A stretch of 64,000 bases of DNA, taken from assembly GCA_016193315.1 (NCBI GenBank), contig JACPSJ010000001.1, forward strand, positions 155,981-219,980. Reading direction: 5' to 3'. The DNA comes from Candidatus Kerfeldbacteria bacterium. Lineage in GTDB: Bacteria > Patescibacteriota > Patescibacteriia > SBBC01 > CAIJZX01. Position numbers and translations under genes: made by a program. The notes under the pieces were generated by a model. That model had not been told where the DNA came from. It was given only the letters and a program-made list of their open reading frames with translations, and did not search any database. Positions 1 to 64,000 of this stretch are shown one piece after another. The stretch's first letter is position 1. The number at the start of each line of letters is the position of its first letter.

Positions 1-159
1 CCGTACGTTGCAACTCGGCCGCGCGGCACACGGCGAACCATGTTGTAGATCCGAAAATAGAGGTTTTGCCCACGTCCCATGCTGCCATTGTACCGGATAT
101 GACCGAATACCAAAACCGCCGTCTCAAGTCTGGACGGCGGCTTGGGCTCTCTGGCTCCC

Positions 160-1320
160 TCAAGGTGCAGTCAGATCGAATAGACTCTGTATCCGCATAT
201 TCGTATTGCTGATGATCGATTCTGGAGGTTGCGGCCGCTGCGGCCTGGGAATTGGCAATGGCCGTGGGCGATGGATTGATGGCGGGGTGATATTGACGTT
301 CGGACGGGGAGAGGCATTGGCGTTCAACTTGACGGAGATGTTGATATTGAGTGCCTGCCGCACCCGAACGAGCAGTTTCGCCTCTTGGGCCAGCATGTGC
401 GCCCGCTGGAAGAGACGGAAGGCTTCAGCGAACTCATCCGCTTCCAGCTTGGCCTGGCCCTCAGCCACCAGATCTTTCGCCGACTCAAGTTTTACTTTGG
501 CCTCGGCCACTACCTCGGTCCCCAGACGGTCTTCCCACTTGGCGATAAACTTTTCCACTTCGGCTATTTTGTGGTTGGCGGCCTTCAGCCGGCGAGTGGC
601 CGCCGCCTCAAGGTTGGGGCGAGCCGAGGCCACCGCGGCTTCGTGCTTGATCCGTACTTCGGCCGCCGCCGCGGCCGCCGATTCGACGGTGGTGACGATG
701 CTAATGCTAGCCGTTCCACCTTGCTCGGCCGCGCTGGTGGCGGTCGCGGACAGGCGAGTCAGAATGCTTTGGTGGGCATGGAGGGTAGCTTCGAGGTTCG
801 AACTTAGGCGAGCTGCTTGTTCATGTCCATCGGCGGCCATTCGGTCGATCAGTGCACGGATCTTCATCTCACCGTGTTTGAAACTCGCTTCAATGGCCGC
901 TTGGGCCGTGGCATCTAATCTGCCGCTGGCTGCCAGCGCCTCCGCTTCCTCCAGTCGGCGCTCCAAGCGGCGCATGTCCCAGTTCGCCCGTGCCTCCGAG
1001 GAGAAACTGAACGCCGCCCGAACTTCTTCGTTGACACCAACTTTCCATTGGTAGAGCGGATCGCCCGGCCGAGCGCTTTCGGCGGCCGCGGCCACGCCGC
1101 TGCTAACCACCACGGCGGCGGCGATGATGACACTGAGGATGGGCATCAGCTGAAGACGATGAGGGATAAGAATAGTTTTCCAGCGTCGCCACCCATGACG
1201 GTCGATCGACTCACCTCTTACCAGGCGTTCAAGTTTGTGCCGCAGCGACGCCGACTCCGCATCGGTCAGCCGGACGGATTGTAGACGCCGCAGGAATTGT
1301 GACCAGTTCTTAGATTCCAT
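160..1320 (-). CDS. Membrane-anchored anti-sigma-factor-like protein (single N-terminal TM helix, long Ala/Glu-rich coiled-coil periplasmic domain, Pro-rich C-terminus); 4-bp overlap with upstream ECF sigma gene
   Basis: 386-aa ORF; TM segment ILSVIIAAAVVVSSGVAAAA; coiled-coil low-complexity; translationally coupled downstream of the sigma factor gene on same strand. Confidence 0.5.
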   Translation of the reverse strand: MESKNWSQFLRRLQSVRLTDAESASLRHKLERLVRGESIDRHGWRRWKTILIPHRLQLMPILSVIIAAAVVVSSGVAAAAESARPGDPLYQWKVGVNEEVRAAFSFSSEARANWDMRRLERRLEEAEALAASGRLDATAQAAIEASFKHGEMKIRALIDRMAADGHEQAARLSSNLEATLHAHQSILTRLSATATSAAEQGGTASISIVTTVESAAAAAAEVRIKHEAAVASARPNLEAAATRRLKAANHKIAEVEKFIAKWEDRLGTEVVAEAKVKLESAKDLVAEGQAKLEADEFAEAFRLFQRAHMLAQEAKLLVRVRQALNINISVKLNANASPRPNVNITPPSIHRPRPLPIPRPQRPQPPESIISNTNMRIQSLFDLTAP

Positions 1321-1804
1321 AGGCCAGCGTTTGTTTTAACTGCCGGATGGCTCGATGCAGTCGAACGGAGATAACATTTGGCGATTCGCCGAGTATCTCA
1401 GCGATCTCACGGGGTTCGAGGCCGTTGACATAACGCATCACAAAGACTTCGCGGTAATCAGGGTTGAGATCCTTAACGATCCGGAGCACCGCATCGGCGT
1501 CAAGTTTCGTTTCCGTCACTTCCGCCCCCGGTCCAGCCGGCTCAAATCCCTCGGCTTGAAGCTGATCAAGCGACAGCGCCCGCTTTTTGCGGGATTCGTC
1601 GATCAGTAAGTTGTTGGCCACCCGGTAGAGAAAAGCTTTCATGTTGAGAATCTTTTGGCCACGCTGCATGTATTCCCAGGCCCGGAGATAGGTTTCCTGG
1701 ACTAAGTCTTTCGCTCGCTCGCGATCGAAAACCCGGTAGTAGCAATGCCGAAAAAGGGCGTCGGCGAGTTGATCATAGAGCTGAAGGAATTCATCGGCCG
1801 ACAT
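1310..1804 (-). CDS. RNA polymerase ECF-type sigma-70 factor
   Basis: 164 aa; sigma70 region 2 (LVQETYLRAWEY) and region 4 HTH (REVFVMRYVNGLEPREIAEILGESPNVISVRLHRAIRQL). Confidence 0.85.
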   Translation of the reverse strand: MSADEFLQLYDQLADALFRHCYYRVFDRERAKDLVQETYLRAWEYMQRGQKILNMKAFLYRVANNLLIDESRKKRALSLDQLQAEGFEPAGPGAEVTETKLDADAVLRIVKDLNPDYREVFVMRYVNGLEPREIAEILGESPNVISVRLHRAIRQLKQTLAYGI

Positions 1805-1843
1805 GGGGCTAGTATTACTTATGACGAGACGATCGCATTGTTC

Positions 1844-2587
1844 TTACACCAACCTGGGTAGCCACCCGGCTTTTATCATCGTCTCCCGCTGCAATCCAAA
1901 CCATTCCCGGTAGCCGATCCCGTTCGGGTGGAACCGGTCGGCCGAGTAATAGTGGGCGGGATTCTTTAACCAGCGGTCTTCTCCGCGCTCGACAAAGGGA
2001 TCGATGTACATCACGCCATGTCGATCGGTGGCCGCCCGGAAAATTTCCCGCAGGCGGCGTGAGCGGCGGGTGAACAAACGACTGAAGAATGGTGGAAAGA
2101 GCGGCGCATTGCCGATGTTACCCTGACTCATGAGCAAAACATGTGTACCAATTCGTCTGGCTAGGGTCAACACCGAGTCAATCGCGGCCGGGAGTTCTTG
2201 GTCACTGGTGAATTGAACTACATCATTGCCACCCACCAGGATGATGATCACGTCAAAGTGTTGATCAGTGACGCGACGCAGTTGTTTGACTACCGTTGCC
2301 GTGCGCGTCCCGTTTTGACCGCCGTTGACGATCCTGGCGTCCGGGTAGGCCTGACCGAAATACCCAACCACAGTCTGGTCCGGCCGGTCAGCGCCGGTGC
2401 CGACGACGGTACTGTCGCCCACGAAGAGTAGGCGTGGTCGGCCGGGACTGACTGGTCGCTGAAAAGCGACCGCCAAAGCTGGGGCCGGCCGGCCAATGCC
2501 GATCTGCTTGATGGTCTCGCGGATAACCAGAAACAGCTGCCCCCGCAGGAGTAGCAGAAAACCAATCAACGGGAGCGGAATCTGCAT
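1844..2587 (-). CDS. SGNH/GDSL family hydrolase (lipase/acylhydrolase-like)
   Basis: GDS motif in LLFVGDSTVVG near N-terminus, GGND block (ILVGGNDVV), size 247 aa, N-terminal hydrophobic segment. Confidence 0.7.
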   Translation of the reverse strand: MQIPLPLIGFLLLLRGQLFLVIRETIKQIGIGRPAPALAVAFQRPVSPGRPRLLFVGDSTVVGTGADRPDQTVVGYFGQAYPDARIVNGGQNGTRTATVVKQLRRVTDQHFDVIIILVGGNDVVQFTSDQELPAAIDSVLTLARRIGTHVLLMSQGNIGNAPLFPPFFSRLFTRRSRRLREIFRAATDRHGVMYIDPFVERGEDRWLKNPAHYYSADRFHPNGIGYREWFGLQRETMIKAGWLPRLV

Positions 2588-2598
2588 TGGGTAATGGT

Positions 2599-3144
2599 CT
2601 AGGCTTGGTCGAGTCGGGCGTGCCAGTAGAGCCCGATGATCGGCCTGACCGGTTTACCACGCCTGGTACCAAAGGTCCAGTGGTGAAGAGTTGGCACGCC
2701 GGTCGAACTGCGGTTGCTAATGGCGCGGCCGCGGCCGAGGTAGAAACCGAGATGCTGGTGCTCTTCGCCATCGGCGAACTTCTGCGATGCCCAGCGAATG
2801 ACCCACCCCGGCCGCGGCCGCGCACCACCCCTCGGCCTTCGGCCGTTTCCCCTCCTCAATCCCCGCTGGCGCGGGGAGGAGGGGAGATGACGCCAACCGG
2901 AGCGCTTCATGTCGGCGACGGTGCCGGCCACGGTCAGATGGACACCACGGAGAAGATTAAAAAGACGGAGGATGCTGGAGACGTAAAAGGCGCACGATAG
3001 CTCACCGCGCCGGACGAGATTCTGCCGCCGGTCGTCAGCCAGGCCGTACGCCGAGCGCCAGATCTTGGACCCAGCGCTGTTCTTCAGTACCGCCAGATAG
3101 GTGTCAGCGGTCAGGAGCCTTATTGCTGCCTGTTTCTTTGTCAT
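2599..3144 (-). CDS. Hypothetical protein (C-terminal half translates a GC-rich Arg/Gly/Pro low-complexity stretch; may be shorter or spurious)
   Basis: ORF only; overlaps cutA start by ~40 bp; reads through a large GC hairpin at 2830-2890. Confidence 0.2.
   Translation of the reverse strand: MTKKQAAIRLLTADTYLAVLKNSAGSKIWRSAYGLADDRRQNLVRRGELSCAFYVSSILRLFNLLRGVHLTVAGTVADMKRSGWRHLPSSPRQRGLRRGNGRRPRGGARPRPGWVIRWASQKFADGEEHQHLGFYLGRGRAISNRSSTGVPTLHHWTFGTRRGKPVRPIIGLYWHARLDQA
2820..2895. other. Long GC hairpin (CCCCTCCTC...GAGGAGGGG with 17-nt loop)
   Basis: Perfect 9-bp inverted repeat read directly. Confidence 0.4.
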
Positions 3145-3478
3145 GGCCGTGTTCTCGCAATTCATGGCGTAGCCAATTGGCGTAGGCCCTCGATAGATGC
3201 CCGACCCGGACTGAGCCGAAAAACGGCACTTGGTCGGAGTGGAGTTGTTTGACCACCCGCTCGATGGCGCGAACTCGGGTGGGCGTGGTGGTCAGGACTA
3301 AGGTCGTACCCTGGCCTCGCTCCAGCTGACCGGATCGCGGCGGCCAGAAATAGCCGCTGGCTTGGCGCAGCCAGACGTCGAAGCAAGCGGCCAAACGCTT
3401 GGCGACCACCGCTTCGCCGATGGTTTGTGCCTCCGCCAATGACTTACAGTTGACGATCACCCAGATGGCAGTTTTCAT
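3104..3478 (-). CDS. cutA: Divalent-cation tolerance protein CutA
   Basis: 124 aa; CutA1 family pattern (RLAACFDVW... VLTTTPTRVRAIERVVKQLHSDQVPFF). Confidence 0.8.
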   Translation of the reverse strand: MKTAIWVIVNCKSLAEAQTIGEAVVAKRLAACFDVWLRQASGYFWPPRSGQLERGQGTTLVLTTTPTRVRAIERVVKQLHSDQVPFFGSVRVGHLSRAYANWLRHELREHGHDKETGSNKAPDR

Positions 3479-3796
3479 GTCGCTAGTATAGCAGACTCAG
3501 CCGGATGCTGGCGGGACGCCAGGCATGGTATGCTTTCAACTAGCGGACGTGACGATGAGTCCTGACCACCCTCAACTCCCAGCACACACGACTCGTTTCG
3601 ACGATCAAGCCGGACCGGTGTGGCAGTTTTTTCTCCACTACTACGAAGGGATTATCGTCGGCCTCGGCTTGGTTCTGTTCGGCATTCTGTGGTGGCGCCA
3701 ACGGCGCCGGCAGCCACGTCACAGTCAAAACTGAACAACCCCGCCGGCCGGCGGGGTTGTGCTTTATACCAAAACGTTGGTACGTACCTCTGAGAC

Positions 3797-4210
3797 TTAC
3801 ATCTGGCCACCCGGTTGGCCACCCATTGGGCCGCCCATTGAACCACCTGATGGCGGCATGTTTGGCATGGTTGGCGCGGCGGGCGCTGACTTCATGCCTC
3901 CTTTGGCGCCGGCCCAGACGATCAAGCCGAGGATACCGAGCACGGCGTGGACGATGGTGATCCAGATCGGCAAGTTGATGATGCCGAACAGGTCTTTGGT
4001 AAACAAGCCGACGACGGCCAGCAGGACGCCGACGATACCAACCCACATGGTGTATCCTTTATGCATTTTCGGCAGGGCCACACCCAAGAAGCCGGCGACA
4101 ATGTGGAAAACGGCGTGGGCGGGCAAGAGTTTGATCGACTCGAAGAAGAAGTTGAGAATCCCAACAACGATCAGGACCCACCCGACGATCATAGCAAATT
4201 GTTTGGTCAC
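3797..4210 (-). CDS. Small multi-pass membrane protein (DUF4383-like) with Gly/Pro/Met-rich C-terminal tail
   Basis: 137 aa, 3-4 predicted TM helices, GGxMGG repeats at C-terminus. Confidence 0.45.
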   Translation of the reverse strand: MTKQFAMIVGWVLIVVGILNFFFESIKLLPAHAVFHIVAGFLGVALPKMHKGYTMWVGIVGVLLAVVGLFTKDLFGIINLPIWITIVHAVLGILGLIVWAGAKGGMKSAPAAPTMPNMPPSGGSMGGPMGGQPGGQM

Positions 4211-4666
4211 ACTCTCACCCCCTTTCGGTCAGTCATAAACGATTTCCACAGGTAGTATAGCATACCTGTTTAATGTTGCTTGACTGAGCGAAATCGGTAA
4301 CCTGACCAGCGGTACAAACGGTCGGTCAGGCGGGTGAATGGGATGGCTAGACCGATGATGGCGGCCAGAAAGAGGACCAACCCCCACGGCCAAACTAGAA
4401 CCAAAGGCTGGCGCCATGGCCACGAACCGATAGCATAGCGGACGAGGACGAGTTGAGTGCACGGTGCGTTGAGTGTTTTTTTGGTATATCACGATGCGAA
4501 GCGTTACTTCTATTCTATGTTGAACTGTGACCCCGAAGCAAATGCGATCTTGCTCGGTCCGACCGCCCGTGATACTGTAGCTCCGCTAGTGTCCCGGCTC
4601 CCCGTTGAAACGACTCGCACCGCTCGTCGTTCACGGGGCAAGCAGCAGATAGTCTGGCACCAAATC

Positions 4667-4739
4667 GCGCCCGTAGCTCAGTGGATAGAGTACATGGCTT
4701 CGGACCATGGGGTCGCAGGTTCGAATCCTGCCGGGCGCG
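4667..4739 (+). tRNA. tRNA-Arg (anticodon TCG)
   Basis: Cloverleaf read by hand: acceptor GCGCCCG/CGGGCGC, D-arm GCTCAGTGGATAGAGT, anticodon loop CTTCGGA, T-arm GCAGG-TTCGAAT-CCTGC. Confidence 0.8.
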
Positions 4740-5380
4740 GTTTGGCGCTAGCTTCGGACCAGAAGGGTCGCGGCCGGTTGCGAAGCAAAGAAGATGAACT
4801 GCTTCATCTTCGTCCGGCCGCGACGGGTGACGCCATGCTTCGAAGGAGCAGGCGGCACCCAGGAACGGGGTTCGAATCCCTCAGGGCGCACCATTGAAAA
4901 TACGTCCCGCGAAGGCGGGACCTTCATTCGGTTGCGACCGAGGGATGAGAAGGGCAGGAGTGAGGCCGAGCAGAGCGACGGCCGAACGTCCGCCGAGCTG
5001 CCAGTGGCAGGTCGGCGCTGACCAGGGTCGAATCCCTCAGGGCGCGCCCGCGCCCGTTTGGATTCGAAGGGGTCGAGACTACAAGCGAAGCCAACTGCTT
5101 GGCTTCGCTCGCGACCGCCGAGACGGGCGAGCCGATGTTCCGAAGGAACAGCGAGACCCAGGCTCGAGCACCCCTGGTCCCGGATCAAGTCTGGGATGGC
5201 GGGAGAGCGCAAGCCCCGGCCTCGAAGAGGCGAATCCCTCAGGGCGCGATTCGACAAATAATTTGCTTTTGGCCCGGTCCGGACGCAGGCCGCGTCCCAT
5301 AAATCAGCCCCGGCTTTCGCCCGGGGTAAACTCCGCGAATTTTGCGGGATTCGAATCCTGCCGAGCGCTGGGACTTGTCT
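4740..5380 (+). repeat. Four tandem ~150-200-nt highly structured tRNA-like repeats; three end in the identical 3' element GAATCCCTCAGGGCGC (one followed by ACCA) and a fourth in GGGATTCGAATCCTGCCGAGCGC; contain nested GC hairpins including loops AACTGCTT
   Basis: Direct reading: repeated T-arm/acceptor-like 3' ends at ~4871-4893, 5027-5050, 5228-5250, 5347-5372; no matching 5' acceptor strands found, so not canonical tRNAs; track ORFs here are spurious. Confidence 0.45.
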
Positions 5381-5869
5381 TTTCCCATGATTTGTGTATA
5401 CTCATGGTGTGCGGTTGTTGATCGGTTGGTCGTCGACTGCATCCGCAACAAAAGGCGTCAAAACAAAACGGAGGACTCTATGTCCGAACACGCGCTGGAA
5501 GTACTGCCGAGCGGCGAAGGAGAGCCGTCGGAGTTTGCGCGCTCGGGCGGCGAGATCCTCGAGCGCGACGATGCCGGCCGCCCGCGACGGTGGCTTTGTG
5601 GCTTTGACAAGGAGGGGCACAAGATCGACCCGCCCGATCTCAACGGCTCACCCGTTCTCCATGAGCTTGATGCTCGAGGAAGATGGGAGGGGCGTCGTTC
5701 CGGACGCGGAGGATTTGGCCGAATATGACACCTGGCCTCACCACTAGCCCCGACTCGACGGAGCCGCGGCTTCGAAACGTCGACCACGAGACTGGGCCCC
5801 TGGCCGCAGTCTCTTTTTTTGAGTGGACGATTCTAGTACAGTTGCCAGAGGCACCGCTTTTTGCTTCAA

Positions 5870-6035
5870 TGCAGGCATCGGGGTGTGGCCTAGCGGTAAG
5901 GCGTCCCGCACCGAATCGGGGATTAGCGCCCCGTAAAATGCCGTCTCTCGGCAAGCTCGAGACGGAATCACGGGGCAAGCAGTTGGAAGCCCGCCTGCTT
6001 CTTGCCCGTCACAACACCATCAAGAGTTTCCCGCA
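5870..6035 (+). ncRNA. tRNA-like element: canonical-looking 5' half (acceptor, D-arm GGCC-TAGCGGTAA-GGC, anticodon-like loop CACCGAA) followed by ~100 nt of extra hairpins instead of a normal T-arm/acceptor; possible pseudo-tRNA or interrupted tRNA
   Basis: Hand folding; contains CAAGCAGTTGG hairpin shared with other repeats in window. Confidence 0.25.
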
Positions 6036-6039
6036 GAGT

Positions 6040-6112
6040 CGGGGCGTGGCGCAGCTGGTAGCGCGCGTGGTTTGGGACCACGAGGTCGCGAGTTCAAATC
6101 TCGCCGCCCCGA
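6040..6112 (+). tRNA. tRNA-Pro (anticodon TGG)
   Basis: Acceptor CGGGGCG/CGCCCCG, D-arm GCGCAGCTGGTAGCGC, anticodon loop TTTGGGA, T-arm GCGAG-TTCAAAT-CTCGC; flanked by a 10-bp extension of the acceptor helix (CCGCAGAGTC/GACTCTGCGG). Confidence 0.8.
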
Positions 6113-6300
6113 CTCTGCGGACAATACGCGATGGGAGCGGGAGGGTCGAGGCCGCGAGCGAAGCGTCAGCGACAGAACTGCTTCTGTCGCGGCGGCTGAG
6201 ACGGGCGTCGCCCTGCTACGCAAGAGCGGCGGCGCTCCGGACGCGGTTCGAGTCTCGGTACCCCGACCATTCGAAACACAATCTAAAAAACACAGACCTC
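6113..6300 (+). repeat. Structured repeat downstream of tRNA-Pro (CAGAACTGCTTCTG hairpin; homologous in inverted orientation to part of 34080-34150)
   Basis: Sequence similarity read by eye between 6160-6225 and reverse complement of 34080-34150. Confidence 0.4.
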
Positions 6301-6377
6301 GGCCCGATGAATATTGGTCGGGCCTGAGTTCGAACCAAGCGGATCCGTCTCAACACCATTGTTGAACCATCGGTCTT

Positions 6378-7214
6378 ATGGGATACGAAATCAAATTGGA
6401 TAACGTTTTAAGTACAGCACGCGTTGGTATAAACCGTGCGTGGGTGTTTATGGGCCTCGGTGTCAATGCTGCTTCGATTGAGACCCTTACCCCAAACGTT
6501 ACGGGCGCTTCTTACCTTAAGCTTCTCCCGGACGAAATCTCCGCAGACAGTCTGCGAGAATTTAAAACTGAGTTCAGGACATGGGTCGTTGTCAAGGGTT
6601 TAGAGGAACTAATCGAAGTGTTTGGCGTTTTTCTTGAACAGCTATATTCTATGGTGCTGTTCGTTGATGCCTGGAAAAGTAAGGGGCAAGTTGACCAAAA
6701 ACAAATAAGCCAATTTACCGAAATGGGTATTAGGGAAAAACTGAATATCCTTAATCGAAATTTTGGCATTGGCACAGCGTTTAACGATGACATCGTGTCT
6801 GTAAATCAAGCGAGACACTGTCTTACCCATAGGCTGGGTATCGTCGCAACTCGAGACCTGAATACGTCCTCAGGCTTGAAAGTTCAGTGGCGCACACTTC
6901 AGCTCTACGGACACAATGAGGATGGCTCTGAGTTTGTCCCTGACATGGAACGATTTGAACCGGAAGGATTAAAAAAAGAACCAGTAGTGTTTCCAAGGGG
7001 CTCCCCTGCAAAGATGAGGAACGACCCACGTTCCAAAGTATTTCCGATCGGATCACGAGTAGTGCTGGAACCTCGCGATCTAAAAGAAATTTGTTTGTGG
7101 TTCTCTCTATTGCTGAATGAATTGAATGAGAGCGTAATTAAATATTGCGAGAAATCGGGTGTTCATGTTACGCGGCTTGCTGGACAAACTCCCGGAGCGA
7201 CTTCGAAGAGTTAA
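6378..7214 (+). CDS. Hypothetical protein with HEPN-like Rx4H motif (ARHCLTHR); possible Abi/HEPN-type defence or RNA-targeting protein; lies in a low-GC island next to tRNA-Pro
   Basis: 278 aa ORF in AT-richer segment (6.3-7.6 kb); R-HCLT-H motif; no other recognisable domain. Confidence 0.4.
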   Translation: MGYEIKLDNVLSTARVGINRAWVFMGLGVNAASIETLTPNVTGASYLKLLPDEISADSLREFKTEFRTWVVVKGLEELIEVFGVFLEQLYSMVLFVDAWKSKGQVDQKQISQFTEMGIREKLNILNRNFGIGTAFNDDIVSVNQARHCLTHRLGIVATRDLNTSSGLKVQWRTLQLYGHNEDGSEFVPDMERFEPEGLKKEPVVFPRGSPAKMRNDPRSKVFPIGSRVVLEPRDLKEICLWFSLLLNELNESVIKYCEKSGVHVTRLAGQTPGATSKS

Positions 7215-7575
7215 TGGAACAGATAAGGCGGAAGAGTGGGTGTCCGTCGCTAAGAATCATTGTTCTAACATCATCCACCAACCCCGACCAAGTTAGACAT
7301 TGAGAATTTTCGGAAGAAGGTACGCGCTCGCTTCGCTCGCGCGCTGGGGGGATTTTATTCTGATTTTCCGCCACAATTCGCCATTCGCCAGACCAATCCC
7401 AGCCGACTTTTTTGGCAAGCAGGCGGCGGTTCGTTCCAATTTTTTCCACCAACGATTTTATTTCATCAAAATCGATGGACGAAGCCAGTTTTTCGGCGTG
7501 GTGAGCGGTTAAAATCCATTCGCGCAAAGATTCGATCCAATTGTTTCCCTTTCGCCCAAAATCTGTCTTTTCCAA
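7168..7575 (-). CDS. Hypothetical protein (low-GC island)
   Basis: 135 aa ORF, overlaps 3' end of previous gene by ~45 bp. Confidence 0.3.
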   Translation of the reverse strand: MEKTDFGRKGNNWIESLREWILTAHHAEKLASSIDFDEIKSLVEKIGTNRRLLAKKVGWDWSGEWRIVAENQNKIPPARERSERVPSSENSQCLTWSGLVDDVRTMILSDGHPLFRLICSINSSKSLREFVQQAA

Positions 7576-7657
7576 TTGAGGTCGTGTGAACCACTATATG
7601 TCTGGGTACGTTACGTTTTCGACTGATTCCTTTGTCAAAATATGGTACACTACACAA

Positions 7658-9274
7658 ATGATAAAAACCAAGCAAAAGACTGTTCTACACATCCTCGCCC
7701 CCACAGCGGTCATCGCACTGGGTTTCTCGCTGCTCGGCGTCAGTGCTTTTGTTTTTTGGAATAGCGTTCGGCGGCCTACGACCACCATTAATAGAAATGT
7801 AACTTCCGCACCCACGCTGACGACGGACGTTGATACGACGCCGCCGACAGTTTTTTTTGTAAGCCCAACCAACGGACAGACCGTTTCGGGTTTGGCGGAC
7901 ATTACGGCGAACGCCAGCGACAATTCCGGGATTCTCAAGGTTGATTTTTTCCTTGATGAAACAAAGCTGCTCGGCACGGTCACACCAATAGCCCGAGGAA
8001 TCTGGTTATCGCCCGATGAGATCATGGCGTTGCCGATCACAAGTCAGCTTGGTTGTGAGACCGGCACACCGTGCGCCGCGGCGTGGACCGCCATGCGGAG
8101 CGAAGCGGAGAGGCTGGTTCCAGGCAACGCTGATATTTCCGATCAGGATTCCTATCATGATGTCCAGACCATGGCCGCGGCCTTGGTTTGCGTTCGAACT
8201 GGTGAATTCTGTGCCCCAGCCCGACAGGCCGTACTGGCGGCAATCGGTACCGAGGAAAGAACCTTAACGACGCCGACTGAACCCCCGGGAAATCAGTGGT
8301 TGGCAGTGGGCAGAAACCTCGGCGCCTACGTCATTGCCGCGGACCTGCTCGATTTGCGGGCAAGCGCTAGCCCCGAGGGCCGACAGGTCCAAGACTGGAT
8401 CCAAAGTTTCATCGGCCGCGTGGCGAGTTTAGGCGCCTCCTTCGGCGCCTTTCAAAGCGGTTCAAACGCCTCGGCCCAAGAGGGCTTTGTCTATGCCGCC
8501 GTCGCCGCTTTCTTGCATGACGCCGATGAGCTGGCATACGTTTGGAATCGATTTCAATTTTTTACCGGCGCCAGCAACGAGGGAACAGATGACATTGATC
8601 TCAACAAGGGCCTTGAGTATGGCTGGGCTCACAACGACGATCCCAACCTGGCGCTTCCGATTAATCCAATTGGTTCGACCAAGGTCGTTCCATCGGGATA
8701 TCCGGGCGCGGGCACGACGCATCGAGTTGACGGCGCCGTGATCAATGATCAGCGGAGAGGCGCTCAGTACCAGTGGCCACCCGTCTATACGCATTACCCC
8801 TGGGTCGGCCTGGAAGGGTCGATTCCGGCGGCGCTGATTCTTGAGCGCGCTGGGTATCGCTCGTTTGCCTCGGCCGATCAGGCTTTGTTCCGCGCGGTCG
8901 ATTACCAATGGTGGTTGGGTCAGGAATTGGGTCAAAGCCCGGCTTGCACTTTTGACTGTTGGTGGGATTACAACCGGGCCCTGGATATTAAGCACCTGGC
9001 CAACTGGCGGTACGGCACTGACCATCCGCACCTGACACCAGTGGCCGGCGGCCGAACAGTCGGTTTTACGGACTGGACGCATCCCACGTTGCTCGACATA
9101 GTCGCGATCGTTCCATACAGCATGACCTGGGATTTAACCCAACTAGTGAGCCTGGGTAATCACGTCTTGAGCGCCAAGTCCTGGGATACATCCGGTAATC
9201 TAGCGACCGCAGAGATTACAGTCTCTGTCTCCGACGATGGCGGCGGTGGCGGTATAAGAAAAATCCCAGAGTAA
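7658..9274 (+). CDS. Secreted/membrane-anchored protein with N- and C-terminal Ig-like (Big) domains and a central polysaccharide-lyase-like (alginate lyase/heparinase-like) region
   Basis: Start moved to ATG 7658 (MIKTKQK..); signal-anchor helix; Ig-like strands TPPTVFFVSPTNGQTVSG.. and SWDTSGNLATAEITVSVSDDGGGGG. Confidence 0.45.
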   Translation: MIKTKQKTVLHILAPTAVIALGFSLLGVSAFVFWNSVRRPTTTINRNVTSAPTLTTDVDTTPPTVFFVSPTNGQTVSGLADITANASDNSGILKVDFFLDETKLLGTVTPIARGIWLSPDEIMALPITSQLGCETGTPCAAAWTAMRSEAERLVPGNADISDQDSYHDVQTMAAALVCVRTGEFCAPARQAVLAAIGTEERTLTTPTEPPGNQWLAVGRNLGAYVIAADLLDLRASASPEGRQVQDWIQSFIGRVASLGASFGAFQSGSNASAQEGFVYAAVAAFLHDADELAYVWNRFQFFTGASNEGTDDIDLNKGLEYGWAHNDDPNLALPINPIGSTKVVPSGYPGAGTTHRVDGAVINDQRRGAQYQWPPVYTHYPWVGLEGSIPAALILERAGYRSFASADQALFRAVDYQWWLGQELGQSPACTFDCWWDYNRALDIKHLANWRYGTDHPHLTPVAGGRTVGFTDWTHPTLLDIVAIVPYSMTWDLTQLVSLGNHVLSAKSWDTSGNLATAEITVSVSDDGGGGGIRKIPE

Positions 9275-9684
9275 GGCTGCCGAAAAAAAGCGGCGACGGG
9301 CGGCCCTCGGTAAACTCGGGACAGGCAGGCGGGCGGAATTTTTACCCCGCACCCGAAGTGGTGCGGCGGCCCCCTTGAACCCCCTTCCGCCCGCCCGCCA
9401 GAAGGCTAAAAATTCGCCCTCTCCGGCAGAGCCGGATCCGGCTTCGCCGGAAAAAAAGGTTCGCGCAGCGTTCAGCAAATTCGACCACATAAAACAAAGT
9501 TTCGAAGATAAGCTCTCCAGCTCTCCGGGGATTGATGGGTAGTGAGTTCAAACCAAACCGCAAGACTTCCTTATCATCGCATGAACCGACACCCCATCGG
9601 GCTTTGGGGTACGAGGGCACAGCCGGTTTTTAGTTATTTTGATATATTGACAAAATTGATTTTCTTCGATATATATACGGTGAT

Positions 9685-10818
9685 ATGTCGTTTTCCCCAT
9701 TACACCCCCATAAGCTACCAAAGCTTAGCCCAATTAGAATCACTAACGCCGAATACTGGCCCGAATTGATCCGTGCTCGCACATTGATTGCCGAGCTTCG
9801 GGGATTGAGTCTTACGCTCCCTAACCCCCTTCTGCTTATTTCTCCAGCAGTTATTCGAGAATCCATCGCTAGCTCTCAAATCGAAAATATTAATACTACA
9901 GTACAAGAAGTGTTACAGAGCCAACTGTTTCCTCTTGATGAGCAGCGATCTGTTGACAAAGAAGTTTTGCGGTACCGTGAAGCAGTTCTGTGGGGGTTCA
10001 AGCATAAGCGACTTCCCATCTCGACCCGTTTAATCCTTGGTATACATGAAAAGCTGATCCCAAGTGGGGGTGGACAATATCGAAAACAGCAAAACAAGAT
10101 CGAAGATAGCACCACACACGAAGTGCTTTATACACCGCCAATCGCTCCCGATGTCCCTATGCTGATGAGTGATTGGGAAAATACCGCCAATCAGCAGACG
10201 GAGGACCCCGATCCACTATTACGCTGTGCGATGCTTCATTATCAATTTGAGGCCATTCACCCCTTCCTTGATGGCAACGGTAGGACTGGGAGGATCTTGA
10301 TGGTCTTACAATTGGTCCGAGAGAAGCTGTTGCCCCTACCTACGCTTTTCGTTAGTGGGTACCTCGATCATCACCGCAGCGAATATTACAAACTTCTTCG
10401 CAACATTACCGCGCAAGGGGATTGGACACCGTATTTGCGATTCATGTTAGTTGCCTTTGCTGAACAGGCAGAGGAGACCCGTAATTTATTGTTAGCTATC
10501 CGGGGACTCTACTTTAGTACGAAACGAATTCTAAAGAAACGATTTAGCAGAATCTATTCTGTCGAGTTACTGGACGCTCTATTCTCAACGCCAATTATTT
10601 CTCCAGTGCGGCTTAGTGAAATCATCGGTACCCATTACGCTACTGCGAGTAAGTATCTGCAGCAACTTGCGAAGGCTGGATACTTAAGAGAGAGGTGGGT
10701 CGGGAAATACCATTTATACGCCAACACTCAATTGGTGAAAGTGTTTAGTATGCCACGTTTGGCGATCAGGCATGGTCGGGGTAAGAGTAATGCTGGACAA
10801 GATCGGAAGACGGCCTAA
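9685..10818 (+). CDS. Fic family protein (AMPylation/Fic-DOC) with C-terminal winged-helix domain
   Basis: Canonical Fic motif HPFLDGNGRTGR; low-GC segment. Confidence 0.85.
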   Translation: MSFSPLHPHKLPKLSPIRITNAEYWPELIRARTLIAELRGLSLTLPNPLLLISPAVIRESIASSQIENINTTVQEVLQSQLFPLDEQRSVDKEVLRYREAVLWGFKHKRLPISTRLILGIHEKLIPSGGGQYRKQQNKIEDSTTHEVLYTPPIAPDVPMLMSDWENTANQQTEDPDPLLRCAMLHYQFEAIHPFLDGNGRTGRILMVLQLVREKLLPLPTLFVSGYLDHHRSEYYKLLRNITAQGDWTPYLRFMLVAFAEQAEETRNLLLAIRGLYFSTKRILKKRFSRIYSVELLDALFSTPIISPVRLSEIIGTHYATASKYLQQLAKAGYLRERWVGKYHLYANTQLVKVFSMPRLAIRHGRGKSNAGQDRKTA

Positions 10819-11026
10819 ATGAGTTTAGCATTGTGAGACTCCTGGGCCCCATTTCTAGTATCATAGTTCTAACGTCGTCTACCAACCCCGACCCGACGAA
10901 CTATGATGCATGCCTGTCCGCCGTAGCGATGTGAAGGCGGCAATTATTAAACTCTGCTCGAACCTATTTTGAAATGATTTGCTTAGATAAAACGCTGTCG
11001 ACTCAAAAATCATTTCGAGAATATAT

Positions 11027-11494
11027 ATGAAAATGCGTATCGGTACAGATCACGCCATTATGAACTATTCTCGTATTACCCCGGGGACATACCTTGGTAC
11101 GAACGCCTGTTGCCAACGGCACTTTGACCTAAAGCTTTTGCACCGAGGGATCACTGCCGACATTTCCCTCGAAGCTGAGCGTATTGATGCCCCACGCGGA
11201 GTAGACTACTTTCTGTGGTTACCGACGCCAGATCATTCTTCGCCAACGCAAAATGATCTGGAGCTGGGAAGCCAGGCCATTGATTGGTTCATGCGCCATA
11301 AAGAAAAAGTTTATATTCACTGTAAAAATGGCCATGGCCGCAGCCCAACCTTACTTGCCGCTTACTTTATCCGCTACCAAGGAATGACGGTTCAGCAAGC
11401 AATGACTATTATCAAACATCGTCGGCCAGAGATCCATCTCGAAACAAGTCAGCTCCATGCCCTAGAGGTATTCGCCAGACATCACCTCCGCTAG
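11027..11494 (+). CDS. Protein tyrosine / dual-specificity phosphatase
   Basis: CX5R P-loop HCKNGHGRS. Confidence 0.75.
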   Translation: MKMRIGTDHAIMNYSRITPGTYLGTNACCQRHFDLKLLHRGITADISLEAERIDAPRGVDYFLWLPTPDHSSPTQNDLELGSQAIDWFMRHKEKVYIHCKNGHGRSPTLLAAYFIRYQGMTVQQAMTIIKHRRPEIHLETSQLHALEVFARHHLR

Positions 11495-11538
11495 GGAGCT
11501 TTTTTAACCAGGGGCTTAGCCGCACTTGACGGCTCTTT

Positions 11539-11916
11539 TTGCGCTTGATAGTATTTCAATACTTATGGAAATATTTAATCACTAGTACTATGCTTGATCT
11601 CCATTCTCGCGAAGCTGAACGGATTCGCTCCACCCTCGCCAAAGATCACGTTGATGATAAAGCTCGGGCTTTTGATCTCCTGAGCGATCCGAGTAGGTAT
11701 CGTATCCTTAGGGCTTTATCGCTTCACCCGGAGCTGTGCGTTAGCGATCTGACCGAGCTGTTTGATATGACCATGCCGGCGGTCTCTCATCACCTGCGGT
11801 TGCTGAAAGACGCCAAGGCGGTCACCTGTTGGCGTCACGGCCAGATGATATGCTACTCGCTGGAAAAAACTCCACTCGCAAACTTCATTCGCCAAGCCCT
11901 CGACAAACCTTTGTAG
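11539..11916 (+). CDS. ArsR/SmtB family transcriptional regulator
   Basis: HTH LSDPSRYRILRAL...CVSDLTELFDMTMPAVSHHLRLLKDA. Confidence 0.75.
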   Translation: MRLIVFQYLWKYLITSTMLDLHSREAERIRSTLAKDHVDDKARAFDLLSDPSRYRILRALSLHPELCVSDLTELFDMTMPAVSHHLRLLKDAKAVTCWRHGQMICYSLEKTPLANFIRQALDKPL

Positions 11917-11920
11917 TTCC

Positions 11921-12250
11921 ATGAAAGCCAGAGTGACTATTTTTCGGTATACGGGGAAGCAGGGGTTTTTTACCGTTTCCGCCGAAGCGTGCGAAGAGTG
12001 CGACGCGACCATCCATCTCGCGAAATCGCTGATCGCTCAGCTTCCACCTGGTAACGTCAAGCTCACAACCCGGCCATGGTGGCTGTGCTTCTGGAAAGTG
12101 CTGTATCGCGGCGGCTGGCATCCGCCGATTGTCACGATTAATGGGCGGGTTTTCAGTCAAGGGGTTGTCCCTGATGCGAGTTGTTTCAAGCAAGCGTTAG
12201 CCCAAGTTATCAATGGCTATACGTTTACGCCCTGCACCCATGCCGTTTGA
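11921..12250 (+). CDS. Small thioredoxin-fold-like protein with CxxC (CEEC) motif
   Basis: 109 aa; CEEC; positioned between ArsR and CcdA. Confidence 0.35.
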   Translation: MKARVTIFRYTGKQGFFTVSAEACEECDATIHLAKSLIAQLPPGNVKLTTRPWWLCFWKVLYRGGWHPPIVTINGRVFSQGVVPDASCFKQALAQVINGYTFTPCTHAV

Positions 12251-12986
12251 TGTGACGCAGCCGAGCTTTTTTCTAGCCTTTGTCGGTGGGCTGATTGCAT
12301 TTCTCTCCCCTTGCTTCTTTCCGCTGATCCCGGCCTACATCAGCTATTTCGGAGGAACATCACTCAATCACCAAGCCGAGAAGCCGCTGGGTTGGGAAAA
12401 CCGCACTCTCGGTCACACCTTGCTCTTCATTGCCGGGTTTCTGATTATATTTACTGCGTTGGGAGCCAGTGTTGGGAGTGTCGGCCGAAGCTTACTCGTG
12501 CACCGGCAGATCTTCATGCAGCTGGGGGGAGTATTGTTTATCTTCTTCGGTCTGTTTATGCTCGGCGCATTTCAGCATTTTACGCGACTGGGTGGCGAGA
12601 TAAAATTTCACATCGGGCCGCACCAAACCAAATATCATGGCTTCAACGCTTTCTTGCTCGGCCTCACCTTTGCTTTTTCCTGGACGCCATGCATTGGGCC
12701 GGTGCTCGGAGCAATCCTCACGCTAGCCGCGACTTCAACGACTGCCGGAACCGGCGCCGTCTTGCTCTTCGTGTTCGGTCTCGGCATCGCCTTCCCGTTT
12801 CTGATCATCAGCCTGTTTTTGGATCGCCTGTCCGCCTGGTTGCGCCGATTCCGGCAGGTGACGATCTACGCCCAGCGTGCGGCCGGGACACTCTTGTTGC
12901 TCTTGGGAATCTTTATGATCCTGGGGAAATACGGCCAACTGACCGCCTGGATCTTGAACGTCACTAAATTTCAACCAGCGCTTTAA
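12213..12986 (+). CDS. ccdA: Cytochrome c biogenesis / thiol-disulfide electron transporter CcdA (DsbD beta-domain family)
   Basis: 6-TM protein with conserved LSPC..PL..P motif (FLSPCFFPLIPAY) and second Cys in TM4 (WTPCIGP). Confidence 0.8.
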   Translation: MAIRLRPAPMPFDVTQPSFFLAFVGGLIAFLSPCFFPLIPAYISYFGGTSLNHQAEKPLGWENRTLGHTLLFIAGFLIIFTALGASVGSVGRSLLVHRQIFMQLGGVLFIFFGLFMLGAFQHFTRLGGEIKFHIGPHQTKYHGFNAFLLGLTFAFSWTPCIGPVLGAILTLAATSTTAGTGAVLLFVFGLGIAFPFLIISLFLDRLSAWLRRFRQVTIYAQRAAGTLLLLLGIFMILGKYGQLTAWILNVTKFQPAL

Positions 12987-12996
12987 TTCGCACGCT

Positions 12997-13455
12997 ATGG
13001 CAAAACATCGCTCCCAATCAAAGACCGGTTACTGGATAACAGGCGTTGTCATTATCGGCGTATTGATTTGGGGACTGGCCAGCCTTGGCAGTCGTCAAGG
13101 TCAGAATCGCACGGATAATCAAAGCTCCGGAGCCGCCATGTACCTCAAACCCTCACCGGCGGTTACCGCCAACCTGGCAAATCCAGGCAAGCGAACCGTG
13201 CTGTGGTTCTCGGCCACCTGGTGTGAAATCTGTAAATCAATGAGTCCGTACGTCCAAGCTGTCGTGGAGCGGCACGTCGATCAGGTGGTGATTACCGAGC
13301 GGGATGTTGACCGTGAACCGGGGCTGGCCCGCCAGTATGCGGTCCGGGGCACGCCGACCTTTGTCCTGCTCGATGAAAACGGCCAGACCATTACAACGCG
13401 GGTCGGTTATCTGTCGGAAAGCCAGTTTGAGTCTTTCATCACCCAGGGAACGTGA
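12997..13455 (+). CDS. Membrane-anchored thioredoxin (TlpA/ResA-like thiol:disulfide oxidoreductase)
   Basis: N-terminal TM; WCxxC motif (WFSATWCEICKSM). Confidence 0.75.
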   Translation: MAKHRSQSKTGYWITGVVIIGVLIWGLASLGSRQGQNRTDNQSSGAAMYLKPSPAVTANLANPGKRTVLWFSATWCEICKSMSPYVQAVVERHVDQVVITERDVDREPGLARQYAVRGTPTFVLLDENGQTITTRVGYLSESQFESFITQGT

Positions 13456-14411
13456 CCTCCCGTCGGGTCACTTTCCTCGCCGTCATCATCATCGGCGCCG
13501 GCGCCGCGATCTGGGGAATACTATCTCAACAAAGAAACGTGTTCACGTACTCAAATACCAACACGAAAGCACTTATCCCGATCGAGGACATTGTCGAGGG
13601 TGGGCCGGGTAAGGACGGCATTCCGTCGATTGACACGCCGAAGTTCGTCGACGTCGCTGCTGCCGACCAGTCGGGGATCTATGCCGACGATGGTTTAGGT
13701 ATCAGCGTCGTGTCAGGGACAACTGCTCGGTTTTATCCCTTCCAAATTCTCGTTTGGCACGAAATTGTCAACGATACTGTCGGCGGCCGGCCGCTCGCGG
13801 TCACCTACTGCCCACTGTGCGGCACCGGCATCGTCTACGACCGAACGATCGACGGCCAGGCGGTCGAATTCGGCGTTTCCGGGAAGCTTTATCAATCCGA
13901 CCTACTGATGTACGACCGGAAGACAGAATCTCTGTGGGCGCAAATCGAGGGGCGGGCTGTAGTCGGGCCGCTCGTTGGTCGCCGATTGACATTGATCGAG
14001 GCTCAAAACATCACTTGGAAAGAGTTCAAGACGAAATATCCGAATGGCCAAGTGCTGTCAACGGATACCGGTTACACCCGAAACTATCAGAGTTCCCCAT
14101 ATGGGGGTTATGATACAAACGAGGAAATCTACTTTCCGATCAACAACCGTGACAACCGAATCGATCTAAAAACACGAGTCCTTGGCATTGAAATCAACGG
14201 GAAATTTAAGGCCTATCCGGTCGAGGACGTCCAGCGGCTCAAGAACGTGACTGATACGTTCGCCGGCCGGATGCTACGTCTCACCGCCGATGGCGAGGAA
14301 GTGACCATTTTGGATACGTCATCGCGCCAGGTGATCGTGCCTGTCCACTCATTCTGGTTTGCCTGGGCGACGTTTCATCCGGGGACGGAACTCTACCAGC
14401 CCAACAGATGA
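13452..14411 (+). CDS. DUF3179 domain-containing protein
   Basis: Characteristic DUF3179 segment (LAVTYCPLCGTGIVYDR...SGKLYQSDLLMYDRKTESLW); commonly co-located with CcdA/thioredoxin. Confidence 0.65.
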   Translation: MTSRRVTFLAVIIIGAGAAIWGILSQQRNVFTYSNTNTKALIPIEDIVEGGPGKDGIPSIDTPKFVDVAAADQSGIYADDGLGISVVSGTTARFYPFQILVWHEIVNDTVGGRPLAVTYCPLCGTGIVYDRTIDGQAVEFGVSGKLYQSDLLMYDRKTESLWAQIEGRAVVGPLVGRRLTLIEAQNITWKEFKTKYPNGQVLSTDTGYTRNYQSSPYGGYDTNEEIYFPINNRDNRIDLKTRVLGIEINGKFKAYPVEDVQRLKNVTDTFAGRMLRLTADGEEVTILDTSSRQVIVPVHSFWFAWATFHPGTELYQPNR

Positions 14412-14519
14412 ATTCTGGATCGGTATTCTTGACCAAAATCCCGGAACAGTACTAAGGTCATTCGGCTACAGAGTTCAGCCACAGAAGTACGGAACGATCA
14501 TTTCACAAAGGAGAGTTCA

Positions 14520-15152
14520 ATGAATGCTTCGAAGGAGCCGACCCAAGACCCGCGCCGTGTGCGCGAACCGTTAACCCCCGAAGAGGTGGGGAAGTTCGAG
14601 GGCTATGCCAGCGAGATCTTTCATCGGCTCGGTCTCGAACAGGGGCCAGGAACGGAGACAACCCCCCAGCGTTGGCTCAAGGCAATGGTCGACATGACCA
14701 GCGGATACGACGGTGACGAAAAAATCCGTACCGTCTTCCCGAACGAGTGCCCGGGTTGTCCGCCTGATCACTTGGCGCACATCGTCGAAGGGCCGATTCA
14801 CCTGATGAGCAGCTGCGAGCACCACATTGTGCCGATCATCGGGGAAGCTTACGTCGCCGCCCACAGCCTGATCGGCATCTCCAAGTTCGTCCGCCTGGTG
14901 CGCGTCTACGCGCGTCGCTTCACCAGCCAGGAGCGGATCACCCAGCAAGTCGCCGGGGATCTGATGAAGCTCATCAATCCCCAGGGCACGGCCGTGCTGA
15001 TCAAAGCGCATCACCTGTGCTCGATTGCTCGCGGGGTCCGTGAGGTCACCTCGGCCACGACCACCATGGCCTTCCGCGGCGTCTACTTGACGGATCTCCA
15101 CCGCCGTGACGAATTCACGCAGCTGGTCGCGCACCGTATGGGTAATTACTAG
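14520..15152 (+). CDS. folE: GTP cyclohydrolase I
   Basis: Zinc-site motif region (SSCEHHIVP) and conserved central block (ISKFVRLVRVYARRFTSQERITQQVAGDL). Confidence 0.85.
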   Translation: MNASKEPTQDPRRVREPLTPEEVGKFEGYASEIFHRLGLEQGPGTETTPQRWLKAMVDMTSGYDGDEKIRTVFPNECPGCPPDHLAHIVEGPIHLMSSCEHHIVPIIGEAYVAAHSLIGISKFVRLVRVYARRFTSQERITQQVAGDLMKLINPQGTAVLIKAHHLCSIARGVREVTSATTTMAFRGVYLTDLHRRDEFTQLVAHRMGNY

Positions 15153-15160
15153 GAGGACGC

Positions 15161-16003
15161 ATGGACCCGCTCAAGACCTTAGTCGATAACCAAACCCGGG
15201 CCGATCCGGCGTGGCTACCCGAGGAGCTCCGTCGGCTGTATGATGGTGATCTCGTCTTCACCCGGCGGACCGATCGCCCGACGGTCGTGGCGAACTTTGT
15301 CTCGTCGCTTGATGGCGTCGTCTCGCTGAATATTCCCGGCCGTTCCGGCGGCGGAGAAATCAGCGGCCACGATTCCGGGGATCGGCTGATCATGGGGTTG
15401 TTGCGAACCGTCGCTGACGCGGTCGTAGTCGGCGCCGGAACGCTCCACGGCGATCCCGGGCACGTCCGAATTTCACGGTACATCGCTCCCGAGCTCGAGA
15501 CACTGCTCTCACGCTGGCGTCAAGATCGCGGACTGCCATCGCTTCCTCTGAACGTCATCGTCAGCGCCAGCGGCCGAGTCGACCTGAACGAACCGACGTT
15601 TCACACGCCCGATTTGCCAACGGTCATCATGACGACATTGACTGGGCAGCAGCGCCTGATCCGTGATCACGGTCAGGGCGTGTCCGCCACTCAGGTTCGG
15701 GTAGCGGGCGACGAAGCCCTGCTCCAGCCGCACGATATCCTGAACGCGCTCCATTCGGAATTCGGCGTTCAACTGCTGCTCCACGAAGGGGGCCCGACGC
15801 TGTTCGGCCAGTTCCTCAAGGAGCGGCTGATCGACGAGCTGTTCCTGACTATCGCGCCGCAAATCGTGGGGCGATCCAGGGACACCCGGCGGCTGGGCTT
15901 GGTGGAAGGGGCAGCTTTGGCCCCAGAGACGAATAGCTGGTGGGGTGTCCTCAGCGAAAAGGCCGCCGGAAGCTATCGCTACTTTCGTTTGGTGACCCCA
16001 TGA
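15161..16003 (+). CDS. RibD C-terminal domain / dihydrofolate-reductase-family reductase
   Basis: VVANFVSSLDGVVS...GGPTLFGQFLKERLIDELFLTIAPQIVG pattern. Confidence 0.6.
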   Translation: MDPLKTLVDNQTRADPAWLPEELRRLYDGDLVFTRRTDRPTVVANFVSSLDGVVSLNIPGRSGGGEISGHDSGDRLIMGLLRTVADAVVVGAGTLHGDPGHVRISRYIAPELETLLSRWRQDRGLPSLPLNVIVSASGRVDLNEPTFHTPDLPTVIMTTLTGQQRLIRDHGQGVSATQVRVAGDEALLQPHDILNALHSEFGVQLLLHEGGPTLFGQFLKERLIDELFLTIAPQIVGRSRDTRRLGLVEGAALAPETNSWWGVLSEKAAGSYRYFRLVTP

Positions 16004-16194
16004 AATTGTTTCTTCCACGGTGTCGAATCCGACCCGTTTCCCCCGCTCTGTTTAGGGCGGGGTTTTCTTTTCCTCCTCCCGTTCGAATCGGCGGCCCGTT
16101 CCTCCGAACTATTGACTCCTTGCGGGCTGTCTGTCAAGATTCGCGGGGAATTCCAGATACGCTGCTTAAACACTCATCGCTCAGGAGGCAGTCT

Positions 16195-16923
16195 ATGGCG
16201 GGTGCAAAGGGCCTGGAGATACACCGCGATCGCGTGATGATCGTGACGGGTGGAACCGGCGGACTCGGTCAAGCCGTCACCCGCAAGCTTTTGGACGGTG
16301 GCGCGACCGTAATCGCAACGTATCTCAACCAAGACGAAGCCGATCGGCTGGCCGCATCCACGTCTAGCGACCAGCGTCAGCGGTTAAACCTCACGTTGGT
16401 GGACGTCACCAATCCGTCGTCGGTCAACGCGTTGGTGGCTCACGTCCTCGAGTCGCATGGCCGGATCGATGGTCTCGTCAACGTCGTCGGCGGCTACCAG
16501 TACCGACCCTTCCTCGAAATCTCACCGGCCGACTGGCAACGGCAGCTCCAGCTGAATCTCGACACGACCTTCCTCGTCACCCGGGCGGTCCTCAAGCCGA
16601 TGGTGGAGGCGGGCTACGGCCGGATCGTCAGCGTCGGATCGCAGAGCGCGATGGCAGCCGCTCCCTTCGCCGCCCATTACAATGCGGCCAAGGCCGCCGT
16701 GGCAAGCCTGATGGCCACCCTGAGTCACGAATTCGGTCCAAATATCACAGCCAATACCGTTCTACCCGGCACGATTGATACGCTGGCGAATCGTCAGGCC
16801 ATGCCCGAGGCTGACACGAGTCAGTGGGTATCGCCCGAGACCATCGCGCACATGATTTCGCGGCTGTTGGAAGCCAGCAACGTAACCTCTGGACAACATA
16901 TCCCGGTCACGCGCAACCGTTAG
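16195..16923 (+). CDS. Short-chain dehydrogenase/reductase (SDR) family oxidoreductase
   Basis: Start moved to ATG 16195 after AGGAGG RBS; TGGTGGLG cofactor motif; YNAAK catalytic Y-x3-K. Confidence 0.8.
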   Translation: MAGAKGLEIHRDRVMIVTGGTGGLGQAVTRKLLDGGATVIATYLNQDEADRLAASTSSDQRQRLNLTLVDVTNPSSVNALVAHVLESHGRIDGLVNVVGGYQYRPFLEISPADWQRQLQLNLDTTFLVTRAVLKPMVEAGYGRIVSVGSQSAMAAAPFAAHYNAAKAAVASLMATLSHEFGPNITANTVLPGTIDTLANRQAMPEADTSQWVSPETIAHMISRLLEASNVTSGQHIPVTRNR

Positions 16924-17104
16924 CTACGCCCCCGTCCGACCAGACGGGGTTTTCTTTTCTTTGACGCTCGGCATGCGATCTGCCGGGTGCTTGATCAGTT
17001 CAGGCAACTGTTTCGTAGCCCGGGTCGGCGAGTAGAAGTTTTCCACACCGGGACGCTTGACAGCAATACGGAACGTATGTAATATATAAACATATCTACA
17101 TATA

Positions 17105-17443
17105 TTGATTTATATGCTACTCACCAAGCCGAAAGAGGCTACCGCATTGCGGCGGACCCTGGAAACTCTCCAAACCGACGGACCGAGCCGTGTATTTGCC
17201 GCGCTCGGTGACCCGATTCGCTTGCGGATGACCGTTTTGCTCAGTCTCAAACCCGACATTTGCGTGACCGACTTGACGGAACTTCTCGGTATTTCGCAGC
17301 CACTCGTGTCGCACCACCTGCGGATTTTGCGGGAAGCGGGTGTGGTCGTAGTCGAACGAATGGGCCAAATGCAGTGCCCGCGCCTGGCGAACGAACAGAT
17401 CAAGCGGATGGTTATGAAGTTTATTATGTCCGAAAGGGGGTGA
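17105..17443 (+). CDS. ArsR/SmtB family metal-responsive regulator
   Basis: LGDPIRLRMTVLLSL..ICVTDLTELLGISQPLVSHHLRILREAG. Confidence 0.75.
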   Translation: MIYMLLTKPKEATALRRTLETLQTDGPSRVFAALGDPIRLRMTVLLSLKPDICVTDLTELLGISQPLVSHHLRILREAGVVVVERMGQMQCPRLANEQIKRMVMKFIMSERG

Positions 17444-17448
17444 GCAAC

Positions 17449-17592
17449 ATGCCGCAATGTCCAGTCTGTAACGATGATGTGGATAATGTTGATGAGCATT
17501 CCATGAAACGTGCCGATGAAGGTGATCAGCCGCATAAGGAAGCGGTCGAGAAAATGGAAAAAATGAAGGGCCACGAAGGTCACAACCACTAA
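17449..17592 (+). CDS. Small Cys/His-rich putative metal-binding peptide (MPQCPVCNDD...KMKGHEGHNH)
   Basis: 47-aa ORF immediately after ArsR stop with GGGGG RBS; CPVC and His-rich tail. Confidence 0.35.
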   Translation: MPQCPVCNDDVDNVDEHSMKRADEGDQPHKEAVEKMEKMKGHEGHNH

Positions 17593-17660
17593 GTTCGGGG
17601 AGTAGCGGCGAATGTTCATTCGCCGACTCTCCCTGATCTGAGTAAACTCGTATCACACCT

Positions 17661-18158
17661 ATGGATCTCAAAACCTTTCGTTCAGAAAAAGACCAATTCT
17701 TCCGATCGCCCGACTCTCCGTTGCAACCTGTCCAGCGATCTTCTTTTACCGGATTATTATATTTTCCCGAAAATTCCAAGCTGCGGTTTCGATTGAAACT
17801 CAAGGAAAACGTGGCGCATGATTTTGTCATGATGCAGACCAGCACTGGCAGCCAGCGTCGTTATGTTCGGGCCGGAAAGATAGTCTTCGCCGTCAACGGG
17901 CAAGCAACGGAACTCTCCATCTTCAAGGATGAGCATGGTTACTTCCTGCCGTTTCGGGACGCGACGGGCGAAATGGAGACGTATCCTGCCGGGCGCTATC
18001 TCGAACCGGAGGTTGGGCCGGACGGATTGCTCGTGGTCGACTTCAATCAAGCATACAACCCATACTGTGCGTACAACGAGCAGTACTCCTGCCCGGTCCC
18101 GCCGCCAGAGAACCAGATTGCGGCGCGAATTGAAGCCGGAGAGAAACGATTTCACTAA
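17661..18158 (+). CDS. DUF1684 domain protein
   Basis: Characteristic DUF1684 segment (FRDATGEMETYPAGRYLE...DFNQAYNPYCAY). Confidence 0.65.
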   Translation: MDLKTFRSEKDQFFRSPDSPLQPVQRSSFTGLLYFPENSKLRFRLKLKENVAHDFVMMQTSTGSQRRYVRAGKIVFAVNGQATELSIFKDEHGYFLPFRDATGEMETYPAGRYLEPEVGPDGLLVVDFNQAYNPYCAYNEQYSCPVPPPENQIAARIEAGEKRFH

Positions 18159-18165
18159 AAAGATG

Positions 18166-18576
18166 ACCGTGCCAATTTTTCATCCGTCTGCCAAAAATCT
18201 ATTGACGAGAATGACGCCAATCCTTGGGGCCGGCGCGGTCGGCGCCTGCCCGCTATGCTGGATCGGTTCAGCTTCGTTCCTAACGTATATTGGGCTGGGC
18301 GCAGTTATTCCGATATGGCGATGGATCGTCTTGACCATGTTGGGCTTGAGTATTGTTGGTTTTGCGCTGGATTACCGTTCGCATCAAACAATGTATCCAC
18401 TCATCCTGCTGGTCCTTGGCGGCACGCTTCTCTATCTTGGTCGATACACTTTTGGCGGGGCCGGCTTCACCGGATGGCAAATCTGGGTGCCAGGTGCGAT
18501 TTTCGTCATCATCGCGGTTGTCTATAATAAACGTCAATTTTCTAAACCATCACATTACCCCCATGCCCACATTTGA
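18166..18576 (+). CDS. Small 4-TM membrane protein with GACPLCW motif (MerT/MerF-like metal transporter candidate)
   Basis: 136 aa; vicinal Cys pair CPLC at first TM; directly upstream of disulfide reductase. Confidence 0.4.
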   Translation, partial: TVPIFHPSAKNLLTRMTPILGAGAVGACPLCWIGSASFLTYIGLGAVIPIWRWIVLTMLGLSIVGFALDYRSHQTMYPLILLVLGGTLLYLGRYTFGGAGFTGWQIWVPGAIFVIIAVVYNKRQFSKPSHYPHAHI

Positions 18577-19963
18577 TCTGATCGTCATCGGCGGCGGCTC
18601 AGCCGGGTTTGTCAGCGCCATCAAAGCTCGTTCCTTCGGCCTGAACGTTGCCCTTGTAGAAAAACACAAGCTTGGCGGCGAATGCCCGAACTACGCCTGC
18701 TTGCCATCCAAAGCATTGCTCCGCGCGGCCGAGATCTTATCACTGGCCGAACGGGCCGAGGAATTCGGTCTGACGATGAGCGGCGTCAGTGCATCACTAC
18801 CGGCGATGATGGCGATGAAGGACACCATCGTCAATAAGCTGACTGGCTCGCCGCGACTGGAACGGATGTTGGAGCGCCATGACATCAATCTGATCCGCGG
18901 AGAAGCTTTGTTTGTCGACCCGTACACTATTCAGGTCGGCCACAAACATTATTCAGCCAAGCAGTTCGTGCTGGCCAACGGTTCCGACCCGTTGATCCCG
19001 CCCGTTCCTGGTCTCAAGGAGGCCGGTTTCCTCACCAGCATTGACGCCAGTATGCTTCAGCACCAGCCGCCACGGATCGCTATTATTGGGGGCGGTGCAG
19101 TCGGGAGTGAATACGCACAGTTATTTATCCGGTTGCATTCGGAAGTTTGGTTGATTCAAAAAGGCGAACGTATCCTCGACCGTGAAGACCAGGAAACCTC
19201 AGCCGCCATTACCGAATCTTTCAAAAAACAGGGCGTGAACATTCTCACCAACGCCGAAGTGCTGACGGTCAAGAAAGATCAGACAAGCAAGCTCTTAACG
19301 ATTAGACGCGGCGCTGATGAACAATCCATTGCCGTCGATGAAATCTTGGTTGTGCCAGGACGCCAGCCGGATATCTCAGGCCTGCATCTGGAGAAAACTG
19401 GTGTTAGCTTGGATGAACGTGGCAAACTTGTTCTCAACGACTACCTTCAGACATCCCAACCGCACATCTGGGCGGCTGGGGACGTAGCTGGCCGAATGCT
19501 CTTTACCCACGTGGCCGCCTACGAAGGCGATATTGTCGGCTGGAATCTCACCCATCCCGATCAGCTCAAGAAACCCGACTATCGGGTCGTGCCCCGCGCC
19601 ACCTTTACTTCCCCAGAGATCGGAAGTGTCGGGCTGACAGAGGAACAAGCTCGGTTAGCAGGATATGACGTTGTCGCTTCATCCTATCCACTTAGAGTGA
19701 TGGGCCGAGGCATGACGGTCCATGAGACCGACGGCTTCATTAAACTCGTCGTTGACGCCAAGACTGAACAGATCCTCGGCGGACATATGGCTGGCAGCCA
19801 GGCCGGAGAAGTTATTCACGAAATCGCCTTAGCCATGCACGCCCGCGTGCCGATCACGACCCTGGCCACTATGATTCACGCCTTTCCGACCATGGCCGAG
19901 GCCGTCAGTTTCGTCAGCGAGCGCTTAGTTTCTCAGCGCGACAAGATTCGCGGAGCTGTCTAA
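18572..19963 (+). CDS. Class I FAD-dependent pyridine nucleotide-disulfide oxidoreductase (dihydrolipoamide dehydrogenase / mercuric-reductase-like core)
   Basis: GxGxxG FAD site (IGGGSAGF), redox-active GGECPNYACLPSK disulfide, second NAD GxGxxG (IGGGAVGSE), C-terminal HAFPTMAE dimerisation motif; lacks MerA C-terminal CC pair. Confidence 0.75.
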   Translation, partial: FDLIVIGGGSAGFVSAIKARSFGLNVALVEKHKLGGECPNYACLPSKALLRAAEILSLAERAEEFGLTMSGVSASLPAMMAMKDTIVNKLTGSPRLERMLERHDINLIRGEALFVDPYTIQVGHKHYSAKQFVLANGSDPLIPPVPGLKEAGFLTSIDASMLQHQPPRIAIIGGGAVGSEYAQLFIRLHSEVWLIQKGERILDREDQETSAAITESFKKQGVNILTNAEVLTVKKDQTSKLLTIRRGADEQSIAVDEILVVPGRQPDISGLHLEKTGVSLDERGKLVLNDYLQTSQPHIWAAGDVAGRMLFTHVAAYEGDIVGWNLTHPDQLKKPDYRVVPRATFTSPEIGSVGLTEEQARLAGYDVVASSYPLRVMGRGMTVHETDGFIKLVVDAKTEQILGGHMAGSQAGEVIHEIALAMHARVPITTLATMIHAFPTMAEAVSFVSERLVSQRDKIRGAV

Positions 19964-19979
19964 AAATCCAGACTTTCCA

Positions 19980-22319
19980 GTGCGAAACCGTCAACCACGC
20001 CTGCCACCTCCAAAGAATGATTCGCGTGGTCGTCCCCCGACCATACTTGTCGTGTTTGGCGCGACAGGTGACTTGATGGCGCGCAAGCTGATTCCCGCTC
20101 TTCGACACATGTTCACTAGTAAAAGCCTGCCCGAACGGGTCACCGTGGTTAGCACATCTCGGCTAGCAATGAATGATGGCGCCTTCCGCCTTCATGTCCG
20201 CGAAGCACTCTTGAAGTCCGGCAACGCACAAGCCGTTGATGAGCAGTTTCTCAACTTGTTTCAGTACCTCCCCGGAGATTTTTCCTCCCCGGAATTTTAC
20301 CAAGCCCTTAAGGTAAAACTTGATCAGGTGGATATTGACTGGGGCGTTTGTACGAACAAACTCTTTTATTTTGCGGTTCCGCCAAATGCGTACGCGGTCC
20401 TGTTCCAAGGACTGGCGCGGGTTCGCCTCAATGAACCGTGCAGCTCGGCCACCGGCTGGACGCGGATCCTCGTTGAGAAACCGTACGGGTCAACGCTGCC
20501 AGAAGCGGAAACAATCAACGCGCTGTTGGAAAAACATTTTCGGCCCGAGCAAGTGTATCGGATCGATCATTACCTAGGCAAGCAAGCCGTTCAGAATATT
20601 CTTTCGTTCCGCTTTTCTAACACCTTTCTTGAGCCGTCATGGAGCCGGGAGTTCGTTGAGCGGGTCGAGGTTCGGATTCACGAAAAGATAACGATCGAAG
20701 GTCGCGGTGCGTTCTACGACCAGGTTGGTGCACTGCTGGACGTCGGACAGAATCACGCGCTTCAGCTCTTGGCGCTGGTGGCCATGGAACACCCATCGAG
20801 CTTGAACGCCAACGTCATTTGGCAAAAGCGCACCGAAATCCTAGAGGCGTTGCGGCCGGTTACTGACTCAGCGGCGCAAACATTTCGGGCGCAGTACGAA
20901 GGGTATCGGGAGCAACCTGGCGTCGCGACAGATTCGACGACCGAAACGTTTTTCCGCGTCACCACTACGCTCGATCATCCCCGCTGGCGCGGCGTTCCGA
21001 TTATTATCGAGGGCGGAAAGAATCTGCCCGCGGACGACAAGCAGGTGATCGTCACGTTCAAACACCCCACCCCATGTCTGTGTCCGCCGGGGCAACACTA
21101 CCAGACCAAGGCCCACTTTCGCTTAGCCCCTAACCCGGGTGTAGCTATTCAGTTTTGGTCGCGCAAGTCAGGCTCTACGACCGAGCTTCAAGAACGGTGG
21201 CTCACGTTTGATTATCCAGCAGATGAGCAACAACGGTACCTGGCTGAGTATGCCCAGTTATTGTCTGAGGCGATCATGGGAAACCAGCTCCTGTTCATTT
21301 CCGGTCGTGAAGCCTTGGCGAGTTGGCGTTTTGTTGATCCGATCCGTCAAGCGTGGAAAACGATGGGGCGACCACAAACGTACGCGCCGCAAACGCTACC
21401 CAACACTCCGACAGTCCCAGCCAAAGAAAAAGTTCAGACGATCGGTATGGTAGGTTTGGGCAAAATGGGGCTCAACTTAAGTTTGCGTTTGGCGGAGAAG
21501 CGGTGGAGCGTGGCTGGATTTGATCCGCAAGCGAAATCTGTTCAAGGCGTCAGTGTCGTTGACTCACTGTCGAGTCTCGTCGAACAACTTCCGTCTCCAA
21601 AGGTGGTCTGGTTGATGGTCCCGCATCAAGTAGTTGATCAAACGCTTTTCGGTAAAGTCGGACTCGCGTCCTTACTCCATAAGGGCGACATCGTGATTGA
21701 TGGTGGTAACTCGTATTACCGAGACTCGATCCGGCGAGCGAAGAAACTAAGCATCAAAGGAATCAAGTTTATTGATGTCGGCGTTTCGGGTGGCCCCGGC
21801 GGAGCTCGTTACGGACCGTCGTTGATGGTTGGCGGACAGCGACAGGATGTCGAGCAGGTCGAGCATCTGTTTCTTGACCTCGCCTTGTCGGACGGTTACC
21901 AATTCTTTCCAGGTCACGGTGCCGGACACTTTGTGAAGATGGTCCACAACGGGATCGAGTATGGCATGATGCAGGCGGTTGCCGAAGGGTTCACGATCCT
22001 CAAAAAATCTTCATTCAAGCTGGACCTTGCCAAGGTTGCCGAGGTCTATAACCACGGGAGCGTCATTGAATCGCGGCTGATGGAGTGGCTACGCCGTGGC
22101 CTCGTACTACACGGCCCGGATTTCAAGGGAGTGAGCGGAACTGTAGCCCATACGGGCGAAGGCGAGTGGACTGTAAAAACCGCGAAAGCCTTAAAAGTCC
22201 AGACTAAGATTATTGAGGCATCGCTCCAATTCCGGAAACTGTCAGCAAAAAAACCTTCATACACTGCAAAAATTCTTTCAGCTCTTCGTGAACAATTTGG
22301 TGGACACGCCTCACGCTAA
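19980..22319 (+). CDS. zwf: Fusion protein: glucose-6-phosphate 1-dehydrogenase (N-terminal ~470 aa) plus 6-phosphogluconate-dehydrogenase-like NAD(P)-binding domain (C-terminal ~300 aa)
   Basis: G6PD motifs GATGDLMARK and RIDHYLGKQ; C-terminal domain GMVGLGKMGLNLSLRL and 6PGDH-like DGGNSYYRD...GVSGG blocks; single 779-aa ORF. Confidence 0.7.
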   Translation: MRNRQPRLPPPKNDSRGRPPTILVVFGATGDLMARKLIPALRHMFTSKSLPERVTVVSTSRLAMNDGAFRLHVREALLKSGNAQAVDEQFLNLFQYLPGDFSSPEFYQALKVKLDQVDIDWGVCTNKLFYFAVPPNAYAVLFQGLARVRLNEPCSSATGWTRILVEKPYGSTLPEAETINALLEKHFRPEQVYRIDHYLGKQAVQNILSFRFSNTFLEPSWSREFVERVEVRIHEKITIEGRGAFYDQVGALLDVGQNHALQLLALVAMEHPSSLNANVIWQKRTEILEALRPVTDSAAQTFRAQYEGYREQPGVATDSTTETFFRVTTTLDHPRWRGVPIIIEGGKNLPADDKQVIVTFKHPTPCLCPPGQHYQTKAHFRLAPNPGVAIQFWSRKSGSTTELQERWLTFDYPADEQQRYLAEYAQLLSEAIMGNQLLFISGREALASWRFVDPIRQAWKTMGRPQTYAPQTLPNTPTVPAKEKVQTIGMVGLGKMGLNLSLRLAEKRWSVAGFDPQAKSVQGVSVVDSLSSLVEQLPSPKVVWLMVPHQVVDQTLFGKVGLASLLHKGDIVIDGGNSYYRDSIRRAKKLSIKGIKFIDVGVSGGPGGARYGPSLMVGGQRQDVEQVEHLFLDLALSDGYQFFPGHGAGHFVKMVHNGIEYGMMQAVAEGFTILKKSSFKLDLAKVAEVYNHGSVIESRLMEWLRRGLVLHGPDFKGVSGTVAHTGEGEWTVKTAKALKVQTKIIEASLQFRKLSAKKPSYTAKILSALREQFGGHASR

Positions 22320-22488
22320 GTGACATGCCCTTCATAAGAGCGGCGGCGCCCCGCAGAGCGGGGCACGAACCCCCTCGGGCGGCGGGCGGGCGGCCAGCAG
22401 GAAATCGACCGACCGAGAGATCGGCCGCCGACGACTTGGTCACATCCAAGAAAATACATGAACCCGCTAAACCTGCTATACTCCGTGA

Positions 22489-23742
22489 GTGCAAAGTCCC
22501 GTTTCTGGTCCCCCGTCATTCTACGGTCTCGGCATCGCGCCGCGGCTGCTTGAGGTCCTCGATCGGTTGCGCTTCACCGTCCCGACTCCGATCCAGCAGC
22601 GCTCGATTCCCATCGCCATTGAAGGTAAGGACATGATCGGCGTGGCCCAGACTGGCACCGGCAAAACCCTGGCCTTCGGCCTACCGATGGTCCAGCGCCT
22701 GGCGGCGGTCAAAGGTCGGGGACTGGTGCTCCTGCCGACCCGCGAGTTGGCCATTCAGGTTGATGAAACGCTGCATCAGCTCGGGCGCAGCTTTGGTTTA
22801 CGGACGGCCGTGCTGATCGGCGGCGCCTCGATGCATCTGCAAATCCAACAACTGAAAGCCAAGCCGCACATAATCGTCGCCACACCCGGCCGCCTCAACG
22901 ACCATCTCCAGCAAGGCACGGCTCATTTGGACCAGGTGAAAATCCTGGTGCTCGATGAGGCCGACCGGATGCTCGACATGGGTTTTGCCCCGCAGATCAA
23001 CCGGATCATCGGGAAACTACCATCCGATCGTCAAACGTTGCTATTCTCGGCCACCATGCCGAGGGAAATAGTGGCCATCGCCAAACGCACCATGCGCCTG
23101 CCGTTGCGGGTGGAAGTGGCGCCGTCGGGGACGACCGTCGAACAGGTCGAACACGAACTGTTTATCGTCCCGAAACCGGACAAGGCTCGCCTGCTAGAAA
23201 AGCTCCTGGCCGAGTACCGCGGCTCGATCTTGGTTTTCACCCGGACGAAGTTCGGCGCCAAGAAACTGACTCGTCAGGTCAAGGGCTGGGGACACACGGT
23301 GGCCGAACTCCACTCGAACCGCAGCCTAAGCCAACGTCGGGCGGCCCTCGAGGGATTCAAGTCCGGGGCTTACCGGGTGTTGATCGCCACGGACATTGCC
23401 GCCCGGGGCATTGATGTGACCGGCATCGAGGTGGTCCTGAACTACGACTTGCCGACCCAAGCCGAAGATTATGTCCACCGGATCGGGCGAACGGCCCGGG
23501 CTGGCCGGCGCGGCAAAGCGGTTTCCTTTGCCCAACCAGAACAGCAACGGGACATCCACAACATCGAACGGTTAATCCGGTTGAAGATTCCGGTTGGGCG
23601 CTTGCCCGAACTTCCTGTCGGGCCGCTGCCGGGCTTTGCTCGTCGCGGGGAATCCGGTCATGGCGCCCACGCCTGGCGTCGTTCACCGGGGGCTCGCCAA
23701 TTCCGCGGCCGCCGATATCCGGGTAGATTCAGGCGTCGGTGA
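22489..23742 (+). CDS. DEAD-box ATP-dependent RNA helicase with Arg-rich C-terminal tail
   Basis: Q-motif, AQTGTGKT, PTRELA, DEAD, SAT, HRIGRTAR motifs all present. Confidence 0.85.
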   Translation: MQSPVSGPPSFYGLGIAPRLLEVLDRLRFTVPTPIQQRSIPIAIEGKDMIGVAQTGTGKTLAFGLPMVQRLAAVKGRGLVLLPTRELAIQVDETLHQLGRSFGLRTAVLIGGASMHLQIQQLKAKPHIIVATPGRLNDHLQQGTAHLDQVKILVLDEADRMLDMGFAPQINRIIGKLPSDRQTLLFSATMPREIVAIAKRTMRLPLRVEVAPSGTTVEQVEHELFIVPKPDKARLLEKLLAEYRGSILVFTRTKFGAKKLTRQVKGWGHTVAELHSNRSLSQRRAALEGFKSGAYRVLIATDIAARGIDVTGIEVVLNYDLPTQAEDYVHRIGRTARAGRRGKAVSFAQPEQQRDIHNIERLIRLKIPVGRLPELPVGPLPGFARRGESGHGAHAWRRSPGARQFRGRRYPGRFRRR

Positions 23743-23806
23743 TGATCGGATCGGTTTGCTTGCGACTCAGCGCGAATATCTTCGGCCGGCACACACGAAT
23801 GAACGC

Positions 23807-24523
23807 ATGACCGGCAAAGTCATTATTATTCGTGGACCTCTCGGTGTCGGGAAGTCGACCATCGGTCGGCATTTGGCGGCCGACCTTTCAAGTCTCTACG
23901 TCCCCCTCGACGATGTCTTAGCGGATCATGGGCTTGATCGCGTCCCGGCGGATGCCGAGTGTATTCCGGCCGAAAACTTTCTGCTAGTCCTTCGTAGTCT
24001 GCTTCCGAAATTACAACAGACTGTCGCGGCGGGGCAAAGCGTGGTTGTTGATGCTTGTTTCTACCATCGAGAGATGATTCAGTTCCTGGACACACACTTC
24101 CCCGGGCAGACAGCTGTGTTTACTCTCAGTGCTCCCGTCGAGATTTGCATTGCCCGTGACCGGGAACGGAGTAAGAGTCATGGCGAAGATGCTGCTCGGG
24201 CTGTTCATGACCTGGTTTCCAGATTTACAGCCGGCAAAAAAATTGACGCCACGAAATCCAAAAAGTCTATTCTCCAGGAGATCATGAAGAATCTTGCCCG
24301 CGGGGCCTGGAGGGCATATGAACGCCGCTGGCCACCCCAACCCACGGCGGATATTTCTGAAAATGAAAACGACCCGCCCGCAAAAAGCAAGAGTTTCACC
24401 CGGCCAATGAAAAAACGACCAGCCGAGAGGTTGGTCGTGGTGCCACCGGAGGAAGCCCGCCCGCCTCAGCGGATGACAGCCAGCTTGCCGGTGGCAATGA
24501 ACGAATCGAGTTGGAGTCGGTAG
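23807..24523 (+). CDS. P-loop NTPase / AAA-domain kinase-like protein
   Basis: Start moved to ATG 23807; Walker A GPLGVGKST; ~239 aa; acidic C-terminus. Confidence 0.5.
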   Translation: MTGKVIIIRGPLGVGKSTIGRHLAADLSSLYVPLDDVLADHGLDRVPADAECIPAENFLLVLRSLLPKLQQTVAAGQSVVVDACFYHREMIQFLDTHFPGQTAVFTLSAPVEICIARDRERSKSHGEDAARAVHDLVSRFTAGKKIDATKSKKSILQEIMKNLARGAWRAYERRWPPQPTADISENENDPPAKSKSFTRPMKKRPAERLVVVPPEEARPPQRMTASLPVAMNESSWSR

Positions 24524-25005
24524 AGGTAGATACCGACGGCGACGGACCGCCCGGACTCATCGCGGAGGTCCCAGTTCGTCCGATAGACGCCGGCGTGGAG
24601 CGGGCCGTGGACCAGCCGTTTCTGCCGCCGGCCCTGGAGGTCGAAAATCTCGAGCGAGGCGCGGGCTTCCTGTGCTGCGCCGAACTCGATAGTCAGCGAT
24701 CCGCGCGCCGGATTCGGCTGGGCTTGTCCGAGGAAATCGACCATCGTCACCCGCGGCCGGTCATTGACGTCGAGGAGCTGGTGGACGTTGCCCGCCCAGA
24801 AGCCGTGTTCGACGATCGTGCTGCCGCCCGGGGCCATGCTGATGCCGGAGATGACGTCGCCGACATTGCCATTGATCTCGTAGATGCCGCTGGCCATCAG
24901 TTGACCGCCGGCGGAGAAGAGGGATTTGGGCTGCACCGTTTGCGCGCTCGCTGTCGAAGCAGCCAGGAAGGCAGCGATGATGAGCGTGAAGACTCTGGTT
25001 TTCAT
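24466..25005 (-). CDS. Small secreted protein with T9SS (Por) C-terminal sorting domain
   Basis: Signal peptide; C-terminal ~80 aa matches Por_Secre_tail pattern (NPARGSLTIEF...LEIFDLQGRR...GVYRTNWD...GIYLYRLQ). Confidence 0.6.
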   Translation of the reverse strand: MKTRVFTLIIAAFLAASTASAQTVQPKSLFSAGGQLMASGIYEINGNVGDVISGISMAPGGSTIVEHGFWAGNVHQLLDVNDRPRVTMVDFLGQAQPNPARGSLTIEFGAAQEARASLEIFDLQGRRQKRLVHGPLHAGVYRTNWDLRDESGRSVAVGIYLYRLQLDSFIATGKLAVIR

Positions 25006-25024
25006 TGGAGCACCTCCTTACTGG

Positions 25025-25951
25025 TCACTGCTTTACCCAGACTTCGAGTTCAGTAGCCGATGAACCACTTGGATATGCCGCACCACAGAACTCAATCTGA
25101 CACTCTGGGTTTGGAGGTTGTTCTACTCCGTTGCAGGTGTATCCATAAGGGAAGTAGCTGTATCCAAGGTCCATCTGCTCATTGATGAACAGGTTGGGCC
25201 CGCCTCCAAAGCATGGCCCGCTGTTAATGTTGTGGTAGACGGACCAAGAACGAAGTTCTCCACCCTGTGAGTATTTCTTGTTGGACGTCAGGGAGAAAAT
25301 GAAGTTGTGTCCGTACGGCCGTAAACAACCGCCGGCGCAACTGCTCGTCCAAGCGATGTCGGTATAACCACCGATGGTGTATCCATTCACCAATTGCACG
25401 ACGGTCAGCGATGGACCGCGGTTGTCACAGAGATTATGAAACGTCGTCGGGCTGGCTCCGTTCACGCTCTTTCGATAGCACAGCGTCCAGGTCTGGAACA
25501 CATTGCCAACCCAGGAATTGACCTGAAATTGCTGTGCCGGTGTAAGGATTGTGCTCCCAGGAAACGGCTGTTCGGGGATACTGACAAGCCGTTCCGCAAC
25601 ACCCGCTCGCACCGCATACGGCACGCTGCCGATCTTCGTCCGTGGCGTGAGTTCCGTTCCGCCGTTGACGCTAATACCTAGCCAACGAACCGATCCATCC
25701 CAGACGCTCTGGTCCGGATTGAGGTTGAGGTGGTAGACGCCGTTCCGGACGCTGACACCGGCGAAGGTCTCGCTGTACAGCGCTGAACCACCAGTAGAAT
25801 CGGCGTAGACGCTGATCGTGAGGTCTCTGCTGCCCATGACTAGCGACCCACTCTCCGACAACTGTCCGGAGTATGGGATTTGAAGGGGGACGGCGAGGGT
25901 GATCACCGGGAGTAAGAGCCCCAGCAATGCCATTAAGATTGTGCGCTTCAT
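25025..25951 (-). CDS. Secreted protein, paralog 1 of a tandem family (conserved N-terminal IPYSGQLSE...NLNPDQSVWDGSVRWLGISVNGG..TPRTKIGSVPYAVRAG module; Cys-rich divergent C-terminal domain)
   Basis: Signal peptide; ~110-aa module shared with the next three genes at >70% identity (DNA-level repeat also visible). Confidence 0.6.
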   Translation of the reverse strand: MKRTILMALLGLLLPVITLAVPLQIPYSGQLSESGSLVMGSRDLTISVYADSTGGSALYSETFAGVSVRNGVYHLNLNPDQSVWDGSVRWLGISVNGGTELTPRTKIGSVPYAVRAGVAERLVSIPEQPFPGSTILTPAQQFQVNSWVGNVFQTWTLCYRKSVNGASPTTFHNLCDNRGPSLTVVQLVNGYTIGGYTDIAWTSSCAGGCLRPYGHNFIFSLTSNKKYSQGGELRSWSVYHNINSGPCFGGGPNLFINEQMDLGYSYFPYGYTCNGVEQPPNPECQIEFCGAAYPSGSSATELEVWVKQ

Positions 25952-25969
25952 TACCGACCTCCTTACAAT

Positions 25970-26758
25970 CTACTGGTAGCGGTTGGGGAACCACATCGCA
26001 AACATGCTGCGATAGGTGATTTTCACGGTTCCCGTAGGACAGAACAGCGAGGCCATGAGGTAGAACGTCCGCGGGCCAGCGTTCACCTGGTAGGACCCTG
26101 TCATGGCCAATGGAACGTAGGTCACCCCCGGCCCAGTAACGGCAGTATGGAAATCGCCGTTTAGGTTTGGGGGGTTATCCGTCAATATGAGGTTGAGGCA
26201 ACCTGCGTCGGTCAGCCAACACAGTCCCCCTGTGTGGACCATGACATACCCATCCTCTGGGCAGTTGATGGAGATGCTGTCAACAGCCGTCCATTGCGTT
26301 TGCGTGATAGTAAGAATGGTTGTGGTGTTAACCATCCAGTTCAGACCGGGCGCGATGGCCGGATTCGTCAGAGCATCCGCATGCGATGCCACGCCCGCCC
26401 GCACCGCATACGGCACCGTGCCGACCTTGGTCCTAGGCGTGAGTTCGGCTCCGCCGTTGACGCTAATACCTAGCCAACGAACCGATCCGTCCCAGACGCT
26501 CTGGTCCGGGTTGAGGTTGAGGTGGTAGATGCCGTTTTGGACGGTCGCGCCCGCGAAGGTTTCGGCGTAGACTGGTGATCCACCGACTGAATCGGCATAG
26601 ATGTTGATGGTGAGGTCCCGTGTCCCATTCACGAGTTGCCCATTCTCCGACAGCTGACCGGAGTATGGGATTTGAAGGGGGACGGCGAGGGTGAGGGTTG
26701 GGACGAGGAGTCCCAGCAGAACTGCGAGGTACATCCGTTTCATTGTTTCCTCCTTCAT
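25970..26758 (-). CDS. Secreted protein, paralog 2 of tandem family (same N-terminal module, different C-terminal domain)
   Basis: As above. Confidence 0.6.
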   Translation of the reverse strand: MKEETMKRMYLAVLLGLLVPTLTLAVPLQIPYSGQLSENGQLVNGTRDLTINIYADSVGGSPVYAETFAGATVQNGIYHLNLNPDQSVWDGSVRWLGISVNGGAELTPRTKVGTVPYAVRAGVASHADALTNPAIAPGLNWMVNTTTILTITQTQWTAVDSISINCPEDGYVMVHTGGLCWLTDAGCLNLILTDNPPNLNGDFHTAVTGPGVTYVPLAMTGSYQVNAGPRTFYLMASLFCPTGTVKITYRSMFAMWFPNRYQ

Positions 26759-26782
26759 GGTGAGCTTGTCGAACCATGCTAC

Positions 26783-27610
26783 CTACTGGTAGCGGTTGGG
26801 GAACCACAAGACCTGTATAGCATGTCGGCGGTACCGGTAGTTCTGATCTGTCAAATTCTCTTTCTTCGCCCAAACCGAGATGGTGTGCGGTCCTTGGACA
26901 ATAGGCTGCATCTGGGCAATAGAAACTGGGATGTACTGCCAATCAATGCCAGACGATGCGGCCCCCAAAAGATAGCCACCATCAAAGTCGGACGGTGTTC
27001 CTTCTTGGATGCGCAATCTTCCGAGATACCTGGACGAGGCGTCGAGAATGACGCTTCCAGATGCGCTCATGAAGAGGAATCCATCAGCTGGGCAGGTCAC
27101 GGTGATCGAATCAACCACCACCCACAAGATTGATGTGACATCGAAAGCTCCTTGTTCTGATCCAGAGTACCTGAAGCTGGCTCCGGGCAAAAGTGGCGCG
27201 TTCGCGACAGCATCTGCAGTACCCGCCCGCACCGCATACGGCACGCTGCCGATTTTGGTGCGGGGTGTGAGTTCTGCTCCACCGTTGACTGACACCCCGA
27301 GCCACCGAACCGATCCATCCCAGACGCTCTGGTCTGGATTGAGGTTGAAGTGGTAGATGCCGTTCTGCAGATTGACTCTGGTGAAGGTTTCGGTGTAGAT
27401 CGCCGCGCCACCGGTTGAATCCGCGTAGACGGCGATGGTCAGGTCCCGTGAGCCAGTGACCAGCGTCCCGTTCTCCGACAGCTGGCCGGAGTACGGAATA
27501 CCATTCGGAACCGCTCCTACAGCTGAAGGAAAACAGAACAGCAAAAGCACGGGTACCACCGACTTCATGAGTTTCATCAGCATTCCCCTTTTCGTGTTGT
27601 CAAGGAGCAA
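26783..27610 (-). CDS. Secreted protein, paralog 3 of tandem family
   Basis: As above. Confidence 0.6.
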   Translation of the reverse strand: MLLDNTKRGMLMKLMKSVVPVLLLFCFPSAVGAVPNGIPYSGQLSENGTLVTGSRDLTIAVYADSTGGAAIYTETFTRVNLQNGIYHFNLNPDQSVWDGSVRWLGVSVNGGAELTPRTKIGSVPYAVRAGTADAVANAPLLPGASFRYSGSEQGAFDVTSILWVVVDSITVTCPADGFLFMSASGSVILDASSRYLGRLRIQEGTPSDFDGGYLLGAASSGIDWQYIPVSIAQMQPIVQGPHTISVWAKKENLTDQNYRYRRHAIQVLWFPNRYQ

Positions 27611-27623
27611 CAGCAGGAATCTG

Positions 27624-28040
27624 CTAGCTCCTGGACAGCGTGTCCCAAAGCACTCTCAACCTACCCTTCTCAAATAATATGTCAAGGGATGGTACAATCA
27701 TTTCATGGCTGGTGTCATACCTGAAAAGGTCAATCAAGAACAGCGGCGAGCCACCGTTGACTGAGATAGCTAGCCAACGATCCGAGCCGTCCCACACTGT
27801 CGTTGAGACGTTAAGCATCACGTGGTAGACGCCGTTGACGACGTTGAGCACGTCATCTTGGCTGTACACCGGCGAACCACCTGCAGGCACGGGATAGATT
27901 CGGAACGTGAAACTGCGCGTCCCGTTGACGAGTTGCCCGTTTTCGGTCAGTTGCCCGGAGTACGGGACTTGGGTGGGGACGGCGAATACAACTGCCGGTC
28001 CGGACAACAGCAACAACGCGAACATGAGCTTGCGAACCAT
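27624..28040 (-). CDS. Secreted protein, paralog 4 (short; N-terminal module only plus short tail)
   Basis: 138 aa; signal peptide; module VPTQVPYSGQLTENGQLVNGTRSFTFRIY... Confidence 0.5.
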   Translation of the reverse strand: MVRKLMFALLLLSGPAVVFAVPTQVPYSGQLTENGQLVNGTRSFTFRIYPVPAGGSPVYSQDDVLNVVNGVYHVMLNVSTTVWDGSDRWLAISVNGGSPLFLIDLFRYDTSHEMIVPSLDILFEKGRLRVLWDTLSRS

Positions 28041-28490
28041 GACTGTCTCCTTGTCCCGCTCAGCGGGACGTTGAAGGGTTGTTTCTCTACCGATCTGTCA
28101 AAGAACCACCAGATCGGATGGATCACGACTTGCTACAATGGCCCTACCCTACAAGTGCCTGGTGGTCGTGTCAAGCAAAACACAGCGGGCCTGGTCCGGC
28201 GGCGGAAAATCCCCAGGCGCGGTTGTCGTATACTCCAAACTAGTCGGCACTTCGCAACGAGAGAGCGACCGATCGGCAATTGAGCTGCAGTCAGAACAAA
28301 CACCTCCTGGCAGAACAAGCGGAAGAACAAGAGGAGCATATTAATCCTTCCTAAACCCTTGCTGATCTGAGCGAGAGCGTTTTTTGCATCTTGCTCCCGT
28401 GCGAACTGGGTCAGACGTGGTCTCGAAACTTGGCTTTTGAAGCAAATCATGTTATAATGAATGAAGAATTGAAAAAAAACAAAACATCGC

Positions 28491-31016
28491 ATGGGTAATA
28501 ACCCCAAAGATCAAAGCGGCCAGGAATGGACTCGGATCTCGTGGCGCCAACGGTTGAACACCAAGCTGTTGCTGTGGTTTTTTATGGGCGCCATGCTGCC
28601 CGTGCTGATCGTCGGTTTCTGGAGTCTCGATGTCGCCAGGCAGTCATTGCTGAGCGTCACGCTTCGCGACGCCCGGGTTGACTCACAAGTTTTTGCCCAG
28701 CGGACACATGAGTCGTTGGAAGCGCTGGCCGAGACAGTCATAGATCTTAGCCGCACCCCGGCGGCGGTAGGCCTGGCCAGGGCACAAGGAAACGAGGGCC
28801 TTGACCCGGTCGACGGCACGACCGTGGAGACGTGGGCCAATCGGCTGGCCGAAGAATTTCGTTCGCTGGCCGAGGAGGCTTTGGAGGAGGAAGAGTTCGT
28901 ACTCTACCCGATCTTCCGTTACGTTGACACCAGGGGGCAGGAAATGGTGCGTCTCGAGGTCACCATGGAAGGAGAAATTGAACGCACCCCCACCGACGAA
29001 CTGGGGTCGGTGACGGATCGCGACTTCTTTGTCGGTACTATGGCCGCCGGCGTTGGAGGAGTGTACCGGTCGCGGCTGGAATATAACCAAGACGTCGACC
29101 CCAAGGAGACGATCGGTCCCCACCAGTCTGTCATTCGATCAGGCACCCCAGTGGTCGACGACCGTGGTGTTGTTCGGGGCGCGGTGGTCGTCAGTCACGA
29201 CCCGGAATTCTTCCTCGAGCATTTGTATCCCGACGCCGACAAGTTCGGACCAGTTGACCTAGCCGCCATCGAAGAACTGAAATTGCTGATCGATGCGGAC
29301 GGGTACTACCTGCTGCATCCCGATTTGGACAAGCGCTGGGGCGGACCGCTGGATCTGGGGACCGGCATCAATATTAAGACGGAATTCCCGGCCATTGGTG
29401 ACTCCATTTTTGGCTCGCAGTTACGACAAATGGTCGACCAGGAATTCGCCGCCGCCCAGGTCCGGGAGCGAGTGACCGAAGGCAAACCGACGGTCGACGG
29501 GGAAATAACACTATTTTCCGACTTTGCCGTCCACTACCGTCCGATTTTCCCCGATCCGGACGACCGAAGTCAGTACTGGATCGAAGTTCATTTTCTGCCC
29601 GGCCGGCTGGTCATTAGTCCGGTCCGGGATCTACAGCGCCTGTTACTGATGTTGGTCGCCGCTTTTGCCGGCATGGTGATTGTCACCTCATATCTGGCCT
29701 CGCGCACCATTTCCCGACCAGTGACTGCCCTCCAGCGTGGGGTCGAGATCATCCAGGGTGGGAACCTCAATCATCGCGTGGCGGTTACGGGCCAGGATGA
29801 GATCGGCCGGCTGGGGCGAGCCTTTAACCACATGACCGCCAGCCTCAAGGACCTGTATGACAATCTTGAAGACAAGGTTCGAGCCAGGACGGCTGAGGTC
29901 CACAAGTTTCAACAAGCGGTTGAGTCGTCGACGGATGGGGTGATGATGATGACGCCGCAGGCCGAGATCGCCTACGTTAACCCGGCTTGGCAAAGACAGA
30001 GCGGTTTCCCAGCGGCGATGATCATCGGCCAAAACCTGGATCGGGTGATTAGCGAACACACACCACTTGACGTTCGTCAGCAACTCCGCCGGCACCTTCA
30101 GGAAGGTCAACCGTTCTTCTCCGAGGCGATTTTTGCCCGGCGCCAGGATGATCAGGAGTACCAAATTCAGCTGTCGATCGTTCCCGTCCACGAGGACGAC
30201 CGCGTGGTCTTCCTGGTCGGCCTGCAGCAAGACATCACCCAGCGGATGGAAGTTGACAAAGCCAAAACCGAATTCGTGTCCTTGGCCTCGCACCAGCTCC
30301 GCACCCCGTTGTCGACGATCAACTGGTACACTGAACGGCTCTTGGGCGGCGACCTTGGCCCGGTCAACGAGTCCCAGCAGAAGTATCTCCAGGAGATCTA
30401 CGACAGCAACCAGCGGATGACGAAGTTGGTCAATGATCTGCTCAACGTTTCCCGCCTCGAACTGGGAACGTTTGTCGTCGAACCCGAACCGACCGACATC
30501 AAGCGCATCATCCACGAGACGATCACCGACCTGACCGCCTTGATCCAGCACAAACGTCTGACGGTCGATGAGCAGTATGACCGTGGCTTGCAGCCGATGT
30601 CGCTCGATCCGAATCTGATGCGCCTGATCATCCAGAATCTGGTGACTAATGCCGCTAAATATACGTCCGAGGGCGGTCACGTTTCTATTATCATTAGCCT
30701 AGCCAAAGAAGGGCAAACGATCGAGGATCAGCGAGTGACGGTACCGAGTTTAGTCGCCCAAGTGGCGGACAATGGGGTCGGCATCCCGGCCGACCAGCAG
30801 TCAAAGATCTTCACCAAGTTGTTCCGGGCCGACAATGCTCGGGAAAAGGTGCCGGATGGAACCGGACTCGGACTATACATGGTGAAATCGATCATTGACC
30901 ATTCCGGCGGCCGAATCTGGTTCCGGTCGAAGGAGAACCGCGGCAGCACGTTCGTGGTCGCCATCCCGCTCAGCGGGATGAAGAAGAAAGCGGGTACCAA
31001 GCCGCTGACGACTTGA
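28491..31016 (+). CDS. Sensor histidine kinase (2 TM, large periplasmic sensor domain, HAMP, PAS, HisKA, HATPase_c)
   Basis: HAMP (RPVTALQRGVEIIQGGNLNHRV...GRLGRAFNHM), H-box SHQLRTPL, N/G boxes (NLVTNAAKYT, DNGVGIP, GTGLGL). Confidence 0.85.
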   Translation: MGNNPKDQSGQEWTRISWRQRLNTKLLLWFFMGAMLPVLIVGFWSLDVARQSLLSVTLRDARVDSQVFAQRTHESLEALAETVIDLSRTPAAVGLARAQGNEGLDPVDGTTVETWANRLAEEFRSLAEEALEEEEFVLYPIFRYVDTRGQEMVRLEVTMEGEIERTPTDELGSVTDRDFFVGTMAAGVGGVYRSRLEYNQDVDPKETIGPHQSVIRSGTPVVDDRGVVRGAVVVSHDPEFFLEHLYPDADKFGPVDLAAIEELKLLIDADGYYLLHPDLDKRWGGPLDLGTGINIKTEFPAIGDSIFGSQLRQMVDQEFAAAQVRERVTEGKPTVDGEITLFSDFAVHYRPIFPDPDDRSQYWIEVHFLPGRLVISPVRDLQRLLLMLVAAFAGMVIVTSYLASRTISRPVTALQRGVEIIQGGNLNHRVAVTGQDEIGRLGRAFNHMTASLKDLYDNLEDKVRARTAEVHKFQQAVESSTDGVMMMTPQAEIAYVNPAWQRQSGFPAAMIIGQNLDRVISEHTPLDVRQQLRRHLQEGQPFFSEAIFARRQDDQEYQIQLSIVPVHEDDRVVFLVGLQQDITQRMEVDKAKTEFVSLASHQLRTPLSTINWYTERLLGGDLGPVNESQQKYLQEIYDSNQRMTKLVNDLLNVSRLELGTFVVEPEPTDIKRIIHETITDLTALIQHKRLTVDEQYDRGLQPMSLDPNLMRLIIQNLVTNAAKYTSEGGHVSIIISLAKEGQTIEDQRVTVPSLVAQVADNGVGIPADQQSKIFTKLFRADNAREKVPDGTGLGLYMVKSIIDHSGGRIWFRSKENRGSTFVVAIPLSGMKKKAGTKPLTT

Positions 31017-31062
31017 TTTTTTGCCGGCCTTTGTCATACTTTCCCCCAGGCACCACTACTTC

Positions 31063-31482
31063 ATGACTACCAAAGCACCAGCCATGCCCCCGGCCCCGCC
31101 CCGCCAGCGAGTTCTCCTGATCGAGGACGAACTGCCGCTGATTGACGTCGTCAAAGGTAAACTCGAGGCCGAGCAATTCGAGGTGGTCGTGGCTCGCTCG
31201 GTGGAGCAAGCGCTGGCTAGCCTCACATCCGACGGCCAAATCGACGCTATTTGGCTCGACCATTTCTTGCTCGGCCGACAGACCGGATTGGATTTCATCA
31301 CCGACTTGAAGAAGCCTGGATCGCGCTGGCGCGCGACCCCGATTTTTCTGGTGACGAATACCGCCGGATCAGAGACCGACGCCGAGTACCTCCGTCTGGG
31401 GGTCGAGAAAGTGTACAGCAAAGCAGCCGCCCGTCTGGACACCATCGTGGCCGACATCAAGGCCAGACTCAAGCCCCACTAA
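31063..31482 (+). CDS. Response regulator receiver-domain protein (REC only)
   Basis: RVLLIEDE...DAIWLDHFL pattern (phospho-acceptor Asp); start placed at ATG 31063. Confidence 0.65.
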   Translation: MTTKAPAMPPAPPRQRVLLIEDELPLIDVVKGKLEAEQFEVVVARSVEQALASLTSDGQIDAIWLDHFLLGRQTGLDFITDLKKPGSRWRATPIFLVTNTAGSETDAEYLRLGVEKVYSKAAARLDTIVADIKARLKPH

Positions 31483-31485
31483 TCT

Positions 31486-31860
31486 ATGGACGGCAAGAAA
31501 GTGCTCATCGTTGACGACGAGGAGCCACTTCGTCGGGTGTTAGTCGACGAACTGGCCCAGCAAGGATTTACCGCTTTGAGCGCCAAGGATGGACTGGAGG
31601 GTTTACGTATCGCCAAGACCGAGCATCCCGACGTCATCCTGCTCGATCTGATCATGCCAAACATGGATGGACTGACGATGCTGGAAAAACTGCGGCGGGA
31701 CTCTTGGGGGGCGACGGCCCAGGTAATCTTGCTGACGAACTCGAGCGATCTCCGCGACGTTGAGCGGGCACTCCGCTTCCAAGCCTATGATTTCCTGGTC
31801 AAATCAAACTGGAGTCTCGATAACGTTGTCAAAAAGATCAGAGAAAAAATCAATTCCTGA
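31486..31860 (+). CDS. CheY-like response regulator receiver protein
   Basis: KVLIVDDEEPLRRVL..DVILLDLIMPNMDGLTML. Confidence 0.8.
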   Translation: MDGKKVLIVDDEEPLRRVLVDELAQQGFTALSAKDGLEGLRIAKTEHPDVILLDLIMPNMDGLTMLEKLRRDSWGATAQVILLTNSSDLRDVERALRFQAYDFLVKSNWSLDNVVKKIREKINS

Positions 31861-31984
31861 AGCCCGGCGAAACGATCGCCTGACCGATGGGAGAAGAAGC
31901 CTCTTTTTGTGCCGCCGGCCAGGAAGTAAAACCAGCCGGTCATTTTATGGTATCGTGGGGGTACCAGTTTGAACATCGATCGTC

Positions 31985-32440
31985 ATGTCCATCATCACTT
32001 CCACCGTCAGTATCAACGCCCCAGCCGAAAAGGCATTTCACGTGGTGACCGACCCGAAAACGGCGGTCAAGCTTATCCCCGGCGCGGTCGGCGTGAGTAA
32101 CGTGCCGAAACTGCCGCTGGTTCGGGGTTCGATTTTCTCCTGGGAGTACATTCTGCTCGGCCTACCGCTCCGCGGCAAGTGGATGGTCGAAGAAATTAAC
32201 GGGCCGAATTTCTATATTTCCCGCACCACCGGCAGCGTTGACAGCCGCTGGATCTACACCATTATCCCCCGCGGGAAAACCTGCCGGCTGACGCTCGATC
32301 TTGATTATACTTTGCCGGGTTCGCTCCTCCGCCGCTATACGCTCGGCCTGGTCGAACCCCACGCCCAGCGGATTATTGACACCTACCTGGCGAGCTTGAA
32401 AGCCTTCCTCGAATTGCCGCCGACAAAAACAAAAGGATAG
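31985..32440 (+). CDS. SRPBCC (polyketide cyclase/START-like) family protein
   Basis: 151 aa, typical SRPBCC N-terminal strand-helix pattern. Confidence 0.6.
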   Translation: MSIITSTVSINAPAEKAFHVVTDPKTAVKLIPGAVGVSNVPKLPLVRGSIFSWEYILLGLPLRGKWMVEEINGPNFYISRTTGSVDSRWIYTIIPRGKTCRLTLDLDYTLPGSLLRRYTLGLVEPHAQRIIDTYLASLKAFLELPPTKTKG

Positions 32441-32463
32441 TCACTCATTCTTAACCGACCACC

Positions 32464-33258
32464 ATGCCTCGACCCCTGATCATTCCCGCCAGTCTCCTGG
32501 TCTTGACCCTGCTCGGCGCTGGCTGTTGGCCAAAAACGAAGACCAACACCAATTCGACCAATGGAGCAATTCGCCCAAGCAATGTTAATGATGCCACGAA
32601 TACCGGTCAGCCGCCGCTGACATTTACTTTTTCCGATCCCAAAAAGAGCGCCCACTATGAATCGAACACCCCGGCGCACGGCGCCATCCTGCCGGCGCCG
32701 CCAGTCAACGTCGTCATCAACTTCAATTTTGACTTGTCGACGAAGTCGAGCATCGCGATCAACAAAGACGGGCAAGAATACGGGACCGGTGAAACGACAG
32801 TCGACGGTAACAAACTTACACTGCGGCACGGTTTCAACGGCGACGCACCGGACGGTCTCTACACGGTCACCTACAATGCCTGCTGGCCGGACGGCAGTTG
32901 TCACGATGGCTCGTTCCAATTTGCCATTGATCGCTCGTCGGCCGCGTCAGCCGTCGACCTGACGAACCAAGGAGAAATCACGATTCGTCTCAAAGACCTC
33001 GCTTTCAGCCCGCGGCTGATCCGGATCTGGCGCGGAACGACGGTCACCTGGGTCAATGACGACAGCGTTGACCATTACATCAATACCGACAGCCACCCGG
33101 CTCATACATACTTTTTGGAACAGAATTCATCAGCTCTGAAAAATGGCCAGTCTTTCAGCCAGACCTTCAGTCGAGCCGGCGTCTATCCTTACCACTGCAG
33201 CGCGCACGCCGGATTCATGACTGGTACCATCATCGTCGAGCCGAGCGTGGTCGAGTAA
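32464..33258 (+). CDS. Lipoprotein with CopC-like N-terminal domain and C-terminal type-1 copper cupredoxin domain
   Basis: Lipobox LLGAGC; cupredoxin ligands in YPYHCSAHAGFMTG (C..H....M). Confidence 0.65.
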   Translation: MPRPLIIPASLLVLTLLGAGCWPKTKTNTNSTNGAIRPSNVNDATNTGQPPLTFTFSDPKKSAHYESNTPAHGAILPAPPVNVVINFNFDLSTKSSIAINKDGQEYGTGETTVDGNKLTLRHGFNGDAPDGLYTVTYNACWPDGSCHDGSFQFAIDRSSAASAVDLTNQGEITIRLKDLAFSPRLIRIWRGTTVTWVNDDSVDHYINTDSHPAHTYFLEQNSSALKNGQSFSQTFSRAGVYPYHCSAHAGFMTGTIIVEPSVVE

Positions 33259-33306
33259 CCAGCGGCGGCAGTTGACAAGACAACAATACCGGCTCACAAT
33301 TCCACC

Positions 33307-33489
33307 ATGGACGGACCACAATCGTCACCCCCGGCTGGCTACGGCAAACGCCCGCGCTGGCAGTGGGTCGTCATCTACCTCGTCATCGGTGGCTTGGTGT
33401 ACGGCGCGATCTATTACTTCGCCTACGCCAATAAAGGCGGTTACCAGTCGTCGGGGAACGCAAACCAAAATAGTCGCAGCCTATACTAG
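33307..33489 (+). CDS. Small single-TM membrane protein
   Basis: 60 aa; one clear TM helix; downstream of cupredoxin gene. Confidence 0.3.
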   Translation: MDGPQSSPPAGYGKRPRWQWVVIYLVIGGLVYGAIYYFAYANKGGYQSSGNANQNSRSLY

Positions 33490-33505
33490 GTCCGGATCGG
33501 CTACC

Positions 33506-34045
33506 TTACTGCTTCCGAAGCGCGACGAACTTTTTTCTGAAGCTGGCTAGTTTCGGAGTGATGACCACCTGACAATACGGCTGGTCGGGGTTCTTGGCGT
33601 AGTAGTCGCGATGGTAGTCTTCGGCCGGGAAAAATTTTTCGGCCGGCACGATGGCGGTGACGATGGATTTGTCAAAGACTTTTTCCCGTTCCAGTCGGCC
33701 TTTGACCGCTTCGGCGATGCGTCGCTGCTCATCATCATGGAAGAAGATAACTGACCGGTACTGTTCACCGACGTCGTGGCCTTGGCGGTTCAGCTGGGTC
33801 GGATCGTGGGTCAGGAAGAAAACCTCAACCAGCTGTTGATAGGAGATTGCGGACGGGTCAAACTCGATCCGGATCGCTTCGGCGTGACCGGTCCGCCCGG
33901 AGCTTACTTGTTCGTATCCCGGATCATCCATCGTGCCGCCGGCGTAGCCGGGCATAACGCTACGCACGCCACGGAGTTCTTTGAACATGGCTTCGGTGCA
34001 CCAGAAGCAGCCGCCCCCAAAGGTCGCAATTTGTACGTTGCCCAT
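33506..34045 (-). CDS. msrA: Peptide methionine sulfoxide reductase MsrA
   Basis: GCFWCTEA active-site motif at N-terminus. Confidence 0.9.
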   Translation of the reverse strand: MGNVQIATFGGGCFWCTEAMFKELRGVRSVMPGYAGGTMDDPGYEQVSSGRTGHAEAIRIEFDPSAISYQQLVEVFFLTHDPTQLNRQGHDVGEQYRSVIFFHDDEQRRIAEAVKGRLEREKVFDKSIVTAIVPAEKFFPAEDYHRDYYAKNPDQPYCQVVITPKLASFRKKFVALRKQ

Positions 34046-34560
34046 CTTTATTCGTGGTTATGTGAAGACCTGGGCGCCGCGGCTCCTCGTCCCTCGCCAA
34101 CTCGGGACTTCGTAGCATCGCGCCGCCCGTCGCGTCGGCCGCGACAGAAGCAACCCCCACCGAATGTTGCAGTTTGTGTGTCGCTCATTTCCAACTCGAG
34201 TTATACAGAGACCGGGGTGCGTCGGCTCCTACGAAGCATCGCCGCACCCGTCTCGGCCGCCGCGAGTCAAGCAGTTGGCTCGCTCTCGCTTTCAGCGAGT
34301 CGGCCTCGACCCAAAAACATGCACCCCCGAAAGTCGCTATACTCCACAGATGATAGAGAATCGATGCAATCGTCTAGGCCTCGCCGTTCCTTCCCCCGCG
34401 GCAAGCTCGGGGTCGAAACATGCTCGGCCCGTCGCGCCCGGACGCGAGTCAAGCAGTTGACTCGCTTTCCTTCGGAACCGGGCGCGACCCAGAAGCCACC
34501 CCCACCGAACGTTGGGATATATATTTGTCGACGCTCCATCGCCGCAGTATAGCATGCTTA
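34046..34560. repeat. ~500-bp intergenic block of three imperfect tandem ~150-bp structured repeats; each ends in ACCCCCACCGAA(T/C)GTTG-like motif and contains GCGAGTCAAGCAGTTG(G/A)CTCGC hairpins; inverted homolog of repeat at 48995-49100 and of 6160-6225
   Basis: Direct comparison: 34365-34460 is approximately the reverse complement of 48995-49100 (GCTCGGGGTCGAAACATGCTCGGCCC shared exactly). Confidence 0.5.
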
Positions 34561-34587
34561 GCCAACGTAAGAAAAAACCGCGCTCGG

Positions 34588-34956
34588 CTATGAGGCGGTT
34601 CGTGGCGGCTGCTCGGCCAAGTCGACCAGCTCGAGTCCGCTGGCGTGGTGGCTCAGCCAGTGCGCCAGTTCATCAGCGCAGTCCAGATCGAGGATGGTCA
34701 ACCAGAAAGTGCTGTTGCGCTCGTCGAGACGGCTTCGCCCGTCCCATAGGTGGTTGACGGTCACGATTCCCCGCCCCTCGAGCCGAAAGGCACGGCCGTG
34801 GCCAAGGCGCAAGAACTCGATCGCGCCCAGGGGGTACGTGCCGTCGAGCGTGAACTTGATGGACCGTTCTCCTCGCACCGACTTCTCGATGACGACCAGC
34901 CACTGATTGAGCGAGGGGTGGGCGACGGTGGATCCGGCCTGCACTCCGGTGGTCAT
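34588..34956 (-). CDS. Small VOC-family (glyoxalase/bleomycin-resistance-like) protein, tentative
   Basis: 122-aa ORF only; weak pattern resemblance. Confidence 0.3.
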   Translation of the reverse strand: MTTGVQAGSTVAHPSLNQWLVVIEKSVRGERSIKFTLDGTYPLGAIEFLRLGHGRAFRLEGRGIVTVNHLWDGRSRLDERNSTFWLTILDLDCADELAHWLSHHASGLELVDLAEQPPRTAS

Positions 34957-35065
34957 GGAAAGATCCTCCTTGAGCGACTGAACGGTAGTTCGTGATTATT
35001 TCGAACCGACCAGCCAACGCTAGCAAAACGAGTTGAGTGATGTCAACCCGCCCGGTCGTGAATTA

Positions 35066-35944
35066 TCACTTCCGCCCAGTGAAAATTCCGTAACCGATCA
35101 AACCCAGTTCGTAAGCGGATCGCTGGGCGCTGGTAGCCTGGAGCAATAGCTGTTCTTCGTCCGAGGCCAAGCCAAGTCGATGGAGAAAACGGAGGACCAG
35201 TCCGGCCAAACGTCGCCGCCGATCGACGTCCAAGACTGATTTAGCGATGGCCTGGGTTTGGTCGATGAATTCGAGTTCGTGAAAACCGGCATTACGGAAA
35301 ACAGCTTGCACCTCGTCAGCGGTGTTCCACCCGGACAGGAAGTAACCACCTGCACAGTCGCCGACCAGCTGGCGTTCGACAGCATCGGTCGGCCGTCGGC
35401 GCAAGATTCCATCCGACATCACGATCCGTCCTCCTGGTGTGAGCAGGCGGTGCATTTCGGTGAGCAGCGGTCGGAGGTCAGGATAGGCGTAGCAAAAAGA
35501 TTCGATGCCGAAGACCTTGTCAAAAGCCGCATTCGGGAAAGCCGTCCGGCGGTAATCCATTTGATAAAATTCAACCTGATCCTCGAGGTGGCGCTGACGG
35601 GCGTAGCGCTGGGCCAGACCGCGCTGAACGGACGACAGCGTGATGCCGACGTAATGCCCGGGGCCGTGCGCGGATAACCACAGCGCCGCGCCGCCCACGC
35701 CACAACCAGCATCGAGGATGTGCTCACCCGGCTGCGGTTCCAGCAGGGTTGATACTGCTCGGTACTGGTTGGTTAGAGCCTCGGCCCGATTGCGCGTGGT
35801 GGTGTCCCAGAAGCCGTAATGCAGACCGAGACTCTGGCGGTCTGAATAGGCCCAGGTAAACCACCGCTGTGTCCGGTCGTAAAATCTAGCTACCGCTTGG
35901 CTGTCCATAAGCCCGACCTTATCATACTCGGTGGTTGACGCCAA
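35066..35944 (-). CDS. Class I SAM-dependent methyltransferase
   Basis: Motif I LDAGCGVGGAA; motif post-I/II spacing typical. Confidence 0.8.
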   Translation of the reverse strand: MASTTEYDKVGLMDSQAVARFYDRTQRWFTWAYSDRQSLGLHYGFWDTTTRNRAEALTNQYRAVSTLLEPQPGEHILDAGCGVGGAALWLSAHGPGHYVGITLSSVQRGLAQRYARQRHLEDQVEFYQMDYRRTAFPNAAFDKVFGIESFCYAYPDLRPLLTEMHRLLTPGGRIVMSDGILRRRPTDAVERQLVGDCAGGYFLSGWNTADEVQAVFRNAGFHELEFIDQTQAIAKSVLDVDRRRRLAGLVLRFLHRLGLASDEEQLLLQATSAQRSAYELGLIGYGIFTGRK

Positions 35945-36031
35945 AGATGGAATGTAGTATGACTAGCCGGGTATCGGCCGCCTGGGCCGATGAGTCGTTA
36001 TCGCACACTCTTTGACAAGGGGGCACGAACC

Positions 36032-37615
36032 ATGAGGCAGCTGCGCGGCTTCCTCAACAGTACCTGGGTTGATGGTCAACCGAGCCGGACCAAACTCTAC
36101 AATCCCTCAACCGGCGAGGCAGTGGCCGAAGTTCTCGAGCCGTCTTCATCAGACCTCGTCGCTGGGCTGGAATTGGCCCGGACAAAAGGCGGACCGGAGC
36201 TGCGGCAAATGACGTATGCTCAGCGCGCGGAGATCCTGACCGGCATGGCCGAAGTGAACGCGGCCCACGCCCAAGAGCTCGACGAGTTGGCGATGGTCAA
36301 CGGCGGCAAGACCAAGGCCGGCGCCCAGTTCGATGTCGGTGGAGGCACATACACGCTCCAGCACTACGCCGAACTCGGACGCGGCATCGGGGATGCCAAA
36401 TACCGCACCGACGGCCGATGGCTACAGCTGTCCAGTCGGCACTTGCAGTTCATCGGCCAGCACGTCTGGGTACCGGTTTCAGGGGTGGCCATCGGCATCA
36501 ACGCCGACAACTTCCCGGCCTGGAGTCTAGCTCAGAAAGTAGCGCGGTCCATCTTGGCTGGCGTGTCGTTCCTGTGCAAGCCCGCTACGGCCACGGCCCT
36601 CGTGGCGCACCGGATGGTCGAGTTGTGGGTCGAGGCCGGTATCCTTCCGGACGGCGTTCTCCAGCTGTTCATGGGCGACTTCTCTTCGCACCTCGGCAAC
36701 CTCCAGGAGGATGATGTCATCGCCTTTACCGGGTCGGCGGAGACGGGCGGGCGCATCGCTTACCACACGCGGCGGATCGGCTATCGCTTCTCCGCCGAGA
36801 CCGACAGTTCCAACGCTGCTGCTCTCGGCCCGGATGTTCAGGACGGCAGCCCGACCTGGCAGCTGTTCATCGACCACGCGGTTTTCGCCACCACCTTCCT
36901 GACTGGCCAGATGTGTACCTCGCTGCGCCGGCTACTGGTCCCGCGAGAAAAGACTCAAGCCGTGGTTGATGCACTGGTGGCCGAACTCTCGAAGGTCGTA
37001 GTCGGCAATCCGGCCGATCCCAGCGTCACCATAGGGCCACTGACGACGGCCGACCGGCTGCGGGAAGTGCAACGAGGCCTTAGATTACTGCGCCAGGAGG
37101 GCCGAGTGGTCTATGAGGGTCAAGGATCGCGATCCCCGGTCGGGGGCACGCCGAGCGGCAACTTCTTCTGGCCGACGGTGGTACTCGTGAATGAGGGGAT
37201 CGAAGCCCTGATGTCACAGCACTTGGAGGTCTTCGGCCCGGTCATCCAAATCACGGCTGTTGATCCGAAGCCGTCAGTAGTCAGCGAGGTCAGCGCCCGT
37301 GGTGGCGGTAGCCTGGTCGGAGCCGTGTACTCGGACGACGTCCCATGGGTGACGGCGGTGGCCCAAGGCCTGATGGGCCACACCGGCCGAGTCTATGTCG
37401 CCAACTCCCGCGTCGATCGTAAAGCGCCGAATCCAGCCACCGTTCTGCCGCACCTGGTTCACGGCGGGCCCGGTCGGGCTGGCGGCGGCGAGGAACTCGG
37501 CGGTCTTCGCGGGCTCGAGGCGTTTCAGCGACGGGTCGCCTTGGAAGGTGACGAGTGGTTGGTCAACGCCGTGATTGGGACACCCAGGACCCGGGAAGCA
37601 GTCGCAGCGAGCTGA
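36032..37615 (+). CDS. Aldehyde dehydrogenase family protein with C-terminal extension
   Basis: ALDH motifs FTGSAETG and catalytic-Cys region GQMCTSLRRLLV; start at ATG 36032 after AGGGGG. Confidence 0.7.
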   Translation: MRQLRGFLNSTWVDGQPSRTKLYNPSTGEAVAEVLEPSSSDLVAGLELARTKGGPELRQMTYAQRAEILTGMAEVNAAHAQELDELAMVNGGKTKAGAQFDVGGGTYTLQHYAELGRGIGDAKYRTDGRWLQLSSRHLQFIGQHVWVPVSGVAIGINADNFPAWSLAQKVARSILAGVSFLCKPATATALVAHRMVELWVEAGILPDGVLQLFMGDFSSHLGNLQEDDVIAFTGSAETGGRIAYHTRRIGYRFSAETDSSNAAALGPDVQDGSPTWQLFIDHAVFATTFLTGQMCTSLRRLLVPREKTQAVVDALVAELSKVVVGNPADPSVTIGPLTTADRLREVQRGLRLLRQEGRVVYEGQGSRSPVGGTPSGNFFWPTVVLVNEGIEALMSQHLEVFGPVIQITAVDPKPSVVSEVSARGGGSLVGAVYSDDVPWVTAVAQGLMGHTGRVYVANSRVDRKAPNPATVLPHLVHGGPGRAGGGEELGGLRGLEAFQRRVALEGDEWLVNAVIGTPRTREAVAAS

Positions 37616-37767
37616 ACGATCTTTCACTTCATCGAATGCCCCGCGCCAGGGAGGTGGTGCGGGTTTTTTCATATTGAGATCTTGAGACGCCGGTTGTTTG
37701 TGGTCACTCGGGATATCCGATCCGAGTAATCCCCCTGGTTATCGCTCAAGGTGACTACGGGGCAAGG

Positions 37768-38838
37768 TTACCTCAATTCGGATGGGTTGGCCATGTAGGC
37801 CAGCGCGGTCTCCTCACTGATCATCCCGTCGAGGTAGAGTTTCTTGATGTTCTGGTCCATGGTGAACATCCCATCCTCGGCGCTGGTTTGGATGGCGGTC
37901 TTGACTTGGGCGATTTTGTTTTCGCGGATCAAGTTGGCGATGGCCGGGGTGTTGATGAGAACCTCGCGAGCGGCCAGGCGTCCGCCGCGAGACGATTGCA
38001 TCAGCTGTTGCGAAATGATGCCGCGCAGGAAGAGCGAGATCTGCAGTCGGACCTGGGATTGTTGATACGGCGGGAAGACATCAATAATCCGGTCGACCGT
38101 TTGGGCAGCGTTGAGCGTGTGCAGGGTGGCCAACACCAGGTGGCCGGTTTCGGCCAGGGTGATGGTCGAGGCGATCGTCTCGAGGTCGCGCATCTCGCCG
38201 ACCAGAATGACGTTTGGATCCTGCCGCAGAACGTGTTTCAACCCTTGGGCAAAGCTCATGATGTCCATACCGAGTTGCCGTTGCTTGATGATGGCTTTCT
38301 TCGGGCTGTAGAGGAACTCGATGGGGTCTTCGAGGGTGACGATGTGGACCGAGCGTTCGTGGTTGATAAGGTTGATCATCGCCGCCAGGGTGGTTGATTT
38401 TCCCATGCCGGTCGGACCGGTGACCAGTACCAAGCCCTGCTTCAGCCGACACAGATCGTAGGTGATCGGTGGCATCCCGAGCTCCTCCATGGTGGGGATC
38501 TTGTTGCTGATCACCCGGGCTACCAGGCCGGCGTTGTTCTTCTCCCAATGGAGGTTAACGCGAAAACGCGAGAGGCCATGAATTTCATACCCCAAATCGA
38601 GCTCGCGCTCGGTATCGAATACTTCCCGCTGCTGGTCCGTCAGCATACTATAGCAGATGTCGAGCGTGTCGCGGCCGGTCAGCGGTCGATAGTCCTTGAG
38701 CGGGCGGAGTTCGCCGTTAATCCGGAGGATTGGCGGCAAGCCCTCAACGATGTGGACGTCAGAAGCGGCGTGGTCAACGCCGATCCGGAAGATGGTATCA
38801 ATGAATTTTTCGCTGGCCACCATGGCGTGCGTGTCCAC
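37768..38838 (-). CDS. pilT: Type IV pilus twitching-motility ATPase PilT
   Basis: Walker A GPTGMGKST, Asp box, His box, PilT signature AIANLIRENK. Confidence 0.85.
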   Translation of the reverse strand: MDTHAMVASEKFIDTIFRIGVDHAASDVHIVEGLPPILRINGELRPLKDYRPLTGRDTLDICYSMLTDQQREVFDTERELDLGYEIHGLSRFRVNLHWEKNNAGLVARVISNKIPTMEELGMPPITYDLCRLKQGLVLVTGPTGMGKSTTLAAMINLINHERSVHIVTLEDPIEFLYSPKKAIIKQRQLGMDIMSFAQGLKHVLRQDPNVILVGEMRDLETIASTITLAETGHLVLATLHTLNAAQTVDRIIDVFPPYQQSQVRLQISLFLRGIISQQLMQSSRGGRLAAREVLINTPAIANLIRENKIAQVKTAIQTSAEDGMFTMDQNIKKLYLDGMISEETALAYMANPSELR

Positions 38839-38888
38839 CCCAGCTTACCATCGTTTTGACCGACGGTCAAACGCGATGCTAGACTGGA

Positions 38889-39143
38889 TTGGTGAACGGT
38901 CCGACCGCACCCAACCAACAGCCAGACGTCCGACGCGAAGTTCGTAACCAAATCGTCACCCTGCTGCTGGGCGGATTGAGCCTGGTAGCCGCGTTGGCCT
39001 GGAATGAGGCAATTCTTGGCTTGTTTCGGGAACTTTTCCCGCAGGGTGGGGGACTCGTCTATAAGTTTGGGTACGCAATCGTGGTCACGGTATTGATCGT
39101 GCTGATCTCGACCCGGCTACGCCGGTTCTTAAACAAACAATAA
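38889..39143 (+). CDS. Small 2-TM membrane protein
   Basis: 84-aa ORF with two hydrophobic helices. Confidence 0.35.
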   Translation: MVNGPTAPNQQPDVRREVRNQIVTLLLGGLSLVAALAWNEAILGLFRELFPQGGGLVYKFGYAIVVTVLIVLISTRLRRFLNKQ

Positions 39144-39184
39144 ATCGCCCAACCGAAGAGTTGGTTGGAAACTGCGGCCGCGCG

Positions 39185-39970
39185 TTACCCTGAAGCCAGC
39201 GCGCGGTCGAGTTCGGTCTTGACTTGGCTATACGGCAGGGCGCCGGGGAAAACCGTAATGGTCTTACCATCCCGGCCGACGACAAACGTGGTCGGTGTGC
39301 CGCCCGCCCCGGCATTAGTACCGTCCGCGGTTTCGGCCTGGACGCGGGCCGCCATCTGGCCGCTGTCAAGGCAGTCTTTGAACTTGGATTCGTTCACCCC
39401 GACTTCTTTGGCCAGGGCCGGCAGCTGTTCGAGCGAGAACCCGGTGCCGTTCGAAGCGGTCCGTTCGAAGATCTTGTCGGTGAAATCCCAGAACGCGTTG
39501 CTGTCGCCGAGGCTGCCGACGCACAAGCCGGCCTCGGCTTCCTTGGCCGCGTTGGCATGAAAACTGAGTGGGAAGTGACGATAGACCCAGGCGACCTGGT
39601 CCTTGTAATCAGTCATCACCTGCTGCATGGTCGGATGGAAGCTCTTGCAGAACGGACACTCGTAGTCCGAATACTCGATTAAGGTCAGCTTGGCGTTCGG
39701 CGACCCGCGGACGTAATCATCATCGCCGACGACCTTGACGTTGCCGTAGCTCGGCTGGCTGGTGGTTGAACTATTCGTCGGGGTGGTCGTGGCGGCACTC
39801 TTCTTCGTTGCTCCCGAAGCCCGCGGCAAGAGAATGAAGATACTAACCAAGGTCGCTGCCGCGACGCCGGCGATGACGCCGAAAATAAAGGCCAGCTGCG
39901 GCGAAGTGCCTTGCCAGATGCTGCCGACTAGTTTGGGAGTTGGTGTTGGGTGTGGCGCTGGGTGTTCCAT
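39185..39970 (-). CDS. DsbA-family thiol:disulfide oxidoreductase, membrane-anchored
   Basis: N-terminal TM; CPFC active site (LIEYSDYECPFCKSF). Confidence 0.75.
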   Translation of the reverse strand: MEHPAPHPTPTPKLVGSIWQGTSPQLAFIFGVIAGVAAATLVSIFILLPRASGATKKSAATTTPTNSSTTSQPSYGNVKVVGDDDYVRGSPNAKLTLIEYSDYECPFCKSFHPTMQQVMTDYKDQVAWVYRHFPLSFHANAAKEAEAGLCVGSLGDSNAFWDFTDKIFERTASNGTGFSLEQLPALAKEVGVNESKFKDCLDSGQMAARVQAETADGTNAGAGGTPTTFVVGRDGKTITVFPGALPYSQVKTELDRALASG

Positions 39971-40044
39971 GGGGAAAACGGGGCTAGGCTACTACAATGT
40001 GTAGTATACAGAGTCGCACCAGGGCGCGCAAGGGGAGAAAAGAA

Positions 40045-40308
40045 TCATATTTCCGGAGCCGGGTAGAGGCGTTTGCCGGATTGATCGTAAAGGTAGATCG
40101 CTAAGGTCGGGCAGACCTTAGCGGCGTTGAGGAATTCCTCATCGCTGGCGCGGTGATTGGGTTTGAGAATGGCCTTGTTCTCTTTATCGAGCGCAAAGGC
40201 GGCCGGCAGAACGTTGACGCACGACGCCGCGCCAATGCAGAACTCGCGGTCGATTTCGACGCGAGCGATGCGATTCGTGGTTGGGCCCTGACTTTCATCC
40301 ATGACCAT
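40045..40308 (-). CDS. Small ferredoxin
   Basis: 87 aa; Cys pattern CIGAASC...CP typical of single-cluster Fd. Confidence 0.6.
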   Translation of the reverse strand: MVMDESQGPTTNRIARVEIDREFCIGAASCVNVLPAAFALDKENKAILKPNHRASDEEFLNAAKVCPTLAIYLYDQSGKRLYPAPEI

Positions 40309-40752
40309 GGCAGCCTACCATGGCTTTACGCATCCAGGCAAAGCCTCCGGCGTTGGCCATAAAACGCAGACATGGTACAAGAAGGCCGTTGTTCCGTCCC
40401 GATCTTTCCACCATCGCCCGCCCGGTACGCCGGACCCCTAACGCTCGACGTTTTTGGAGTCAGCTTGGGCGATGGCCCGGTCAAGGGCCTGACACACGAA
40501 GCAGGTCCCGGTTGGGTCATCGACTTTGAGAGCTCCCCGCCGCGTTACACCTCGAACATGGAGTTCCTGGTCGATGCTCGTGTCTTAGCGACACCTGCCT
40601 AACCGGCGGGTGTTTTTCTTTCGGCCCCCTCACCGCTACCTAGTCGAGAACGCTAGGCGGCCGTTGACAGCTGCACGCGAACTTGGTTCTATGAATCCAT
40701 CCTACAGCTACTCGTCCTTTTTTGTCCCGCCCAAACCTGATGGAGGCGTACC

Positions 40753-41244
40753 ATGCGACTGACCATCCCCACCGATGTCCGCGATCAATTTCGCCCCCTG
40801 CTCTGGCCCGGATTAGGAGCACTCGTTCTCGTGACCATCGTGATCCTCGCCACGCAACTTGGTTTGGTCAAGCCGGGTCCTCAGCCGACGGACTACTCAG
40901 TTCCGGTGACAGTCACGGACCAGGCCGGTACGCGCGTCGAGAGTCGGGGACTGCCTCTGCCGGCGGTAGACGACAGCCTCGTTCGTGAGGTGAGCGAGGT
41001 TCGCGGTATCATCCGGCTGTTTCCGAAAGGCGGCAATGAATACCAGGCCCTCATTCGGTCCGAACGGGATCGTTTCCGCTTCTACCAGATTTACAGCAAT
41101 GCGAGAGAGGTGGCTGTAGTAATCGATCAGCCGCCGGAAGCCGATGGTTGGTACCACGAGGTATGGTACCAGTACGATCAGGTCGAGGCCATCTTCCATT
41201 TACCGACGACGGCCATGATTGGCGGATCGATGCGGAATGAGTAA
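40753..41244 (+). CDS. Hypothetical membrane-anchored protein
   Basis: 163-aa ORF with one N-terminal TM helix. Confidence 0.35.
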   Translation: MRLTIPTDVRDQFRPLLWPGLGALVLVTIVILATQLGLVKPGPQPTDYSVPVTVTDQAGTRVESRGLPLPAVDDSLVREVSEVRGIIRLFPKGGNEYQALIRSERDRFRFYQIYSNAREVAVVIDQPPEADGWYHEVWYQYDQVEAIFHLPTTAMIGGSMRNE

Positions 41245-41311
41245 GTGCCTGGACTAGCTCTCGCTAACCAAGACCCACCCACCGACAGGACGGTGGGATT
41301 TTTTCGATCGG

Positions 41312-41563
41312 CTACTCCTGTTCCAGAATTTTCTTGTCGTGCCCGGTATCGAGCAACGCCATCGCCTCCGACCAGCGATGTCGCAGCTTGTCTTCCAGCT
41401 CCTCAATGTTGGCGTCGTCGTCGAGTTCGCCCGCTTCCCGTTTTTCCTCCAACACCTCTTCAACCAAATCAAAGTACGCCTGTTGCTCAAAGGCGCCTTC
41501 TTCCTGCATGCGGTTGATTATTTCGTGGAAAACTTCGTTCAGGTCGAAGGTCAGGTTTTGCAC
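41312..41563 (-). CDS. Small acidic hypothetical protein
   Basis: 83-aa ORF, highly acidic, helical. Confidence 0.35.
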   Translation of the reverse strand: MQNLTFDLNEVFHEIINRMQEEGAFEQQAYFDLVEEVLEEKREAGELDDDANIEELEDKLRHRWSEAMALLDTGHDKKILEQE

Positions 41564-41968
41564 GCCGGGATCATAGCACGGATCGATCTAGAGAGTGAAG
41601 TTATCAAATTTCCGCGAGTAACTAGAACTCATTCCAAATCCTGCTTTCAGGGCGAAATGGCAGATTTCGCGGGCGCGGCGCCGCGGCGGAGGGTGAAATG
41701 TATTTGGAGATACACTGAACCCGAGCCGCCAGCCGGAGCCCGAAATCTGGCCTGGCAGCCGAAATGAGGTTTTGCAATGAGTTCTAGTCAAAAGTAGTGT
41801 ATATTCTTTTTCTGCTTGTCGATCGTCAAAGACCTGCGTACATGGTTGCTCACGTTACGAGACTTCCGCCTCCCCGCGCTCACGCGCCGAGACAAGCGTC
41901 GGCGTGGAGCGCGAGTTGCCTAGCGGGGCGGTAGCATGCGGGGGATGCTTCTCCCGTTCAGCGGGGGA

Positions 41969-42211
41969 CTACTGTTTCTCGTCGTCCATCCTCGGCGGCA
42001 GCGCCTCAAGGAGACGCTTGGCGAAGGCCAGAAGCTCAATCGCTCTGGCCCAGGCCTGGCGATTCGTGAGCACCACGCCGAACTCCTTGGCGATGATCTG
42101 TCGCAAGCGATCGACCTCCTGTTGGGTAAGGCCCAAAGCGCCAGTTTCAGGACCGATCGCGTCCCGGATGCTTTCTGGCATGTCGTTCAGACTGTCCCTT
42201 CGCTGAGACAT
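41969..42211 (-). CDS. Hypothetical small protein
   Basis: 80-aa ORF only. Confidence 0.25.
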   Translation of the reverse strand: MSQRRDSLNDMPESIRDAIGPETGALGLTQQEVDRLRQIIAKEFGVVLTNRQAWARAIELLAFAKRLLEALPPRMDDEKQ

Positions 42212-43508
42212 AGGCTCATGGGTTGGTGGATAAACCCATCGAGCCCAGCAGAGAGAGTGATAGCTGGAGGAATGCGCGAAAAACCCTCTCGGATGGAGGG
42301 CTGCTCTGTGATGTGGAAGCTACCTAGACGAGTTTCAGGTCTTCGTCGCTAACGACGCGCTTGGACATGAGTACTTCAGCCAGCCGATCGTGGCGGGCTT
42401 TCAAGACGGCAAACTCTTGATGCCAGTCTTCGGTTCGCTTCAGGTAGCGGTCGACCGCGCTGTGAAGGTCAAAGACACTCTCACGAGTGGTTGCGCCCTC
42501 GTCTTGCACCAGCGCCTTCAGCTCGCGGATATCTGCTGTCAGTCCCGCCATATCTTCTTTCGTGGCTTGGTTGGCGTTGCTTGTAGGCGTGTCCATAATC
42601 AATAATAGAACTTGTGCTTCGTAGAGTATCATAGCGAGGCAACTCGTCAAGGCCAGATCTGATGAAGTATTTGTACGCACGTCCTCGCTTCTGTGGAGTT
42701 GCGTGGCTCCCTTCCTCGTCACGACATCGTCTCCAGTCAGACTCCCGCTCGGTAGAGCGAAAAGCCTGGGCTCAATCCACACTGTGCACTATACTCAGTG
42801 CGTTAACCCCTCTGCTTGAACAGAAGAAGAACCAAGAAGATTCTCCGGCGTAGCCGGATCCGCCTTGCCCGGCTCCCGCCGTGGCTCCGCCGGAAAGCGC
42901 CGGCCAAACTTGCTCGCCTCGTATCTCACGCCAGGCTCGCTCGGACAGTGGCCGGCGCGGGTTTTGGGTACTTTCAATGTCGTTCTTGCAGCGGAGTTGA
43001 CTGAGTGGATGGAGTTGAGAAGCACGAGAACGAAGAAGCCCCCTTCGTATCCCTGAGCTCGCGTTCTAGAACCGTCCCCGGCGGCCGCGCGAGGCCCGAC
43101 AAAGAAAACACCGCCTCGAAGTCCGCGCAGGGTCTCTGGGACCCAAAGCCCGGGCGGCACCAGAGATCCCTCGCCGGTTACCGCGCGACGGTGCTAGGAT
43201 TGGGCTCGGGAATATGGCCGTATGCCTGAGCCCACGTGTTAGAATCGTGTTCTGTATCGGCGCCGCGCCCGACTAGGAAAATACTGTTTCGAAGCCCGCC
43301 CAGGGCCCCCTCCGCCACAAAGCCAGCGGCGAGCCGTTTCCTCGACCGCCCCGTCTCCGCCATGCGGCGGAGCCACCCCGCCTAAGATAGGCGGGGATGT
43401 TGTGGCCTCGCCACTAGTAGATCTCCTCCCTTTTTTCCCTCAGGAATCCCAAACTCCCTCCCCACCCATCCTCCCCTCAGGCAGGGGAGGCCAACGCCCA
43501 AGGGCATG

Positions 43509-45155
43509 TTAGTATATCTCCTCTCTTTTCTCCCTGAGGAAGCCGAGGAAACCTTCCGTCGCCTCGAGGAACGCCTTGAACGGCGCCTCGATGATGACAT
43601 CGAGGAAGAAAATGAATACATTGATCTTCGGCGCCCGTAAGGCGATCCAGCGACCAACCTGCAGGATCGGCACGGTCAGGAAATCGAATAGTACAGTGAA
43701 GATGTTTTCACGTTGGTCGACGACGAGCAACTCCTTGGCCAATAGGCGAACGCGAATGCCGAAGAAGCTGACGATGGTCAGGAAGAGCAAGAAGATGAAG
43801 GTGCTGACCGGGGTGAAGTGGTAGTAGGTCAACATGGCGATTAGGAAACCGAAGACGACGAAGAACGTCAGACCGTAGACGATCCGGTAGATGGCGGTGA
43901 ACAAGGCGCTGCGGCGAATCGGTTTACGCGGTTTGACCAGGGCGTGCCGCTCATCGCCGCGATAGACGAGATCCTGAACTTTGGCCATCACCGCCTGTTC
44001 GTTCTTCCGACCCGGCGGCCGGATGGTGATGCCGATGAGGAGTAGCAGCAGCGGCGGGAAAACGGTGTTGATGATCAGCGGCGTGTAATCGATGTTCTGA
44101 CCGAAGAACAGGCGGTCGACCGGCACCTCGATCACCAGCGTCAACAGCATCTTGGTCAGGAAGACGTAGATGATCGAACGGATCACGTTACGGGCGATTT
44201 TCCAGGTCACCGTTTTCCGTCGCCCCGCGTAGGCGGTGGCGATAGTTTCCACCAGCTCGTCCGGCTGGCTGAGGAGGGTCGGGCCGGCTGAGTCCTCGGT
44301 TTTGATGATGTCGCCCAGCAGCAGAAAGATGATAGTATATTTTTTCATCAGCCGCTGGAGCAGTTCGCCGGCGGGATGGAGCAGTTGAGATTCGATGTGT
44401 TGTCGAATCTGCGGCAGGGCCCGGCCCAGACGTTGAATCACTTCCGCGCTCGGTTGTTGCCATTCTGGGTGCTGGCGGAGAAAGAGGTGGAAGCGGATGA
44501 TGTTCGAGTCGGACTTCAGCAGGGCCCGGTGGATGGCGACGTAGAGCTGAGTATTTTTCTCGGCCTCGCCCATTTCCCCCTCGGCAAAGGCGATGTCGCG
44601 GTGGGTGACGTGGAACATCAGATGAACCAGCGCTTCATCGTGTGTCGGCGGAGTGAATAGCTCGTTCAGCTGCACGGCCAACAAGCCAAGATACCAATCG
44701 AACAAGCGTTGCTGATCGCGCTCGTTAGGCTGCGTCGGCGCGGCCGACCACAGATGGATGTAGCGGTTGATGATTTCCTCCGCTTGCTGGATGACCGTCG
44801 TCGGCAGGGTATTGTTCGGCAGGTAGCGGCCGCGGATTAGCTCGAGGACCAGCGGGTCGGCTAGCTGTTCAGCGGTCACACCCGAGGTCAGTCGACGCCG
44901 CAAAATTCTCTCGATGGCGTTCTTCCGGAGGAGGTGCTCGTCTTGGTAATCGATGGCTTGGCGCAGCTTTTCATAGGCCCAGGCGACATTGCTGACCGTG
45001 TCGTGTACTTCGATCTTCGGCACGTCTTCGTCTATCTGTGCGCTCGACTGCTTGGCCAGCGTCTCCACCATTCGACTGACCGATGGCGTCAAAGACTTCG
45101 GTGGGGTCGGTTCCGGCGTCCGGCTGGTCGGCAGGATTTTCGGCAGATACGGCAT
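43509..45155 (-). CDS. Large hypothetical membrane protein (soluble N-terminal ~270 aa, 6+ TM C-terminal half)
   Basis: 548-aa ORF; followed by GC hairpin terminator-like element at ~43440-43480. Confidence 0.5.
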   Translation of the reverse strand: MPYLPKILPTSRTPEPTPPKSLTPSVSRMVETLAKQSSAQIDEDVPKIEVHDTVSNVAWAYEKLRQAIDYQDEHLLRKNAIERILRRRLTSGVTAEQLADPLVLELIRGRYLPNNTLPTTVIQQAEEIINRYIHLWSAAPTQPNERDQQRLFDWYLGLLAVQLNELFTPPTHDEALVHLMFHVTHRDIAFAEGEMGEAEKNTQLYVAIHRALLKSDSNIIRFHLFLRQHPEWQQPSAEVIQRLGRALPQIRQHIESQLLHPAGELLQRLMKKYTIIFLLLGDIIKTEDSAGPTLLSQPDELVETIATAYAGRRKTVTWKIARNVIRSIIYVFLTKMLLTLVIEVPVDRLFFGQNIDYTPLIINTVFPPLLLLLIGITIRPPGRKNEQAVMAKVQDLVYRGDERHALVKPRKPIRRSALFTAIYRIVYGLTFFVVFGFLIAMLTYYHFTPVSTFIFLLFLTIVSFFGIRVRLLAKELLVVDQRENIFTVLFDFLTVPILQVGRWIALRAPKINVFIFFLDVIIEAPFKAFLEATEGFLGFLREKREEIY

Positions 45156-45209
45156 CCCGTTAGAGTTCTTGGACGGCGCTGTGCATCATCTCACGATCAT
45201 CCTCCGGCG

Positions 45210-45926
45210 CTAGGTGAAGCGAACGATCAAGTCGAAGATGACGGTCAACAAGATTTGGGTGGCCGCCACCGGCACGAAGGAACGAGTTTGCCAAGCCATC
45301 CAGGCCAGGAGCACGGTTAGTGGCGCGGCAAAGTAGCGGATCGAACCAGGGACCGCCAGTTGCCCGGCGGCCAAGATCAGTCCGACCAGCAAAACGGCCG
45401 CCCACGGCTTGAGCAGGTGGGTCAGGCGAAAGAGAAGGAGGCCAGTAAAGAAGGCGGCTTGGGCCAGGATGATGATGGCCACCGCGCCCTGGCCAAGGAA
45501 CCACGACGACCAAGGCAGCTGTGGCGCCACCGCCACATACTGATCTGGTTGCTTAACGGACAGGAACAAGATTAGTGGTAGGCAGGCCATGATGATAACC
45601 GCCGCGCCAAAGAAGGCGGGTTGCCGCGGCCGTTCCGGCGGTTGCCAGCCGAGGTGTTCCAACTTCAACGCCGGCCAGGCGTCACGGAGAACGGTGACTG
45701 GCAAAACGAGCAGGAGCAGAACGCTGCCCAACAGACGAATCAGGACCGGCAGTGGCAAGAGGAGAAAAATCAAGCCAATCACGGCGGTGGTCAGGAGGAA
45801 CGTCACCTCACCGCCGACGTGGTAGGGGCGGTAGCGGTGAGGAGCGATCGCTTGGAGTTGGGCCAGGGGTGCCTTGCTTTTCGTCCGAACCGGTCGACGC
45901 CCGGCGTTCCGTTTCGCAGTAGCCAA
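45210..45926 (-). CDS. Polytopic hypothetical membrane protein
   Basis: 238 aa, 6 predicted TM helices. Confidence 0.45.
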   Translation of the reverse strand: MATAKRNAGRRPVRTKSKAPLAQLQAIAPHRYRPYHVGGEVTFLLTTAVIGLIFLLLPLPVLIRLLGSVLLLLVLPVTVLRDAWPALKLEHLGWQPPERPRQPAFFGAAVIIMACLPLILFLSVKQPDQYVAVAPQLPWSSWFLGQGAVAIIILAQAAFFTGLLLFRLTHLLKPWAAVLLVGLILAAGQLAVPGSIRYFAAPLTVLLAWMAWQTRSFVPVAATQILLTVIFDLIVRFT

Positions 45927-46011
45927 GGATGGAGAAAATAAAAAATGACTATATGAGTATACTGGGGCAAAGCAAAAAAATCAACCGCCGCAGTCCACGT
46001 GAGCTATGGTT

Positions 46012-46869
46012 TTAGTTTATGCCCGACGATGTATGTTCGAGTGCTCGAATGGCGCGGAACTTTCGCCAACAGTAGAGACCGCCGCCAGCAATGAGCATGA
46101 ATAAGGGTACGTTTAGGAAGTAATCAATCGCACGAATGAAGGGACGAGGAACGAAGCTCAGGGAAAACCAGAGGAGGAGTAAGGTGAATACCGCGGCCAA
46201 GAGTAATTGGAATCGCAGGTGCTGACGGTACCGAGGGTTGGGAATATGTCGGGACGACCATGAGGACAAAAAGACGCCGACAAAACCGGCCGCCGCAGCC
46301 ATCGTGGTAGTCAGCAGAGCAATAAAGAGGGCGCTGAAGACCAGGCCACTGTTTGTATCCGGCACATCGATGTCTTGCCGCCCGGTATAAAGATCATTCA
46401 TCAACCCGAACGTCGCTCCGATAATCATGGTTATGATCCAGGTAGCGGTAAACAACCTGGCCGCTTGGTGGTAACGAGCGATGATTCGCCCCAGCAGGGC
46501 GGCCGAGACCAAAGGGAACAGAAGTTGGACATAGAGATACAATGAAAAACCACGATCGTCCTCCTGAAGGAGGTTCCAGCCCGGCCAATGGTGCCGGAAG
46601 CTGGCGAGTTCCCACCATTTCATGACGGCCACGAACACCACGTAGAGTATGGCCGCGGACGTGACTTTCCATGGCCGGTCAAGCAGGCCGAGGTACAAGC
46701 GATTGTAACCAGTAGCCATGTCCGCCGGACGACCGAGGGCTTGGTCCGGGTCGTCGTCAGGACCAAGTTCAAGTAAATGTGCTTTCAGTTCGGCAATAAG
46801 TTCGGCCCGCTTTGGTTGGCCGACGCGCAGAGCCGCCTCAAAGTTCGAAAGGTACTTGTTATGTGTCAT
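46012..46869 (-). CDS. DUF1700-like membrane protein (PadR-operon partner)
   Basis: N-terminal cytoplasmic helix segment (EAALRVGQPKRAELIAELKAHLLE) then 4-5 TM; 4-bp overlap with upstream PadR. Confidence 0.5.
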   Translation of the reverse strand: MTHNKYLSNFEAALRVGQPKRAELIAELKAHLLELGPDDDPDQALGRPADMATGYNRLYLGLLDRPWKVTSAAILYVVFVAVMKWWELASFRHHWPGWNLLQEDDRGFSLYLYVQLLFPLVSAALLGRIIARYHQAARLFTATWIITMIIGATFGLMNDLYTGRQDIDVPDTNSGLVFSALFIALLTTTMAAAAGFVGVFLSSWSSRHIPNPRYRQHLRFQLLLAAVFTLLLLWFSLSFVPRPFIRAIDYFLNVPLFMLIAGGGLYCWRKFRAIRALEHTSSGIN

Positions 46870-47240
46870 GTCGGCTGATGGATCATCCGTGAAACAAGCG
46901 ACGAAAACAGCCGCCAGTCGTGTTTCTTAGCTGCCAACATTCGCTGTCCGCGATGGGTCAGGGCGTAGACTTTACGATCTGCCCCCAGGATCCGTTGCCA
47001 GCGTCCGCGGATGAGTTTGTCTTTCTCCATCCGGTGGAGCAGCGGATAGATCATGCCGACCCCAAAACGGAAACTCTCCGGCATCCGCTGCCGCAAATGC
47101 TCGGACAGGGCGTAGCCATGCATCGGTCGCCTGGCCAGGGCGGCCAGAATGATCAGTTGGGAATGGCCCTTGAGAATTTCGCGGTTTAACCCCATATATC
47201 GTGTAACGATATTATGAGGCGCACAGAAACTAGCCGTCAA
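46866..47240 (-). CDS. PadR family transcriptional regulator
   Basis: Winged-helix pattern LIILAALARRPMHGYALSEHL...MIYPLLHRMEKDKLI. Confidence 0.8.
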   Translation of the reverse strand: MTASFCAPHNIVTRYMGLNREILKGHSQLIILAALARRPMHGYALSEHLRQRMPESFRFGVGMIYPLLHRMEKDKLIRGRWQRILGADRKVYALTHRGQRMLAAKKHDWRLFSSLVSRMIHQPT

Positions 47241-47258
47241 GCCGAGGCGGTGGATAGG

Positions 47259-47735
47259 TTACCCTAGTTTTCTGACTAGCTGCCCGGCCCACTCAAGCAC
47301 GCGCTGGCGATTATTCTTCAGATCGAAGAACCAACTGTCTATCCGGAGTGTCGGAATAATTGTATTTCCACCGACATCATGCACCAGCGTTTCCAGCAAA
47401 TCAGCGGCCTGGCAAAAATCGGTGTAGCCCCGGTCGCCTAGAGCGAAGACAGCGAAATGCTGTCGCGGAAGTTTCCGATCTTTCAGTTCCATGGCTAAAT
47501 CGTGCATGTGCTGCTGCAACTGGCCTTCCAAGCGTTTGCCATCAATGAATAGTTCCCAAGTGCACGAACCAAGAATAACCAAATCACGGCCGTCCAGATC
47601 AGCCGGCTTTGTGTCGCGAGCGTGTTGCATCACAACCTTGTGTTTGTGTTCAGACAGAACATCTTGGACGATCCGCGCGGCTTCGGCTGTGCCGCTGGAA
47701 TTGGTGGCGTAGACAATGAGAACCCTCATCTTCAT
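47259..47735 (-). CDS. Flavodoxin
   Basis: MKMRVLIVYATNSSGTAE FMN-phosphate-binding start; 158 aa. Confidence 0.7.
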   Translation of the reverse strand: MKMRVLIVYATNSSGTAEAARIVQDVLSEHKHKVVMQHARDTKPADLDGRDLVILGSCTWELFIDGKRLEGQLQQHMHDLAMELKDRKLPRQHFAVFALGDRGYTDFCQAADLLETLVHDVGGNTIIPTLRIDSWFFDLKNNRQRVLEWAGQLVRKLG

Positions 47736-47787
47736 TCGCTTATTCGTAGCATTCGTAGATGTTGTTCCATTCGTCTATTCGTAGATC

Positions 47788-48507
47788 TCAGTAGGTTGGG
47801 ATCACCGCTGGAATAGTGCCTTGTACATGGAGCCGTCCATTCTCGACCGCCATCCGGGCGATGGTGAGGTGAGGGATGTTTTTTATCAATCCCTCCGCAT
47901 AGGTGACTAGGCCCGCGGCAAAGGGACCGGGCGAGAGCGACAACCGCCCGAGTTCTGTCTTTTCGAGGGTCAATGAGGCCTGACCATCGGTGATCTCGCC
48001 TGTGCCACGCAGGTAGAAGATTGGATTGCCGAGTAAGTATCGGTCGAACACCGACAGAACTCCTAACTGGTCGACTTCATCAACGCCGGCCGCGCGGAGT
48101 AATCCGCGAATTCGTCCGCGATCGATCCGACCGGAGGCCTCGAAAGATCCGTCGTCATGGAATAGGAGTTGGAGATCTTTGACTGGGTGGATGGTCATGA
48201 AATGGGCGGCGTATTCGGCCGGCGTCAAGTTGGCATCAACGGATACCTCATCAGCGGCTTGCCAGATGGTATGCGGATCTTGTCCGCGGGCGAGTGCCAC
48301 TTGGGACTGGCCGAGCTTACTATTGGCGGACTGCAAATCCGCGGCGGTGACGGATACGCCCAGGTCCCGCGGCCGGTCCGAACCGAACAGTTTCGACACG
48401 CCGGGCAAGAAACCGTAGTAACCAAGCACGAGAGCTACCACGAGCACTGGCAGGACGAGAATCTTGATCAGCCGAATGACCAGTTTGCGTAGCCAGCCGA
48501 GGAGCAT
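47788..48507 (-). CDS. Hypothetical membrane-anchored protein
   Basis: 239-aa ORF with N-terminal TM. Confidence 0.4.
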   Translation of the reverse strand: MLLGWLRKLVIRLIKILVLPVLVVALVLGYYGFLPGVSKLFGSDRPRDLGVSVTAADLQSANSKLGQSQVALARGQDPHTIWQAADEVSVDANLTPAEYAAHFMTIHPVKDLQLLFHDDGSFEASGRIDRGRIRGLLRAAGVDEVDQLGVLSVFDRYLLGNPIFYLRGTGEITDGQASLTLEKTELGRLSLSPGPFAAGLVTYAEGLIKNIPHLTIARMAVENGRLHVQGTIPAVIPTY

Positions 48508-48755
48508 ACCTTTGTACTCTACTGCACTGAACTGTAAATGGCCAGGCGCGTATCGTTGAATTGACGGAGACGAGTTTTTGCGCTATTTTCTGCGTGCCGT
48601 GGTGACCATGGTGCCCCGTAAAGGTCGACCGGCGTAGCCGGTTTCCCCACGGGGCAAGTAGCGACAGTACCCCGCATAATTCCTCACTTTGAATGGTAAT
48701 CCGCGGGGCAGACAGGGGCTTGACAACCAGAGGCAAGGTATCTCGTGCTCAGGCC

Positions 48756-48828
48756 GGTGGCTATGGTGTAGCGGTAGCACAGGGGCTTGTGGAGCCCTTA
48801 GCACCGGTTCAAATCCGGTTAGCCACCC
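48756..48828 (+). tRNA. tRNA-His (anticodon GTG) with extra 5' G(-1)
   Basis: Acceptor GGTGGCT/AGCCACC, D-loop TAGCGGTAG, anticodon loop TTGTGGA, T-arm ACCGG-TTCAAAT-CCGGT. Confidence 0.8.
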
Positions 48829-49154
48829 CAAAGGTGGTAACCACCGGCCTGGGTATTGAGCCTCTATCTCGGGGTCGCGATCACTACCGATGGCGACGGG
48901 CGAGGACGGTTGCCGGTGGCAACCGTCCGCAGCCCAGGCCCGAAGGGCGAATCCCGATGGTCACCCCATGCCCTCATAGCGAAATGGGTCTCGGCCGCAT
49001 CGAGCCAGGCGAGATAGCGAGCCAAACTACTTGGCTCGCGGCGGCCGGGACGGGCCGAGCATGTTTCGACCCCGAGCCTGCCGAGGGGGAGGAACGGCGA
49101 GGCCCCGGAACACAGCGACTTCGCCAGATAGGCGGCACGTCTTCCTCTGTCTTT

Positions 49155-49226
49155 GCCCTCGTAGCACAAAGGACAGTGCAAGGGACTTCTAAGCCCGAGA
49201 TGATGGTTCGATTCCATCCGAGGGCA
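49155..49226 (+). tRNA. Possible tRNA-Arg (anticodon TCT) with imperfect anticodon stem (may be pseudo-tRNA)
   Basis: 72 nt: acceptor GCCCTCG/CGAGGGC, D-arm GCAC-AAAGGACA-GTGC, loop CTTCTAA, T-arm GATGG-TTCGATT-CCATC; anticodon stem only 3 WC pairs. Confidence 0.35.
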
Positions 49227-49291
49227 GAGACATTGGCGGACGCATAGGCGTTCTAAGCCTTGAGGTGTAGGTTCGAATCCTACCGGGGGCA
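49227..49291 (+). pseudogene. tRNA 3'-half-like fragment (anticodon-arm AGGC-GTTCTAA-GCCT, T-arm GTAGG-TTCGAAT-CCTAC, acceptor-3' CGGGGGC) without matching 5' half
   Basis: Hand folding; directly abuts previous tRNA-like gene. Confidence 0.3.
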
Positions 49292-49416
49292 AATCCATGA
49301 CAGTCATGATCTCCTCAATTTTTTTGGGTTTCTTGCTATTGACGCTAGAGCCGTCTTTTGTCACCATAGCCACAATTTCAGTCGCTCCTTCCATCGACCC
49401 CAAAACCGAGGAGGTG

Positions 49417-50286
49417 ATGAACGTGATCCGCCTGTCGAATGGGTATGAGTTTGAGTACGTCGCCGCCAGCGGCGCGCTCGGCTTCGACGGCCAAGGCTGG
49501 CCGTGGGAGCAGCCGCTCCGGGTACTCGGACTATTCGATCCGTCGCTCTTCAAGCCGGTGACGAAAAGCCTGACCTGGAAACCGCGCCGTGGCAACCTCC
49601 GGTGGCACGACCCGTTCCGGGCGGTCAGGTTCATCGATGGCGGCGTGGTCAATGCAGTTGATCTCACCAACCTAGGTTTCGACTGGTGGCTGGAAACCGT
49701 CGGACGCCGACTCGAGAGTGGCCGGCAGTCGCTGATCGTCTCGATCTACACCGAGGACGAAACCGAGTTGCGCCAGATGGCTGAGCGGTTAAACGATATC
49801 GACCTTGCCGCAGTCGAGCTCAACGCGCACTGTCCCAATCATCATGGCGATTTCCACCATAACGCCTGGCAGGTCGTCTGGTTCTGCGAACTCTACCGTC
49901 GGTTGTGCCGTCATCCGTTGATCCTCAAGGTCTCGGTCCTCCACAACTTGAACCTGATCGTCCCGAAGGCCGAACCATACATTGAGGCGATTGACATCAA
50001 CTCGGTCCCCTGGTCATACGTGTTCCCCCACCGCAGCCCCCTCCGGCGATTGGGTGGGGGAGCCGTCTCCGGCCAACCCGCGCAGGCGGTGACCTGGTCG
50101 ATCTTGCGGCAACTCGTCAACTTGACCGATATCCCGGTCATCGGCCCGAGCGTCTGGCGCTACCAGGATATCCAAGCACTCCGCGGGCGCGGCGCCCAGG
50201 CCATCAGCTTCGGCTCGATCTTCCTCCGTTACCCGTGGCGGCCGACGATCTTCGTCCGGCGTGATCAGCGGGAGAACGGACGATGA
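49417..50286 (+). CDS. Dihydroorotate-dehydrogenase-family TIM-barrel protein (PyrD-like)
   Basis: Start at ATG 49417 after GGAGG; DHOD-like motifs VELNAHCPN and N-terminal substrate-loop pattern; followed by hairpin terminator CCACCAGTCGCAAGCTGGTGG+T5. Confidence 0.6.
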   Translation: MNVIRLSNGYEFEYVAASGALGFDGQGWPWEQPLRVLGLFDPSLFKPVTKSLTWKPRRGNLRWHDPFRAVRFIDGGVVNAVDLTNLGFDWWLETVGRRLESGRQSLIVSIYTEDETELRQMAERLNDIDLAAVELNAHCPNHHGDFHHNAWQVVWFCELYRRLCRHPLILKVSVLHNLNLIVPKAEPYIEAIDINSVPWSYVFPHRSPLRRLGGGAVSGQPAQAVTWSILRQLVNLTDIPVIGPSVWRYQDIQALRGRGAQAISFGSIFLRYPWRPTIFVRRDQRENGR

Positions 50287-50330
50287 GGCCCCGAATACAT
50301 CGGTTGTTGTCCCTTCCACGGCCGGCGGGA

Positions 50331-50376
50331 CCTGTCGGCCAAGTGGCGATCTTTGACTCGCATCCACCAGTCGCAA
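50331..50376 (+). terminator. Rho-independent terminator of pyrD-like gene (CCACCAGTCGCAAGCTGGTGG + CTTTTT), immediately followed by first TTGACA of the minigene array
   Basis: Hairpin plus T-tract read directly. Confidence 0.6.
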
Positions 50377-53300
50377 GCTGGTGGCTTTTTCTGTTCACAT
50401 GGCGTTTGACAATGAACGAATGATTCGCTTGAATGGCGGGGCTGCGCCTAGCCCCGGATGGGTGCTGTTCCGCGTCCAAGTCCACGTCTCGGTCTGGCAA
50501 GGCATTCTTTGGGGCCCCGCGCCATTCAAGGTGCGGGGCGTTTTCTTGACATCAATCCATCCGGGTGGTTCTCTGTGACAGCGGTGACTAGGTTTGGCGC
50601 GCCGTCGAAGTCATGTCCGGCCACAGCCAAGCAATCGCAGCGTTCTCTCCGGAGCCCCGATGATGAAATCGGGGCTGTTTCTTGACATTCTCGAAATCCT
50701 TCTGTACATTGCTGTCGCTCACCTGGCAGGGTTTCCACCCGTTGACCACGCTCCGCAACGTTGGCGACAGCCACGACGACGTGCGGCCGGGACCGCTATT
50801 CTTTGGGGCCCCGATCAATCTGTCGGGGCTGTTTTTCTTGACAGACCGTCAGGTGTCATGTAAAAAAGTCTTCATCTTCGGTCAGCGCTGTCGCTTGGAT
50901 CGCCAACCTTGCGTCGGGCGCGCTGCGCCTAAGCCGACAGTGCCCAGCCTAGCTCCTCTCTGGATCCCGATCACTCACCTGGTCGGGATGTTTTTCTTGA
51001 CTAGCCCACGTACTCGTGGTACATAGCTGTCGATTGTATCCATTGCGGATGGGTGCGGACAGGTAGCCCGCGGCATAACAGGCCCAGCCAAGCCCGGGTC
51101 AGCCATTGTGGTCTTTGGGTCCCGATCTGACAACAGGTCGGGACATCTTTTTATTGACACGGGAACAGCCTAACGATATAGTACGGCGAACTCGGTTAGG
51201 TCCGGCTGCCTATGCCATGCTTCGCCCAAGCAAGCACCGGCCCCGCATCGACCGCCGTGCCAAGCCGTTCTCCGGATCCTCCGTCTCTGACGGAGGATAT
51301 TTCTTGACATGAAACTGTTCTCTTGTTAAAGCGGGGCTGGCTCCTTGCCCAGGTCAGGTGACGCCAGTTGCGCCGGGCTCAGCTGTCCCGGTACAGCCAA
51401 CGGCCAGCATTGCCGCCGCCAGCACAGGCATGTCTATCTTTCCTTCGGGTCCCGATCGCGCTAGATCGGGACTCTTCGCTTGACTTTTTTAAAAACTTTA
51501 GTATAAAATTATTGCGTTTCTCGCGGCTGTGTTCGCCCGGCCGAGCTAAGGAGTTGACAGCTCCGGCACGCTGCTGAACGGTAGGCTCCTCTTTGGGCCC
51601 CGCATCATTCTCGGAATGGCGTGGGGCTGTTTTCTTGACAACCATTGCTCGGACAGGTACTTTCCACTGCGCTCCGCGCGACGGGACATTTTCTTGACAA
51701 ACAGGCCGGGGTGTCCTAGGTTGTCTCGCGAACCACCTGGCCCGCCTGCGCGAGACAGGCAGCGCCGACGCAGGGTACTGATTGACTGGCCGTGGTGTAC
51801 TTGCGAGTTCTATGGGGCCCCGTCTGGTATTACCGAGCGGGGCCGTTTTTTTGACGAACCAAGACGAAACGAATATAGTGTTCGAGTCGTTTTCCGGCCA
51901 GGCCTGGTTGGGATAGCCACCCCATCCAGCGCCATGCCTCCCCGTGTCAGGGATAGGCCAGCACCTCTCCGGGCCCCGATCACGTTGATCGGGACTGTTT
52001 TCTTGACAGGGTGTGTATTTGCTCCTACCCTTAGCCAACGCCCCACGCCGACCTAGTCTGACGACAGCAAGGGTCAAGCAGACTATCACGCCGCAGGCCA
52101 CTTCAGGCTCCGGGTCCCGATCTGACAACAGGCCGGGACTTTTTTCTTGACAACTTTTGATATTGCACCTATCGTCTCGCCAGACAGTATTGCCGTACGG
52201 CACTGTTCGTCTAGCAACGGCACCGCTTCCCAACGAAGACCTAGCTAGCCTACGGGTCCCGGTCTGAAAACAGGTCGGGACGTTTTATTGACGAAAAAGG
52301 GATAAACAACTAAGGTGTCGAAGTTCTATCCGGCCAGGTACGCCGGGCACAGGCGGCCAGCGGAAAGCCACCGTCAGCCCCCGCTCGCCAACGTCCGTCG
52401 CGCTCCGCACAGCCCGTCTCTGGGTCCTCCGCCTCTGGCGGAGGACGTTTTTCTTGACGCGAATGGGAAGTCGGTGATACGGTGCGCCTTGCGTTGGCAA
52501 AACCCGGCTGACCATCGTTGGGCATCGTATGTTCCTCACCGCCGGACAAGCGCGTCAAACGCCAGGCAACTCTTTGGGTCCCGATTCTCACGACTCGGGA
52601 CTATTTATTGACACAGATTATTAACTCGAGTAGGCTCGCGGGAGTATCACGGCTGGGCGATACTTCCAACGCACCCGCATCCCGATCAGTGTCATGCTCC
52701 TCTGTGGGTCCCGGCCGCTATACGTTGCCGGGACATTTTCTTGACGCGCATACACCATTTTGCTAGTTTGCGCATTGGATTGGCTGGCCATGTTAAGGTC
52801 GGGCCCGACAGAGTGCCGCCAGCTGCGCAAGAGCATGCCCTACTATGGGTCCCGGTTCTGATGAATCGGGACTTTTTCTTGACATGCGCTCAATCCTCGC
52901 TTAGGGTGAAACGCGCCTCATGCAGTCCAGGCGAGGTCCGCTTTGGCTGAGTAAGGCATGAATGGCCTAGGTGCGGTTGGCTGCTCTACGGGTCCCGATT
53001 CTCACGACTCGGGACATTTTCTCGACACGACTTTTTCGATAATGTACTTTCTGACAACTTGGCCCGCCGGGCATTGGATGAGTAGGCCATGGCATCCTTC
53101 GGTCCACTTCGGGGCTCCCGCAAACACGGGAGCCGATTTTTTCTTGACTCTTGTTGGTTGATCAAGTAACTTGCCTATCGTCAAGTTTCACGGCTCGGTG
53201 AGGATAGCTCCGCACTGCCTAGCCGGAGCGCCGTCAGGTGACGTTCGCTTGGGATAGCTTTGGAGGCGGGACGCCAGTCTCGCCTTTTTGCTTGACAAGT

Positions 53301-53575
53301 TTCGATCGCAACCCTAAAGTTTCAGCTCTCGCCTCGCTCCGGTTCTGTGTGACAGGGCCAAGTACCGCAGCACGAACCTCTCTTTGGGGCTCCCCCATCA
53401 TGATGGGAGCCTTTTGTTTGACAATCTCATCCGGTAGGGTCTAAGTTCACACAGTACGCAGGGCCTCGGATAGCCGCGGAGCCCATTTCCTTCCCGTGTT
53501 TCGGCTAGGCCAGCCGTTCTAAGGGTCCCGACTTCATCGGTCGGGACTTATTCTTGCTTGACAAAATTGTGCATC
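50340..53575 (+). repeat. Array part 1: ~23 tandem promoter-body-terminator minigene units (~135-175 bp each). Unit = TTGACA -35 / 17 bp / TAnnnT -10 in variable region, ~70-100-nt variable GC-rich body, conserved tail (..CCTAGG..TCTTTGGG + GC hairpin of conserved structure but variable/covarying sequence + T4-6) directly abutting next TTGACA
   Basis: Read directly: -35 boxes at 50406, 50546, 50681, 50838, 50996, 51164, 51304, 51479, 51645, 51693, 51850, 52003, 52147, 52287, 52453, 52608, 52741, 52878, 53021, 53144, 53292, 53427, 53568; each followed at 17+-1 bp by TAnnnT (TACATT, TAAAAA, TACATA, TATAGT, TAAAGC, TATAAA, TATCGT, TAAGGT..). Confidence 0.7.
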
Positions 53576-53684
53576 TCCGTTAAGGCTGGTGTACGCTCCT
53601 TCCAATCCATCACTGGACTATCGGATCCGAAGGCGCGCTTCGTCCACGCTGTTTGCCTCTTCACCACATCTTTGGAGGCTCACC

Positions 53685-55532
53685 GTGAAGCGTCAGAAGC
53701 CGCGGCCACCATTGCCGCGCAAGCTCAACCTGCTGGAGTATTTTCCGTACCATCTGTACCCAGTCATGCGACCGAATCAGCGGCTTGGTCTCGAGACTAT
53801 TGAGGCCAACGACGGATTGGCGACCCTCGAAGCGCCGACCGGCAGCGGCAAGATGGCCATCGGCTACACCTTCCTCAAGGCGCTGGCCGCTCAGCGCCTG
53901 GGGCCGCTGTTCTACATCGTGCCGACGAAGACGCAGGTCGACCAACTCGTCCGGTACCACCCGGATCTCATCCCGGTCTACGGGCGGAACGAGCACGACT
54001 GTCTGTATTACCCGGACCTGTCGCTGAAGGCGGATGAAATTCCAACCGTCCTCTGCCCAGGCTGCGATCACTTCGTCAACCAGGAGACCGGCGCCGTCAA
54101 CGTACCCGGCGTCGTGCCCTGTCCGTACTACCTCCAGAAGTACCAGGCGAAGCAGGCGCCGATCGTCGTCTGCACCATGGCCTTCTACCTCTTCACCCAG
54201 CTCTTCTCGCAGGAGTGGGAGGAGCCGGCCGGCCTGGTCATCGATGAAGCGCACCAGTTCCCCCGGGTCGTCCGTAACTGCCTCAGCTACGAGATTACCG
54301 ACTACCACTTGTGGCGGTCGGCCGACCTCTTGGCGGAGATCGACGGCGTCGCCGCGCACCAACTGCGGGACTTCGGCCGGAAGATGATTTCGATCATCAA
54401 GCGGAAGCCAGCCGGGCAGGGAACGCTGCTCAAGGACGAGGAGATCATTCAGCTTATCGAGCTGCTCGACGTCATCGACGCCGGGGCGGTCGAACGCGCC
54501 CTCAGCCGGGCCATTCGGCAGGGGCTGATCGACGTCAAGCAGGACCGCGAGACGTTGAAGCAGCTGGAGACGATCGTTCGCGACCTGCGGCGGTACCTCC
54601 ACACCCTCGAGTACTCGCTGCCGACGAAGCAGCGGCACGCCCTGAACTACACCTACGGCTTCTACGAGGAGGAGATGGGGCCGAACGACAAGGCTCAGTA
54701 CCGTCTGGTCATCAAGGCGCACTACGTCGCGCCGATTATCGCCAAGATCCTGAGCCCGCGGACGGTGGCGTATTCGGCCACCATCGGCGATCCGCCGATC
54801 TTCCAGGGCGAGACGGGTATCCGCGCCGACGTCTTCGAGTTCGGTTCGGAATTCTCTCATCTGAAGACGCGGGTGTTCATGCCGACGGACACTAAGAACC
54901 TGGCCTTCAACACCCGGGGTCGACAGGATGTTACCCGGACGCTGCGGCTGGTGGCCAAAGCGGCCCGTCGCTTCGCCCAACGGGGTCACCGCTCTCTGGT
55001 GGTGATCGTGTCGGAGAAGGAGCGGCAGAAGTTCTTGACCCTGGCCGAGGAGGAGCGGCTGAAGGTCCTGAGCTACGGGAATGGGTCACCCGCTAAGACA
55101 GTGGCAGCCCGGTTTCTTGGCGGTGAAGGAGATTGCCTGGTCGGCACCACCGCCCAGTACGGCGAGGGGATCGATTTGCCACGGCAGTCGGCGCCGGTCA
55201 TCTTTATGCTCCGGCCTGGCTACCCGCATCCGGACGATCCGGGCACGCAGTTCGAGGAGCGGCGCTTCAGCACCGGGCAGGTCTGGGCCATCCGCCAGTG
55301 GCGGGTGATGATGGAAGCGCTCCAGGTGCGGGGCCGGAACATCCGTTCCAGCGACGACCTCGGCGTAACCTTCTTCATGTCCCAGCAGTTCCGGAAGTTC
55401 CTGCGCAGCAGCCTGCCGAAGTGGCTCGAGCGGGCCTACCGCAACACCCGCACCTTTGACCAGTGCGTCGAGGAGACGATGGAGTTGTTGAGCCGAGGCG
55501 ATCGAGGTCTGACGGCTGGAATACAGCAGTGA
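53685..55532 (+). CDS. DinG/XPD/Rad3-family superfamily-2 DNA helicase with FeS-cluster cysteines (type IV CRISPR Csf4-like size)
   Basis: Start GTG 53685 after GGAGG; Walker A-like TGSGKM, DEAH box (VIDEAHQF), four Cys (HDCLYY, CPGCDHF, CPYY) in FeS insertion, C-terminal helicase motifs (GTTAQYGEGIDLP); expressed from the -35/-10 of the last array-1 unit and terminated by first array-2 hairpin. Confidence 0.8.
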   Translation: MKRQKPRPPLPRKLNLLEYFPYHLYPVMRPNQRLGLETIEANDGLATLEAPTGSGKMAIGYTFLKALAAQRLGPLFYIVPTKTQVDQLVRYHPDLIPVYGRNEHDCLYYPDLSLKADEIPTVLCPGCDHFVNQETGAVNVPGVVPCPYYLQKYQAKQAPIVVCTMAFYLFTQLFSQEWEEPAGLVIDEAHQFPRVVRNCLSYEITDYHLWRSADLLAEIDGVAAHQLRDFGRKMISIIKRKPAGQGTLLKDEEIIQLIELLDVIDAGAVERALSRAIRQGLIDVKQDRETLKQLETIVRDLRRYLHTLEYSLPTKQRHALNYTYGFYEEEMGPNDKAQYRLVIKAHYVAPIIAKILSPRTVAYSATIGDPPIFQGETGIRADVFEFGSEFSHLKTRVFMPTDTKNLAFNTRGRQDVTRTLRLVAKAARRFAQRGHRSLVVIVSEKERQKFLTLAEEERLKVLSYGNGSPAKTVAARFLGGEGDCLVGTTAQYGEGIDLPRQSAPVIFMLRPGYPHPDDPGTQFEERRFSTGQVWAIRQWRVMMEALQVRGRNIRSSDDLGVTFFMSQQFRKFLRSSLPKWLERAYRNTRTFDQCVEETMELLSRGDRGLTAGIQQ

Positions 55533-55559
55533 ACAACGAATAGGCAAAACCTGGGTTAC

Positions 55560-58500
55560 CAAGTGTAGGCAACCCCCAGGCAAGAAAGAGTGCTCTCTGG
55601 GACCCCCGATCGAATGATCGGGGGTCGTTTTCTTGACAGGTGTTGAGCTTATCATTAACCTGCAGCCGCTAGCTACGGACCGGCTAGGAACGGTGGGCCA
55701 CGTTTTGGCTGAGTCCGGACGGCCGGACCCAGGTCGCCTAGAGTGTTCTATGGGGCCCCGATCATTTGGTCGGGGTCGTTTTTTGACTTCCTCCAAGGTT
55801 GGGTGTAGGGTCTTCCAATCCGCCAGCCTTCGGCAGGTAACGGTAGTTCTGGGTAGCCAGTCCTGTGGCACGGGCTCCAACGCGCGGATGGGATCGCCTT
55901 GGTTTTGCATGGTTTGTCTCGCTCCGGGTCCTCCGCCTTTGGTGGAGGACTTCTTTCTTGACATAAAGCAACCAAGCGAGTAGGAAGTTGATACCGGAGT
56001 GGTACGCGCCGCCCCGGAAAGCTAGGCTCTTTGGCGGTATGCCACGCTGGCCTGCACTGCGGGACCTCATTCGGAAGAATGAGGTCGTTTTTCTTGACAT
56101 GCCCACGAAATAATTCTAGTGTGCGAGCGCCGCGCCTAGGAATTCTTTGGAGCCCCGTTCGCAAGAACGGGGCTGCTTTCTTGACACGACCTATTTTTTC
56201 CTGTAAGACCTTTTGCACCCGGTGCTGAATCCAATGCACTGGTGCGCCATCGCGCGGCAGCCGCATCAATCGGCACGCTGGGCTACGCTTCGGGACGGTG
56301 ACTCACCATGGTCGCCGTCTTTTTTCTTGACACGACGAATGCAATGCAATAGGCTTGCCCAGCAGTATTCCCGCTGCGGACAGCCATGACCCGCACCGTT
56401 CCGCTAGGCTGCGGTCAGCCGTTCTTTGGAGCTCCGTTCGCAAGAATGGGGTCAATTTCTTGACAAACTGCCTGATTCAGTTAGCCTACCCAATCACCAG
56501 AAGTCCCATCCTCAGCCTTGGTGTCCCGTGACAACCATCGCTATGGTTGGGCCTGGTCCGGAGGGCCGTCCTTTGGAGCCCCGTTCGTCAGAGCGGGGCT
56601 TTTTCTTGACTGCCGTTATTACTTTTGATAGGGTCGGCCGACACGCCTAGGCTTGCCTTGGTTAACCAAGCACCGCCGTCGTCGGCCACCCCAGCGCCAT
56701 CTTCGGAGCCCCTGATCATTCGATCGGGGGCGTTTTTCTTGACTCTCGCTGGATCATCCTGTACAACGTCCAAACCAGGTGTGCCTGACCTGCCAGGACC
56801 ATGCCTGTGTGGGCCTTGGAATGCACGGCCATACTCTGGGGCCAGCTCGTCTTTACGCGAGTTGGCCTACTTCTTGACAGCGTGAAAGCATTACTCTAGT
56901 TTTCAGCCATTCCATGCGCCTCGGATAGCTGCGCTATCGCGCGATGCGTAGCGGAACGGACTGGTGGAGTAGTCATTGGTTCTCTGTGGGGTCCCATCAG
57001 TCGGTGGGGGCTTCTTCTTGACTGAACGAAAAATACGCTGATAGATTCTGTCGACCCGCCAGGGAAAGCAAAGCCGCGGAATTCCTCGGATCGCCGCGCC
57101 TCGCCTGCCTGTGCCATGACAGCCTGATCTTCGGTGCCTCATCCATCCGGGTGGGGCATGTTTCATGACATCCCCTGGGGAGAGAGAATAATCTTGGTTG
57201 TCCACGCGCCTCGGAAAGCTTTCCTAATGGCGATACGTAATTGAACTGATTTCGTGGTTGTAAGTGGCTATCCTTGGTTTCCCGACGTAATGTGGGGCTT
57301 TCTCCTTGACCAGAACACTCAATTGTCTGTAATTTTCCAATCCTCGGAAAACCATGGTCCGGCGGGCCTGTCTCTGCCTGCGTCAGCCTCGCTCTTCCAG
57401 GCTTAGCCTCGCTTTGGGTCCTCCGTCGCTGACGGAGGACATTTTCTATTGCGATTGCTTGACAAATCCGGGGATGACGATTAGGTTGCCGACACTAGGC
57501 TGGCCCGGCTTTCCTAGGGCAAGTCGGCCTGTCCCGGAGCATCCGGCGGACAGCTCAGCATAGCCATTCTTTGGATCCCACGCAACCGCGGTGGGACTTT
57601 TCTTGACTTTCCGAGGGCCCCGTTCTAAAGTGCCGCGGCTGGATCAAGGCTCGGATAGGCCTCCTTGGCCCCGCAAAGCCTAGGAACCTCTGGCCGCGGA
57701 CGGCCCCGGACAGGATCTCCCTCCCGTTCTTTGGGTCCCCATCAGCCATGGTGGGGATGCTTTCTTGACCGACGAAAATGGATTTGCTAGTTTCTTGCGG
57801 CCATATGGTTAGGCCGGGAACGGCGGCCATCGGTGTTCCAAGCACCGCCTTGGCCAGGCTCGCCTTGCTCCACTTCGGGACCCTGCAGAAATGCGGGGTC
57901 ATTTTCTTGACCTTCTGAAGTTCGAAGCTTATGTCCGTCTGACGTGGTATGGTCGGCTTGGCTAGCGCTGCGTGTCCCTCGCCAGACTCCCCATCGCCAT
58001 CCCTGCTCTAGGCGTCGTGTTCTCCGGAGCCCCGTTCGAAAGAGCGGGGCTGCTTTCTTGACATCGCCCACACCGGGATGTACGGTCGAATGACGCGATG
58101 ATGAACTGTGCCAAGCCAGTCATCGGCCCGCCAGCGCGAGACGCCCCGCCCTTTGCTGCGCAATGCCTCCGCTCTCTATGGGGTCCGTTCGGCAGAACGG
58201 ATCTGTTTCTTGACAGCGTGTGAATTTGGCCGTAGATTTTTTTTGCTTAGGCCGTGGTTCATGATTGTCTTTGTAAGCGGAAACCAGCCCAGGCTAGGTG
58301 TCCCCAGCACTGGCATGGTCGGCTTGCAAGTGGCCAACCACGCCCTGGATGTCTACGGGCCCAGCCCGTGTTTCTGAATCATGACGGGCTGGGCTTTTTT
58401 CATGAGCTTCATCCGGGAACGCAATCTACTGACAAACCAACACGGTTCGGCTAATTTGTCTTGGCATCAGGCGGTTTTTTCGTCAGCCTTAGTGTCGCGT

Positions 58501-59060
58501 GATAACCATCGGTCTGGTTGGGTCTGTTCCGGAGGGCTGTACTTCGGGGCCTCGCTCCACATGAGCGAGGCTGCTTCTTGACGCTAAGTTCATCTCATGA
58601 TAAACACCCGGTCGTCGCAGTCGGCGCCTTGAAACTCATAGTACTCCCGGAACGCCAGCGATCGCCGCAGTGCGGAATTCCAGACCACCGCATCCCCAGC
58701 CGCCGCACGCTCCGTCAGACTTTGGGCCCGACCGCGCAAGCGCGTCGGGCATTTTTCTTGACTAGTTTCATGCTCTGTAGTAGGTTCGTCGGTGTCCGCC
58801 ATGCCCACGCCAGTTTCGGAATGGTATCCTCCCGCCAGTCGCGGCAGTCTGTGGCCCGCTCTGGAGTCCCGATGGTAACACCGCCTTGGGACTTTTCTTG
58901 ACGCCCTGCTCATTCGTTGATAAGAGTATGATGGTTCTGAAATTGATTTCTCGGAATCGACCCGGCAGGCCCAGGATTCCCGAGTCTCGCCATCCCAGCC
59001 ACACCCCAGCTCCTCTTCGGGGCCCCGCCAGCCATCGCGGGGCCATCTTCTTGACAAAAC
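55560..59060 (+). repeat. Array part 2: ~24 further promoter-body-terminator minigene units of the same family
   Basis: -35 boxes at 55633, 55782, 55959, 56095, 56181, 56328, 56460, 56605, 56739, 56873, 57018, 57165 (ATGACA), 57306, 57459, 57603, 57764, 57906, 58058, 58209, ~58398 (degenerate), 58578, 58758, 58898, 59050; same TCTTTGG-hairpin-Tn tails. Confidence 0.7.
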
Positions 59061-59166
59061 CAGGGCGGTTTTGCTAAGGTCGCGGATCGCCTTTTGTTTG
59101 GGCGAACCTGGCTACGCAGGACGCGTGGCAGCTGTACCATCCAATTCTTTGGAAAGGGGCCACCCA

Positions 59167-59811
59167 ATGGCCAACAAGCGGAAGCGCGTCACCGTCCGGT
59201 GCGTCGGGATCGAGCCGATCCTCTTCAACGCCATTCCCGAAGGCCTGCTCATGGACCTGCTGAAGGGCAAGAGCCGGCCGAAGGTGAAGGGCGACGACGT
59301 CGACCTCGACAAGATCTGCGAGGACAAGCTCTACGTCGACGACGACGGCACGCCGTGCATCCCGCGGCTGAACATGTTCGCCGCCCTGAAGTACGCCGGC
59401 AAGTTCGTCAAGGCCGGCAAGAAGAACATCACCGGTGGTGACTCGACCCAGCTGCCGTCGATCCTGACGGTCGAGGGAACGCTGTTCCGTCTCGACAACG
59501 GGACGGCGAACGGCAAGCCGGAGTGGAAGATGGATCTCCGCGCCGGCCGTCACCGCCAGGGCACCTCGAAGGTCATGGTCGCCCTCGTTCGGCCCCGCTT
59601 CGACCGCTGGGGCTTCACCGCCACGGTCTCCTGCGCCGACGACGACGCCACGATCAAGACGGTCAAGCAGCTGTTCTGGGAGGCCGGCGACAAGGCTGGT
59701 CTCGGCGACTACCGCCCCTCGTCGGGCGGCTTCTACGGCCGCTTCCGGCCGGTGGGCTTCACCGTCGAGGACATGGTCGAGGAGACCGAGTTCGCGGCGG
59801 CCGTGGCCTAG
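59167..59811 (+). CDS. Basic ~214-aa protein, paralog A (array-associated); C-terminal glycine-rich loop GLGDYRPSSGGFYGRF reminiscent of RAMP (Cas5/Cas6-type) G-rich loops - tentative
   Basis: ATG 59167 after AAAGGGG; driven by last array promoter (TTGACA 59050); N-terminus RKRVTVRCVGIEPILFN shared with paralog B. Confidence 0.55.
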   Translation: MANKRKRVTVRCVGIEPILFNAIPEGLLMDLLKGKSRPKVKGDDVDLDKICEDKLYVDDDGTPCIPRLNMFAALKYAGKFVKAGKKNITGGDSTQLPSILTVEGTLFRLDNGTANGKPEWKMDLRAGRHRQGTSKVMVALVRPRFDRWGFTATVSCADDDATIKTVKQLFWEAGDKAGLGDYRPSSGGFYGRFRPVGFTVEDMVEETEFAAAVA

Positions 59812-59893
59812 CCGCTGTACGGTCGTTTCCTTTCGGGACGGCGGGACGCGAAGCGTCCCGCCGCCGCTTCACCTACGGATCGGAGGAACTGCC

Positions 59894-60532
59894 ATGCTGC
59901 GGATTCACGTCCGATGTGTCGGCCTCGCCCCGCTATTGATGAACCGGCCCGACCAGCAAGCGCTGGTCGAGTGCGTCGCCGGCAACGGCCGCTCGTCCCG
60001 TTCGGACCAGGAGGTCTTCGAGTCGAAGATCTACCGGGCGCCGGACGGACGGATCGCCCTGCCGCGGCCGATGCTCCTGGCCGTGCTGAAGAACGCCGGT
60101 CGCGAGGTCAAGCTCGGTCGCCAGAAGGTGACCACCCCCGAATCGACGCTGCTCAGCAGCCTGCTGAGCATCAAGGAGGAGTATCTCACCCTCGACGGCG
60201 GCCGGCCTGGTTCGGAGCCGCTGGTCGAGCGGGATTCCCGTCGGGCCATCCAGCGGCAGGGTCGGAAGCAGGAGCGGGTGCGGGCCGTCCGCCCGAAGAT
60301 CAAGCGGTGGGGATTCGAGGTGACGCTCTGCGTCAGTTCGCCCTCCCAGGCGCGGATCGCCCGCCAGCTGTTCGATGTCGCCGGGGCCGAGGGCTACCTC
60401 GGCGATTTCCATCCATCGTCCAAGTTTCGCAAGAAGCTCAAGGCGAACGGCTGGAAGGCTCCGTTCAATCGGTTCGCCGTGACCGAATGGGCGGTCGAGG
60501 CGGTGCTCGAGGAAGCGATGGCAGCGGTGTAG
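59894..60532 (+). CDS. Basic ~212-aa protein, paralog B (N-terminus MLRIHVRCVGLAPLLMN; shared motifs K(I/L)Y..DG, RWGF..T)
   Basis: ATG 59894 after GGAGG; ~25-30% identity to paralog A by eye. Confidence 0.55.
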   Translation: MLRIHVRCVGLAPLLMNRPDQQALVECVAGNGRSSRSDQEVFESKIYRAPDGRIALPRPMLLAVLKNAGREVKLGRQKVTTPESTLLSSLLSIKEEYLTLDGGRPGSEPLVERDSRRAIQRQGRKQERVRAVRPKIKRWGFEVTLCVSSPSQARIARQLFDVAGAEGYLGDFHPSSKFRKKLKANGWKAPFNRFAVTEWAVEAVLEEAMAAV

Positions 60533-60747
60533 ATCTGGTATTCTCGACGGCGCCGTTCTGATCAGGCCTGTCAGGGACCCGATCGCCACAACTACATGAT
60601 GTGTCCTTTGGAGCGTCAGGAGAAATTCCTGGCGCTTTCTTTTTCGCCACAACAACTTGACAGCGAGCGTCTTTTCTGCTAGGCTGCTCGGTTGGTTAGC
60701 TGTCTTGTCGCTTGTCGTCACCGTCTCTCACAGCTACGGAGGCTTCC

Positions 60748-61071
60748 ATGTACATTCCCAAGCGAATTCTGCTCATGGTCGTGCTAGCGTTGGTGCTAGT
60801 GGGTACCACGGCCTTCACCCGTGTGCGACGCGCGACTACGGTCCCGAATGTGGAGATAATCTCCCTCGGGCTGAACGCCACGTTCGCCGACGGGAAGCCG
60901 ATTACCAAGCCGATCCGACTGGCTCTCCACCGCGTCGGCACGAAGCATCTCGGCGCACAGTACGTGGTGGTGACCGGGCAGCCCGACAGGAATGGCTTTA
61001 TGACTGTTACCGCCAAGGTCCCGGTTGACCCGAAGTTTCAACCGTTGGTGCGGCTGGCGCTTCAGAGATAA
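60748..61071 (+). CDS. Small secreted/membrane-anchored protein (signal peptide)
   Basis: ATG 60748 after GGAGG; preceded by a degenerate array-type tail+promoter (TCCTTTGG-hairpin-TTTTT..CTTGACA-17-TAGGCT at ~60595-60680). Confidence 0.45.
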   Translation: MYIPKRILLMVVLALVLVGTTAFTRVRRATTVPNVEIISLGLNATFADGKPITKPIRLALHRVGTKHLGAQYVVVTGQPDRNGFMTVTAKVPVDPKFQPLVRLALQR

Positions 61072-61081
61072 TGGAGGAATC

Positions 61082-61462
61082 GTGGACCACCCAACCTATA
61101 TTTATCTTCAGCCCGGCGAGCAAAACGAGCCGCGGCGAAGGCAGCTGGAAGCCAAGCTCGAGGCCTACCGGCGTCGGGTGGCCGAAGCCGGCGACAGTCC
61201 AAGCGGAGGCGTCGAACCGTTCTGGTTTTGGAACGACCGGGCCAAGCTGATCATCCTCGAGCGGTTGCTCAGAGACGGGCGGGTCGATCGGACCGAGCTG
61301 CATCGGGAACTCTGGCTCAATCATGCTACGAACCCGATCGTCAGATACTCGCACTGGCAGTACGGCAACCCCTTCCACACCGCCTTCGACGTGATATTCG
61401 ACTACGTTGAAACCGGCGGCGCGAACGTCATGGGAGGTTCTGGCCTGCCATCACCCCAGTGA
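61082..61462 (+). CDS. Hypothetical protein (~126 aa)
   Basis: GTG 61082 after GGAGG; Trp/aromatic-rich C-terminal half. Confidence 0.4.
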   Translation: MDHPTYIYLQPGEQNEPRRRQLEAKLEAYRRRVAEAGDSPSGGVEPFWFWNDRAKLIILERLLRDGRVDRTELHRELWLNHATNPIVRYSHWQYGNPFHTAFDVIFDYVETGGANVMGGSGLPSPQ

Positions 61463-61592
61463 GCTCCGTCAGAATGCTCCTTTGCCCCAAAGCTTTGCCA
61501 GTTGTCCCGCACAACTGGTTTTTTTCAACCAGCGATCTTTGACTTTTCTCCAGGGTTGTGCTATAGTAGTAAGAGAAAACAGAAAAAACCCC

Positions 61593-64000
61593 GTGGTGGA
61601 AGCAACAGACAAAAAGGAAAACACCCACCAGCGACACCGTCGGCATCTTCATATCCACATCGCCTGGACGACCGCGGCCTTGATTTTTTTTGGTTTGGGA
61701 GTTTTTCTTTCACTTCGGACGGAAGAGTTGCCGCGGGTGGAACGGCCGGCCGTGGTTCGGGCTGGCGAAAGCGGAACCGCCGCCTCAAACGAGTTGAGCA
61801 GTAGCTGCATTTTAACCCGAGCCGATTACGACGCCGACGGTCAGATTACCGAAACGGACGTCCAGCGGTACCTGAAGTATCGAGCGGCCCGAAGCACCGG
61901 TGCCGACCTCAATGCAGACGGGGCGAACGGAGACCTCCGCGACGACGCCTGCATGGAAGCCTTCTACTCGGCGGGCAAGCTGTGGCCGCAGATCGTGTCG
62001 CCTTCAGCCGGAGCCGAATTGCACGGCGTCGTGCCGCTCATCGCCGAGTCGTCAATTTTTCAAACCTTGGAGCGGTTGACGCTACGTTTCACCACCCCGG
62101 AGGGCACGACCTATGCCCGTGATTACCAAGTCAGCACGGTTCTCAATCCGGAGAATCACGAGGCGGTAGTTATTCCTTTCGACAGTTTAGCCATGGCCAA
62201 CGGCCGGGTGACGATCACCATCTGCCCGACCGGCGGAACGACCACGGAGTGCGCGCGACCGGTGGAGTACGTGGTTAAGAACACGGCCAAGATCCACGAA
62301 CCATCGTCCCAGGCCACCATCAGTGGCCAGCGGGCTAAATTCAGTGCGACCATCAGTGGGATTGTCACCTATGCCCGGTTTGAGATTCGTGCCACCTCCG
62401 GCGGTAGCTGCGGCGGCCAGTCGGCATTCTCCCTAACCACCTCAAAAGTCGACGGCAGCGGACGCCCATATTTCTACCTTGACACCACCGGCTGCACGAA
62501 CGGGGTCTACCTGGCTCGCCTGTCGTACCTGCCGATCTGGCAGACCTTCTATACGGCCGCCGGGAAATCCCCGGTGGCGGAAACTACCTTCACTGTCGCC
62601 AATGCGGTGACCACCACGAATAGTGCCAGTGATGCTGAAGAAGAATCAACCGCGGATACCACCAACACCTCCAATGCGTCCGACGGCAGTTCAACAACCA
62701 CTGACGAAGGAACAACCTCGACTGACGACAGCCAGCTCATTCACGACGACGATCAGCCAGACAACTCGACGACCACCACGCAGGCTTCCGACCTCACCGT
62801 CCCGGACATCACCAAGCCGAAAGCCAACACCAACCTCTACGAACTCAAGGCGGTCACCGGCCGGGTCAGCCGCGCTGACCGGGTCGGCTTGATCCTGAAA
62901 TACCACTCCGGTCTTGATAGCAGCGGGTGCAGTCTCAGCGGCGGCGACTACGTCATTCAGGAGCAGTCGGTGCCGATCGCTTCGGACGGAACATTCCGTC
63001 TCCCGGTACCGAAGGCGCTCAAGCCCGGGGTGTACGCCCTGGCCAGCGCGGCGTTTGACGACGGCCGCAGCGGCCCGACGAGAAGCCTCTGCTTCCGGGT
63101 ACTGAATCCATTGGTCAAATTAGCGACCGCCGATCAGGAACGCTTGTCAGGGAACGGTCGCCTCGACGCCTACGCCATCGGGCCGGTGAGCGCCGTGGAG
63201 TTCTATGCCGCCCAGGGCGATCTGCCGCCGCTGTTTGTTGGCCGGGCAAGTTCCTCGGTGTCGGGGAACGAGCGACTGTGGACGCTGGCTTTTGACACCC
63301 GCAACTATCAGCCCGGGACGTATCAGGTAACGGCCGAGGCCACCGCCTTGAACGGTGTGACGGTGACCAGCGCAACCATTGCCGTCACCATTGACAACCA
63401 GACGGAAAACGCCCCCCGCTCGAGCCTGACCGTCAGCCCGCCGACCATCGCTGACGAACCAGACGTGCCAGACGAAGTTGATGCCACGGAAGTTGAGCGT
63501 CAAACCGTCGCCACCCAGCCGAAGCCGGCCGCGACTCAGCCGATTGAACATCCTAAGCGAACGGGCACGGCGAACCCTGAGAAACTGAAAGTCCTGACCG
63601 TCGCTAATGTTGACCGAGCGGCGGAGGAAAAGCCGGTCCTCAAACTAACCGGTGTCGGGCCGCCGAACTCGATCGTTACCATCTTTATCTACTCGAATCC
63701 GATCGTCGTCACCACCCGCACCGACGCCAGCGGGAACTGGTCATACTCCCTCGACCGAAACCTGGTTGATGGGCAGCATGAGGTCTACGTCACCATCACC
63801 GACCAGACCGGGAAGATCGTCGAGAAAAGCAACCCGCTTAGTTTCTTCGTGGCTGAAGCGCGCGCGGTGAGTGAAGAAGAGTTCGTCCGGCGGGAAGTAC
63901 CGAGCACGCGACCGAGCGATACGTATCTGTTCCTCTATATCGCCGGCGCCAGCCTGATGGTTACCCTGACGATCCTCGTTTTCTTGCTGCTGAGGTTGAA
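61593..64000 (+). CDS. Large cell-surface protein, 3'-partial at window end: signal-anchor, dockerin-type Ca-binding repeat (DYDADGQITETDVQRY...DLNADGANGDLRDD), multiple Ig-like domains, Thr/Asp-rich linker, terminal hydrophobic anchor
   Basis: Continuous open frame (phase of 62166) from GTG ~61593 to the last base; not in ORF track because no stop inside window; translated by hand. Confidence 0.6.
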   Translation, partial: MVEATDKKENTHQRHRRHLHIHIAWTTAALIFFGLGVFLSLRTEELPRVERPAVVRAGESGTAASNELSSSCILTRADYDADGQITETDVQRYLKYRAARSTGADLNADGANGDLRDDACMEAFYSAGKLWPQIVSPSAGAELHGVVPLIAESSIFQTLERLTLRFTTPEGTTYARDYQVSTVLNPENHEAVVIPFDSLAMANGRVTITICPTGGTTTECARPVEYVVKNTAKIHEPSSQATISGQRAKFSATISGIVTYARFEIRATSGGSCGGQSAFSLTTSKVDGSGRPYFYLDTTGCTNGVYLARLSYLPIWQTFYTAAGKSPVAETTFTVANAVTTTNSASDAEEESTADTTNTSNASDGSSTTTDEGTTSTDDSQLIHDDDQPDNSTTTTQASDLTVPDITKPKANTNLYELKAVTGRVSRADRVGLILKYHSGLDSSGCSLSGGDYVIQEQSVPIASDGTFRLPVPKALKPGVYALASAAFDDGRSGPTRSLCFRVLNPLVKLATADQERLSGNGRLDAYAIGPVSAVEFYAAQGDLPPLFVGRASSSVSGNERLWTLAFDTRNYQPGTYQVTAEATALNGVTVTSATIAVTIDNQTENAPRSSLTVSPPTIADEPDVPDEVDATEVERQTVATQPKPAATQPIEHPKRTGTANPEKLKVLTVANVDRAAEEKPVLKLTGVGPPNSIVTIFIYSNPIVVTTRTDASGNWSYSLDRNLVDGQHEVYVTITDQTGKIVEKSNPLSFFVAEARAVSEEEFVRREVPSTRPSDTYLFLYIAGASLMVTLTILVFLLLRL

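What the first reader, a model, noticed from the sequence alone, without database searches (positions are those of the whole stretch)
4740..6300. tRNA gene cluster embedded in a family of ~150-200-nt tRNA-like structured repeats
Downstream of tRNA-Arg(TCG) are four units, three ending in the identical T-arm/acceptor-like 3' element GAATCCCTCAGGGCGC (one with encoded ACCA) and a fourth ending GGGATTCGAATCCTGCCGAGCGC. A tRNA-like 5' half (5876-5930) follows, then tRNA-Pro and another repeat. No complementary 5' acceptor strands exist, so they are not standard tRNAs. Each unit is a dense set of nested GC hairpins, several with the loop AACTGCTT. They could be tRNA-derived SINE-like elements, remnants of repeated integrase activity at tRNA 3' ends, or a novel structured RNA family with a tRNA-like 3' handle.
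Basis: seen in the sequence. Interest (0 to 1): 0.7.

Follow-up and report, generated by a model that had tools for sequence, protein, structure and literature searches.

The report
Structured mini-insertions carrying replacement gene ends
The "tRNA-like repeats" are copies of an uncatalogued ~95-nt folded element that sits after a GG inside tRNA, msrA and dus genes of candidate-phyla-radiation bacteria, always beside a spare copy of the gene part it displaced, so the gene still works; it looks like a new type of tiny selfish insertion.

Summary
The sequence features are real, but the "tRNA-like 3' handle" is not part of the repeat. The repeat is a ~95-120-nt core (E). It has a three-way junction (P1; optional P2; P3 with loop AACUGCUU) followed by a bulged hairpin P4, and is bounded GG|GUC...C(A/C)GG. 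A covariance model finds 8 copies in the window and 16 more, almost all in Patescibacteria loci. It finds none in about 1 Mb of control loci, none in viral contigs, and no Rfam family matches. Thirteen of 19 P1/P3 pairs covary. The window comes from a Candidatus Kerfeldbacteria genome.

E always lies beside fragments of the neighbouring gene. These are tRNA pieces here, msrA 5' ends at 34046-34540 (minus strand), and dus 5' ends in relatives. Deleting E6 and a 220-nt insert in silico rebuilds one old tRNA-Pro spanning 5879-6269. Related msrA loci carry no insertion. The duplicated gene ends are host/donor hybrids, and the reading frame through E stops on the next start codon (ATGA).

Best reading (0.55): miniature non-autonomous insertion cassettes that enter conserved genes by recombination within a carried copy of the gene end. 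The mobilising machinery and E's exact role are unknown. This has not been described in Rfam or in the literature searched.

The parts
4666..4740 (+). Functional tRNA-Arg(TCG); no CCA encoded.
   Evidence: ARAGORN; Rfam 70.6 bits.
4741..4764 (+). Short trailer (GTTTGGCGCT) followed by a displaced tRNA-Arg fragment (AGCTTCGGACCAGAA: anticodon loop to variable region) that ends at the GG where E1 begins.
   Evidence: Read. The fragment matches the tRNA-Arg of related locus L144 better than the window's own gene.
4765..4863 (+). E1: full core (P1, P2, P3 with loop AACTGCTT, P4), bounded by GG|GTC...CCCAGG.
   Evidence: Covariance model R1, 60.4 bits, E = 2.5e-11; fold.
4864..4893 (+). Displaced tRNA-Arg T-arm and acceptor 3' strand plus ACCA (AACGGGGTTCGAATCCCTCAGGGCGCACCA).
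   Evidence: Joined to the 5' part of tRNA-Arg with E1 removed, ARAGORN calls a tRNA-Arg.
4952..5026 (+). Reduced E-like unit of two hairpins with no P3, ending ...GACCAGG directly before the next T-loop fragment.
   Evidence: Fold (z = -3.6 for 4890-5018). Not detected by R1 at E <= 1, so the assignment is by eye.
5027..5045 (+). Second displaced T-loop/acceptor fragment (GTCGAATCCCTCAGGGCGC).
   Evidence: Exact repeat.
5070..5162 (+). E3: core without P2 and with a weakened P1; preceded by the degenerate anticodon-loop fragment GGATTCGAAGG.
   Evidence: R1, 41.2 bits, E = 6e-7.
5231..5247 (+). Third displaced T-loop/acceptor fragment (CGAATCCCTCAGGGCGC).
5346..5368 (+). Fourth displaced fragment (GGGATTCGAATCCTGCCGAGCGC). 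It is the one closest to the present tRNA-Arg 3' end, and the unit 5248-5345 before it has no E.
   Evidence: that unit's fold is not unusual (z = -0.45).
5879..5909 (+). 5' half of an old tRNA-Pro gene (acceptor CGGGGTG, D arm, 5' strand of the anticodon stem).
   Evidence: Rebuilds a complete tRNA-Pro(TGG) with 6128-6144 and 6241-6269 once the inserts are removed (ARAGORN).
5910..6127 (+). About 220-nt insert in the anticodon loop of the old tRNA-Pro. It contains a further tRNA-Pro 5' scrap (5916-5929), 'motif 2' (5929-5991), and the functional tRNA-Pro (6040-6113) flanked by the inverted repeat CCGCAGAG (6031-6038) / CTCTGCGG (6113-6120).
6128..6144 (+). Old tRNA-Pro anticodon loop, 3' stem strand and start of the variable region (..TGGGAGCGGGAGG).
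6143..6240 (+). E6: full core, a clean insertion in the variable region of the old tRNA-Pro.
   Evidence: R1, 52.9 bits, E = 1.3e-9. Removing 6144/6145 to 6238-6241 restores a tRNA.
6241..6269 (+). Old tRNA-Pro T arm and acceptor 3' strand TACCCCG plus ACCA.
33506..34045 (-). Intact msrA gene, the target gene of a second array.
   Evidence: Pfam PMSR, E = 4.6e-66; 100% identical to a Candidatus Kerfeldbacteria MsrA.
34069..34202 (-). msrA 5' fragment F7 (ATG at 34188) followed by the 5'-truncated E7. Its reading frame stops at a TAA 2 nt before the msrA ATG.
   Evidence: R1, 29.6 bits; reading frames.
34212..34312 (-). E8: full core, preceded by msrA fragment F8 (34313-34340, ..ATFGGACFW). The frame through E8 ends in a TGA that overlaps the ATG of F7 (ATGA at 34188-34185).
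   Evidence: R1, 61.3 bits.
34373..34490 (-). E9: full core with a long P4, preceded by msrA fragment F9 (34491-34539, MERRQIYIPTFGGGGFW) that keeps the native promoter-like TGCTATACT.
   Evidence: R1, 54.3 bits; comparison with the empty loci L160 and L162.
48757..48830 (+). Functional tRNA-His.
48857..48968 (+). Displaced tRNA-His 3' part (TGAGCCTCTATCTCGG ... GGGCGAATCCCGATGGTCACCCCA) interrupted after GG by the reduced E10 (48872-48938).
   Evidence: R1, 15.4 bits, weak; fold z = -4.7. The fragment resembles the L144 and L084 tRNA-His more than the window's own.
48986..49108 (+). E11: full core with variant loop AAACTACTT. Its P4 is nearly identical to that of E9.
   Evidence: R1, 38.2 bits.
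49247..49291 (+). Displaced 3' two-thirds of a tRNA-Arg(TCT), lying directly after the functional tRNA-Arg(TCT) (49154-49227). No E is present.
   Evidence: matches L144's tRNA-Arg(TCT) at 39 of 45 positions against 34 of 45 for the window's own gene.

Best explanation
E is the conserved folded core of a family of miniature, non-autonomous insertion cassettes (about 100-200 nt) that live in Patescibacteria. A cassette consists of E plus a short spacer plus a copy of the part of the target gene that the insertion displaces. For protein genes and some tRNAs this is the 5' end with its start codon; for other tRNAs it is the 3' end.

The cassette enters a highly conserved gene (tRNA, msrA, dus) right after a GG. 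It does so by recombination between its own gene-end copy and the chromosomal one, a Campbell-type or 'ends-in' event. This leaves [old gene end]-E-spacer-[new gene end + rest of gene], so the gene stays functional. The cost is minimised in two ways: ribosomes read from the old start through E and terminate on the new start codon, and tRNA processing trims E away.

Repeated events stack units into arrays, and resident copies then decay. E itself is inferred to be the cis-acting module needed for spread, folding on the sense strand as RNA or single-stranded DNA and recognised by an unidentified trans-acting function.

Shown: the structure, the insertion anatomy, the empty sites, the hybrid gene ends, and the stop/start overlap. 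Inferred: mobility as a cassette, the recombination route, and the role of E.
For: (1) E is a discrete, conserved structure. Model R1 finds 24 copies with E-values from 1e-5 to 1e-18, plus one weak copy. Controls are clean: about 1.09 Mb of unrelated loci give hits only in Patescibacteria-type loci. 13 of 19 P1/P3 pairs show compensatory changes, 86% of cells are paired, and 0 of 500 shuffles reach this. All 18 P4 regions fold as hairpins. E has 61-72% GC in hosts of 33-58% GC.

(2) E is an insertion. Removing E6 and a 220-nt insert rebuilds a complete tRNA-Pro. msrA loci of three other Kerfeldbacteria are empty and keep the same native TGCTAyACT-N6-7-ATG as the leftmost window copy. One MAG (JACQPY) has E at tRNA-Pro (L105) but not at msrA (L158).

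(3) E is always preceded by a fragment of the adjacent gene ending in GG: tRNA D stem, D loop, anticodon loop, variable loop or T stem; msrA ..CFW; dus ..APMEG.

(4) The gene-end copies are hybrids. In dus arrays of two different hosts, E, the spacer and ATGAACAATTTTTGG are shared, the middle part is host-specific, and the copy abutting E always reads CCGATGGA whereas the gene copy reads CCAATGGA.

(5) The frame through E ends in ATGA on the next start codon in L094 (twice), L146 and window E8 to F7, and 2 nt before the msrA ATG.

(6) The msrA fragments differ from the gene mostly at third codon positions (read), as expected if they diverged while coding.

(7) Displaced tRNA fragments resemble the orthologues of related genomes more than the present genes.

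(8) Decayed, truncated and reduced copies sit beside intact ones.

(9) No integrase, reverse transcriptase or transposase was found in the window or beside E in the other loci examined.
Against: No mobilising enzyme or autonomous copy was found. No two copies are near-identical, so recent movement is not shown. Three metagenome samples carry an identical msrA array with no polymorphism. The G-U versus A-C count (7 vs 9) gives no strand or RNA signal. Homology arms of 10-60 nt are short for RecA-type recombination. The tRNA-Pro case (a new gene nested in the old anticodon loop, with E in the variable loop) needs two events or a composite cassette. Some displaced gene ends occur without E (49247-49291; L096; L163). 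Duplication of gene ends and E may therefore be separable phenomena. Only about 24 copies were studied, some of them related by descent.
Confidence: 0.55

Rival explanations
1. E is a host-serving cis-acting RNA domain, for example an insulator or processing module that keeps the dead gene fragment from mispairing with the live tRNA or mRNA, or a regulatory or protein-binding leader. The gene-end duplications would come from an unrelated process such as gene replacement by transformation.
For: E is always co-oriented with, and inside the transcription unit of, its host gene. Terminal loops on the sense strand are mostly GNA or GNRA types, and tandem G-A loops and a conserved AU bulge look like protein-binding RNA features. 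Displaced gene ends also occur without E (49247-49291; L096). In the window, 'motif 2' upstream of three tRNAs is complementary to the loop of the E downstream of each.
Against: Orthologous msrA genes work without E. Copies are truncated or decayed in place (E7, E9 3' end, E3 P1), which is not expected for a needed domain. The host genes are unrelated in function. The loop complement is not enriched near E in other loci (7 of 21 loci within 400 nt).
Confidence: 0.15
2. E is an RNA-level mobile element: an intron-like or self-cleaving ribozyme, or a retro-element copied from transcripts. CCA-tailed tRNA fragments would mark cDNA copies of mature RNA.
For: Displaced fragments at 4890-4893 and 6267-6269 carry CCA, whereas the functional tRNA-Arg and tRNA-Pro genes do not. 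E inserts at tRNA positions (D loop, variable loop, anticodon loop) like archaeal or group I introns. About half of the copies start GU and end AG|G. Patescibacteria are rich in tRNA introns (PMC13011429).
Against: No Rfam intron or ribozyme model matches, even at E <= 10. The E-containing gene copies are truncated fragments next to an intact copy, so splicing is unnecessary. Ribosomes are set up to read through E. Spacers carry unprocessed trailer- and promoter-like DNA (GTTTGG after two acceptor ends; TATAAC before ATG). Relatives such as L077 and L144 encode CCA in the genome. No reverse transcriptase was found nearby.
Confidence: 0.1
3. E is the end or guide-RNA scaffold of an IS200/IS605-like single-strand transposon derivative (PATE-like), or of an RNA-guided homing system. 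The gene fragment 5' of E would act as a guide, and the recoded new gene end would protect the filled allele.
For: E has two sub-terminal hairpin domains bounded by the same dinucleotide (GG|...GG|). Insertion is strictly 3' of GG with no fixed-length target duplication. The element is non-autonomous. GCGAAGC mini-hairpins are very stable in DNA (my own knowledge). The gene copy next to E differs from the live copy close to the junction (CCG vs CCA).
Against: No TnpA, TnpB or IscB was seen. The Rfam HEARO and IS605-orfB models do not match. Stems differ greatly between copies in one genome, which is unexpected for one transposase. Peel-and-paste transposition does not explain the carried gene ends or the hybrid fragments.
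Confidence: 0.1
4. The units are scars of ordinary integrase-mediated genomic islands that integrated at tRNA and gene ends and were later deleted. E would be an att-adjacent remnant.
For: Direct repeats of tRNA 3' ends downstream of tRNA genes are the classic signature of such islands.
Against: Units are uniformly about 100-200 nt, with E intact and nothing else, at about 20 sites in many genomes. No integrase or island genes occur at any site. The same architecture with stop/start overlap occurs inside the 5' ends of protein genes. E is absent from IMG/VR viral contigs.
Confidence: 0.07

Closest known systems
Rickettsia palindromic elements (RPE) and similar small structured selfish repeats (yeast mitochondrial GC clusters, MITE/REP-type repeats)
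   Same: Short (about 100-150 nt), non-coding, strongly folding and non-autonomous. Found in reduced genomes, inserted inside conserved protein and RNA genes, and tolerated because the host product survives. (RPE properties are from my own knowledge; they are mentioned in PMC1458961 and PMC10969869.)
   Different: An RPE becomes an in-frame part of the host protein. E instead arrives with a replacement copy of the displaced gene end and a stop/start overlap. E has a three-way junction plus hairpin whose stems covary rather than a conserved palindrome, with no terminal inverted repeats of fixed sequence and no fixed target duplication.
Integrative elements that target tRNA or gene ends and carry the displaced segment in attP (phages, genomic islands, tycheposons)
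   Same: The target gene is restored by element-borne sequence. The displaced end remains as a direct repeat, and successive events give tandem arrays of partial tRNAs.
   Different: Those elements are kilobases long and encode an integrase. These units are 100-200 nt, have no gene, and their junctions look like homologous crossovers within the gene-end copy.
IS200/IS605 family and its PATE derivatives; integron attC sites
   Same: Recognition would be by folded single-strand structure rather than by sequence, insertion is 3' of a short motif, and the derivatives are non-autonomous.
   Different: No HUH transposase or IntI was seen. The attC core RYYYAAC/GTTRRRY is absent. Neither system carries target gene ends.
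Group I introns in Patescibacteria tRNA genes / homing introns and inteins
   Same: Same phylum, same kind of target (conserved sites of tRNA and conserved proteins), and spread would rely on conserved flanks.
   Different: E is far too small and matches no intron model. It is not removed from a continuous gene; a second intact gene end sits beside it.

Membership tests
tRNA (Rfam RF00005) or tRNA with intron | Cloverleaf with paired acceptor stem, detected by ARAGORN or the Rfam tRNA model. | tested here: not met
   Only four tRNAs are called in the window, and none of the units is called. One unit becomes a tRNA only after two inserts are deleted in silico, and that copy is redundant with the intact tRNA-Pro nested inside it.
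tmRNA (including permuted two-piece forms) | tRNA-like domain plus tag reading frame, detected by ARAGORN or the Rfam tmRNA clan. | tested here: not met
   No tmRNA was found.
Any Rfam 15 family (riboswitches, ribozymes, introns, HEARO/IS605 RNAs, GOLLD/ROOL, Y-RNA-like) | Score at or above the family's gathering threshold. | tested here: not met
   Only tRNA passes. The best sub-threshold hit on E is gyrA RNA at 20 bits against a threshold of 45.
MITE | Terminal inverted repeats of conserved sequence, matching a transposase-bearing parent. | tested here: not met
   The P1 arms differ between copies while staying complementary. No parent IS was found.
MITE | Target-site duplication of fixed short length. 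| tested here: not met
   The flanking repeats are gene fragments of 10-70 nt and of diverged sequence.
IS200/IS605-derived PATE | Sub-terminal hairpins at both ends and insertion 3' of a specific short motif without duplication. | tested here: inconclusive
   E has two hairpin domains bounded by GG| on both sides, but the carried gene ends are not explained.
IS200/IS605-derived PATE | A cognate Y1 HUH transposase in the same genome. | not testable with these tools
   Only 64 kb of the 857-kb contig was available, and none was seen in it.
Integrase-mediated integrative element | Tyrosine or serine recombinase gene within the element. | tested here: not met
   No such Pfam hit among the annotated window ORFs or the ORFs next to E in L143 and L147.
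Integrase-mediated integrative element | Direct repeats of the target gene end flanking the insert, with the gene restored. | tested here: met
Integron attC | R''/R' core sites RYYYAAC ... GTTRRRY at the base of the hairpin. | tested here: not met
   The base of P1 is GUC(GA/GC)G...C(GA/GC)GAC in all copies.
Group I intron | Rfam RF00028 match, with a U before the 5' splice site. | tested here: not met
   No match. The upstream base is always G.
SINE-like retro-element | Derived from a complete tRNA 5' region, with a reverse-transcriptase partner and a 3' tail. | tested here: not met
   The tRNA parts are partial target fragments on both sides of E. The same core occurs with msrA and dus fragments. 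No reverse transcriptase was found.

The most novel reading that the evidence does not exclude
E is the functional RNA (or single-stranded DNA) module of a previously unknown homing system in Patescibacteria. This would be a gene-less 'gene-end replacement cassette' whose folded core recruits a host or distant enzyme (nuclease, recombinase or reverse transcriptase). It might use the adjoining gene fragment as a guide, so that it copies itself into the most conserved sites of tRNA and protein genes while recoding and restoring the target.
Probability: 0.2. Interest if true: 0.9.

Novelty: new variant of a known kind. Interest (0 to 1): 0.72.

Why it matters
If correct, this is a new way for selfish DNA to live inside essential, highly conserved genes of very small genomes. 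It does not splice out (intron or intein) and does not become part of the product (RPE). It brings its own spare gene end and a translational hand-over instead.

It explains why tRNA loci of Kerfeldbacteria are littered with partial tRNAs that confuse annotation. It adds a well-supported structured motif that is missing from Rfam. It also offers a tractable system: a 95-nt core, known targets, and both empty and filled alleles. That system could be used to look for the recombination or targeting activity that moves it, which may be of interest for site-specific insertion tools. Finally, it shows that functional tRNA genes in these bacteria have been overwritten repeatedly by incoming copies.

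Tried and rejected
1. Ordinary tRNA, tmRNA or a known RNA family: rejected by ARAGORN and Rfam at gathering and at E <= 10.

2. Phage origin: three IMG/VR scans gave only chance matches or nothing.

My first stem filter also missed three real loci, which the covariance model recovered later.

4. Two protein searches with peptides translated through E found nothing because no 5-residue words were shared. A census of targets through predicted ORFs therefore failed.

5. G-U versus A-C strand test: uninformative, 7 vs 9.

6. Promoter and terminator scans gave nothing decisive.

7. Population polymorphism of the msrA array: none in three samples.

8. Loop-loop pairing between E and upstream 'motif 2': seen at all three tRNA loci of the window, including one compensatory change, but not enriched in other loci. 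It is left as unexplained.

9. Hammerhead, HDV-like, K-turn/box C/D and archaeal bulge-helix-bulge readings were considered by eye and dropped because the defining core sequences or bulges are absent. These rejections are inference only.

10. The GC-rich region upstream of E in L147 is not a known RNA.

11. Literature searches found no description of such an element.
Full report
**Source and context**

The window is chromosomal DNA of a candidate-phyla-radiation bacterium. Its MsrA (33506-34045, minus strand) is 100% identical to a protein named 'Candidatus Kerfeldbacteria bacterium' on an 857-kb contig. The other genes are ordinary housekeeping genes: a G6PD/6PGD fusion, a histidine kinase, thioredoxins, helicases and others. 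No integrase, transposase, reverse transcriptase or RNA-guided nuclease was found among about 40 ORFs scanned.

**Checking the observation**

- ARAGORN and Rfam call four tRNAs: Arg-TCG 4666-4740, Pro-TGG 6040-6113, His 48757-48830 and Arg-TCT 49154-49227. They call nothing else, even at E <= 10.
- The 16-mer GAATCCCTCAGGGCGC is present exactly three times (4874, 5030, 5232). The tRNA-Arg-like end GGGATTCGAATCCTGCCGAGCGC is present once (5346).
- AACTGCTT occurs 8 times against 1.3 expected.
What needed correcting is which parts belong together.

**The repeat proper (E)**

Aligning the copies shows a core that does not include the tRNA-like ends. Its layout is:

- GG|GUC-P1 (about 10-11 bp, usually with a tandem G-A/A-G or G-C/C-G step);
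- an optional small hairpin P2 (often GCGAAGC);
- P3 (7 bp plus two A-U pairs closing a CUGC loop, which gives 'AACUGCUU');
- the P1 3' strand ending GAC;
- GGG-P4, a long hairpin with a conserved 5' AU bulge before a G-C pair, often with a second G-A/A-G loop and GNA/GNRA-type end loops;
- CC(A/C)GG at the 3' end.

A covariance model built from seven metagenomic copies (R1) finds eight copies in the window:

| Copy | Coordinates | Strand | Bits |
|---|---|---|---|
| E1 | 4765-4863 | + | 60 |
| E3 | 5070-5162 | + | 41 |
| E6 | 6143-6240 | + | 53 |
| E10 (reduced) | 48872-48938 | + | 15 |
| E11 | 48986-49086 (the core runs on to 49108) | + | 38 |
| E9 | 34396-34490 (the core runs on to 34373) | - | 54 |
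| E8 | 34212-34312 | - | 61 |
| E7 (5'-truncated) | 34069-34202 | - | 30 |

It finds sixteen more copies in L077, L084 (two), L094 (two), L096, L105, L140, L143, L144 (two), L146, L147, L150, L153 and L154.

About 1.09 Mb of control loci had matched my loose DNA pattern by chance (Rhodobacteraceae, Streptomyces, phages and others). The model hits nothing among them outside loci that are labelled Patescibacteria/Kerfeldbacteria or are syntenic with such loci.

Two specific patterns find nothing in IMG/VR, and a looser one gives only chance matches.

I built a gap-free block alignment of P1 and P3 from 18 copies, with blocks taken at fixed offsets from sequence anchors rather than fitted to pairing. 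In it, 13 of 19 pairs show changes on both sides, 86% of cells pair, and no shuffle out of 500 and no slid register comes close. The copies are related, so this is strong support rather than proof.

Every P4 folds as a hairpin despite very different sequences. E is 61-72% GC in hosts from 33 to 58% GC.

G-U and A-C counts are equal (7 and 9), so that test does not say which strand folds. The GNA/GNRA loops lie on the gene-sense strand, which points to sense RNA or sense single-stranded DNA. That is an inference.

**What flanks E**

This is the key point. E is always preceded by a diverged copy of part of the neighbouring gene, ending in GG.

*msrA.* Upstream of msrA (minus strand) the order is as follows:

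- native promoter-like TGCTATACT;
- F9 (MERRQIYIPTFGGGGFW), then E9, then a spacer;
- F8 (..ATFGGACFW), then E8, then a spacer;
- F7 (MSDTQTATFGGGCF), then the truncated E7, then a spacer;
- intact msrA (MGNVQIATFGGGCFWC...).

The fragments stop at the W codon of the catalytic GCFWC motif. They differ from the gene mainly at third codon positions.

*dus.* In L094 (Kerfeldbacteria) and L146 the same arrangement is built on the first 21 codons of the tRNA-dihydrouridine synthase gene, ending ..LAPMEG.

*tRNA loci.* The fragment before E ends in one of several places:

- the D stem (tRNA-His GGTGGCTATGG| in L144 and L084);
- the D loop (..CTCAGTTGG| in L150 and L077);
- the anticodon loop (L105);
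- the variable region (window E1, E3, E6; L153; L144b);
- the T stem (window E10).

E is followed by the continuation of that tRNA. An intact copy of the tRNA lies either downstream ('5' type') or upstream ('3' type', as in the window).

**E is an insertion**

1. Deleting 5908-6127 and E6 (6144/6145 to 6238-6241) in silico makes ARAGORN call a complete tRNA-Pro(TGG) running from 5879 to 6269. E6 sits cleanly in its variable region. The functional tRNA-Pro, flanked by the inverted repeat CCGCAGAG/CTCTGCGG, lies inside a 220-nt insert in the old anticodon loop.
2. Likewise, the 5' part of tRNA-Arg plus the fragments on either side of E1 gives a tRNA-Arg once E1 is removed.
3. msrA loci of three other Kerfeldbacteria (L158, L160, L162) have no E. 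Two of them (L160, L162) show the TGCTAyACT-N6-7-ATG seen in front of the leftmost window fragment, which is therefore the native 5' end.
4. The MAG JACQPY has E at tRNA-Pro (L105) but an empty msrA site (L158).

**How the units are put together**

Five dus 5' regions were aligned. E, the spacer and the first 15 nt of the new copy (ATGAACAATTTTTGG) are shared between L094 (54% GC) and L146 (51% GC). The middle of each copy is host-specific..CCACGGCCAATCCTGGCGCT.. in L094 and ..TAAAAAAACC.. in L146. The last codons differ consistently: CCGATGGA when followed by E, and CCAATGGA when followed by the gene body.

So the old copy is host 5' part plus donor 3' part, and the new copy is donor 5' part plus host 3' part. 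This is what a single crossover between a [gene end - E - spacer] circle and the chromosome would leave. The equivalent 'ends-in' event with a linear piece gives the same product. The pattern argues against a fixed cut-and-paste junction.

The same scheme accounts for all three layouts: a circle carrying x-E-y-spacer, crossing over in x or in y. These are protein genes, 5'-type tRNAs and 3'-type tRNAs.

The displaced tRNA pieces in the window resemble the tRNA-Arg, tRNA-His and tRNA-Arg(TCT) of the related loci L144 and L084 more than the window's present genes. The counts are 36 vs 34 of 42, 30-31 vs 24 of 39, and 39 vs 34 of 45. Whole or partial tRNA genes have therefore been overwritten. 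The direction (native versus incoming) cannot be polarised with the data in hand.

**Cost control**

In every protein-gene unit the reading frame that starts at the old ATG runs through E without a stop and then terminates on or just before the next start codon. The stop is a TGA overlapping the ATG (ATGA) in L094 (twice), in L146 and at window E8 to F7. It is a TAA 2 nt before the msrA ATG for F7. L094b and L146 share ancestry, so these are about four independent cases.

By a rough estimate (inference), the chance of an ATGA overlap after an open frame of 45-70 codons is a few percent per case. I read this as termination-reinitiation that melts E and delivers ribosomes to the restored gene.

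At tRNA loci, normal 5' and 3' processing would discard E.

**Decay**

E7 has lost its 5' half through a TGCTTCTG microhomology between msrA and the P3 loop. The 3' end of E9 is eroded, and E3 has a weak P1. Reduced two-hairpin forms exist (4952-5026, 48872-48938, and one in L077). This fits selection on E during spread rather than at its resting place.

**Interpretation**

The best-supported reading is a family of gene-less insertion cassettes that carry a replacement gene end and a conserved folded core (confidence 0.55). The following remain inferred:

- that the cassette moves as a unit;
- that recombination within the carried gene end is the entry route (host recombination after DNA uptake, or an unknown enzyme);
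- that E is the cis-acting element for a step such as excision, circle formation, uptake, priming or targeting.

The rivals and their weights are a host-serving processing or insulator RNA (0.15), an RNA-level intron, ribozyme or retro-element (0.10), an IS200/IS605-type or guide-RNA scaffold (0.10), and scars of classical islands (0.07).

**Comparison with known systems**

The closest analogues in behaviour are of two kinds. One is Rickettsia palindromic elements and other small structured selfish repeats. The other is integrative elements that restore their tRNA or gene target from attP. E differs from the first kind by bringing a spare gene end and a stop/start hand-over. It differs from the second by being 100-200 nt long with no recombinase.

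E fails the tests I could run for tRNA, tmRNA, any Rfam family, MITE, integron attC, group I intron and SINE-like elements. The PATE comparison is inconclusive.

Rfam 15 and the literature searches turned up no description. That includes a 2026 survey of tRNA introns in Patescibacteria, PMC13011429.

**Verdict**

The finding is real and more interesting than a tRNA oddity. Mechanistic confidence is moderate, and the mobilising activity is unknown.

Noticed in passing
window 4600-4654, 5929-5991, 48614-48670 (+): A second structured motif (CCCCGU-AAA-hairpin-UCACGGGGCAAG(C/U)AG) lies upstream of tRNA-Arg, tRNA-Pro and tRNA-His. Its AAGCAG(UU) or AAGUAG is complementary to the P3 loop of the E downstream of the same tRNA, including the CUACUU variant at tRNA-His. 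The complement is not enriched near E in other loci (7 of 21).
   Followed up: partly
window 6031-6120; L105 700-800; L140 4976-5100 (-): Functional tRNA genes are nested inside the anticodon loop of an older tRNA-like gene. They are flanked by 8-17-bp inverted repeats that extend the old anticodon stem, giving a 'tRNA within a tRNA'.
   Followed up: partly
window 49247-49291 (+); L096 7095-7130; L144 12200-12300 (-): Displaced tRNA fragments next to intact tRNA genes also occur without any E. Examples are the Arg-TCT 3' part, a tRNA-Leu 5' part, and a tRNA-His 3' part with a short T-loop insert. Gene-end duplication is therefore more general than E in these genomes.
   Followed up: partly
L163 2900-3080: In another metagenomic msrA locus, directly downstream of archease and RtcB genes, a duplicated msrA piece (GGCTTCTGGTGCACCGA) sits upstream of the real start with no E between them. 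It may be a footprint or a decayed unit.
   Followed up: no
L094 3178 and 3345; L146 7613: The conserved AUG in the P4 bulge of E is in frame, with no stop, with the next dus start codon in all three dus units (for example MLRRSRRAPEGFIVMSKDFW..). It is not in frame in the msrA units. This may be coincidence or an alternative start.
   Followed up: partly
L140 about 5150-5200 (-), L144 about 4820-4850 (-), L150 about 3800-3830 (+): A palindromic motif, (A)ATCGGGATCCCGAT, recurs near tRNA genes in several of the Patescibacteria loci. It may be another small repeat family.
   Followed up: no
L084, L096 (genome contigs titles): Two E-bearing contigs are titled 'uncultured Gammaproteobacteria'. 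L084 shares the tRNA-Arg(TCT)/tRNA-His arrangement and the E insertion site with the Kerfeldbacteria-like locus L144. The taxonomic labels are probably wrong.
   Followed up: no
window 19980-22319 (+): A single 779-aa ORF combines glucose-6-phosphate dehydrogenase and 6-phosphogluconate dehydrogenase domains. This is a fusion of two consecutive pentose-phosphate enzymes.
   Followed up: no
window 5481-5747 (+): An 88-aa ORF with no Pfam match has a good sigma-70-like promoter (TTGTCT-16-TATACT at 5375-5402). It sits between the tRNA-Arg array and the old tRNA-Pro.
   Followed up: no
L147 1990-2283 (+): About 300 nt of GC-rich, strongly folding sequence in a mixed-GC locus lies directly upstream of E. 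It matches no Rfam family (fold z = -3.3) and may be another structured RNA or insert.
   Followed up: partly

Follow-up and report, generated by a model that had tools for sequence, protein, structure and literature searches.

At positions 25025–28040 of the DNA considered here, a run of small genes for secreted proteins begins with much the same sequence in every copy and ends in more than one way, and the question is what a bacterium would do with such a set. The host, Candidatus Kerfeldbacteria, is a tiny groundwater CPR bacterium, and the stretch of its DNA that was analysed, referred to below as the window, is 64 kb long. Beyond type IV pili, little is known of host recognition and attachment in CPR/Patescibacteria. 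The reading that we prefer, with a probability of roughly 55%, is that the array encodes short surface proteins, probably trimeric, that bind through exchangeable tips. Their N-terminal module (N-module) would be a distant relative of the base of the mosaic adhesive trimer (MAT) fibres with which Bdellovibrio bacteriovorus recognizes and binds its prey, and a further protein, E, would be their partner.

Gene order and the common N-module

The layout is as the first-pass annotation had described it: four tandem ORFs on the same strand, each with a hydrophobic N-terminal leader followed by a common module. Together with E, the ORFs of the window give the operon-like order D (a probable remnant), C, B, A and E on the minus strand, to which all coordinates below refer, with 13–24 nt between the array genes and no ORF in between. 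Gene D (27624–28040; 138 aa, MBI2984195.1) encodes a signal peptide and the first ~82 aa of the N-module, followed by an unrelated tail. Gene C (26783–27577; HYY50_01040, protein P0153), with 264 aa from the ATG at 27577 as against a mechanical ORF start at the TTG at 27610, comprises a signal peptide, the N-module, a linker and a B/C-type C-terminal domain ending in WFPNRYQ. Gene B (25970–26743; 257 aa, MBI2984193.1) combines a signal peptide, the N-module and a disordered linker with a B/C-type C-terminal β-domain, a predicted jelly roll, and gene A (25025–25951; 308 aa, MBI2984192.1, named 'TLD domain-containing protein' at NCBI) combines a signal peptide and the N-module with a TLDc domain containing eight Cys residues. 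Gene E (24466–25005; 179 aa) lies directly downstream of A. In A–C and E we see no motif that would anchor them, be it a transmembrane segment, LPXTG or a lipobox. Housekeeping and two-component genes surround the array, and phage or mobile genes are absent from this neighbourhood; a look for inverted repeats or invertible elements turned up nothing meaningful.

The N-module, of ~100 aa, directly follows the signal peptide and is common to A (25589–25894), B (26381–26686) and C (27209–27514), with a partial copy in D (27741–27983). The motif quoted for it in the first-pass annotation is present in the copies, and the E-values between array copies, from 1e-26 to 1e-59 (tblastn), are far beyond chance. 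The DNA identity of ~85–90% over ~300 bp claimed at the same time was too high: we measured 83% for A–B and 77% for A–C (ungapped, 300 nt), with ~90% being reached only within a core of ~120 nt, and the copy in D is 70–77% identical over 122 nt. Five Logan contigs match the window at 100% identity; four end at 25683–25687, inside the near-identical A/B core, which is an assembly break at a repeat. When the module of B was modelled alone with AF2, a six-strand β-sandwich was obtained (pLDDT 85.2, pTM 0.76). Neither a module-profile sequence search nor Foldseek gave a significant PDB match for the N-module, the latter returning only generic Ig-like sandwiches for the module alone (best E 0.011).

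No homologue came up when the 105-aa module alone was used in a word-indexed search, so that an exhaustive profile search was needed, and this returned a family of 33,489 clusters at E ≤ 1e-3, with ~3,000 close relatives at E ≤ 1e-10; there is no Pfam model for this family, to which the MAT N-domain also appears to belong. The module nearly always occupies residues ~20–120 of proteins that are 130–1500 aa long. The family is spread over CPR, Planctomycetota, Margulisiibacteriota and lineages of Bacteroidota and Acidobacteriota, and is organized again and again as tandem, tip-swapped arrays. Its fusion partners include Peptidase_S74, collagen repeats and Phage_GPD, all three of which are typical trimer formers. 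The sole library match to the N-module is the NCBIfam model Bdello_MAT_N (NF053851), which is matched by C with E 7.6e-8 (32.3 bits), by A with E 1.3e-6 (28.3 bits) and, at the borderline, by B with E 0.0099 (15.7 bits), the curated cutoff being 60; 10 of 27 family members match it, with a best E of 5.3e-12. Judging from these HMM scores, all of which lie below the curated cutoff, the N-module appears to be distantly related to the N-domain of the MAT fibres.

The alignment of D to the module ends at ...SVNGGSPL, ~82 aa in, and no C-terminal domain follows, so that of the four paralogs with swapped C-terminal domains proposed in the first-pass annotation all four carry the module and D lacks a domain to swap. 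The last ~38 codons of D run through a promoter-like site (TTGACA-N16-TAGGTT, 27658–27685) and a leader hairpin that both precede C, with the stop codon of D lying within this hairpin; D is probably a truncated remnant. Its module is nearest to that of protein P0004 (69%), not to those of A, B or C. After the hairpin, GGAGCTAGCAG-ATTC-CTGCTGTTGCTCC (27604–27631), come TTGACAACACG and the ribosome-binding site of C. The promoter-like motif upstream of C also precedes the first array gene in three related loci (L001, L004 and L005), the leaders of which contain an analogous hairpin with another stem sequence and then the same TTGACAA motif. A second promoter-like site, TTGACA-N17-TAGGGT (28146–28174), lies upstream of D. 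No Rfam family corresponds to the conserved leader.

C-terminal domains and their probable exchange

The C-terminal domains had been thought to differ completely, and this is true of A compared with B and C (BLASTP E 1.7), but not of B compared with C, the C-terminal halves of which are 26% identical over 143 columns (E 1e-14) and share the terminal WFPNRYQ. Homologous C-termini are what the first-pass annotation itself had named as evidence against domain swapping, and for the B/C pair they are found, so that simple tandem duplication accounts for part of the array. The domain of A, described earlier as Cys-rich and lectin-like, proved instead to be a TLDc domain: residues 133–281 score 62 bits with TLD (PF07534), where the gathering score is 24.5 (E 8.5e-17). 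A also reaches 78 bits with PEP_CTERM_TLD_A (NF038124), below the cutoff of 100, and a PEP-CTERM tail is absent from A, which ends in ...ELEVWVKQ. To our knowledge, TLDc has not been established as a domain of adhesins. The AF2 model of B (pLDDT 84.8) contains globular β-domains at residues 25–107 and 133–253, joined by a disordered linker of ~14 residues (112–125) with a pLDDT below 50. The tip of B resembles Pgp3, ExsFA, phage tail-fibre, C1q and TNF proteins in Foldseek comparisons, with modest matches (E 1e-5 to 1e-7, TM about 0.35–0.56), and a PDB sequence search with B found nothing; the B/C-type C-terminal domain is predicted from the model to be a TNF/C1q-like jelly roll.

That one conserved N-module is joined to unrelated C-termini was borne out both in the window, where TLDc stands against the jelly roll, and in the family, where, of the 33,489 clusters, the best 150 module matches were compared by what follows the module: their C-terminal remainders, 144 of them long enough for the comparison, fall into 50 unrelated groups. 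Comparing module and C-terminus separately, module identity is 79–83% within the window and 63–69% to proteins with corresponding C-termini elsewhere. The C-termini of C and protein P0005 are 56% identical, with modules only 63% identical, and the TLDc domains of A and protein P0003 are 51% identical, with modules only 69% identical; protein P0002, with 83% module identity to A, has yet another C-terminus. Similarly, the first 104 nt of B together with its ribosome-binding site are 88% identical to those of P0014, a gene on another metagenome contig (L005) with a C-terminus unrelated to that of B. Nucleotide identity drops immediately past VPYAVRAG, where the disordered linker is predicted. 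Since the modules are more alike within the genome than between proteins with matching C-termini, either tip swapping or gene conversion is indicated.

Homogenization of the N-module within a genome is supported by the higher module identity inside the window than outside it, but for gene conversion, which the first-pass annotation had suggested as the force behind it, the synonymous-site evidence of recent events in the window is weak: it is suggestive for A–B (Fisher, p = 0.055) and not for A–C and B–C (p values of 0.31 and 0.80 for these pairs).

Some of these observations would be expected if the genes were nothing more than tandem copies of a structural protein of the cell envelope, of the S-layer-like or matrix kind, with old divergence and one domain accretion in place of specificity switching, the N-module being conserved simply as a structural core. 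B and C are homologous over their full length, the module has a dN/dS of ~0.2 and a dS of 0.6–0.8 among the window copies, which are not recent given this dS and fit long-term purifying selection, the heterogeneity of synonymous changes is not significant, and one related locus, L013, contains three tandem genes of the same B/C type. However, N-module and C-terminal similarities disagree between genomes; such a history also sits poorly with unrelated 3' domains on genes with nearly identical 5' ends, with 50 C-terminal groups on one module and with the number and type of module genes, which differ in every related locus. We consider structural duplicates, and with them a purely structural role of the module, to be unlikely, at about one chance in five.

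Protein E, the related loci and the T9SS question

The statement that the array adjoins a T9SS-CTD protein held up, as E matches TIGR04183 with 29 bits against a cutoff of 23; on Pfam, it reaches 23.1 with Por_Secre_tail (PF18962) and 25.5 with FlgD_ig, just under the gathering score of 27. E consists of a signal peptide, a conserved N-region of ~70 aa with the motif K-S-L-x-S-x-G-G ... H-G-F-W, and a T9SS type-A/FlgD-Ig-like C-terminal domain. In all eight related loci, one to four module genes of varying type are followed by E as the last gene, and in several genomes the loci adjoin different housekeeping genes. Narrow peptide-pattern scans yielded two loci in genome contigs, one in metagenome contigs and none in viral contigs.

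If the genome, or the donor of the locus, had an outer membrane and a T9SS, E could be a genuine T9SS substrate on which the module proteins ride or to which they attach. The score of E above the TIGR04183 cutoff, the matches of E homologues to Por_Secre_tail and FlgD_ig, and the labelling of one related MAG as Gammaproteobacteria would all suit such a cargo. On the other hand, two independent MAGs with the locus are named Candidatus Kerfeldbacteria, in one case on an 857-kb contig, A–C bear no CTD, the scanned neighbours included no T9SS component, and we found no literature report of a T9SS in Patescibacteria. We know of no outer membrane or T9SS in CPR bacteria, and because the present record belongs to Candidatus Kerfeldbacteria, the link to a T9SS is doubtful and genuine cargo is improbable, clearly more so than structural duplication.

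The first-pass annotation had also offered polymorphic toxins or effectors, in which the N-module would serve trafficking, the C-termini would be toxins and the downstream genes immunity proteins. A conserved N-terminus, variable C-termini and tandem cassettes do resemble such loci in layout, but the C-termini are TLDc and jelly-roll domains with no toxin domain found by Pfam, NCBIfam or PADLOC, small cytoplasmic immunity-like ORFs are absent from the gaps of 13–24 nt, E itself has a signal peptide, and PADLOC and PHROGs were without result, so that this option is rejected as very improbable. A defence-system reading was likewise rejected, with Pfam, PHROGs, PADLOC and the neighbours giving no support. 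Remnants of a prophage or tailocin receptor-binding module, to which the likeness of the B tip to phage tail-fibre and minor-tail protein folds and the fusion of distant family members to Phage_GPD or Peptidase_S74 could point, are just as improbable and were rejected too, given genes with Sec signal peptides, no phage genes nearby, no significant PHROG match, no relative in the viral contig scan, and a locus kept beside different housekeeping genes in several genomes.

Proposed surface binding proteins and comparison with known systems

Surface binding proteins with exchangeable tips thus remain the reading that we favour. The proteins would be Sec-exported and composed of four parts: the signal peptide, the β-sandwich N-module of ~100 aa, a flexible linker of ~15–25 aa and an exchangeable C-terminal binding domain, namely TLDc for A and, for B and C, a predicted jelly roll of the TNF/C1q type. 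As a putative distant homologue of the N-terminal domain of the MAT fibres, with presumably the same role, the N-module may keep the protein attached to the cell surface, probably in trimeric form, and the variable tip of A–C may bind an external ligand, for example a host-cell or particle surface. Trimerization and surface display are suggested because the tip, in monomer predictions, resembles trimeric folds and because the fusion partners of the family are trimer formers. Recombination in or near the linker would create new specificities, with the N-modules being kept similar within one genome. From the conserved gene order, E may be secreted along with the module proteins and act as their partner, for instance by serving the N-module as an adaptor or base. 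The pairing of a T9SS-CTD-like protein with the array in a lineage without a known T9SS may point to the surface receptor of the N-domain. The locus offers a small recombining set of candidate secreted binding proteins with an apparently MAT-related N-domain, which is concrete and clonable.

A more far-reaching proposal, which we put forward only tentatively and think will probably prove wrong, is that an episymbiotic CPR bacterium recognizes its host or other surfaces with this array, which would be a minimal version of the MAT fibres without their stalk. Tips (jelly roll, TLDc and others) would be exchanged through recombination at the linker, E would dock the N-module on the envelope by means of a T9SS-type sorting domain re-used without a T9SS, and the conserved structured 5' leader would govern expression. 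If true, the host range of an uncultured CPR lineage would be predictable from its tip repertoire.

Among known systems, polymorphic toxin and contact-dependent effector cassettes share with the array a conserved N-terminus, variable C-termini and tandem genes, whereas the array has neither a toxin domain nor an immunity gene. E resembles T9SS cargo with a type-A sorting domain in passing TIGR04183, but it is found in a CPR genome, has only 179 aa with the conserved 70-aa region as its sole other part, and is strictly paired with module genes in the related loci. Secreted bacterial TLDc proteins (PF07534, NF038124) are comparable to A in carrying a C-terminal TLDc domain, although A lacks the PEP-CTERM anchor of the NF038124 proteins and has its TLDc domain fused to the N-module. 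The predicted jelly-roll fold of the B/C type is shared with the tips of phage tail fibres, collagen-like proteins, the Bacillus exosporium proteins ExsFA/BclA and Chlamydia Pgp3, which are trimeric, surface-exposed binding or capping domains; the array proteins differ in having no detectable sequence similarity to them (8–18% identity in structural alignments) and no collagen or coiled-coil stalk.

The closest comparison is with the MAT fibres (Caulton et al., 2024, PMC10769870), in which a signal peptide is directly followed by a conserved β-rich N-domain without a structural homologue in the PDB, and in which variable C-terminal tips are exchanged among multiple paralogues per genome, as in the array. 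MAT fibres have ~800–1150 aa with β-helix or β-prism stalks and an N-domain of ~130–160 aa, whereas the array proteins have 257–308 aa with a short linker only and a module of ~100 aa, and there is no S74 domain in the window. Furthermore, the host of the array is a CPR bacterium and not a predator, and its genes are in tandem and always followed by the partner gene E, for which the MATs have no described counterpart. The design of one front domain with different back domains is already known in kind, and is varied here.

Organization of the module array

Five tightly packed open reading frames, with intergenic gaps of 13–24 nt, occupy the minus strand at positions 24466–28040 of the window: gene D (27624–28040, 138 amino acids), gene C (26783–27610 as a mechanical ORF, with the annotated ATG start at 27577 giving 264 amino acids), gene B (25970–26758, annotated start 26743, 257 amino acids), gene A (25025–25951, 308 amino acids) and gene E (24466–25005, 179 amino acids). 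A, B, C and D each open with a hydrophobic leader ending in LA/VP, which is followed by the shared module; the module genes find one another by tblastn with E-values from 1e-26 to 1e-59, and no further copy was found by tblastn in the rest of the 64 kb. The NCBI annotation names A 'TLD domain-containing protein' and E 'T9SS type A sorting domain-containing protein', and leaves the other three module genes, B, C and D, as 'hypothetical'.

In its C-terminal half, A carries a TLDc domain (Pfam PF07534, 62 bits versus a gathering score of 24.5; NCBIfam PEP_CTERM_TLD_A, 78 bits, under the cutoff of 100), which has no similarity to the C-termini of B or C. B and C share a homologous C-terminal half (26% identity, E 1e-14) with the same last residues, WFPNRYQ, and the two proteins belong to a family of the same architecture with members of about 230–290 amino acids (alignment A3), neither half of which is covered by a Pfam model. 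The module of D breaks off after SVNGGSPL, the remaining ORF crosses a promoter-like site, TTGACA-N16-TAGGTT (27685–27658), and the leader hairpin upstream of C, within which its stop codon falls, and its nearest module is that of a relative from a different lineage (P0004, 69%); D is read as a truncated remnant. The first-pass annotation, which had described four tandem paralogues with completely different C-termini, thus reported a real feature but partly misdescribed it: the four tandem module copies stand, whereas the C-termini comprise two kinds of tip, TLDc and B/C, and one truncation. Its figure of 85–90% DNA identity over about 300 bp was somewhat high, as ungapped identity across the 300-nt module is 83% for A–B and 77% for A–C, and about 90% is attained only over about 120 nt in sliding windows.

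The MAG that contains the array, on a contig of 857 kb, is named Candidatus Kerfeldbacteria, a CPR/Patescibacteria lineage. The neighbours of the array encode a G6PD–6PGD fusion, a DEAD-box helicase and a kinase-like AAA protein, and further a divergent PAS-HAMP histidine kinase and two receiver proteins; no phage or mobile genes are found among them, the array has no PHROG or PADLOC matches and no notable inverted repeats were found. The first of these neighbours, a 779-amino-acid ORF on the plus strand (19980–22319), combines glucose-6-phosphate dehydrogenase (G6PD_N, G6PD_C) with the NAD-binding and C-terminal domain of a 6-phosphogluconate-dehydrogenase-like protein, an unusual fusion of both dehydrogenases of the oxidative pentose-phosphate pathway.

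The partner gene E and the leaders

The close subfamily occurs in eight independent loci, in all of which the last gene is a homologue of E (174–179 amino acids; 42–55% identity, measured for five loci). It is preceded by the D remnant, C, B and A in the window; by one B/C-type gene in a second Kerfeldbacteria MAG (L001), in a MAG labelled Gammaproteobacteria (L007) and in a metagenome contig (L015); and, in further metagenome contigs, by one TLDc-type gene (L004), a TLDc-type gene and a 346-amino-acid protein with another C-terminus (L005), three B/C-type genes (L013) or two (L014). Since E is constant and the genes flanking the array vary among the loci, the conserved unit is '1–4 module genes plus E', and E is a previously undescribed conserved partner gene. 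In the E protein a signal peptide precedes a conserved region of about 70 amino acids (K-S-L-x-S-x-G-G ... H-G-F-W), for which no family assignment was obtained, and a T9SS type-A/FlgD-Ig-like domain.

The module gene and E pair of L007 lies on a 477-kb contig labelled 'uncultured Gammaproteobacteria' (CAYNGY010000001.1) and adjoins a PIF1 helicase, as in L014; this may reflect a mistaken taxonomic label or a transfer of the locus. Downstream of E in three loci (L001:9603–12624, L004:2765–5156 and L005:3409–5323) are conserved genes for small membrane or secreted proteins, absent from the window, several of which end in QQVGGC or have CxxC-rich motifs; these are followed by YHS, DsbD_TM and AhpC/redoxin genes, and the set resembles a cluster for redox reactions or metal handling.

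In each array, the first module gene has TTGACA-N16/17-TAGG(T/G)T and a leader of about 110 nt in front of it (L001:7866–8000, L004:908–1082 and L005:585–710; 27584–27690 and 28041–28174 on the minus strand of the window). The leaders of L001, L004 and L005 are 91–95% identical, whereas the coding sequence behind them is only about 70–78% identical and the tip types differ; their hairpin, GAAGCAAGGCGA...TCGCCTCTGCTTC, precedes TTGACAAUACGG. Gene C also has a leader hairpin, but of another sequence, GGAGCTAGCAG...CTGCTGTTGCTCC, and TTGACAACACG comes after it. Folding z-scores lie between -1.6 and -3.8, and Rfam gave no match. The leader is a candidate for a cis-regulatory RNA or a site bound by a protein.

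Of the 18 occurrences of TTGACA-N16-18-TAGGNT (at most one mismatch) in the window, 15 fall within an RNA-gene array at 51.7–60.7 kb, which suggests that the -10 element of this organism departs from TATAAT toward TAGGNT. There, on the plus strand (50500–53600 and 55600–59100), about 45 units follow one another in tandem (period about 135–175 nt), each comprising a -35 element CTTGACA, a 17-nt spacer, a -10 element TAnnnT, a variable stretch of about 60–90 nt, the conserved motif YTCTYYGG, a GC-rich hairpin and a T-run abutting the next -35 element. The stems of the hairpins differ from unit to unit, with compensatory changes; terminator-like sites number 35, every one on the plus strand, against 10.8 ± 4.2 in shuffles, and promoter-like sites 12, against 2.6. 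The units, which have no Rfam match, look like dozens of separately transcribed RNAs of about 100 nt whose 5' part varies and whose 3' handle or terminator is conserved. Three plus-strand ORFs lie beside them (53589–55532, 59164–59811 and 59894–60532): a 647-amino-acid DinG/XPD helicase splits the array, matching PADLOC typeIV_DinG (CAS-IV-A associated) over almost the whole profile (E 4.9e-43), and beyond the units are two paralogous proteins of 212–215 amino acids with no family matches. This may be a putative type IV-like RNA-guided system with individually transcribed guides, and may be more novel than the module array.

Probable exchange of the C-terminal domains

Within the window the module copies are 79–83% identical, and comparison with relatives shows a mismatch between module and tip. 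The relative closest to C in its C-terminus (P0005) shares 56% identity there and only 63% in the module; A and P0003 are 51% identical in the TLDc domain and 69% in the module; and in P0002, from another sample, a module 83% identical to that of A goes with an unrelated C-terminus. B and P0014 of L005, which has the unrelated 346-amino-acid architecture, agree at 88% over the ribosome-binding site and the first 104 nt, and nucleotide identity drops from about 0.9 to about 0.4 just past VPYAVRAG, where the flexible linker is predicted. These mismatches, the 5'-end match and the drop in identity are explained by recombination at the linker or by gene conversion of the module.

Gene conversion of the module, as originally proposed, agrees with the mismatches between genomes, but the synonymous-site signal for it within the window is weak: module dS is 0.6–0.8 and dN 0.12–0.19, and an apparent low-dS core is marginal for A–B (p = 0.055) and absent for A–C and B–C. 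A and B are 98% identical across a 47-nt module core, and four of five metagenome contigs that are 100% identical to the window stop at 25683–25687, within the near-identical region of A and B.

Fold, family and likeness to known fibre proteins

The AlphaFold2 model of B (27 sequences, pLDDT 84.8) has two β domains, residues 25–107 and 133–253, joined by a disordered linker at 112–125 (pLDDT <50). Foldseek matched it in the PDB to Chlamydia Pgp3 (which has a TNF-like C-terminal domain), birnavirus VP2 and Bacillus exosporium ExsFA (E 4e-6 to 2e-5), and in BFVD to phage minor tail and tail-fibre, collagen-like, C1q and TNF proteins (E about 1e-7 to 1e-6). These modest but consistent fold matches point to a predicted jelly roll of the kind that caps trimeric fibres as the tip of B. 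The module alone is modelled as a six-stranded β-sandwich (pLDDT 85.2, pTM 0.76), with a best Foldseek E-value of 0.011 against the PDB, and its profile found nothing among PDB sequences.

When a profile from the four window copies was searched against 1.84 billion representative proteins, 33,489 clusters passed E ≤ 1e-3, of which 2,942 also passed E ≤ 1e-10; the module belongs to a very large unnamed family, with named sources including Kerfeldbacteria, Planctomycetes, Saprospiraceae, Pyrinomonadaceae and Margulisiibacteriota. It nearly always occupies residues ~20–120 of proteins of 130–1500 amino acids. Among the best 150 matches, the remainders after removal of the module form 50 unrelated BLAST groups, the B/C type being the second largest (29 members) and the TLDc type having two. 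In distant members the module is joined to Peptidase_S74, collagen triple-helix repeats or Phage_GPD, all of which work as trimers. A Planctomycetes MAG (JAFEBP010000001.1, 3714–8863) holds four tandem paralogues of 407–439 amino acids, 12–13 nt apart, with a common module, mosaic middle regions and a conserved C-terminal stretch of about 130 amino acids ending in VLVLVNLQ; genes for an ECF sigma factor and a Ser/Thr kinase precede them, and E is missing. This is an independent case in the same superfamily, and tandem mosaic arrays therefore recur in the module family.

For proteins with this established architecture, these homology relations and this conserved pairing with E, the evidence best fits a reading of A–C as short surface proteins, exported by Sec and probably trimeric, in which the shared N-domain would do the anchoring or assembly and the exchangeable tip would bind a ligand, while E would act as a dedicated partner; the likeness to the Bdellovibrio proteins discussed below and the types of fusion partner of the module suggest surface display, trimerization, binding of a ligand and the part played by E. 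That they are plain structural proteins is unlikely. A genuine T9SS link might be drawn from E, the domain of which passes the TIGR04183 cutoff, as that of no other protein in the 64-kb window does; it would require T9SS machinery, and neither an outer membrane nor a T9SS is known from CPR bacteria. The sorting-domain protein is nevertheless present in genomes named Candidatus Kerfeldbacteria. A polymorphic-toxin system, as first suggested, is rejected for want of any toxin or immunity content, and a prophage because phage context is absent and a scan of viral contigs found no relative.

Of the library models, only NCBIfam NF053851, called 'Bdello_MAT_N' after the mosaic adhesive trimer chimeric fibre protein, matches the module, with E-values of 7.6e-8 for C and 1.3e-6 for A (28–32 bits, under the cutoff of 60); ten of 27 relatives match it as well (best E 5.3e-12). 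The 21 Bdellovibrio MAT proteins (Caulton et al., 2024; PMC10769870) have a conserved β-rich domain of about 130 amino acids directly behind the signal peptide, a long trimeric stalk and C-terminal tips swapped among paralogues; according to that paper, the PDB contains no structural homologue of their N-domain, which presumably binds some cell-surface element. Given these matches and the shared lack of a PDB counterpart, distant homology of the module to the MAT N-domain is likely, although its membership of the Bdellovibrio MAT family is not established and the long trimeric stalk clearly has no equivalent in the window proteins. Searches of the literature turned up no description of such arrays in CPR bacteria. 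The array is a compact CPR-borne variant of the chimeric fibre/adhesin design known from the Bdellovibrio MAT proteins, and the CPR form is new.

Follow-up and report, generated by a model that had tools for sequence, protein, structure and literature searches.

What kind of sequence is the block of hairpin-forming repeats that fills the spacer upstream of msrA (34046-34560), and why does it resemble sequences that lie beside tRNA genes? These questions were addressed in the window, the whole ~64 kb stretch of genome DNA that was analysed and to which all coordinates refer, together with metagenome contigs. CPR/Patescibacteria genomes measure ~0.8 Mb and contain few copies of tRNA genes and few recognised mobile elements. 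Displaced gene ends lie in layers at all four tRNA genes of the window and at one housekeeping gene, and each layer is bounded by one covarying 100-nt module, which we named E. The presence of E on msrA starts and on displaced tRNA pieces suggests an unusual form of gene-end swapping.

A dispersed repeat family

A preliminary description had matched parts of the block by eye to two distant sites, and this similarity was reproduced by a repeat search of the window and by blastn (word size 7). Positions 34365-34460 had been called the near-exact reverse complement of 48995-49100. The match is there (34377-34469 versus 49104-49013, 94 nt, 87%, E=3.5e-21 by blastn; 34392-34440 versus 49042-49090, 49 nt, 92% complementary in the repeat search), but at 87-92% it is not near-exact. 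The second match, of 34080-34150 to the inverse of 6160-6225, was recovered as 34111-34152 versus 6179-6220 (42 nt, 83%). The repeat search gave two further pairs, 5102-5162 versus 34212-34272 and 34247-34276 versus 49025-49054, and blastn added a copy at 4765-4863. All of these matches belong to one family, E, of 87-123 nt. Repeat search, blastn and a covariance model agree that a dispersed, structured repeat family exists beside tRNA genes and upstream of msrA, as had been proposed.

Eighteen copies were identified, 8 in the window and 10 in metagenome contigs, and all apparently come from Candidatus Kerfeldbacteria (Patescibacteria). The covariance model detects 16 distinct copies among the 18; 7 window copies are found with E = 2e-18 to 2.5e-05. 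Two E-family patterns have 4 matches each in the window, compared to 0.00 expected from shuffles, and AACTGCTT occurs 8 times there, compared to 1.3 expected. A chance origin of the similarity is excluded.

A pattern scan of a viral contig collection gave 0 matches, and E was not matched in phage and plasmid collections. When a genome contig collection was scanned with the loose pattern GGGTC..AACTGCTT..GACGGG, the matches listed were only chance ones, lacking the hairpin or P1 complementarity. The idea of a small RNA family found no counterpart among known Rfam families: only the four tRNAs passed the gathering thresholds of Rfam 15, and the best overlaps with E in permissive scans (E<=10) scored 12-21 bits against thresholds of 42-64 bits. 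Literature searches returned no description of the E family.

Fold, ends and orientation of E

E folds into two domains, with a three-way junction. The alignment has 28 consensus pairs, 16 of them with compensatory changes. Paired cells amount to 95.4%, compared to 77.2% in shuffles (0/500 shuffles reach 95.4%), and drop to 33-46% when the pairing partners are slid. The sense strand is the better folder in 13 of 16 copies. The alignment columns GGGTC, AACTGCTT, GACGGG, ATG.T.CG and CCC.GG are invariant. A hairpin had been reported as common to all copies; it is real and has the invariant apex AACTGCTT, but it is not identical between copies. Copies 34212-34312, 34374-34490 and 5070-5162 have it as CAACTGCTTG, those at 4765 and 6143 as GAACTGCTTC and the one at 48986 as AACTACTT, and copy M1, which lacks the 5' strand of P1 and the 5' half of the apex hairpin, keeps the 3' half only. 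The invariant apical loop of the hairpin suggests recognition by a putative binding protein.

The ends of E are sharply defined. In all 16 copies with an intact 5' end, TGG, GGG or AGG precedes GTC (DGG|GTC), and DGG is the sole target feature that the copies have in common. At the 3' end, complete copies finish with CC(A/C)GG in all but one case; three recent 3' junctions have A or AC in place of the target T. Some copies contain small hairpins (GTTSC GAA GSAAC) near both ends, the 5' one being missing in at least five copies (e.g. T3, L133 and L148). Head-to-tail junctions of the form CCMGGGTCGMG, which would be the signature of circles or tandems, are absent from the Kerfeldbacteria loci.

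One clean nested insertion was found. At metagenome locus L133, a type-1 E lies inside the loop of a type-2 element (CCGGTGG[E]GAGGTCG), and only the GG is ambiguous at both junctions of this single case. A check for target-site duplication found none here. Terminal inverted repeats are also absent from E, since the first 25 nt and the reverse complement of the last 25 nt give local alignment scores of just 4-7. The label MITE-like does not suit an element without these two features, and REP-like does not suit a 90-120 nt two-domain fold, which is no short extragenic palindrome.

The family had been said to occur in both orientations. This is true relative to the + strand only: E directions are + at 4.7-6.2 kb, - at 34 kb and + at 49 kb, following gene direction. 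Relative to the neighbour gene, all 8 window copies are in sense, and so are the metagenome copies with an identifiable neighbour gene (L133, L139, L142, L143, L145/L148, L146 and L125/L157). No GC-skew switch was seen between the E loci of the window.

Three layers upstream of msrA

The block had been described as a non-tRNA intergenic site. It does stand upstream of msrA, but it is no plain insertion: it consists of three layers of msrA 5' fragment, E and a leader of ~23-33 nt, each layer with a dead msrA start (Table 1). The live MsrA is 100% identical to an NCBI 'Candidatus Kerfeldbacteria' MsrA. The GG^T that closes the live start X0 is the site at which the upstream dead copies join E.

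Table 1. Coordinates of the msrA layers and of the elements beside tRNA genes in the window
Feature	Position	Strand	Description and evidence
Live msrA	33506..34045	-	179 aa, PMSR domain; ORF and translation; Pfam PF01625 on identical Logan gene
X0, live msrA codons 1-15	34045-34001	-	Ends TTCTGG, then TGC
Leader Y0	34046..34068	-	23 nt, from 3' end of M1 (..CCCAGG) to ATG of live msrA
E copy M1, 5'-truncated	34069..34156	-	cmsearch 37 bits, E=2.5e-05; fold predicted
X1, dead msrA start	34145..34188	-	MSDTQTATFGGGCF; sequence comparison with live gene
Leader Y1	34189..34211	-	23 nt, from M2 to ATG of X1
E copy M2, full length	34212..34312	-	cmsearch 89.3 bits, E=1e-16; fold -50.2 kcal/mol
X2, dead msrA start without start codon	34311..34340	-	..IATFGGACFW; joined to M2 at TTTTGG|GTCG
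Leader Y2	34341..34373	-	33 nt, from M3 to X2
E copy M3, full length, long P2 variant	34374..34490	-	cmsearch 77.6 bits; fold -69.8 kcal/mol, z=-5.3
X3, outermost dead msrA start	34489..34539	-	MERRQIYIPTFGGGGFW; joined to M3 at TTCTGG|GTCG
E copy T1	4765..4863	+	cmsearch 97 bits; flank alignments; tRNA call
Second element type (type 2)	~4944-5026		In tRNA-Arg fragment array
E copy T3	5070..5162	+	cmsearch 64 bits; in tRNA-Arg fragment array of T1
E copy P	6143..6240	+	cmsearch 84.4 bits; flank alignment
Short E variant H1	48872..48938	+	Read from sequence; flank alignment
E copy H2	48986..49108	+	cmsearch 60.1 bits; flank alignment; blastn to 34377-34469

The layers share a plan and differ in their parts. 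Leaders Y0 and Y1 are homologous (TCTTCACATAACCACGAATAAAG versus TCTCTGTATAACTCGAGTTGGAA, ~13/23 positions alike by eye), and the joint of M1 to X1 falls within a shared 8-nt string, TGCTTCTG. M2 comprises P1, P1a, P1b with the CAACTGCTTG apex, and P2. By blastn and an identity matrix, M3 is closest to copy 48986-49108 (87-92%) rather than to its neighbours in the array, and the copies of the msrA array are no more similar to each other than to the copies at tRNA loci.

In the ATFGGGCFW block, all 7 differences between X1 and live msrA are at third codon positions, and X2 differs from X0 at 6 third positions and 1 second position. In X3, the catalytic Cys is changed to Gly. When the three msrA starts and a dus start (below) are counted together, dead and live starts differ at 28 third positions and 7 first or second positions. 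Because nearly all differences of the dead msrA starts from the live one fall on third codon positions, these starts have diverged under protein-level selection, probably in other lineages. X3 is probably the oldest resident msrA start, because it is close downstream (~35 nt) of the terminator-like hairpin of the upstream gene (34576-34589).

A promoter scan of 33900-34700 found no outward promoter in E. The pre-insertion state of the msrA locus was not found, and identical Logan contigs have the same three layers. For the window loci, no empty and filled site pairs from close strains were found; the neighbouring methyltransferase has its nearest homologue at 53% identity. The msrA loci of related Kerfeldbacteria have another context and are without E. 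On the + strand, a spurious 258-aa ORF runs across the block, and the dead msrA starts appear as small ORFs.

Copies at tRNA genes and in metagenome contigs

All four tRNA genes of the window have adjoining E copies. Each E copy adjoins a displaced fragment of its neighbour gene; the repeats that flank E are gene ends of variable length (14-57 nt), and the family is borne by at least 11 different target genes. T1 is 24 nt downstream of tRNA-Arg(TCG) (4666-4740), between a decayed piece of the tRNA-Arg anticodon arm (4745-4764) and a T-arm/acceptor fragment ending in ACCA (4869-4893). Additional tRNA-Arg 3' fragments near T3 are at 5023-5046, 5232-5247 and 5348-5368. Copy P lies 29 nt downstream of tRNA-Pro(TGG) (6040-6113), and after it comes a T-arm/acceptor piece of tRNA-Pro that includes CCA (6239-6270). 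The short variant H1, 41 nt after tRNA-His (48757-48830), is followed by a tRNA-His 3' fragment (48950-48968). It has a simplified P1 and a P2 with the GCCGGTGGC hairpin. H1 was missed by the covariance model at E<=1, and its membership rests on the shared frame GGGTCGCGA..GGCGACGGG..CCCAGG. The 5' end of H2 is joined to a tRNA-Arg(TCT) 5' fragment (48969-48987) in which 15 of positions 1-18 match and the D-loop GG is at the end; the intact tRNA-Arg(TCT) (49154-49227) lies 45 nt downstream of H2.

The alignments of these fragments to the neighbouring tRNAs span 19-29 nt. In three cases (4890-4893, 6268-6270 and L157) the fragment carries a CCA that the adjoining intact tRNA gene does not encode. 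A tmRNA or tRNA-like minihelix was considered for the T-arm/ACCA pieces and rejected, since neither was detected by ARAGORN or Rfam and the pieces can be aligned with the tRNA genes next to them.

Across the window and metagenome loci, partial second copies of tRNA-Ile, tRNA-Pro, tRNA-Ser and tRNA-Arg carry E at GG^T of the D-loop (19/20), the anticodon loop (37/38) or the variable loop. The 5' duplicates of tRNA-Gly (L146) and tRNA-Arg(TCT) (H2) end at the D-loop GG. At the dus gene (L143), the order is MAISFWLQLKKPILALAPMEG, E, 25 nt and MNNFWLTLKKPILALAPMEGVND.., with a leader that is unrelated to the native cysS-dus spacer. Recent cases have identical duplicates, of 25 nt at L146, 21-22 nt at L133 and 57 nt at L148.

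At L185, a tRNA-Ser of one allele type stands between 5' and 3' fragments of the other allele type, and the live tRNA-Ser of L182 is of the type of these fragments. Allelic replacement is independently visible at tRNA-Ser (L185 versus L182). Three orthologous tRNA-Ser loci have no type-1 E, and small elements of other types stand at junctions of this kind there. No gene fragment distant from its own gene was found. Targeting therefore seems to be homology-driven rather than GG-site-driven.

A proposed model of gene-end replacement

Enzymes that might move E were sought by Pfam screening and in gene lists. No recombinase, transposase, integrase or reverse transcriptase was present among the 30 window ORFs screened (10 of which had no Pfam match at all), in the 10 ORFs near metagenome E copies, or among the genes listed for six related loci. 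The 30 window and 10 metagenome ORFs encode housekeeping, signalling or unknown proteins only.

In the reading that we tentatively favour, E is a non-coding, non-autonomous mobile module, and its GG termini serve as breakpoints at which gene ends are replaced serially, anchored by homology. What is observed is a family with a common fold, GG junctions, sense orientation only, gene fragments with synonymous-type divergence and one clean nested insertion. From these observations we infer the order of events, import from relatives and an enzyme. A piece of DNA with E beside a gene would arrive, either from a relative or as a small circle of E plus flank, and would recombine with the resident copy of that gene. 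On one side, the exchange would proceed by homology within the conserved gene. On the other side, the E end would be joined to GG^T of the resident gene, so that the E ends (5' ..GG|GTCG and 3' CC(A/C)GG|) would act as recombination breakpoints, a role that their constant position suggests. The intact incoming gene end would take over, and the resident end would be displaced and survive as a dead fragment joined to E. Repeated rounds could produce the three stacked layers of dead msrA start, E and leader at 34046-34560 and, after tRNA genes, arrays of E and tRNA 3' fragment. The excess of third-position changes, the unrelated dus leader and the array E copies that are not mutually closest all point to a foreign origin of the fragments.

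Several observations stand against this reading. Double-strand GG exchange of the IS607 type leaves the stem covariation and the sense-only orientation unexplained, and a simple GG crossover does not predict the change of T to A or AC at the three recent 3' junctions. In the ~64 kb of the genome covered and at the other loci screened, no enzyme was found, no gene fragment was seen apart from its own gene, and the window loci yielded no pair of empty and filled sites.

A wider reading, which as a whole we consider doubtful, makes E the cis-acting site of a system dedicated to gene-end exchange among episymbiotic CPR bacteria. The folded sense strand of E would be recognised by an enzyme, either a structure-specific recombinase or an RNA-templated one, that would join the GG ends of E to GG^T in the matching resident gene. 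Related strains would thereby swap whole tRNA genes, and protein genes' 5' ends, as E-tagged mini-cassettes. Such a system would resemble an inside-out integron, directed at resident genes and not at attI.

If the module ends are breakpoints, E would permit compact replacement of essential gene ends without a null state and would leave a fossil record of past alleles legible in the genome. E is a new structured nucleic-acid motif, with an invariant loop that points to a putative binding protein, and a marker for strain-level recombination in uncultured lineages. Gene callers will mis-annotate E arrays.

Alternative explanations

An origin at the RNA level is, in our estimation, improbable. E RNA would enter tRNA loops or the 5' parts of mRNAs, by ligation or a reaction like reverse splicing, and the hybrid would be turned into cDNA and recombined beside its parent gene. 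The result would be 5'-truncated, E-bearing retro-copies, and the E-bearing tRNA copies are indeed 3'-complete and 5'-truncated. The insertion points are single-stranded tRNA loops, and these positions (D-loop 19/20, anticodon 37/38, variable loop) overlap archaeal non-canonical tRNA intron sites, e.g. 20/21 and 45/46 (PMC4090602). The sense-only orientation and the better fold of the sense strand (13/16 copies) agree with an RNA intermediate. So do the three fragments with CCA beside intact genes that do not encode it, although older resident alleles encoding CCA explain this difference equally well. Against an RNA intermediate, the 5'-type layers (msrA, dus, tRNA-Gly and tRNA-Arg(TCT)) stop exactly at the E 3' end and are followed by a leader and a whole gene, unlike a retro-copy. 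No reverse transcriptase was among the ORFs screened, and inspection of the junctions by eye yielded no bulge-helix-bulge pairing.

We give about the same low weight to the view that E is mainly a functional cis-acting RNA of tRNA spacers and 5' leaders, with a part in processing, stability or regulation. E would travel with genes, and the gene fragments would be by-products of ordinary recombination among diverged strains. The very strong covariation and the invariant apical loop, suggestive of a factor recognition site, are what such an RNA would have, as is the strict sense orientation. The distance from the E 3' end to the msrA and dus start codons is nearly constant (23-25 nt), E stands beside all four window tRNA genes, and other small element types occur at the same kind of junction at orthologous tRNA-Ser loci. 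This view leaves unexplained the exact fusion of gene fragments to the first E base at GG, the nested insertion in another element and the three stacked copies in one leader, and E matches no Rfam family. Moreover, the orthologous tRNA-Ser loci lack E, as does the msrA locus in related Kerfeldbacteria, and E is therefore dispensable.

Still less probable is an origin in situ, by which E transposed beside or into a gene, unequal exchange between an E end and the GG^T of a sister copy produced tandem duplications, and the dead copies decayed. The fragments do always adjoin their own gene, the recent duplicates at L146, L133 and L148 are identical, and leaders Y0, Y1 and Y2 are mutually homologous. 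Neutral decay, however, predicts equal hits at all codon positions, compared to the 28 third-position and 7 first- or second-position differences seen. The E copies of the msrA array are of different subtypes, at least as close to copies at distant loci as to each other, and the dus leader is unrelated to the native spacer.

It is very unlikely that the E copies are CIME-like remains of attachment-site arms, left by islands or phages whose integrases target gene ends, with the fragments as att core repeats. Replacement of a gene end with the displaced copy kept as a direct repeat, tandem arrays of fixed orientation and tRNA 3' ends as targets would all be expected of such remnants, and after tRNA-Pro (6.3-12 kb) and tRNA-Arg(TCT) (from 49.3 kb) there are larger stretches of low GC or phage-like character. 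Yet an integrase normally has a single attB, whereas here one element family occurs at 11 or more different target genes. Helix covariation would not be seen in arm-type protein-binding sites, the nested insertion at L133 has no gene core, no integrase was seen in the window or the related loci, and phage and plasmid collections gave no match.

Finally, that E is an ordinary REP/MITE repeat and the gene-like stretches beside it are chance resemblance can hardly be right: E is dispersed, short, GC-rich, hairpin-forming and intergenic, but it has neither terminal inverted repeats nor target duplication, its length and two-domain fold are unlike REP, and the alignment of the fragments to neighbouring tRNAs over 19-29 nt and the msrA and dus N-termini encoded with synonymous changes refute this explanation for practical purposes.

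Comparison with known systems

IS607-family elements encode a serine-recombinase TnpA, often with TnpB and a guide RNA, and protein-less derivatives exist. We know of no description of displaced gene ends at every copy, as seen for E, in IS607. The IS607-type serine transposase appears to be the nearest precedent for GG-to-GG exchange: IS607 exchanges GG for GG at (G)GG targets and has GG at its termini, without inverted repeats or target duplication (PMC6188088). E likewise has GG at both termini and in the target, no terminal inverted repeats and, in one case, no target-site duplication. Unlike IS607, E is ~100 nt long, its orientation is tied to the neighbour gene, its stems covary like those of a folded single strand, and no TnpA or TnpB is among the ORFs screened in the window, the metagenome contigs and the six related loci.

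PATEs are protein-less IS200/IS605 derivatives with hairpin ends, which often contain a guide-RNA scaffold used in trans (PMC10055086). Like them, E is short, non-coding and structured, would presumably be mobilised in trans and has its structure kept by selection without a protein. PATEs have subterminal hairpins at both ends and a fixed target of 4-5 nt located 5' of the left end, features for which E offers the small hairpins of some copies and the shared DGG. IS200/IS605 orientation follows replication, whereas E orientations alternate within 45 kb and follow gene direction; in addition, E matches no guide-RNA family in Rfam and no Y1 transposase was seen.

Integrative elements replace the end of a target gene, either the 3' end of a tRNA gene or a protein-gene end, and their decayed tandem remnants are known as CIMEs. 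In these systems, as proposed for E loci, the gene is made whole by the incoming copy, the old end is moved aside and stays nearby, repetition gives tandem layers, and foreign ends have synonymous differences. The E unit differs in its size (100-200 nt without genes), its at least 11 target genes and its GG junctions, and no integrase was found.

The integron attC site is a folded single-strand recombination site with covarying stems, serial stacking and insertion at short secondary sites; its R''/L''-L'/R' boxes lie in one imperfect hairpin downstream of a cassette ORF. E has folded, covarying stems and serial stacking of short units at one locus, but it lacks the RYYYAAC/GTTRRRY core boxes, no attI or intI is nearby, and its 'cassettes' are gene ends aimed at their own gene, unlike integron cassettes.

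REP/REPIN sequences are extragenic imperfect palindromes of 20-40 nt with a conserved 5' tetranucleotide, often arranged as inverted pairs, in contrast to E in its direct arrays fused to gene fragments. In Thermoproteales, different tRNAs have related transposing introns, situated in the D-loop, at 37/38 or in the variable region (PMC4090602), and E sits at the same places in different tRNAs. Unlike archaeal introns, which have a bulge-helix-bulge motif at their exon junctions and interrupt an otherwise intact tRNA gene, E has a bacterial host and also occurs in protein-gene 5' ends, and its junction at L148 gives no 3-4-3 bulge-helix-bulge pairing by eye. The E-bearing tRNA copies are truncated pseudogenes beside an intact gene, with 5' halves missing or decayed.

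A structured repeat family in the window

The block at 34046-34560 lies within the 542-nt spacer that separates msrA (33506-34045, minus) from a 122-aa ORF upstream (34588-34956, minus). The preliminary description had matched it by eye to inverted sequence elsewhere in the window, and repeat finding confirmed both matches: 34392-34440 is 92% complementary to 49042-49090 over 49 nt, and 34111-34152 is 83% complementary to 6179-6220 over 42 nt. Using sensitive blastn, the first match lengthens to 94 nt at 87% (E=3.5e-21). The similarity is real, and its value of 87-92% replaces the "near-exact" originally claimed. Additional inverted matches (34212-34272 with 5102-5162; 34247-34276 with 49025-49054) came from repeat finding and an extra copy, at 4765-4863, from blastn. 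Two family-specific patterns each matched four times in the window versus 0.00 expected in shuffles.

For the family, here called E (87-123 nt), a metagenome scan with a conserved pattern was conducted, and members were judged by hairpin complementarity and overall frame. Eleven of the 53 loci returned (nine distinct sequences) were true members; the remainder were chance matches in coding DNA. Alignment shows a common frame in 14 full copies, which runs GGGTCG, helix P1 (with an optional small hairpin, P1a), hairpin P1b (variable 7-9 bp stem, invariant AA-CTGC-TT apex), GACGGG, helix P2 (enclosing an ATGYTNCG..GGARC hairpin) and CC(A/C)GG. The RNAalifold consensus has 28 pairs, 16 of them with compensatory changes. 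By explicit count, 95.4% of cells pair versus 77.2% in shuffles (0/500 reach the observed value), and sliding the partners lowers pairing to 33-46%. Folding energies of single copies are -42 to -73 kcal/mol (z down to -7), and the gene-sense strand is the more stable in 13/16. The triplet 5' of GTC is TGG, GGG or AGG in 17/17 copies, all complete 3' ends but one are CC(A/C)GG, and the intact target, where known, is DGG^T in 8/10 cases. A covariance model built for E found seven copies in the window and none besides (see the table).

E is a new family: its members are strongly structured, lie in sense orientation and have GG ends. The REP/MITE-like identity first suggested was rejected, as E has no terminal inverted repeats and can insert without duplication. 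Nor is E a known RNA: Rfam holds no family for it, even at a permissive E<=10. Nothing resembling E was found in phage, plasmid and viral-contig collections. The repeat first described is real and more interesting than was proposed.

Coordinates of E copies and associated features (window positions unless a locus is named)
Feature	Position	Strand	Remarks
E copy	4765-4863	+	covariance model
E copy	5070-5162	+	covariance model
E copy	6143-6240	+	covariance model
E copy	48986-49108	+	covariance model
E copy M1	34069-34156	-	covariance model; truncated
E copy M2	34212-34312	-	covariance model
E copy M3	34373-34490	-	covariance model
Short E variant	48872-48938		shares E frame; missed by covariance model
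Outermost dead msrA start, X3	34539-34489	-	MERRQIYIPTFGGGGFW; M3; 33-nt leader
Middle dead msrA start, X2	34340-34311	-	..IATFGGACFW; M2; 23-nt leader
Innermost dead msrA start, X1	34188-34145	-	MSDTQTATFGGGCF; M1; 23-nt leader
tRNA-Arg 3' fragments	4869-4893, 5023-5046, 5232-5247, 5348-5368
Two further element types	4944-5026, 5185-5231; L133 8910-8988; L182 2437-2499		at tRNA-fragment junctions
CGCGTCATCGC(G)CTC.. motif	L133 9467-9490, L157 10737-10760, L146 2316-2335

Stacked msrA starts

At 34046-34560, replaced msrA starts form a fossil stack, with copies of this new CPR element family as the boundaries. Read on the msrA strand, the spacer consists of three layers, each a dead msrA start, an E copy and a leader, and then live msrA, which begins MGNVQIATFGGGCFWCTE... 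The dead starts are copies of the first 10-17 codons. The junction to E falls exactly 3' of the Trp15 codon (TTCTGG or TTTTGG, then GTCG) except at M1, where it lies inside an 8-nt string, TGCTTCTG, common to msrA codons 13-15 and to the hairpin loop and 3' stem of E. M1 was therefore either joined via this microhomology or shortened afterwards between both repeats. Over the ATFGGGCFW block, X1 differs from live msrA at seven third positions and no others, X2 at six third positions and one second position, and X3 at six third and two first positions. M1, M2 and M3 are different E subtypes and not mutually closest; M3 is nearest to the copy at 48986. On the opposite strand, a 258-aa ORF (33776-34552, +) crosses the entire block; the GC-rich repeats create it artefactually, a trap for gene-calling software.

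Gene fragments at other loci

The ends of E are constantly fused to displaced gene fragments (L numbers denote metagenome or related loci). A dus-like gene at L143 reads MAISFWLQLKKPILALAPMEG, E, 25 nt, then MNNFWLTLKKPILALAPMEGVNDSAFRQ.., with 9/10 changed codons synonymous and a 25-nt leader unrelated to the native cysS-dus spacer. At L146, the leader and 5' end of tRNA-Gly are duplicated over 25 nt, up to and including the D-loop GG; the duplicate is fused to E, after which come 46 nt and intact tRNA-Gly. The window copy at 48986 is likewise fused to tRNA-Arg(TCT) positions 1-18, with the intact gene 45 nt downstream of E. About 10 nt past this intact gene (49154-49227), with no element in between, starts a partial tRNA-Arg(TCT) of a different allele (49237-49290; anticodon arm to 3' end).

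The arrangement 3' of tRNA genes is the mirror image: the intact gene, then, 5-15 nt on, an E-bearing partial second copy. E sits in the D-loop of tRNA-Ile (L148; 57/57 nt identical after E), at position 37/38 of tRNA-Pro (L142) and in the variable loop of tRNA-Ser (L157) and of tRNA-Arg and tRNA-Pro in the window. Downstream of tRNA-Arg(TCG), E and type-2 elements alternate with four tRNA-Arg 3' fragments, of which only the outermost matches the live T-stem. At L133, a copy of E (type 1) is nested within the loop of a type-2 element with GG as the only junction ambiguity; this clean insertion, without duplication, shows that E has truly inserted at least once.

No two of four relatives have the same state at the orthologous tRNA-Ser(GGA)-dnaG-rpoD locus. 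In L157, type-1 E is accompanied by a 3' fragment and, upstream, by a 5' fragment of 35 nt. L182 carries a type-2b element together with an identical 3' fragment of 20 nt, and in L184 a 5' fragment of 14 nt occurs with another hairpin element. In L185, a tRNA-Ser of one allele type has a paired leader and trailer of its own and is flanked by the 5' and 3' fragments belonging to the second allele type, the one that is live in L182; this is an independent sign of allele replacement. These genomes thus generally contain displaced gene ends, with several small-element families at the junctions, and type-1 E is the best-defined module among them.

Type 2 reads GAAGGGCAGGAG..GCCAGTGGC..GCTGNCCAGG, and type 2b is a tail, GGAGAGCGCAAGCCCCGGCC..GGC, abutting T-loop GAATCC; the two types have a GGG..CCCAGG closing stem similar to the P2 domain of E. 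A tRNA-like 5' half at 5872-5925 goes uncalled by ARAGORN. The hairpin just upstream of tRNA-Pro (5940-6010 region), ACGGGGCAAGCAGTTGG..CTGCTTCTTGCCCGT, contains the motif AAGCAGTT in inverse orientation, and a related CACGGGGCAAGCAG lies upstream of tRNA-Arg (4637-4650). On Kerfeldbacteria-like contigs, three different tRNA genes or fragments have the CGCGTCATCGC(G)CTC.. motif immediately after their CCA end.

Host range

The window's MsrA is 100% identical to an NCBI "Candidatus Kerfeldbacteria bacterium" protein, and the best named relatives of RpoD on a 233-kb metagenome contig with two more E copies are also Kerfeldbacteria. From the copies seen, E is a family of Kerfeldbacteria (Patescibacteria/CPR), but not one found throughout the group: it is missing from three orthologous tRNA-Ser loci and from a related msrA locus. 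On another CPR-like contig (L181 8028-9886), archease and RNA ligase RtcB lie immediately upstream of an msrA homologue without E.

Possible mechanism

The pooled differences between dead and live sequences number 28 at third positions versus 7 at others. Decay in place would alter all codon positions, so the fragments diverged under protein-level selection. This bias speaks for units of the form [E + leader + gene start] or [gene end + spacer + E] having arrived one after another from diverged relatives, and so do the mixture of E subtypes in a single array and the lack of relationship between the dus leader and the native spacer. Since every fragment adjoins its own gene and none lies elsewhere, the gene itself most likely supplies the homology directing the event; the end of E would supply the other joint, at GG^T. 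The descriptive part of the finding is solid; for the mechanism, the reading with most support, which we propose tentatively, is that gene ends are replaced in homology-anchored events mediated by the ends of E.

The nearest mechanistic precedent for the GG junctions is IS607, which exchanges GG to GG without inverted repeats or duplications (PMC6188088), but such double-strand exchange leaves the helix covariation and sense-only orientation of E unexplained. For IS200/IS605 elements, structured derivatives without protein genes are known that rely on enzymes supplied in trans (PMC10055086). Screening of 30 ORFs in the window, 10 ORFs near metagenome copies and six related loci turned up no recombinase.

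An RNA-level route is possible: the tRNA loop positions of E parallel archaeal non-canonical intron sites (PMC4090602), some copies are 5'-truncated, and fragments carry CCA whereas their live neighbours do not encode it. However, this route does not fit the 5'-type layers. Simple in-situ duplication of the layers is argued against by the same codon bias, subtype mixture and dus leader that favour serial arrival.

Other features of the window

Directly after tRNA-Pro, its E copy and a tRNA-Pro fragment, a low-GC region (6300-12000; 0.48-0.50) has genes for a Fic protein (9685-10818) and for a dual-specificity phosphatase (11027-11494) and contains 37-nt direct repeats (7253-7289 and 10857-10893; 86%). 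It may be an island; no integrase was seen. Three to four tandem units of ~800 nt, 77-83% identical, at 25596-27985 lie in minus-strand ORFs (25025-27610) and are paralogous repeat proteins. Downstream of tRNA-Arg(TCT), a GC-rich hairpin recurs at least 25 times in 50600-59100, each time followed by a T-run and TTGACA (e.g. 56143-56186), at intervals of 140-1200 nt between very short ORFs. These look like terminator-plus-promoter modules of a densely packed small-gene array.
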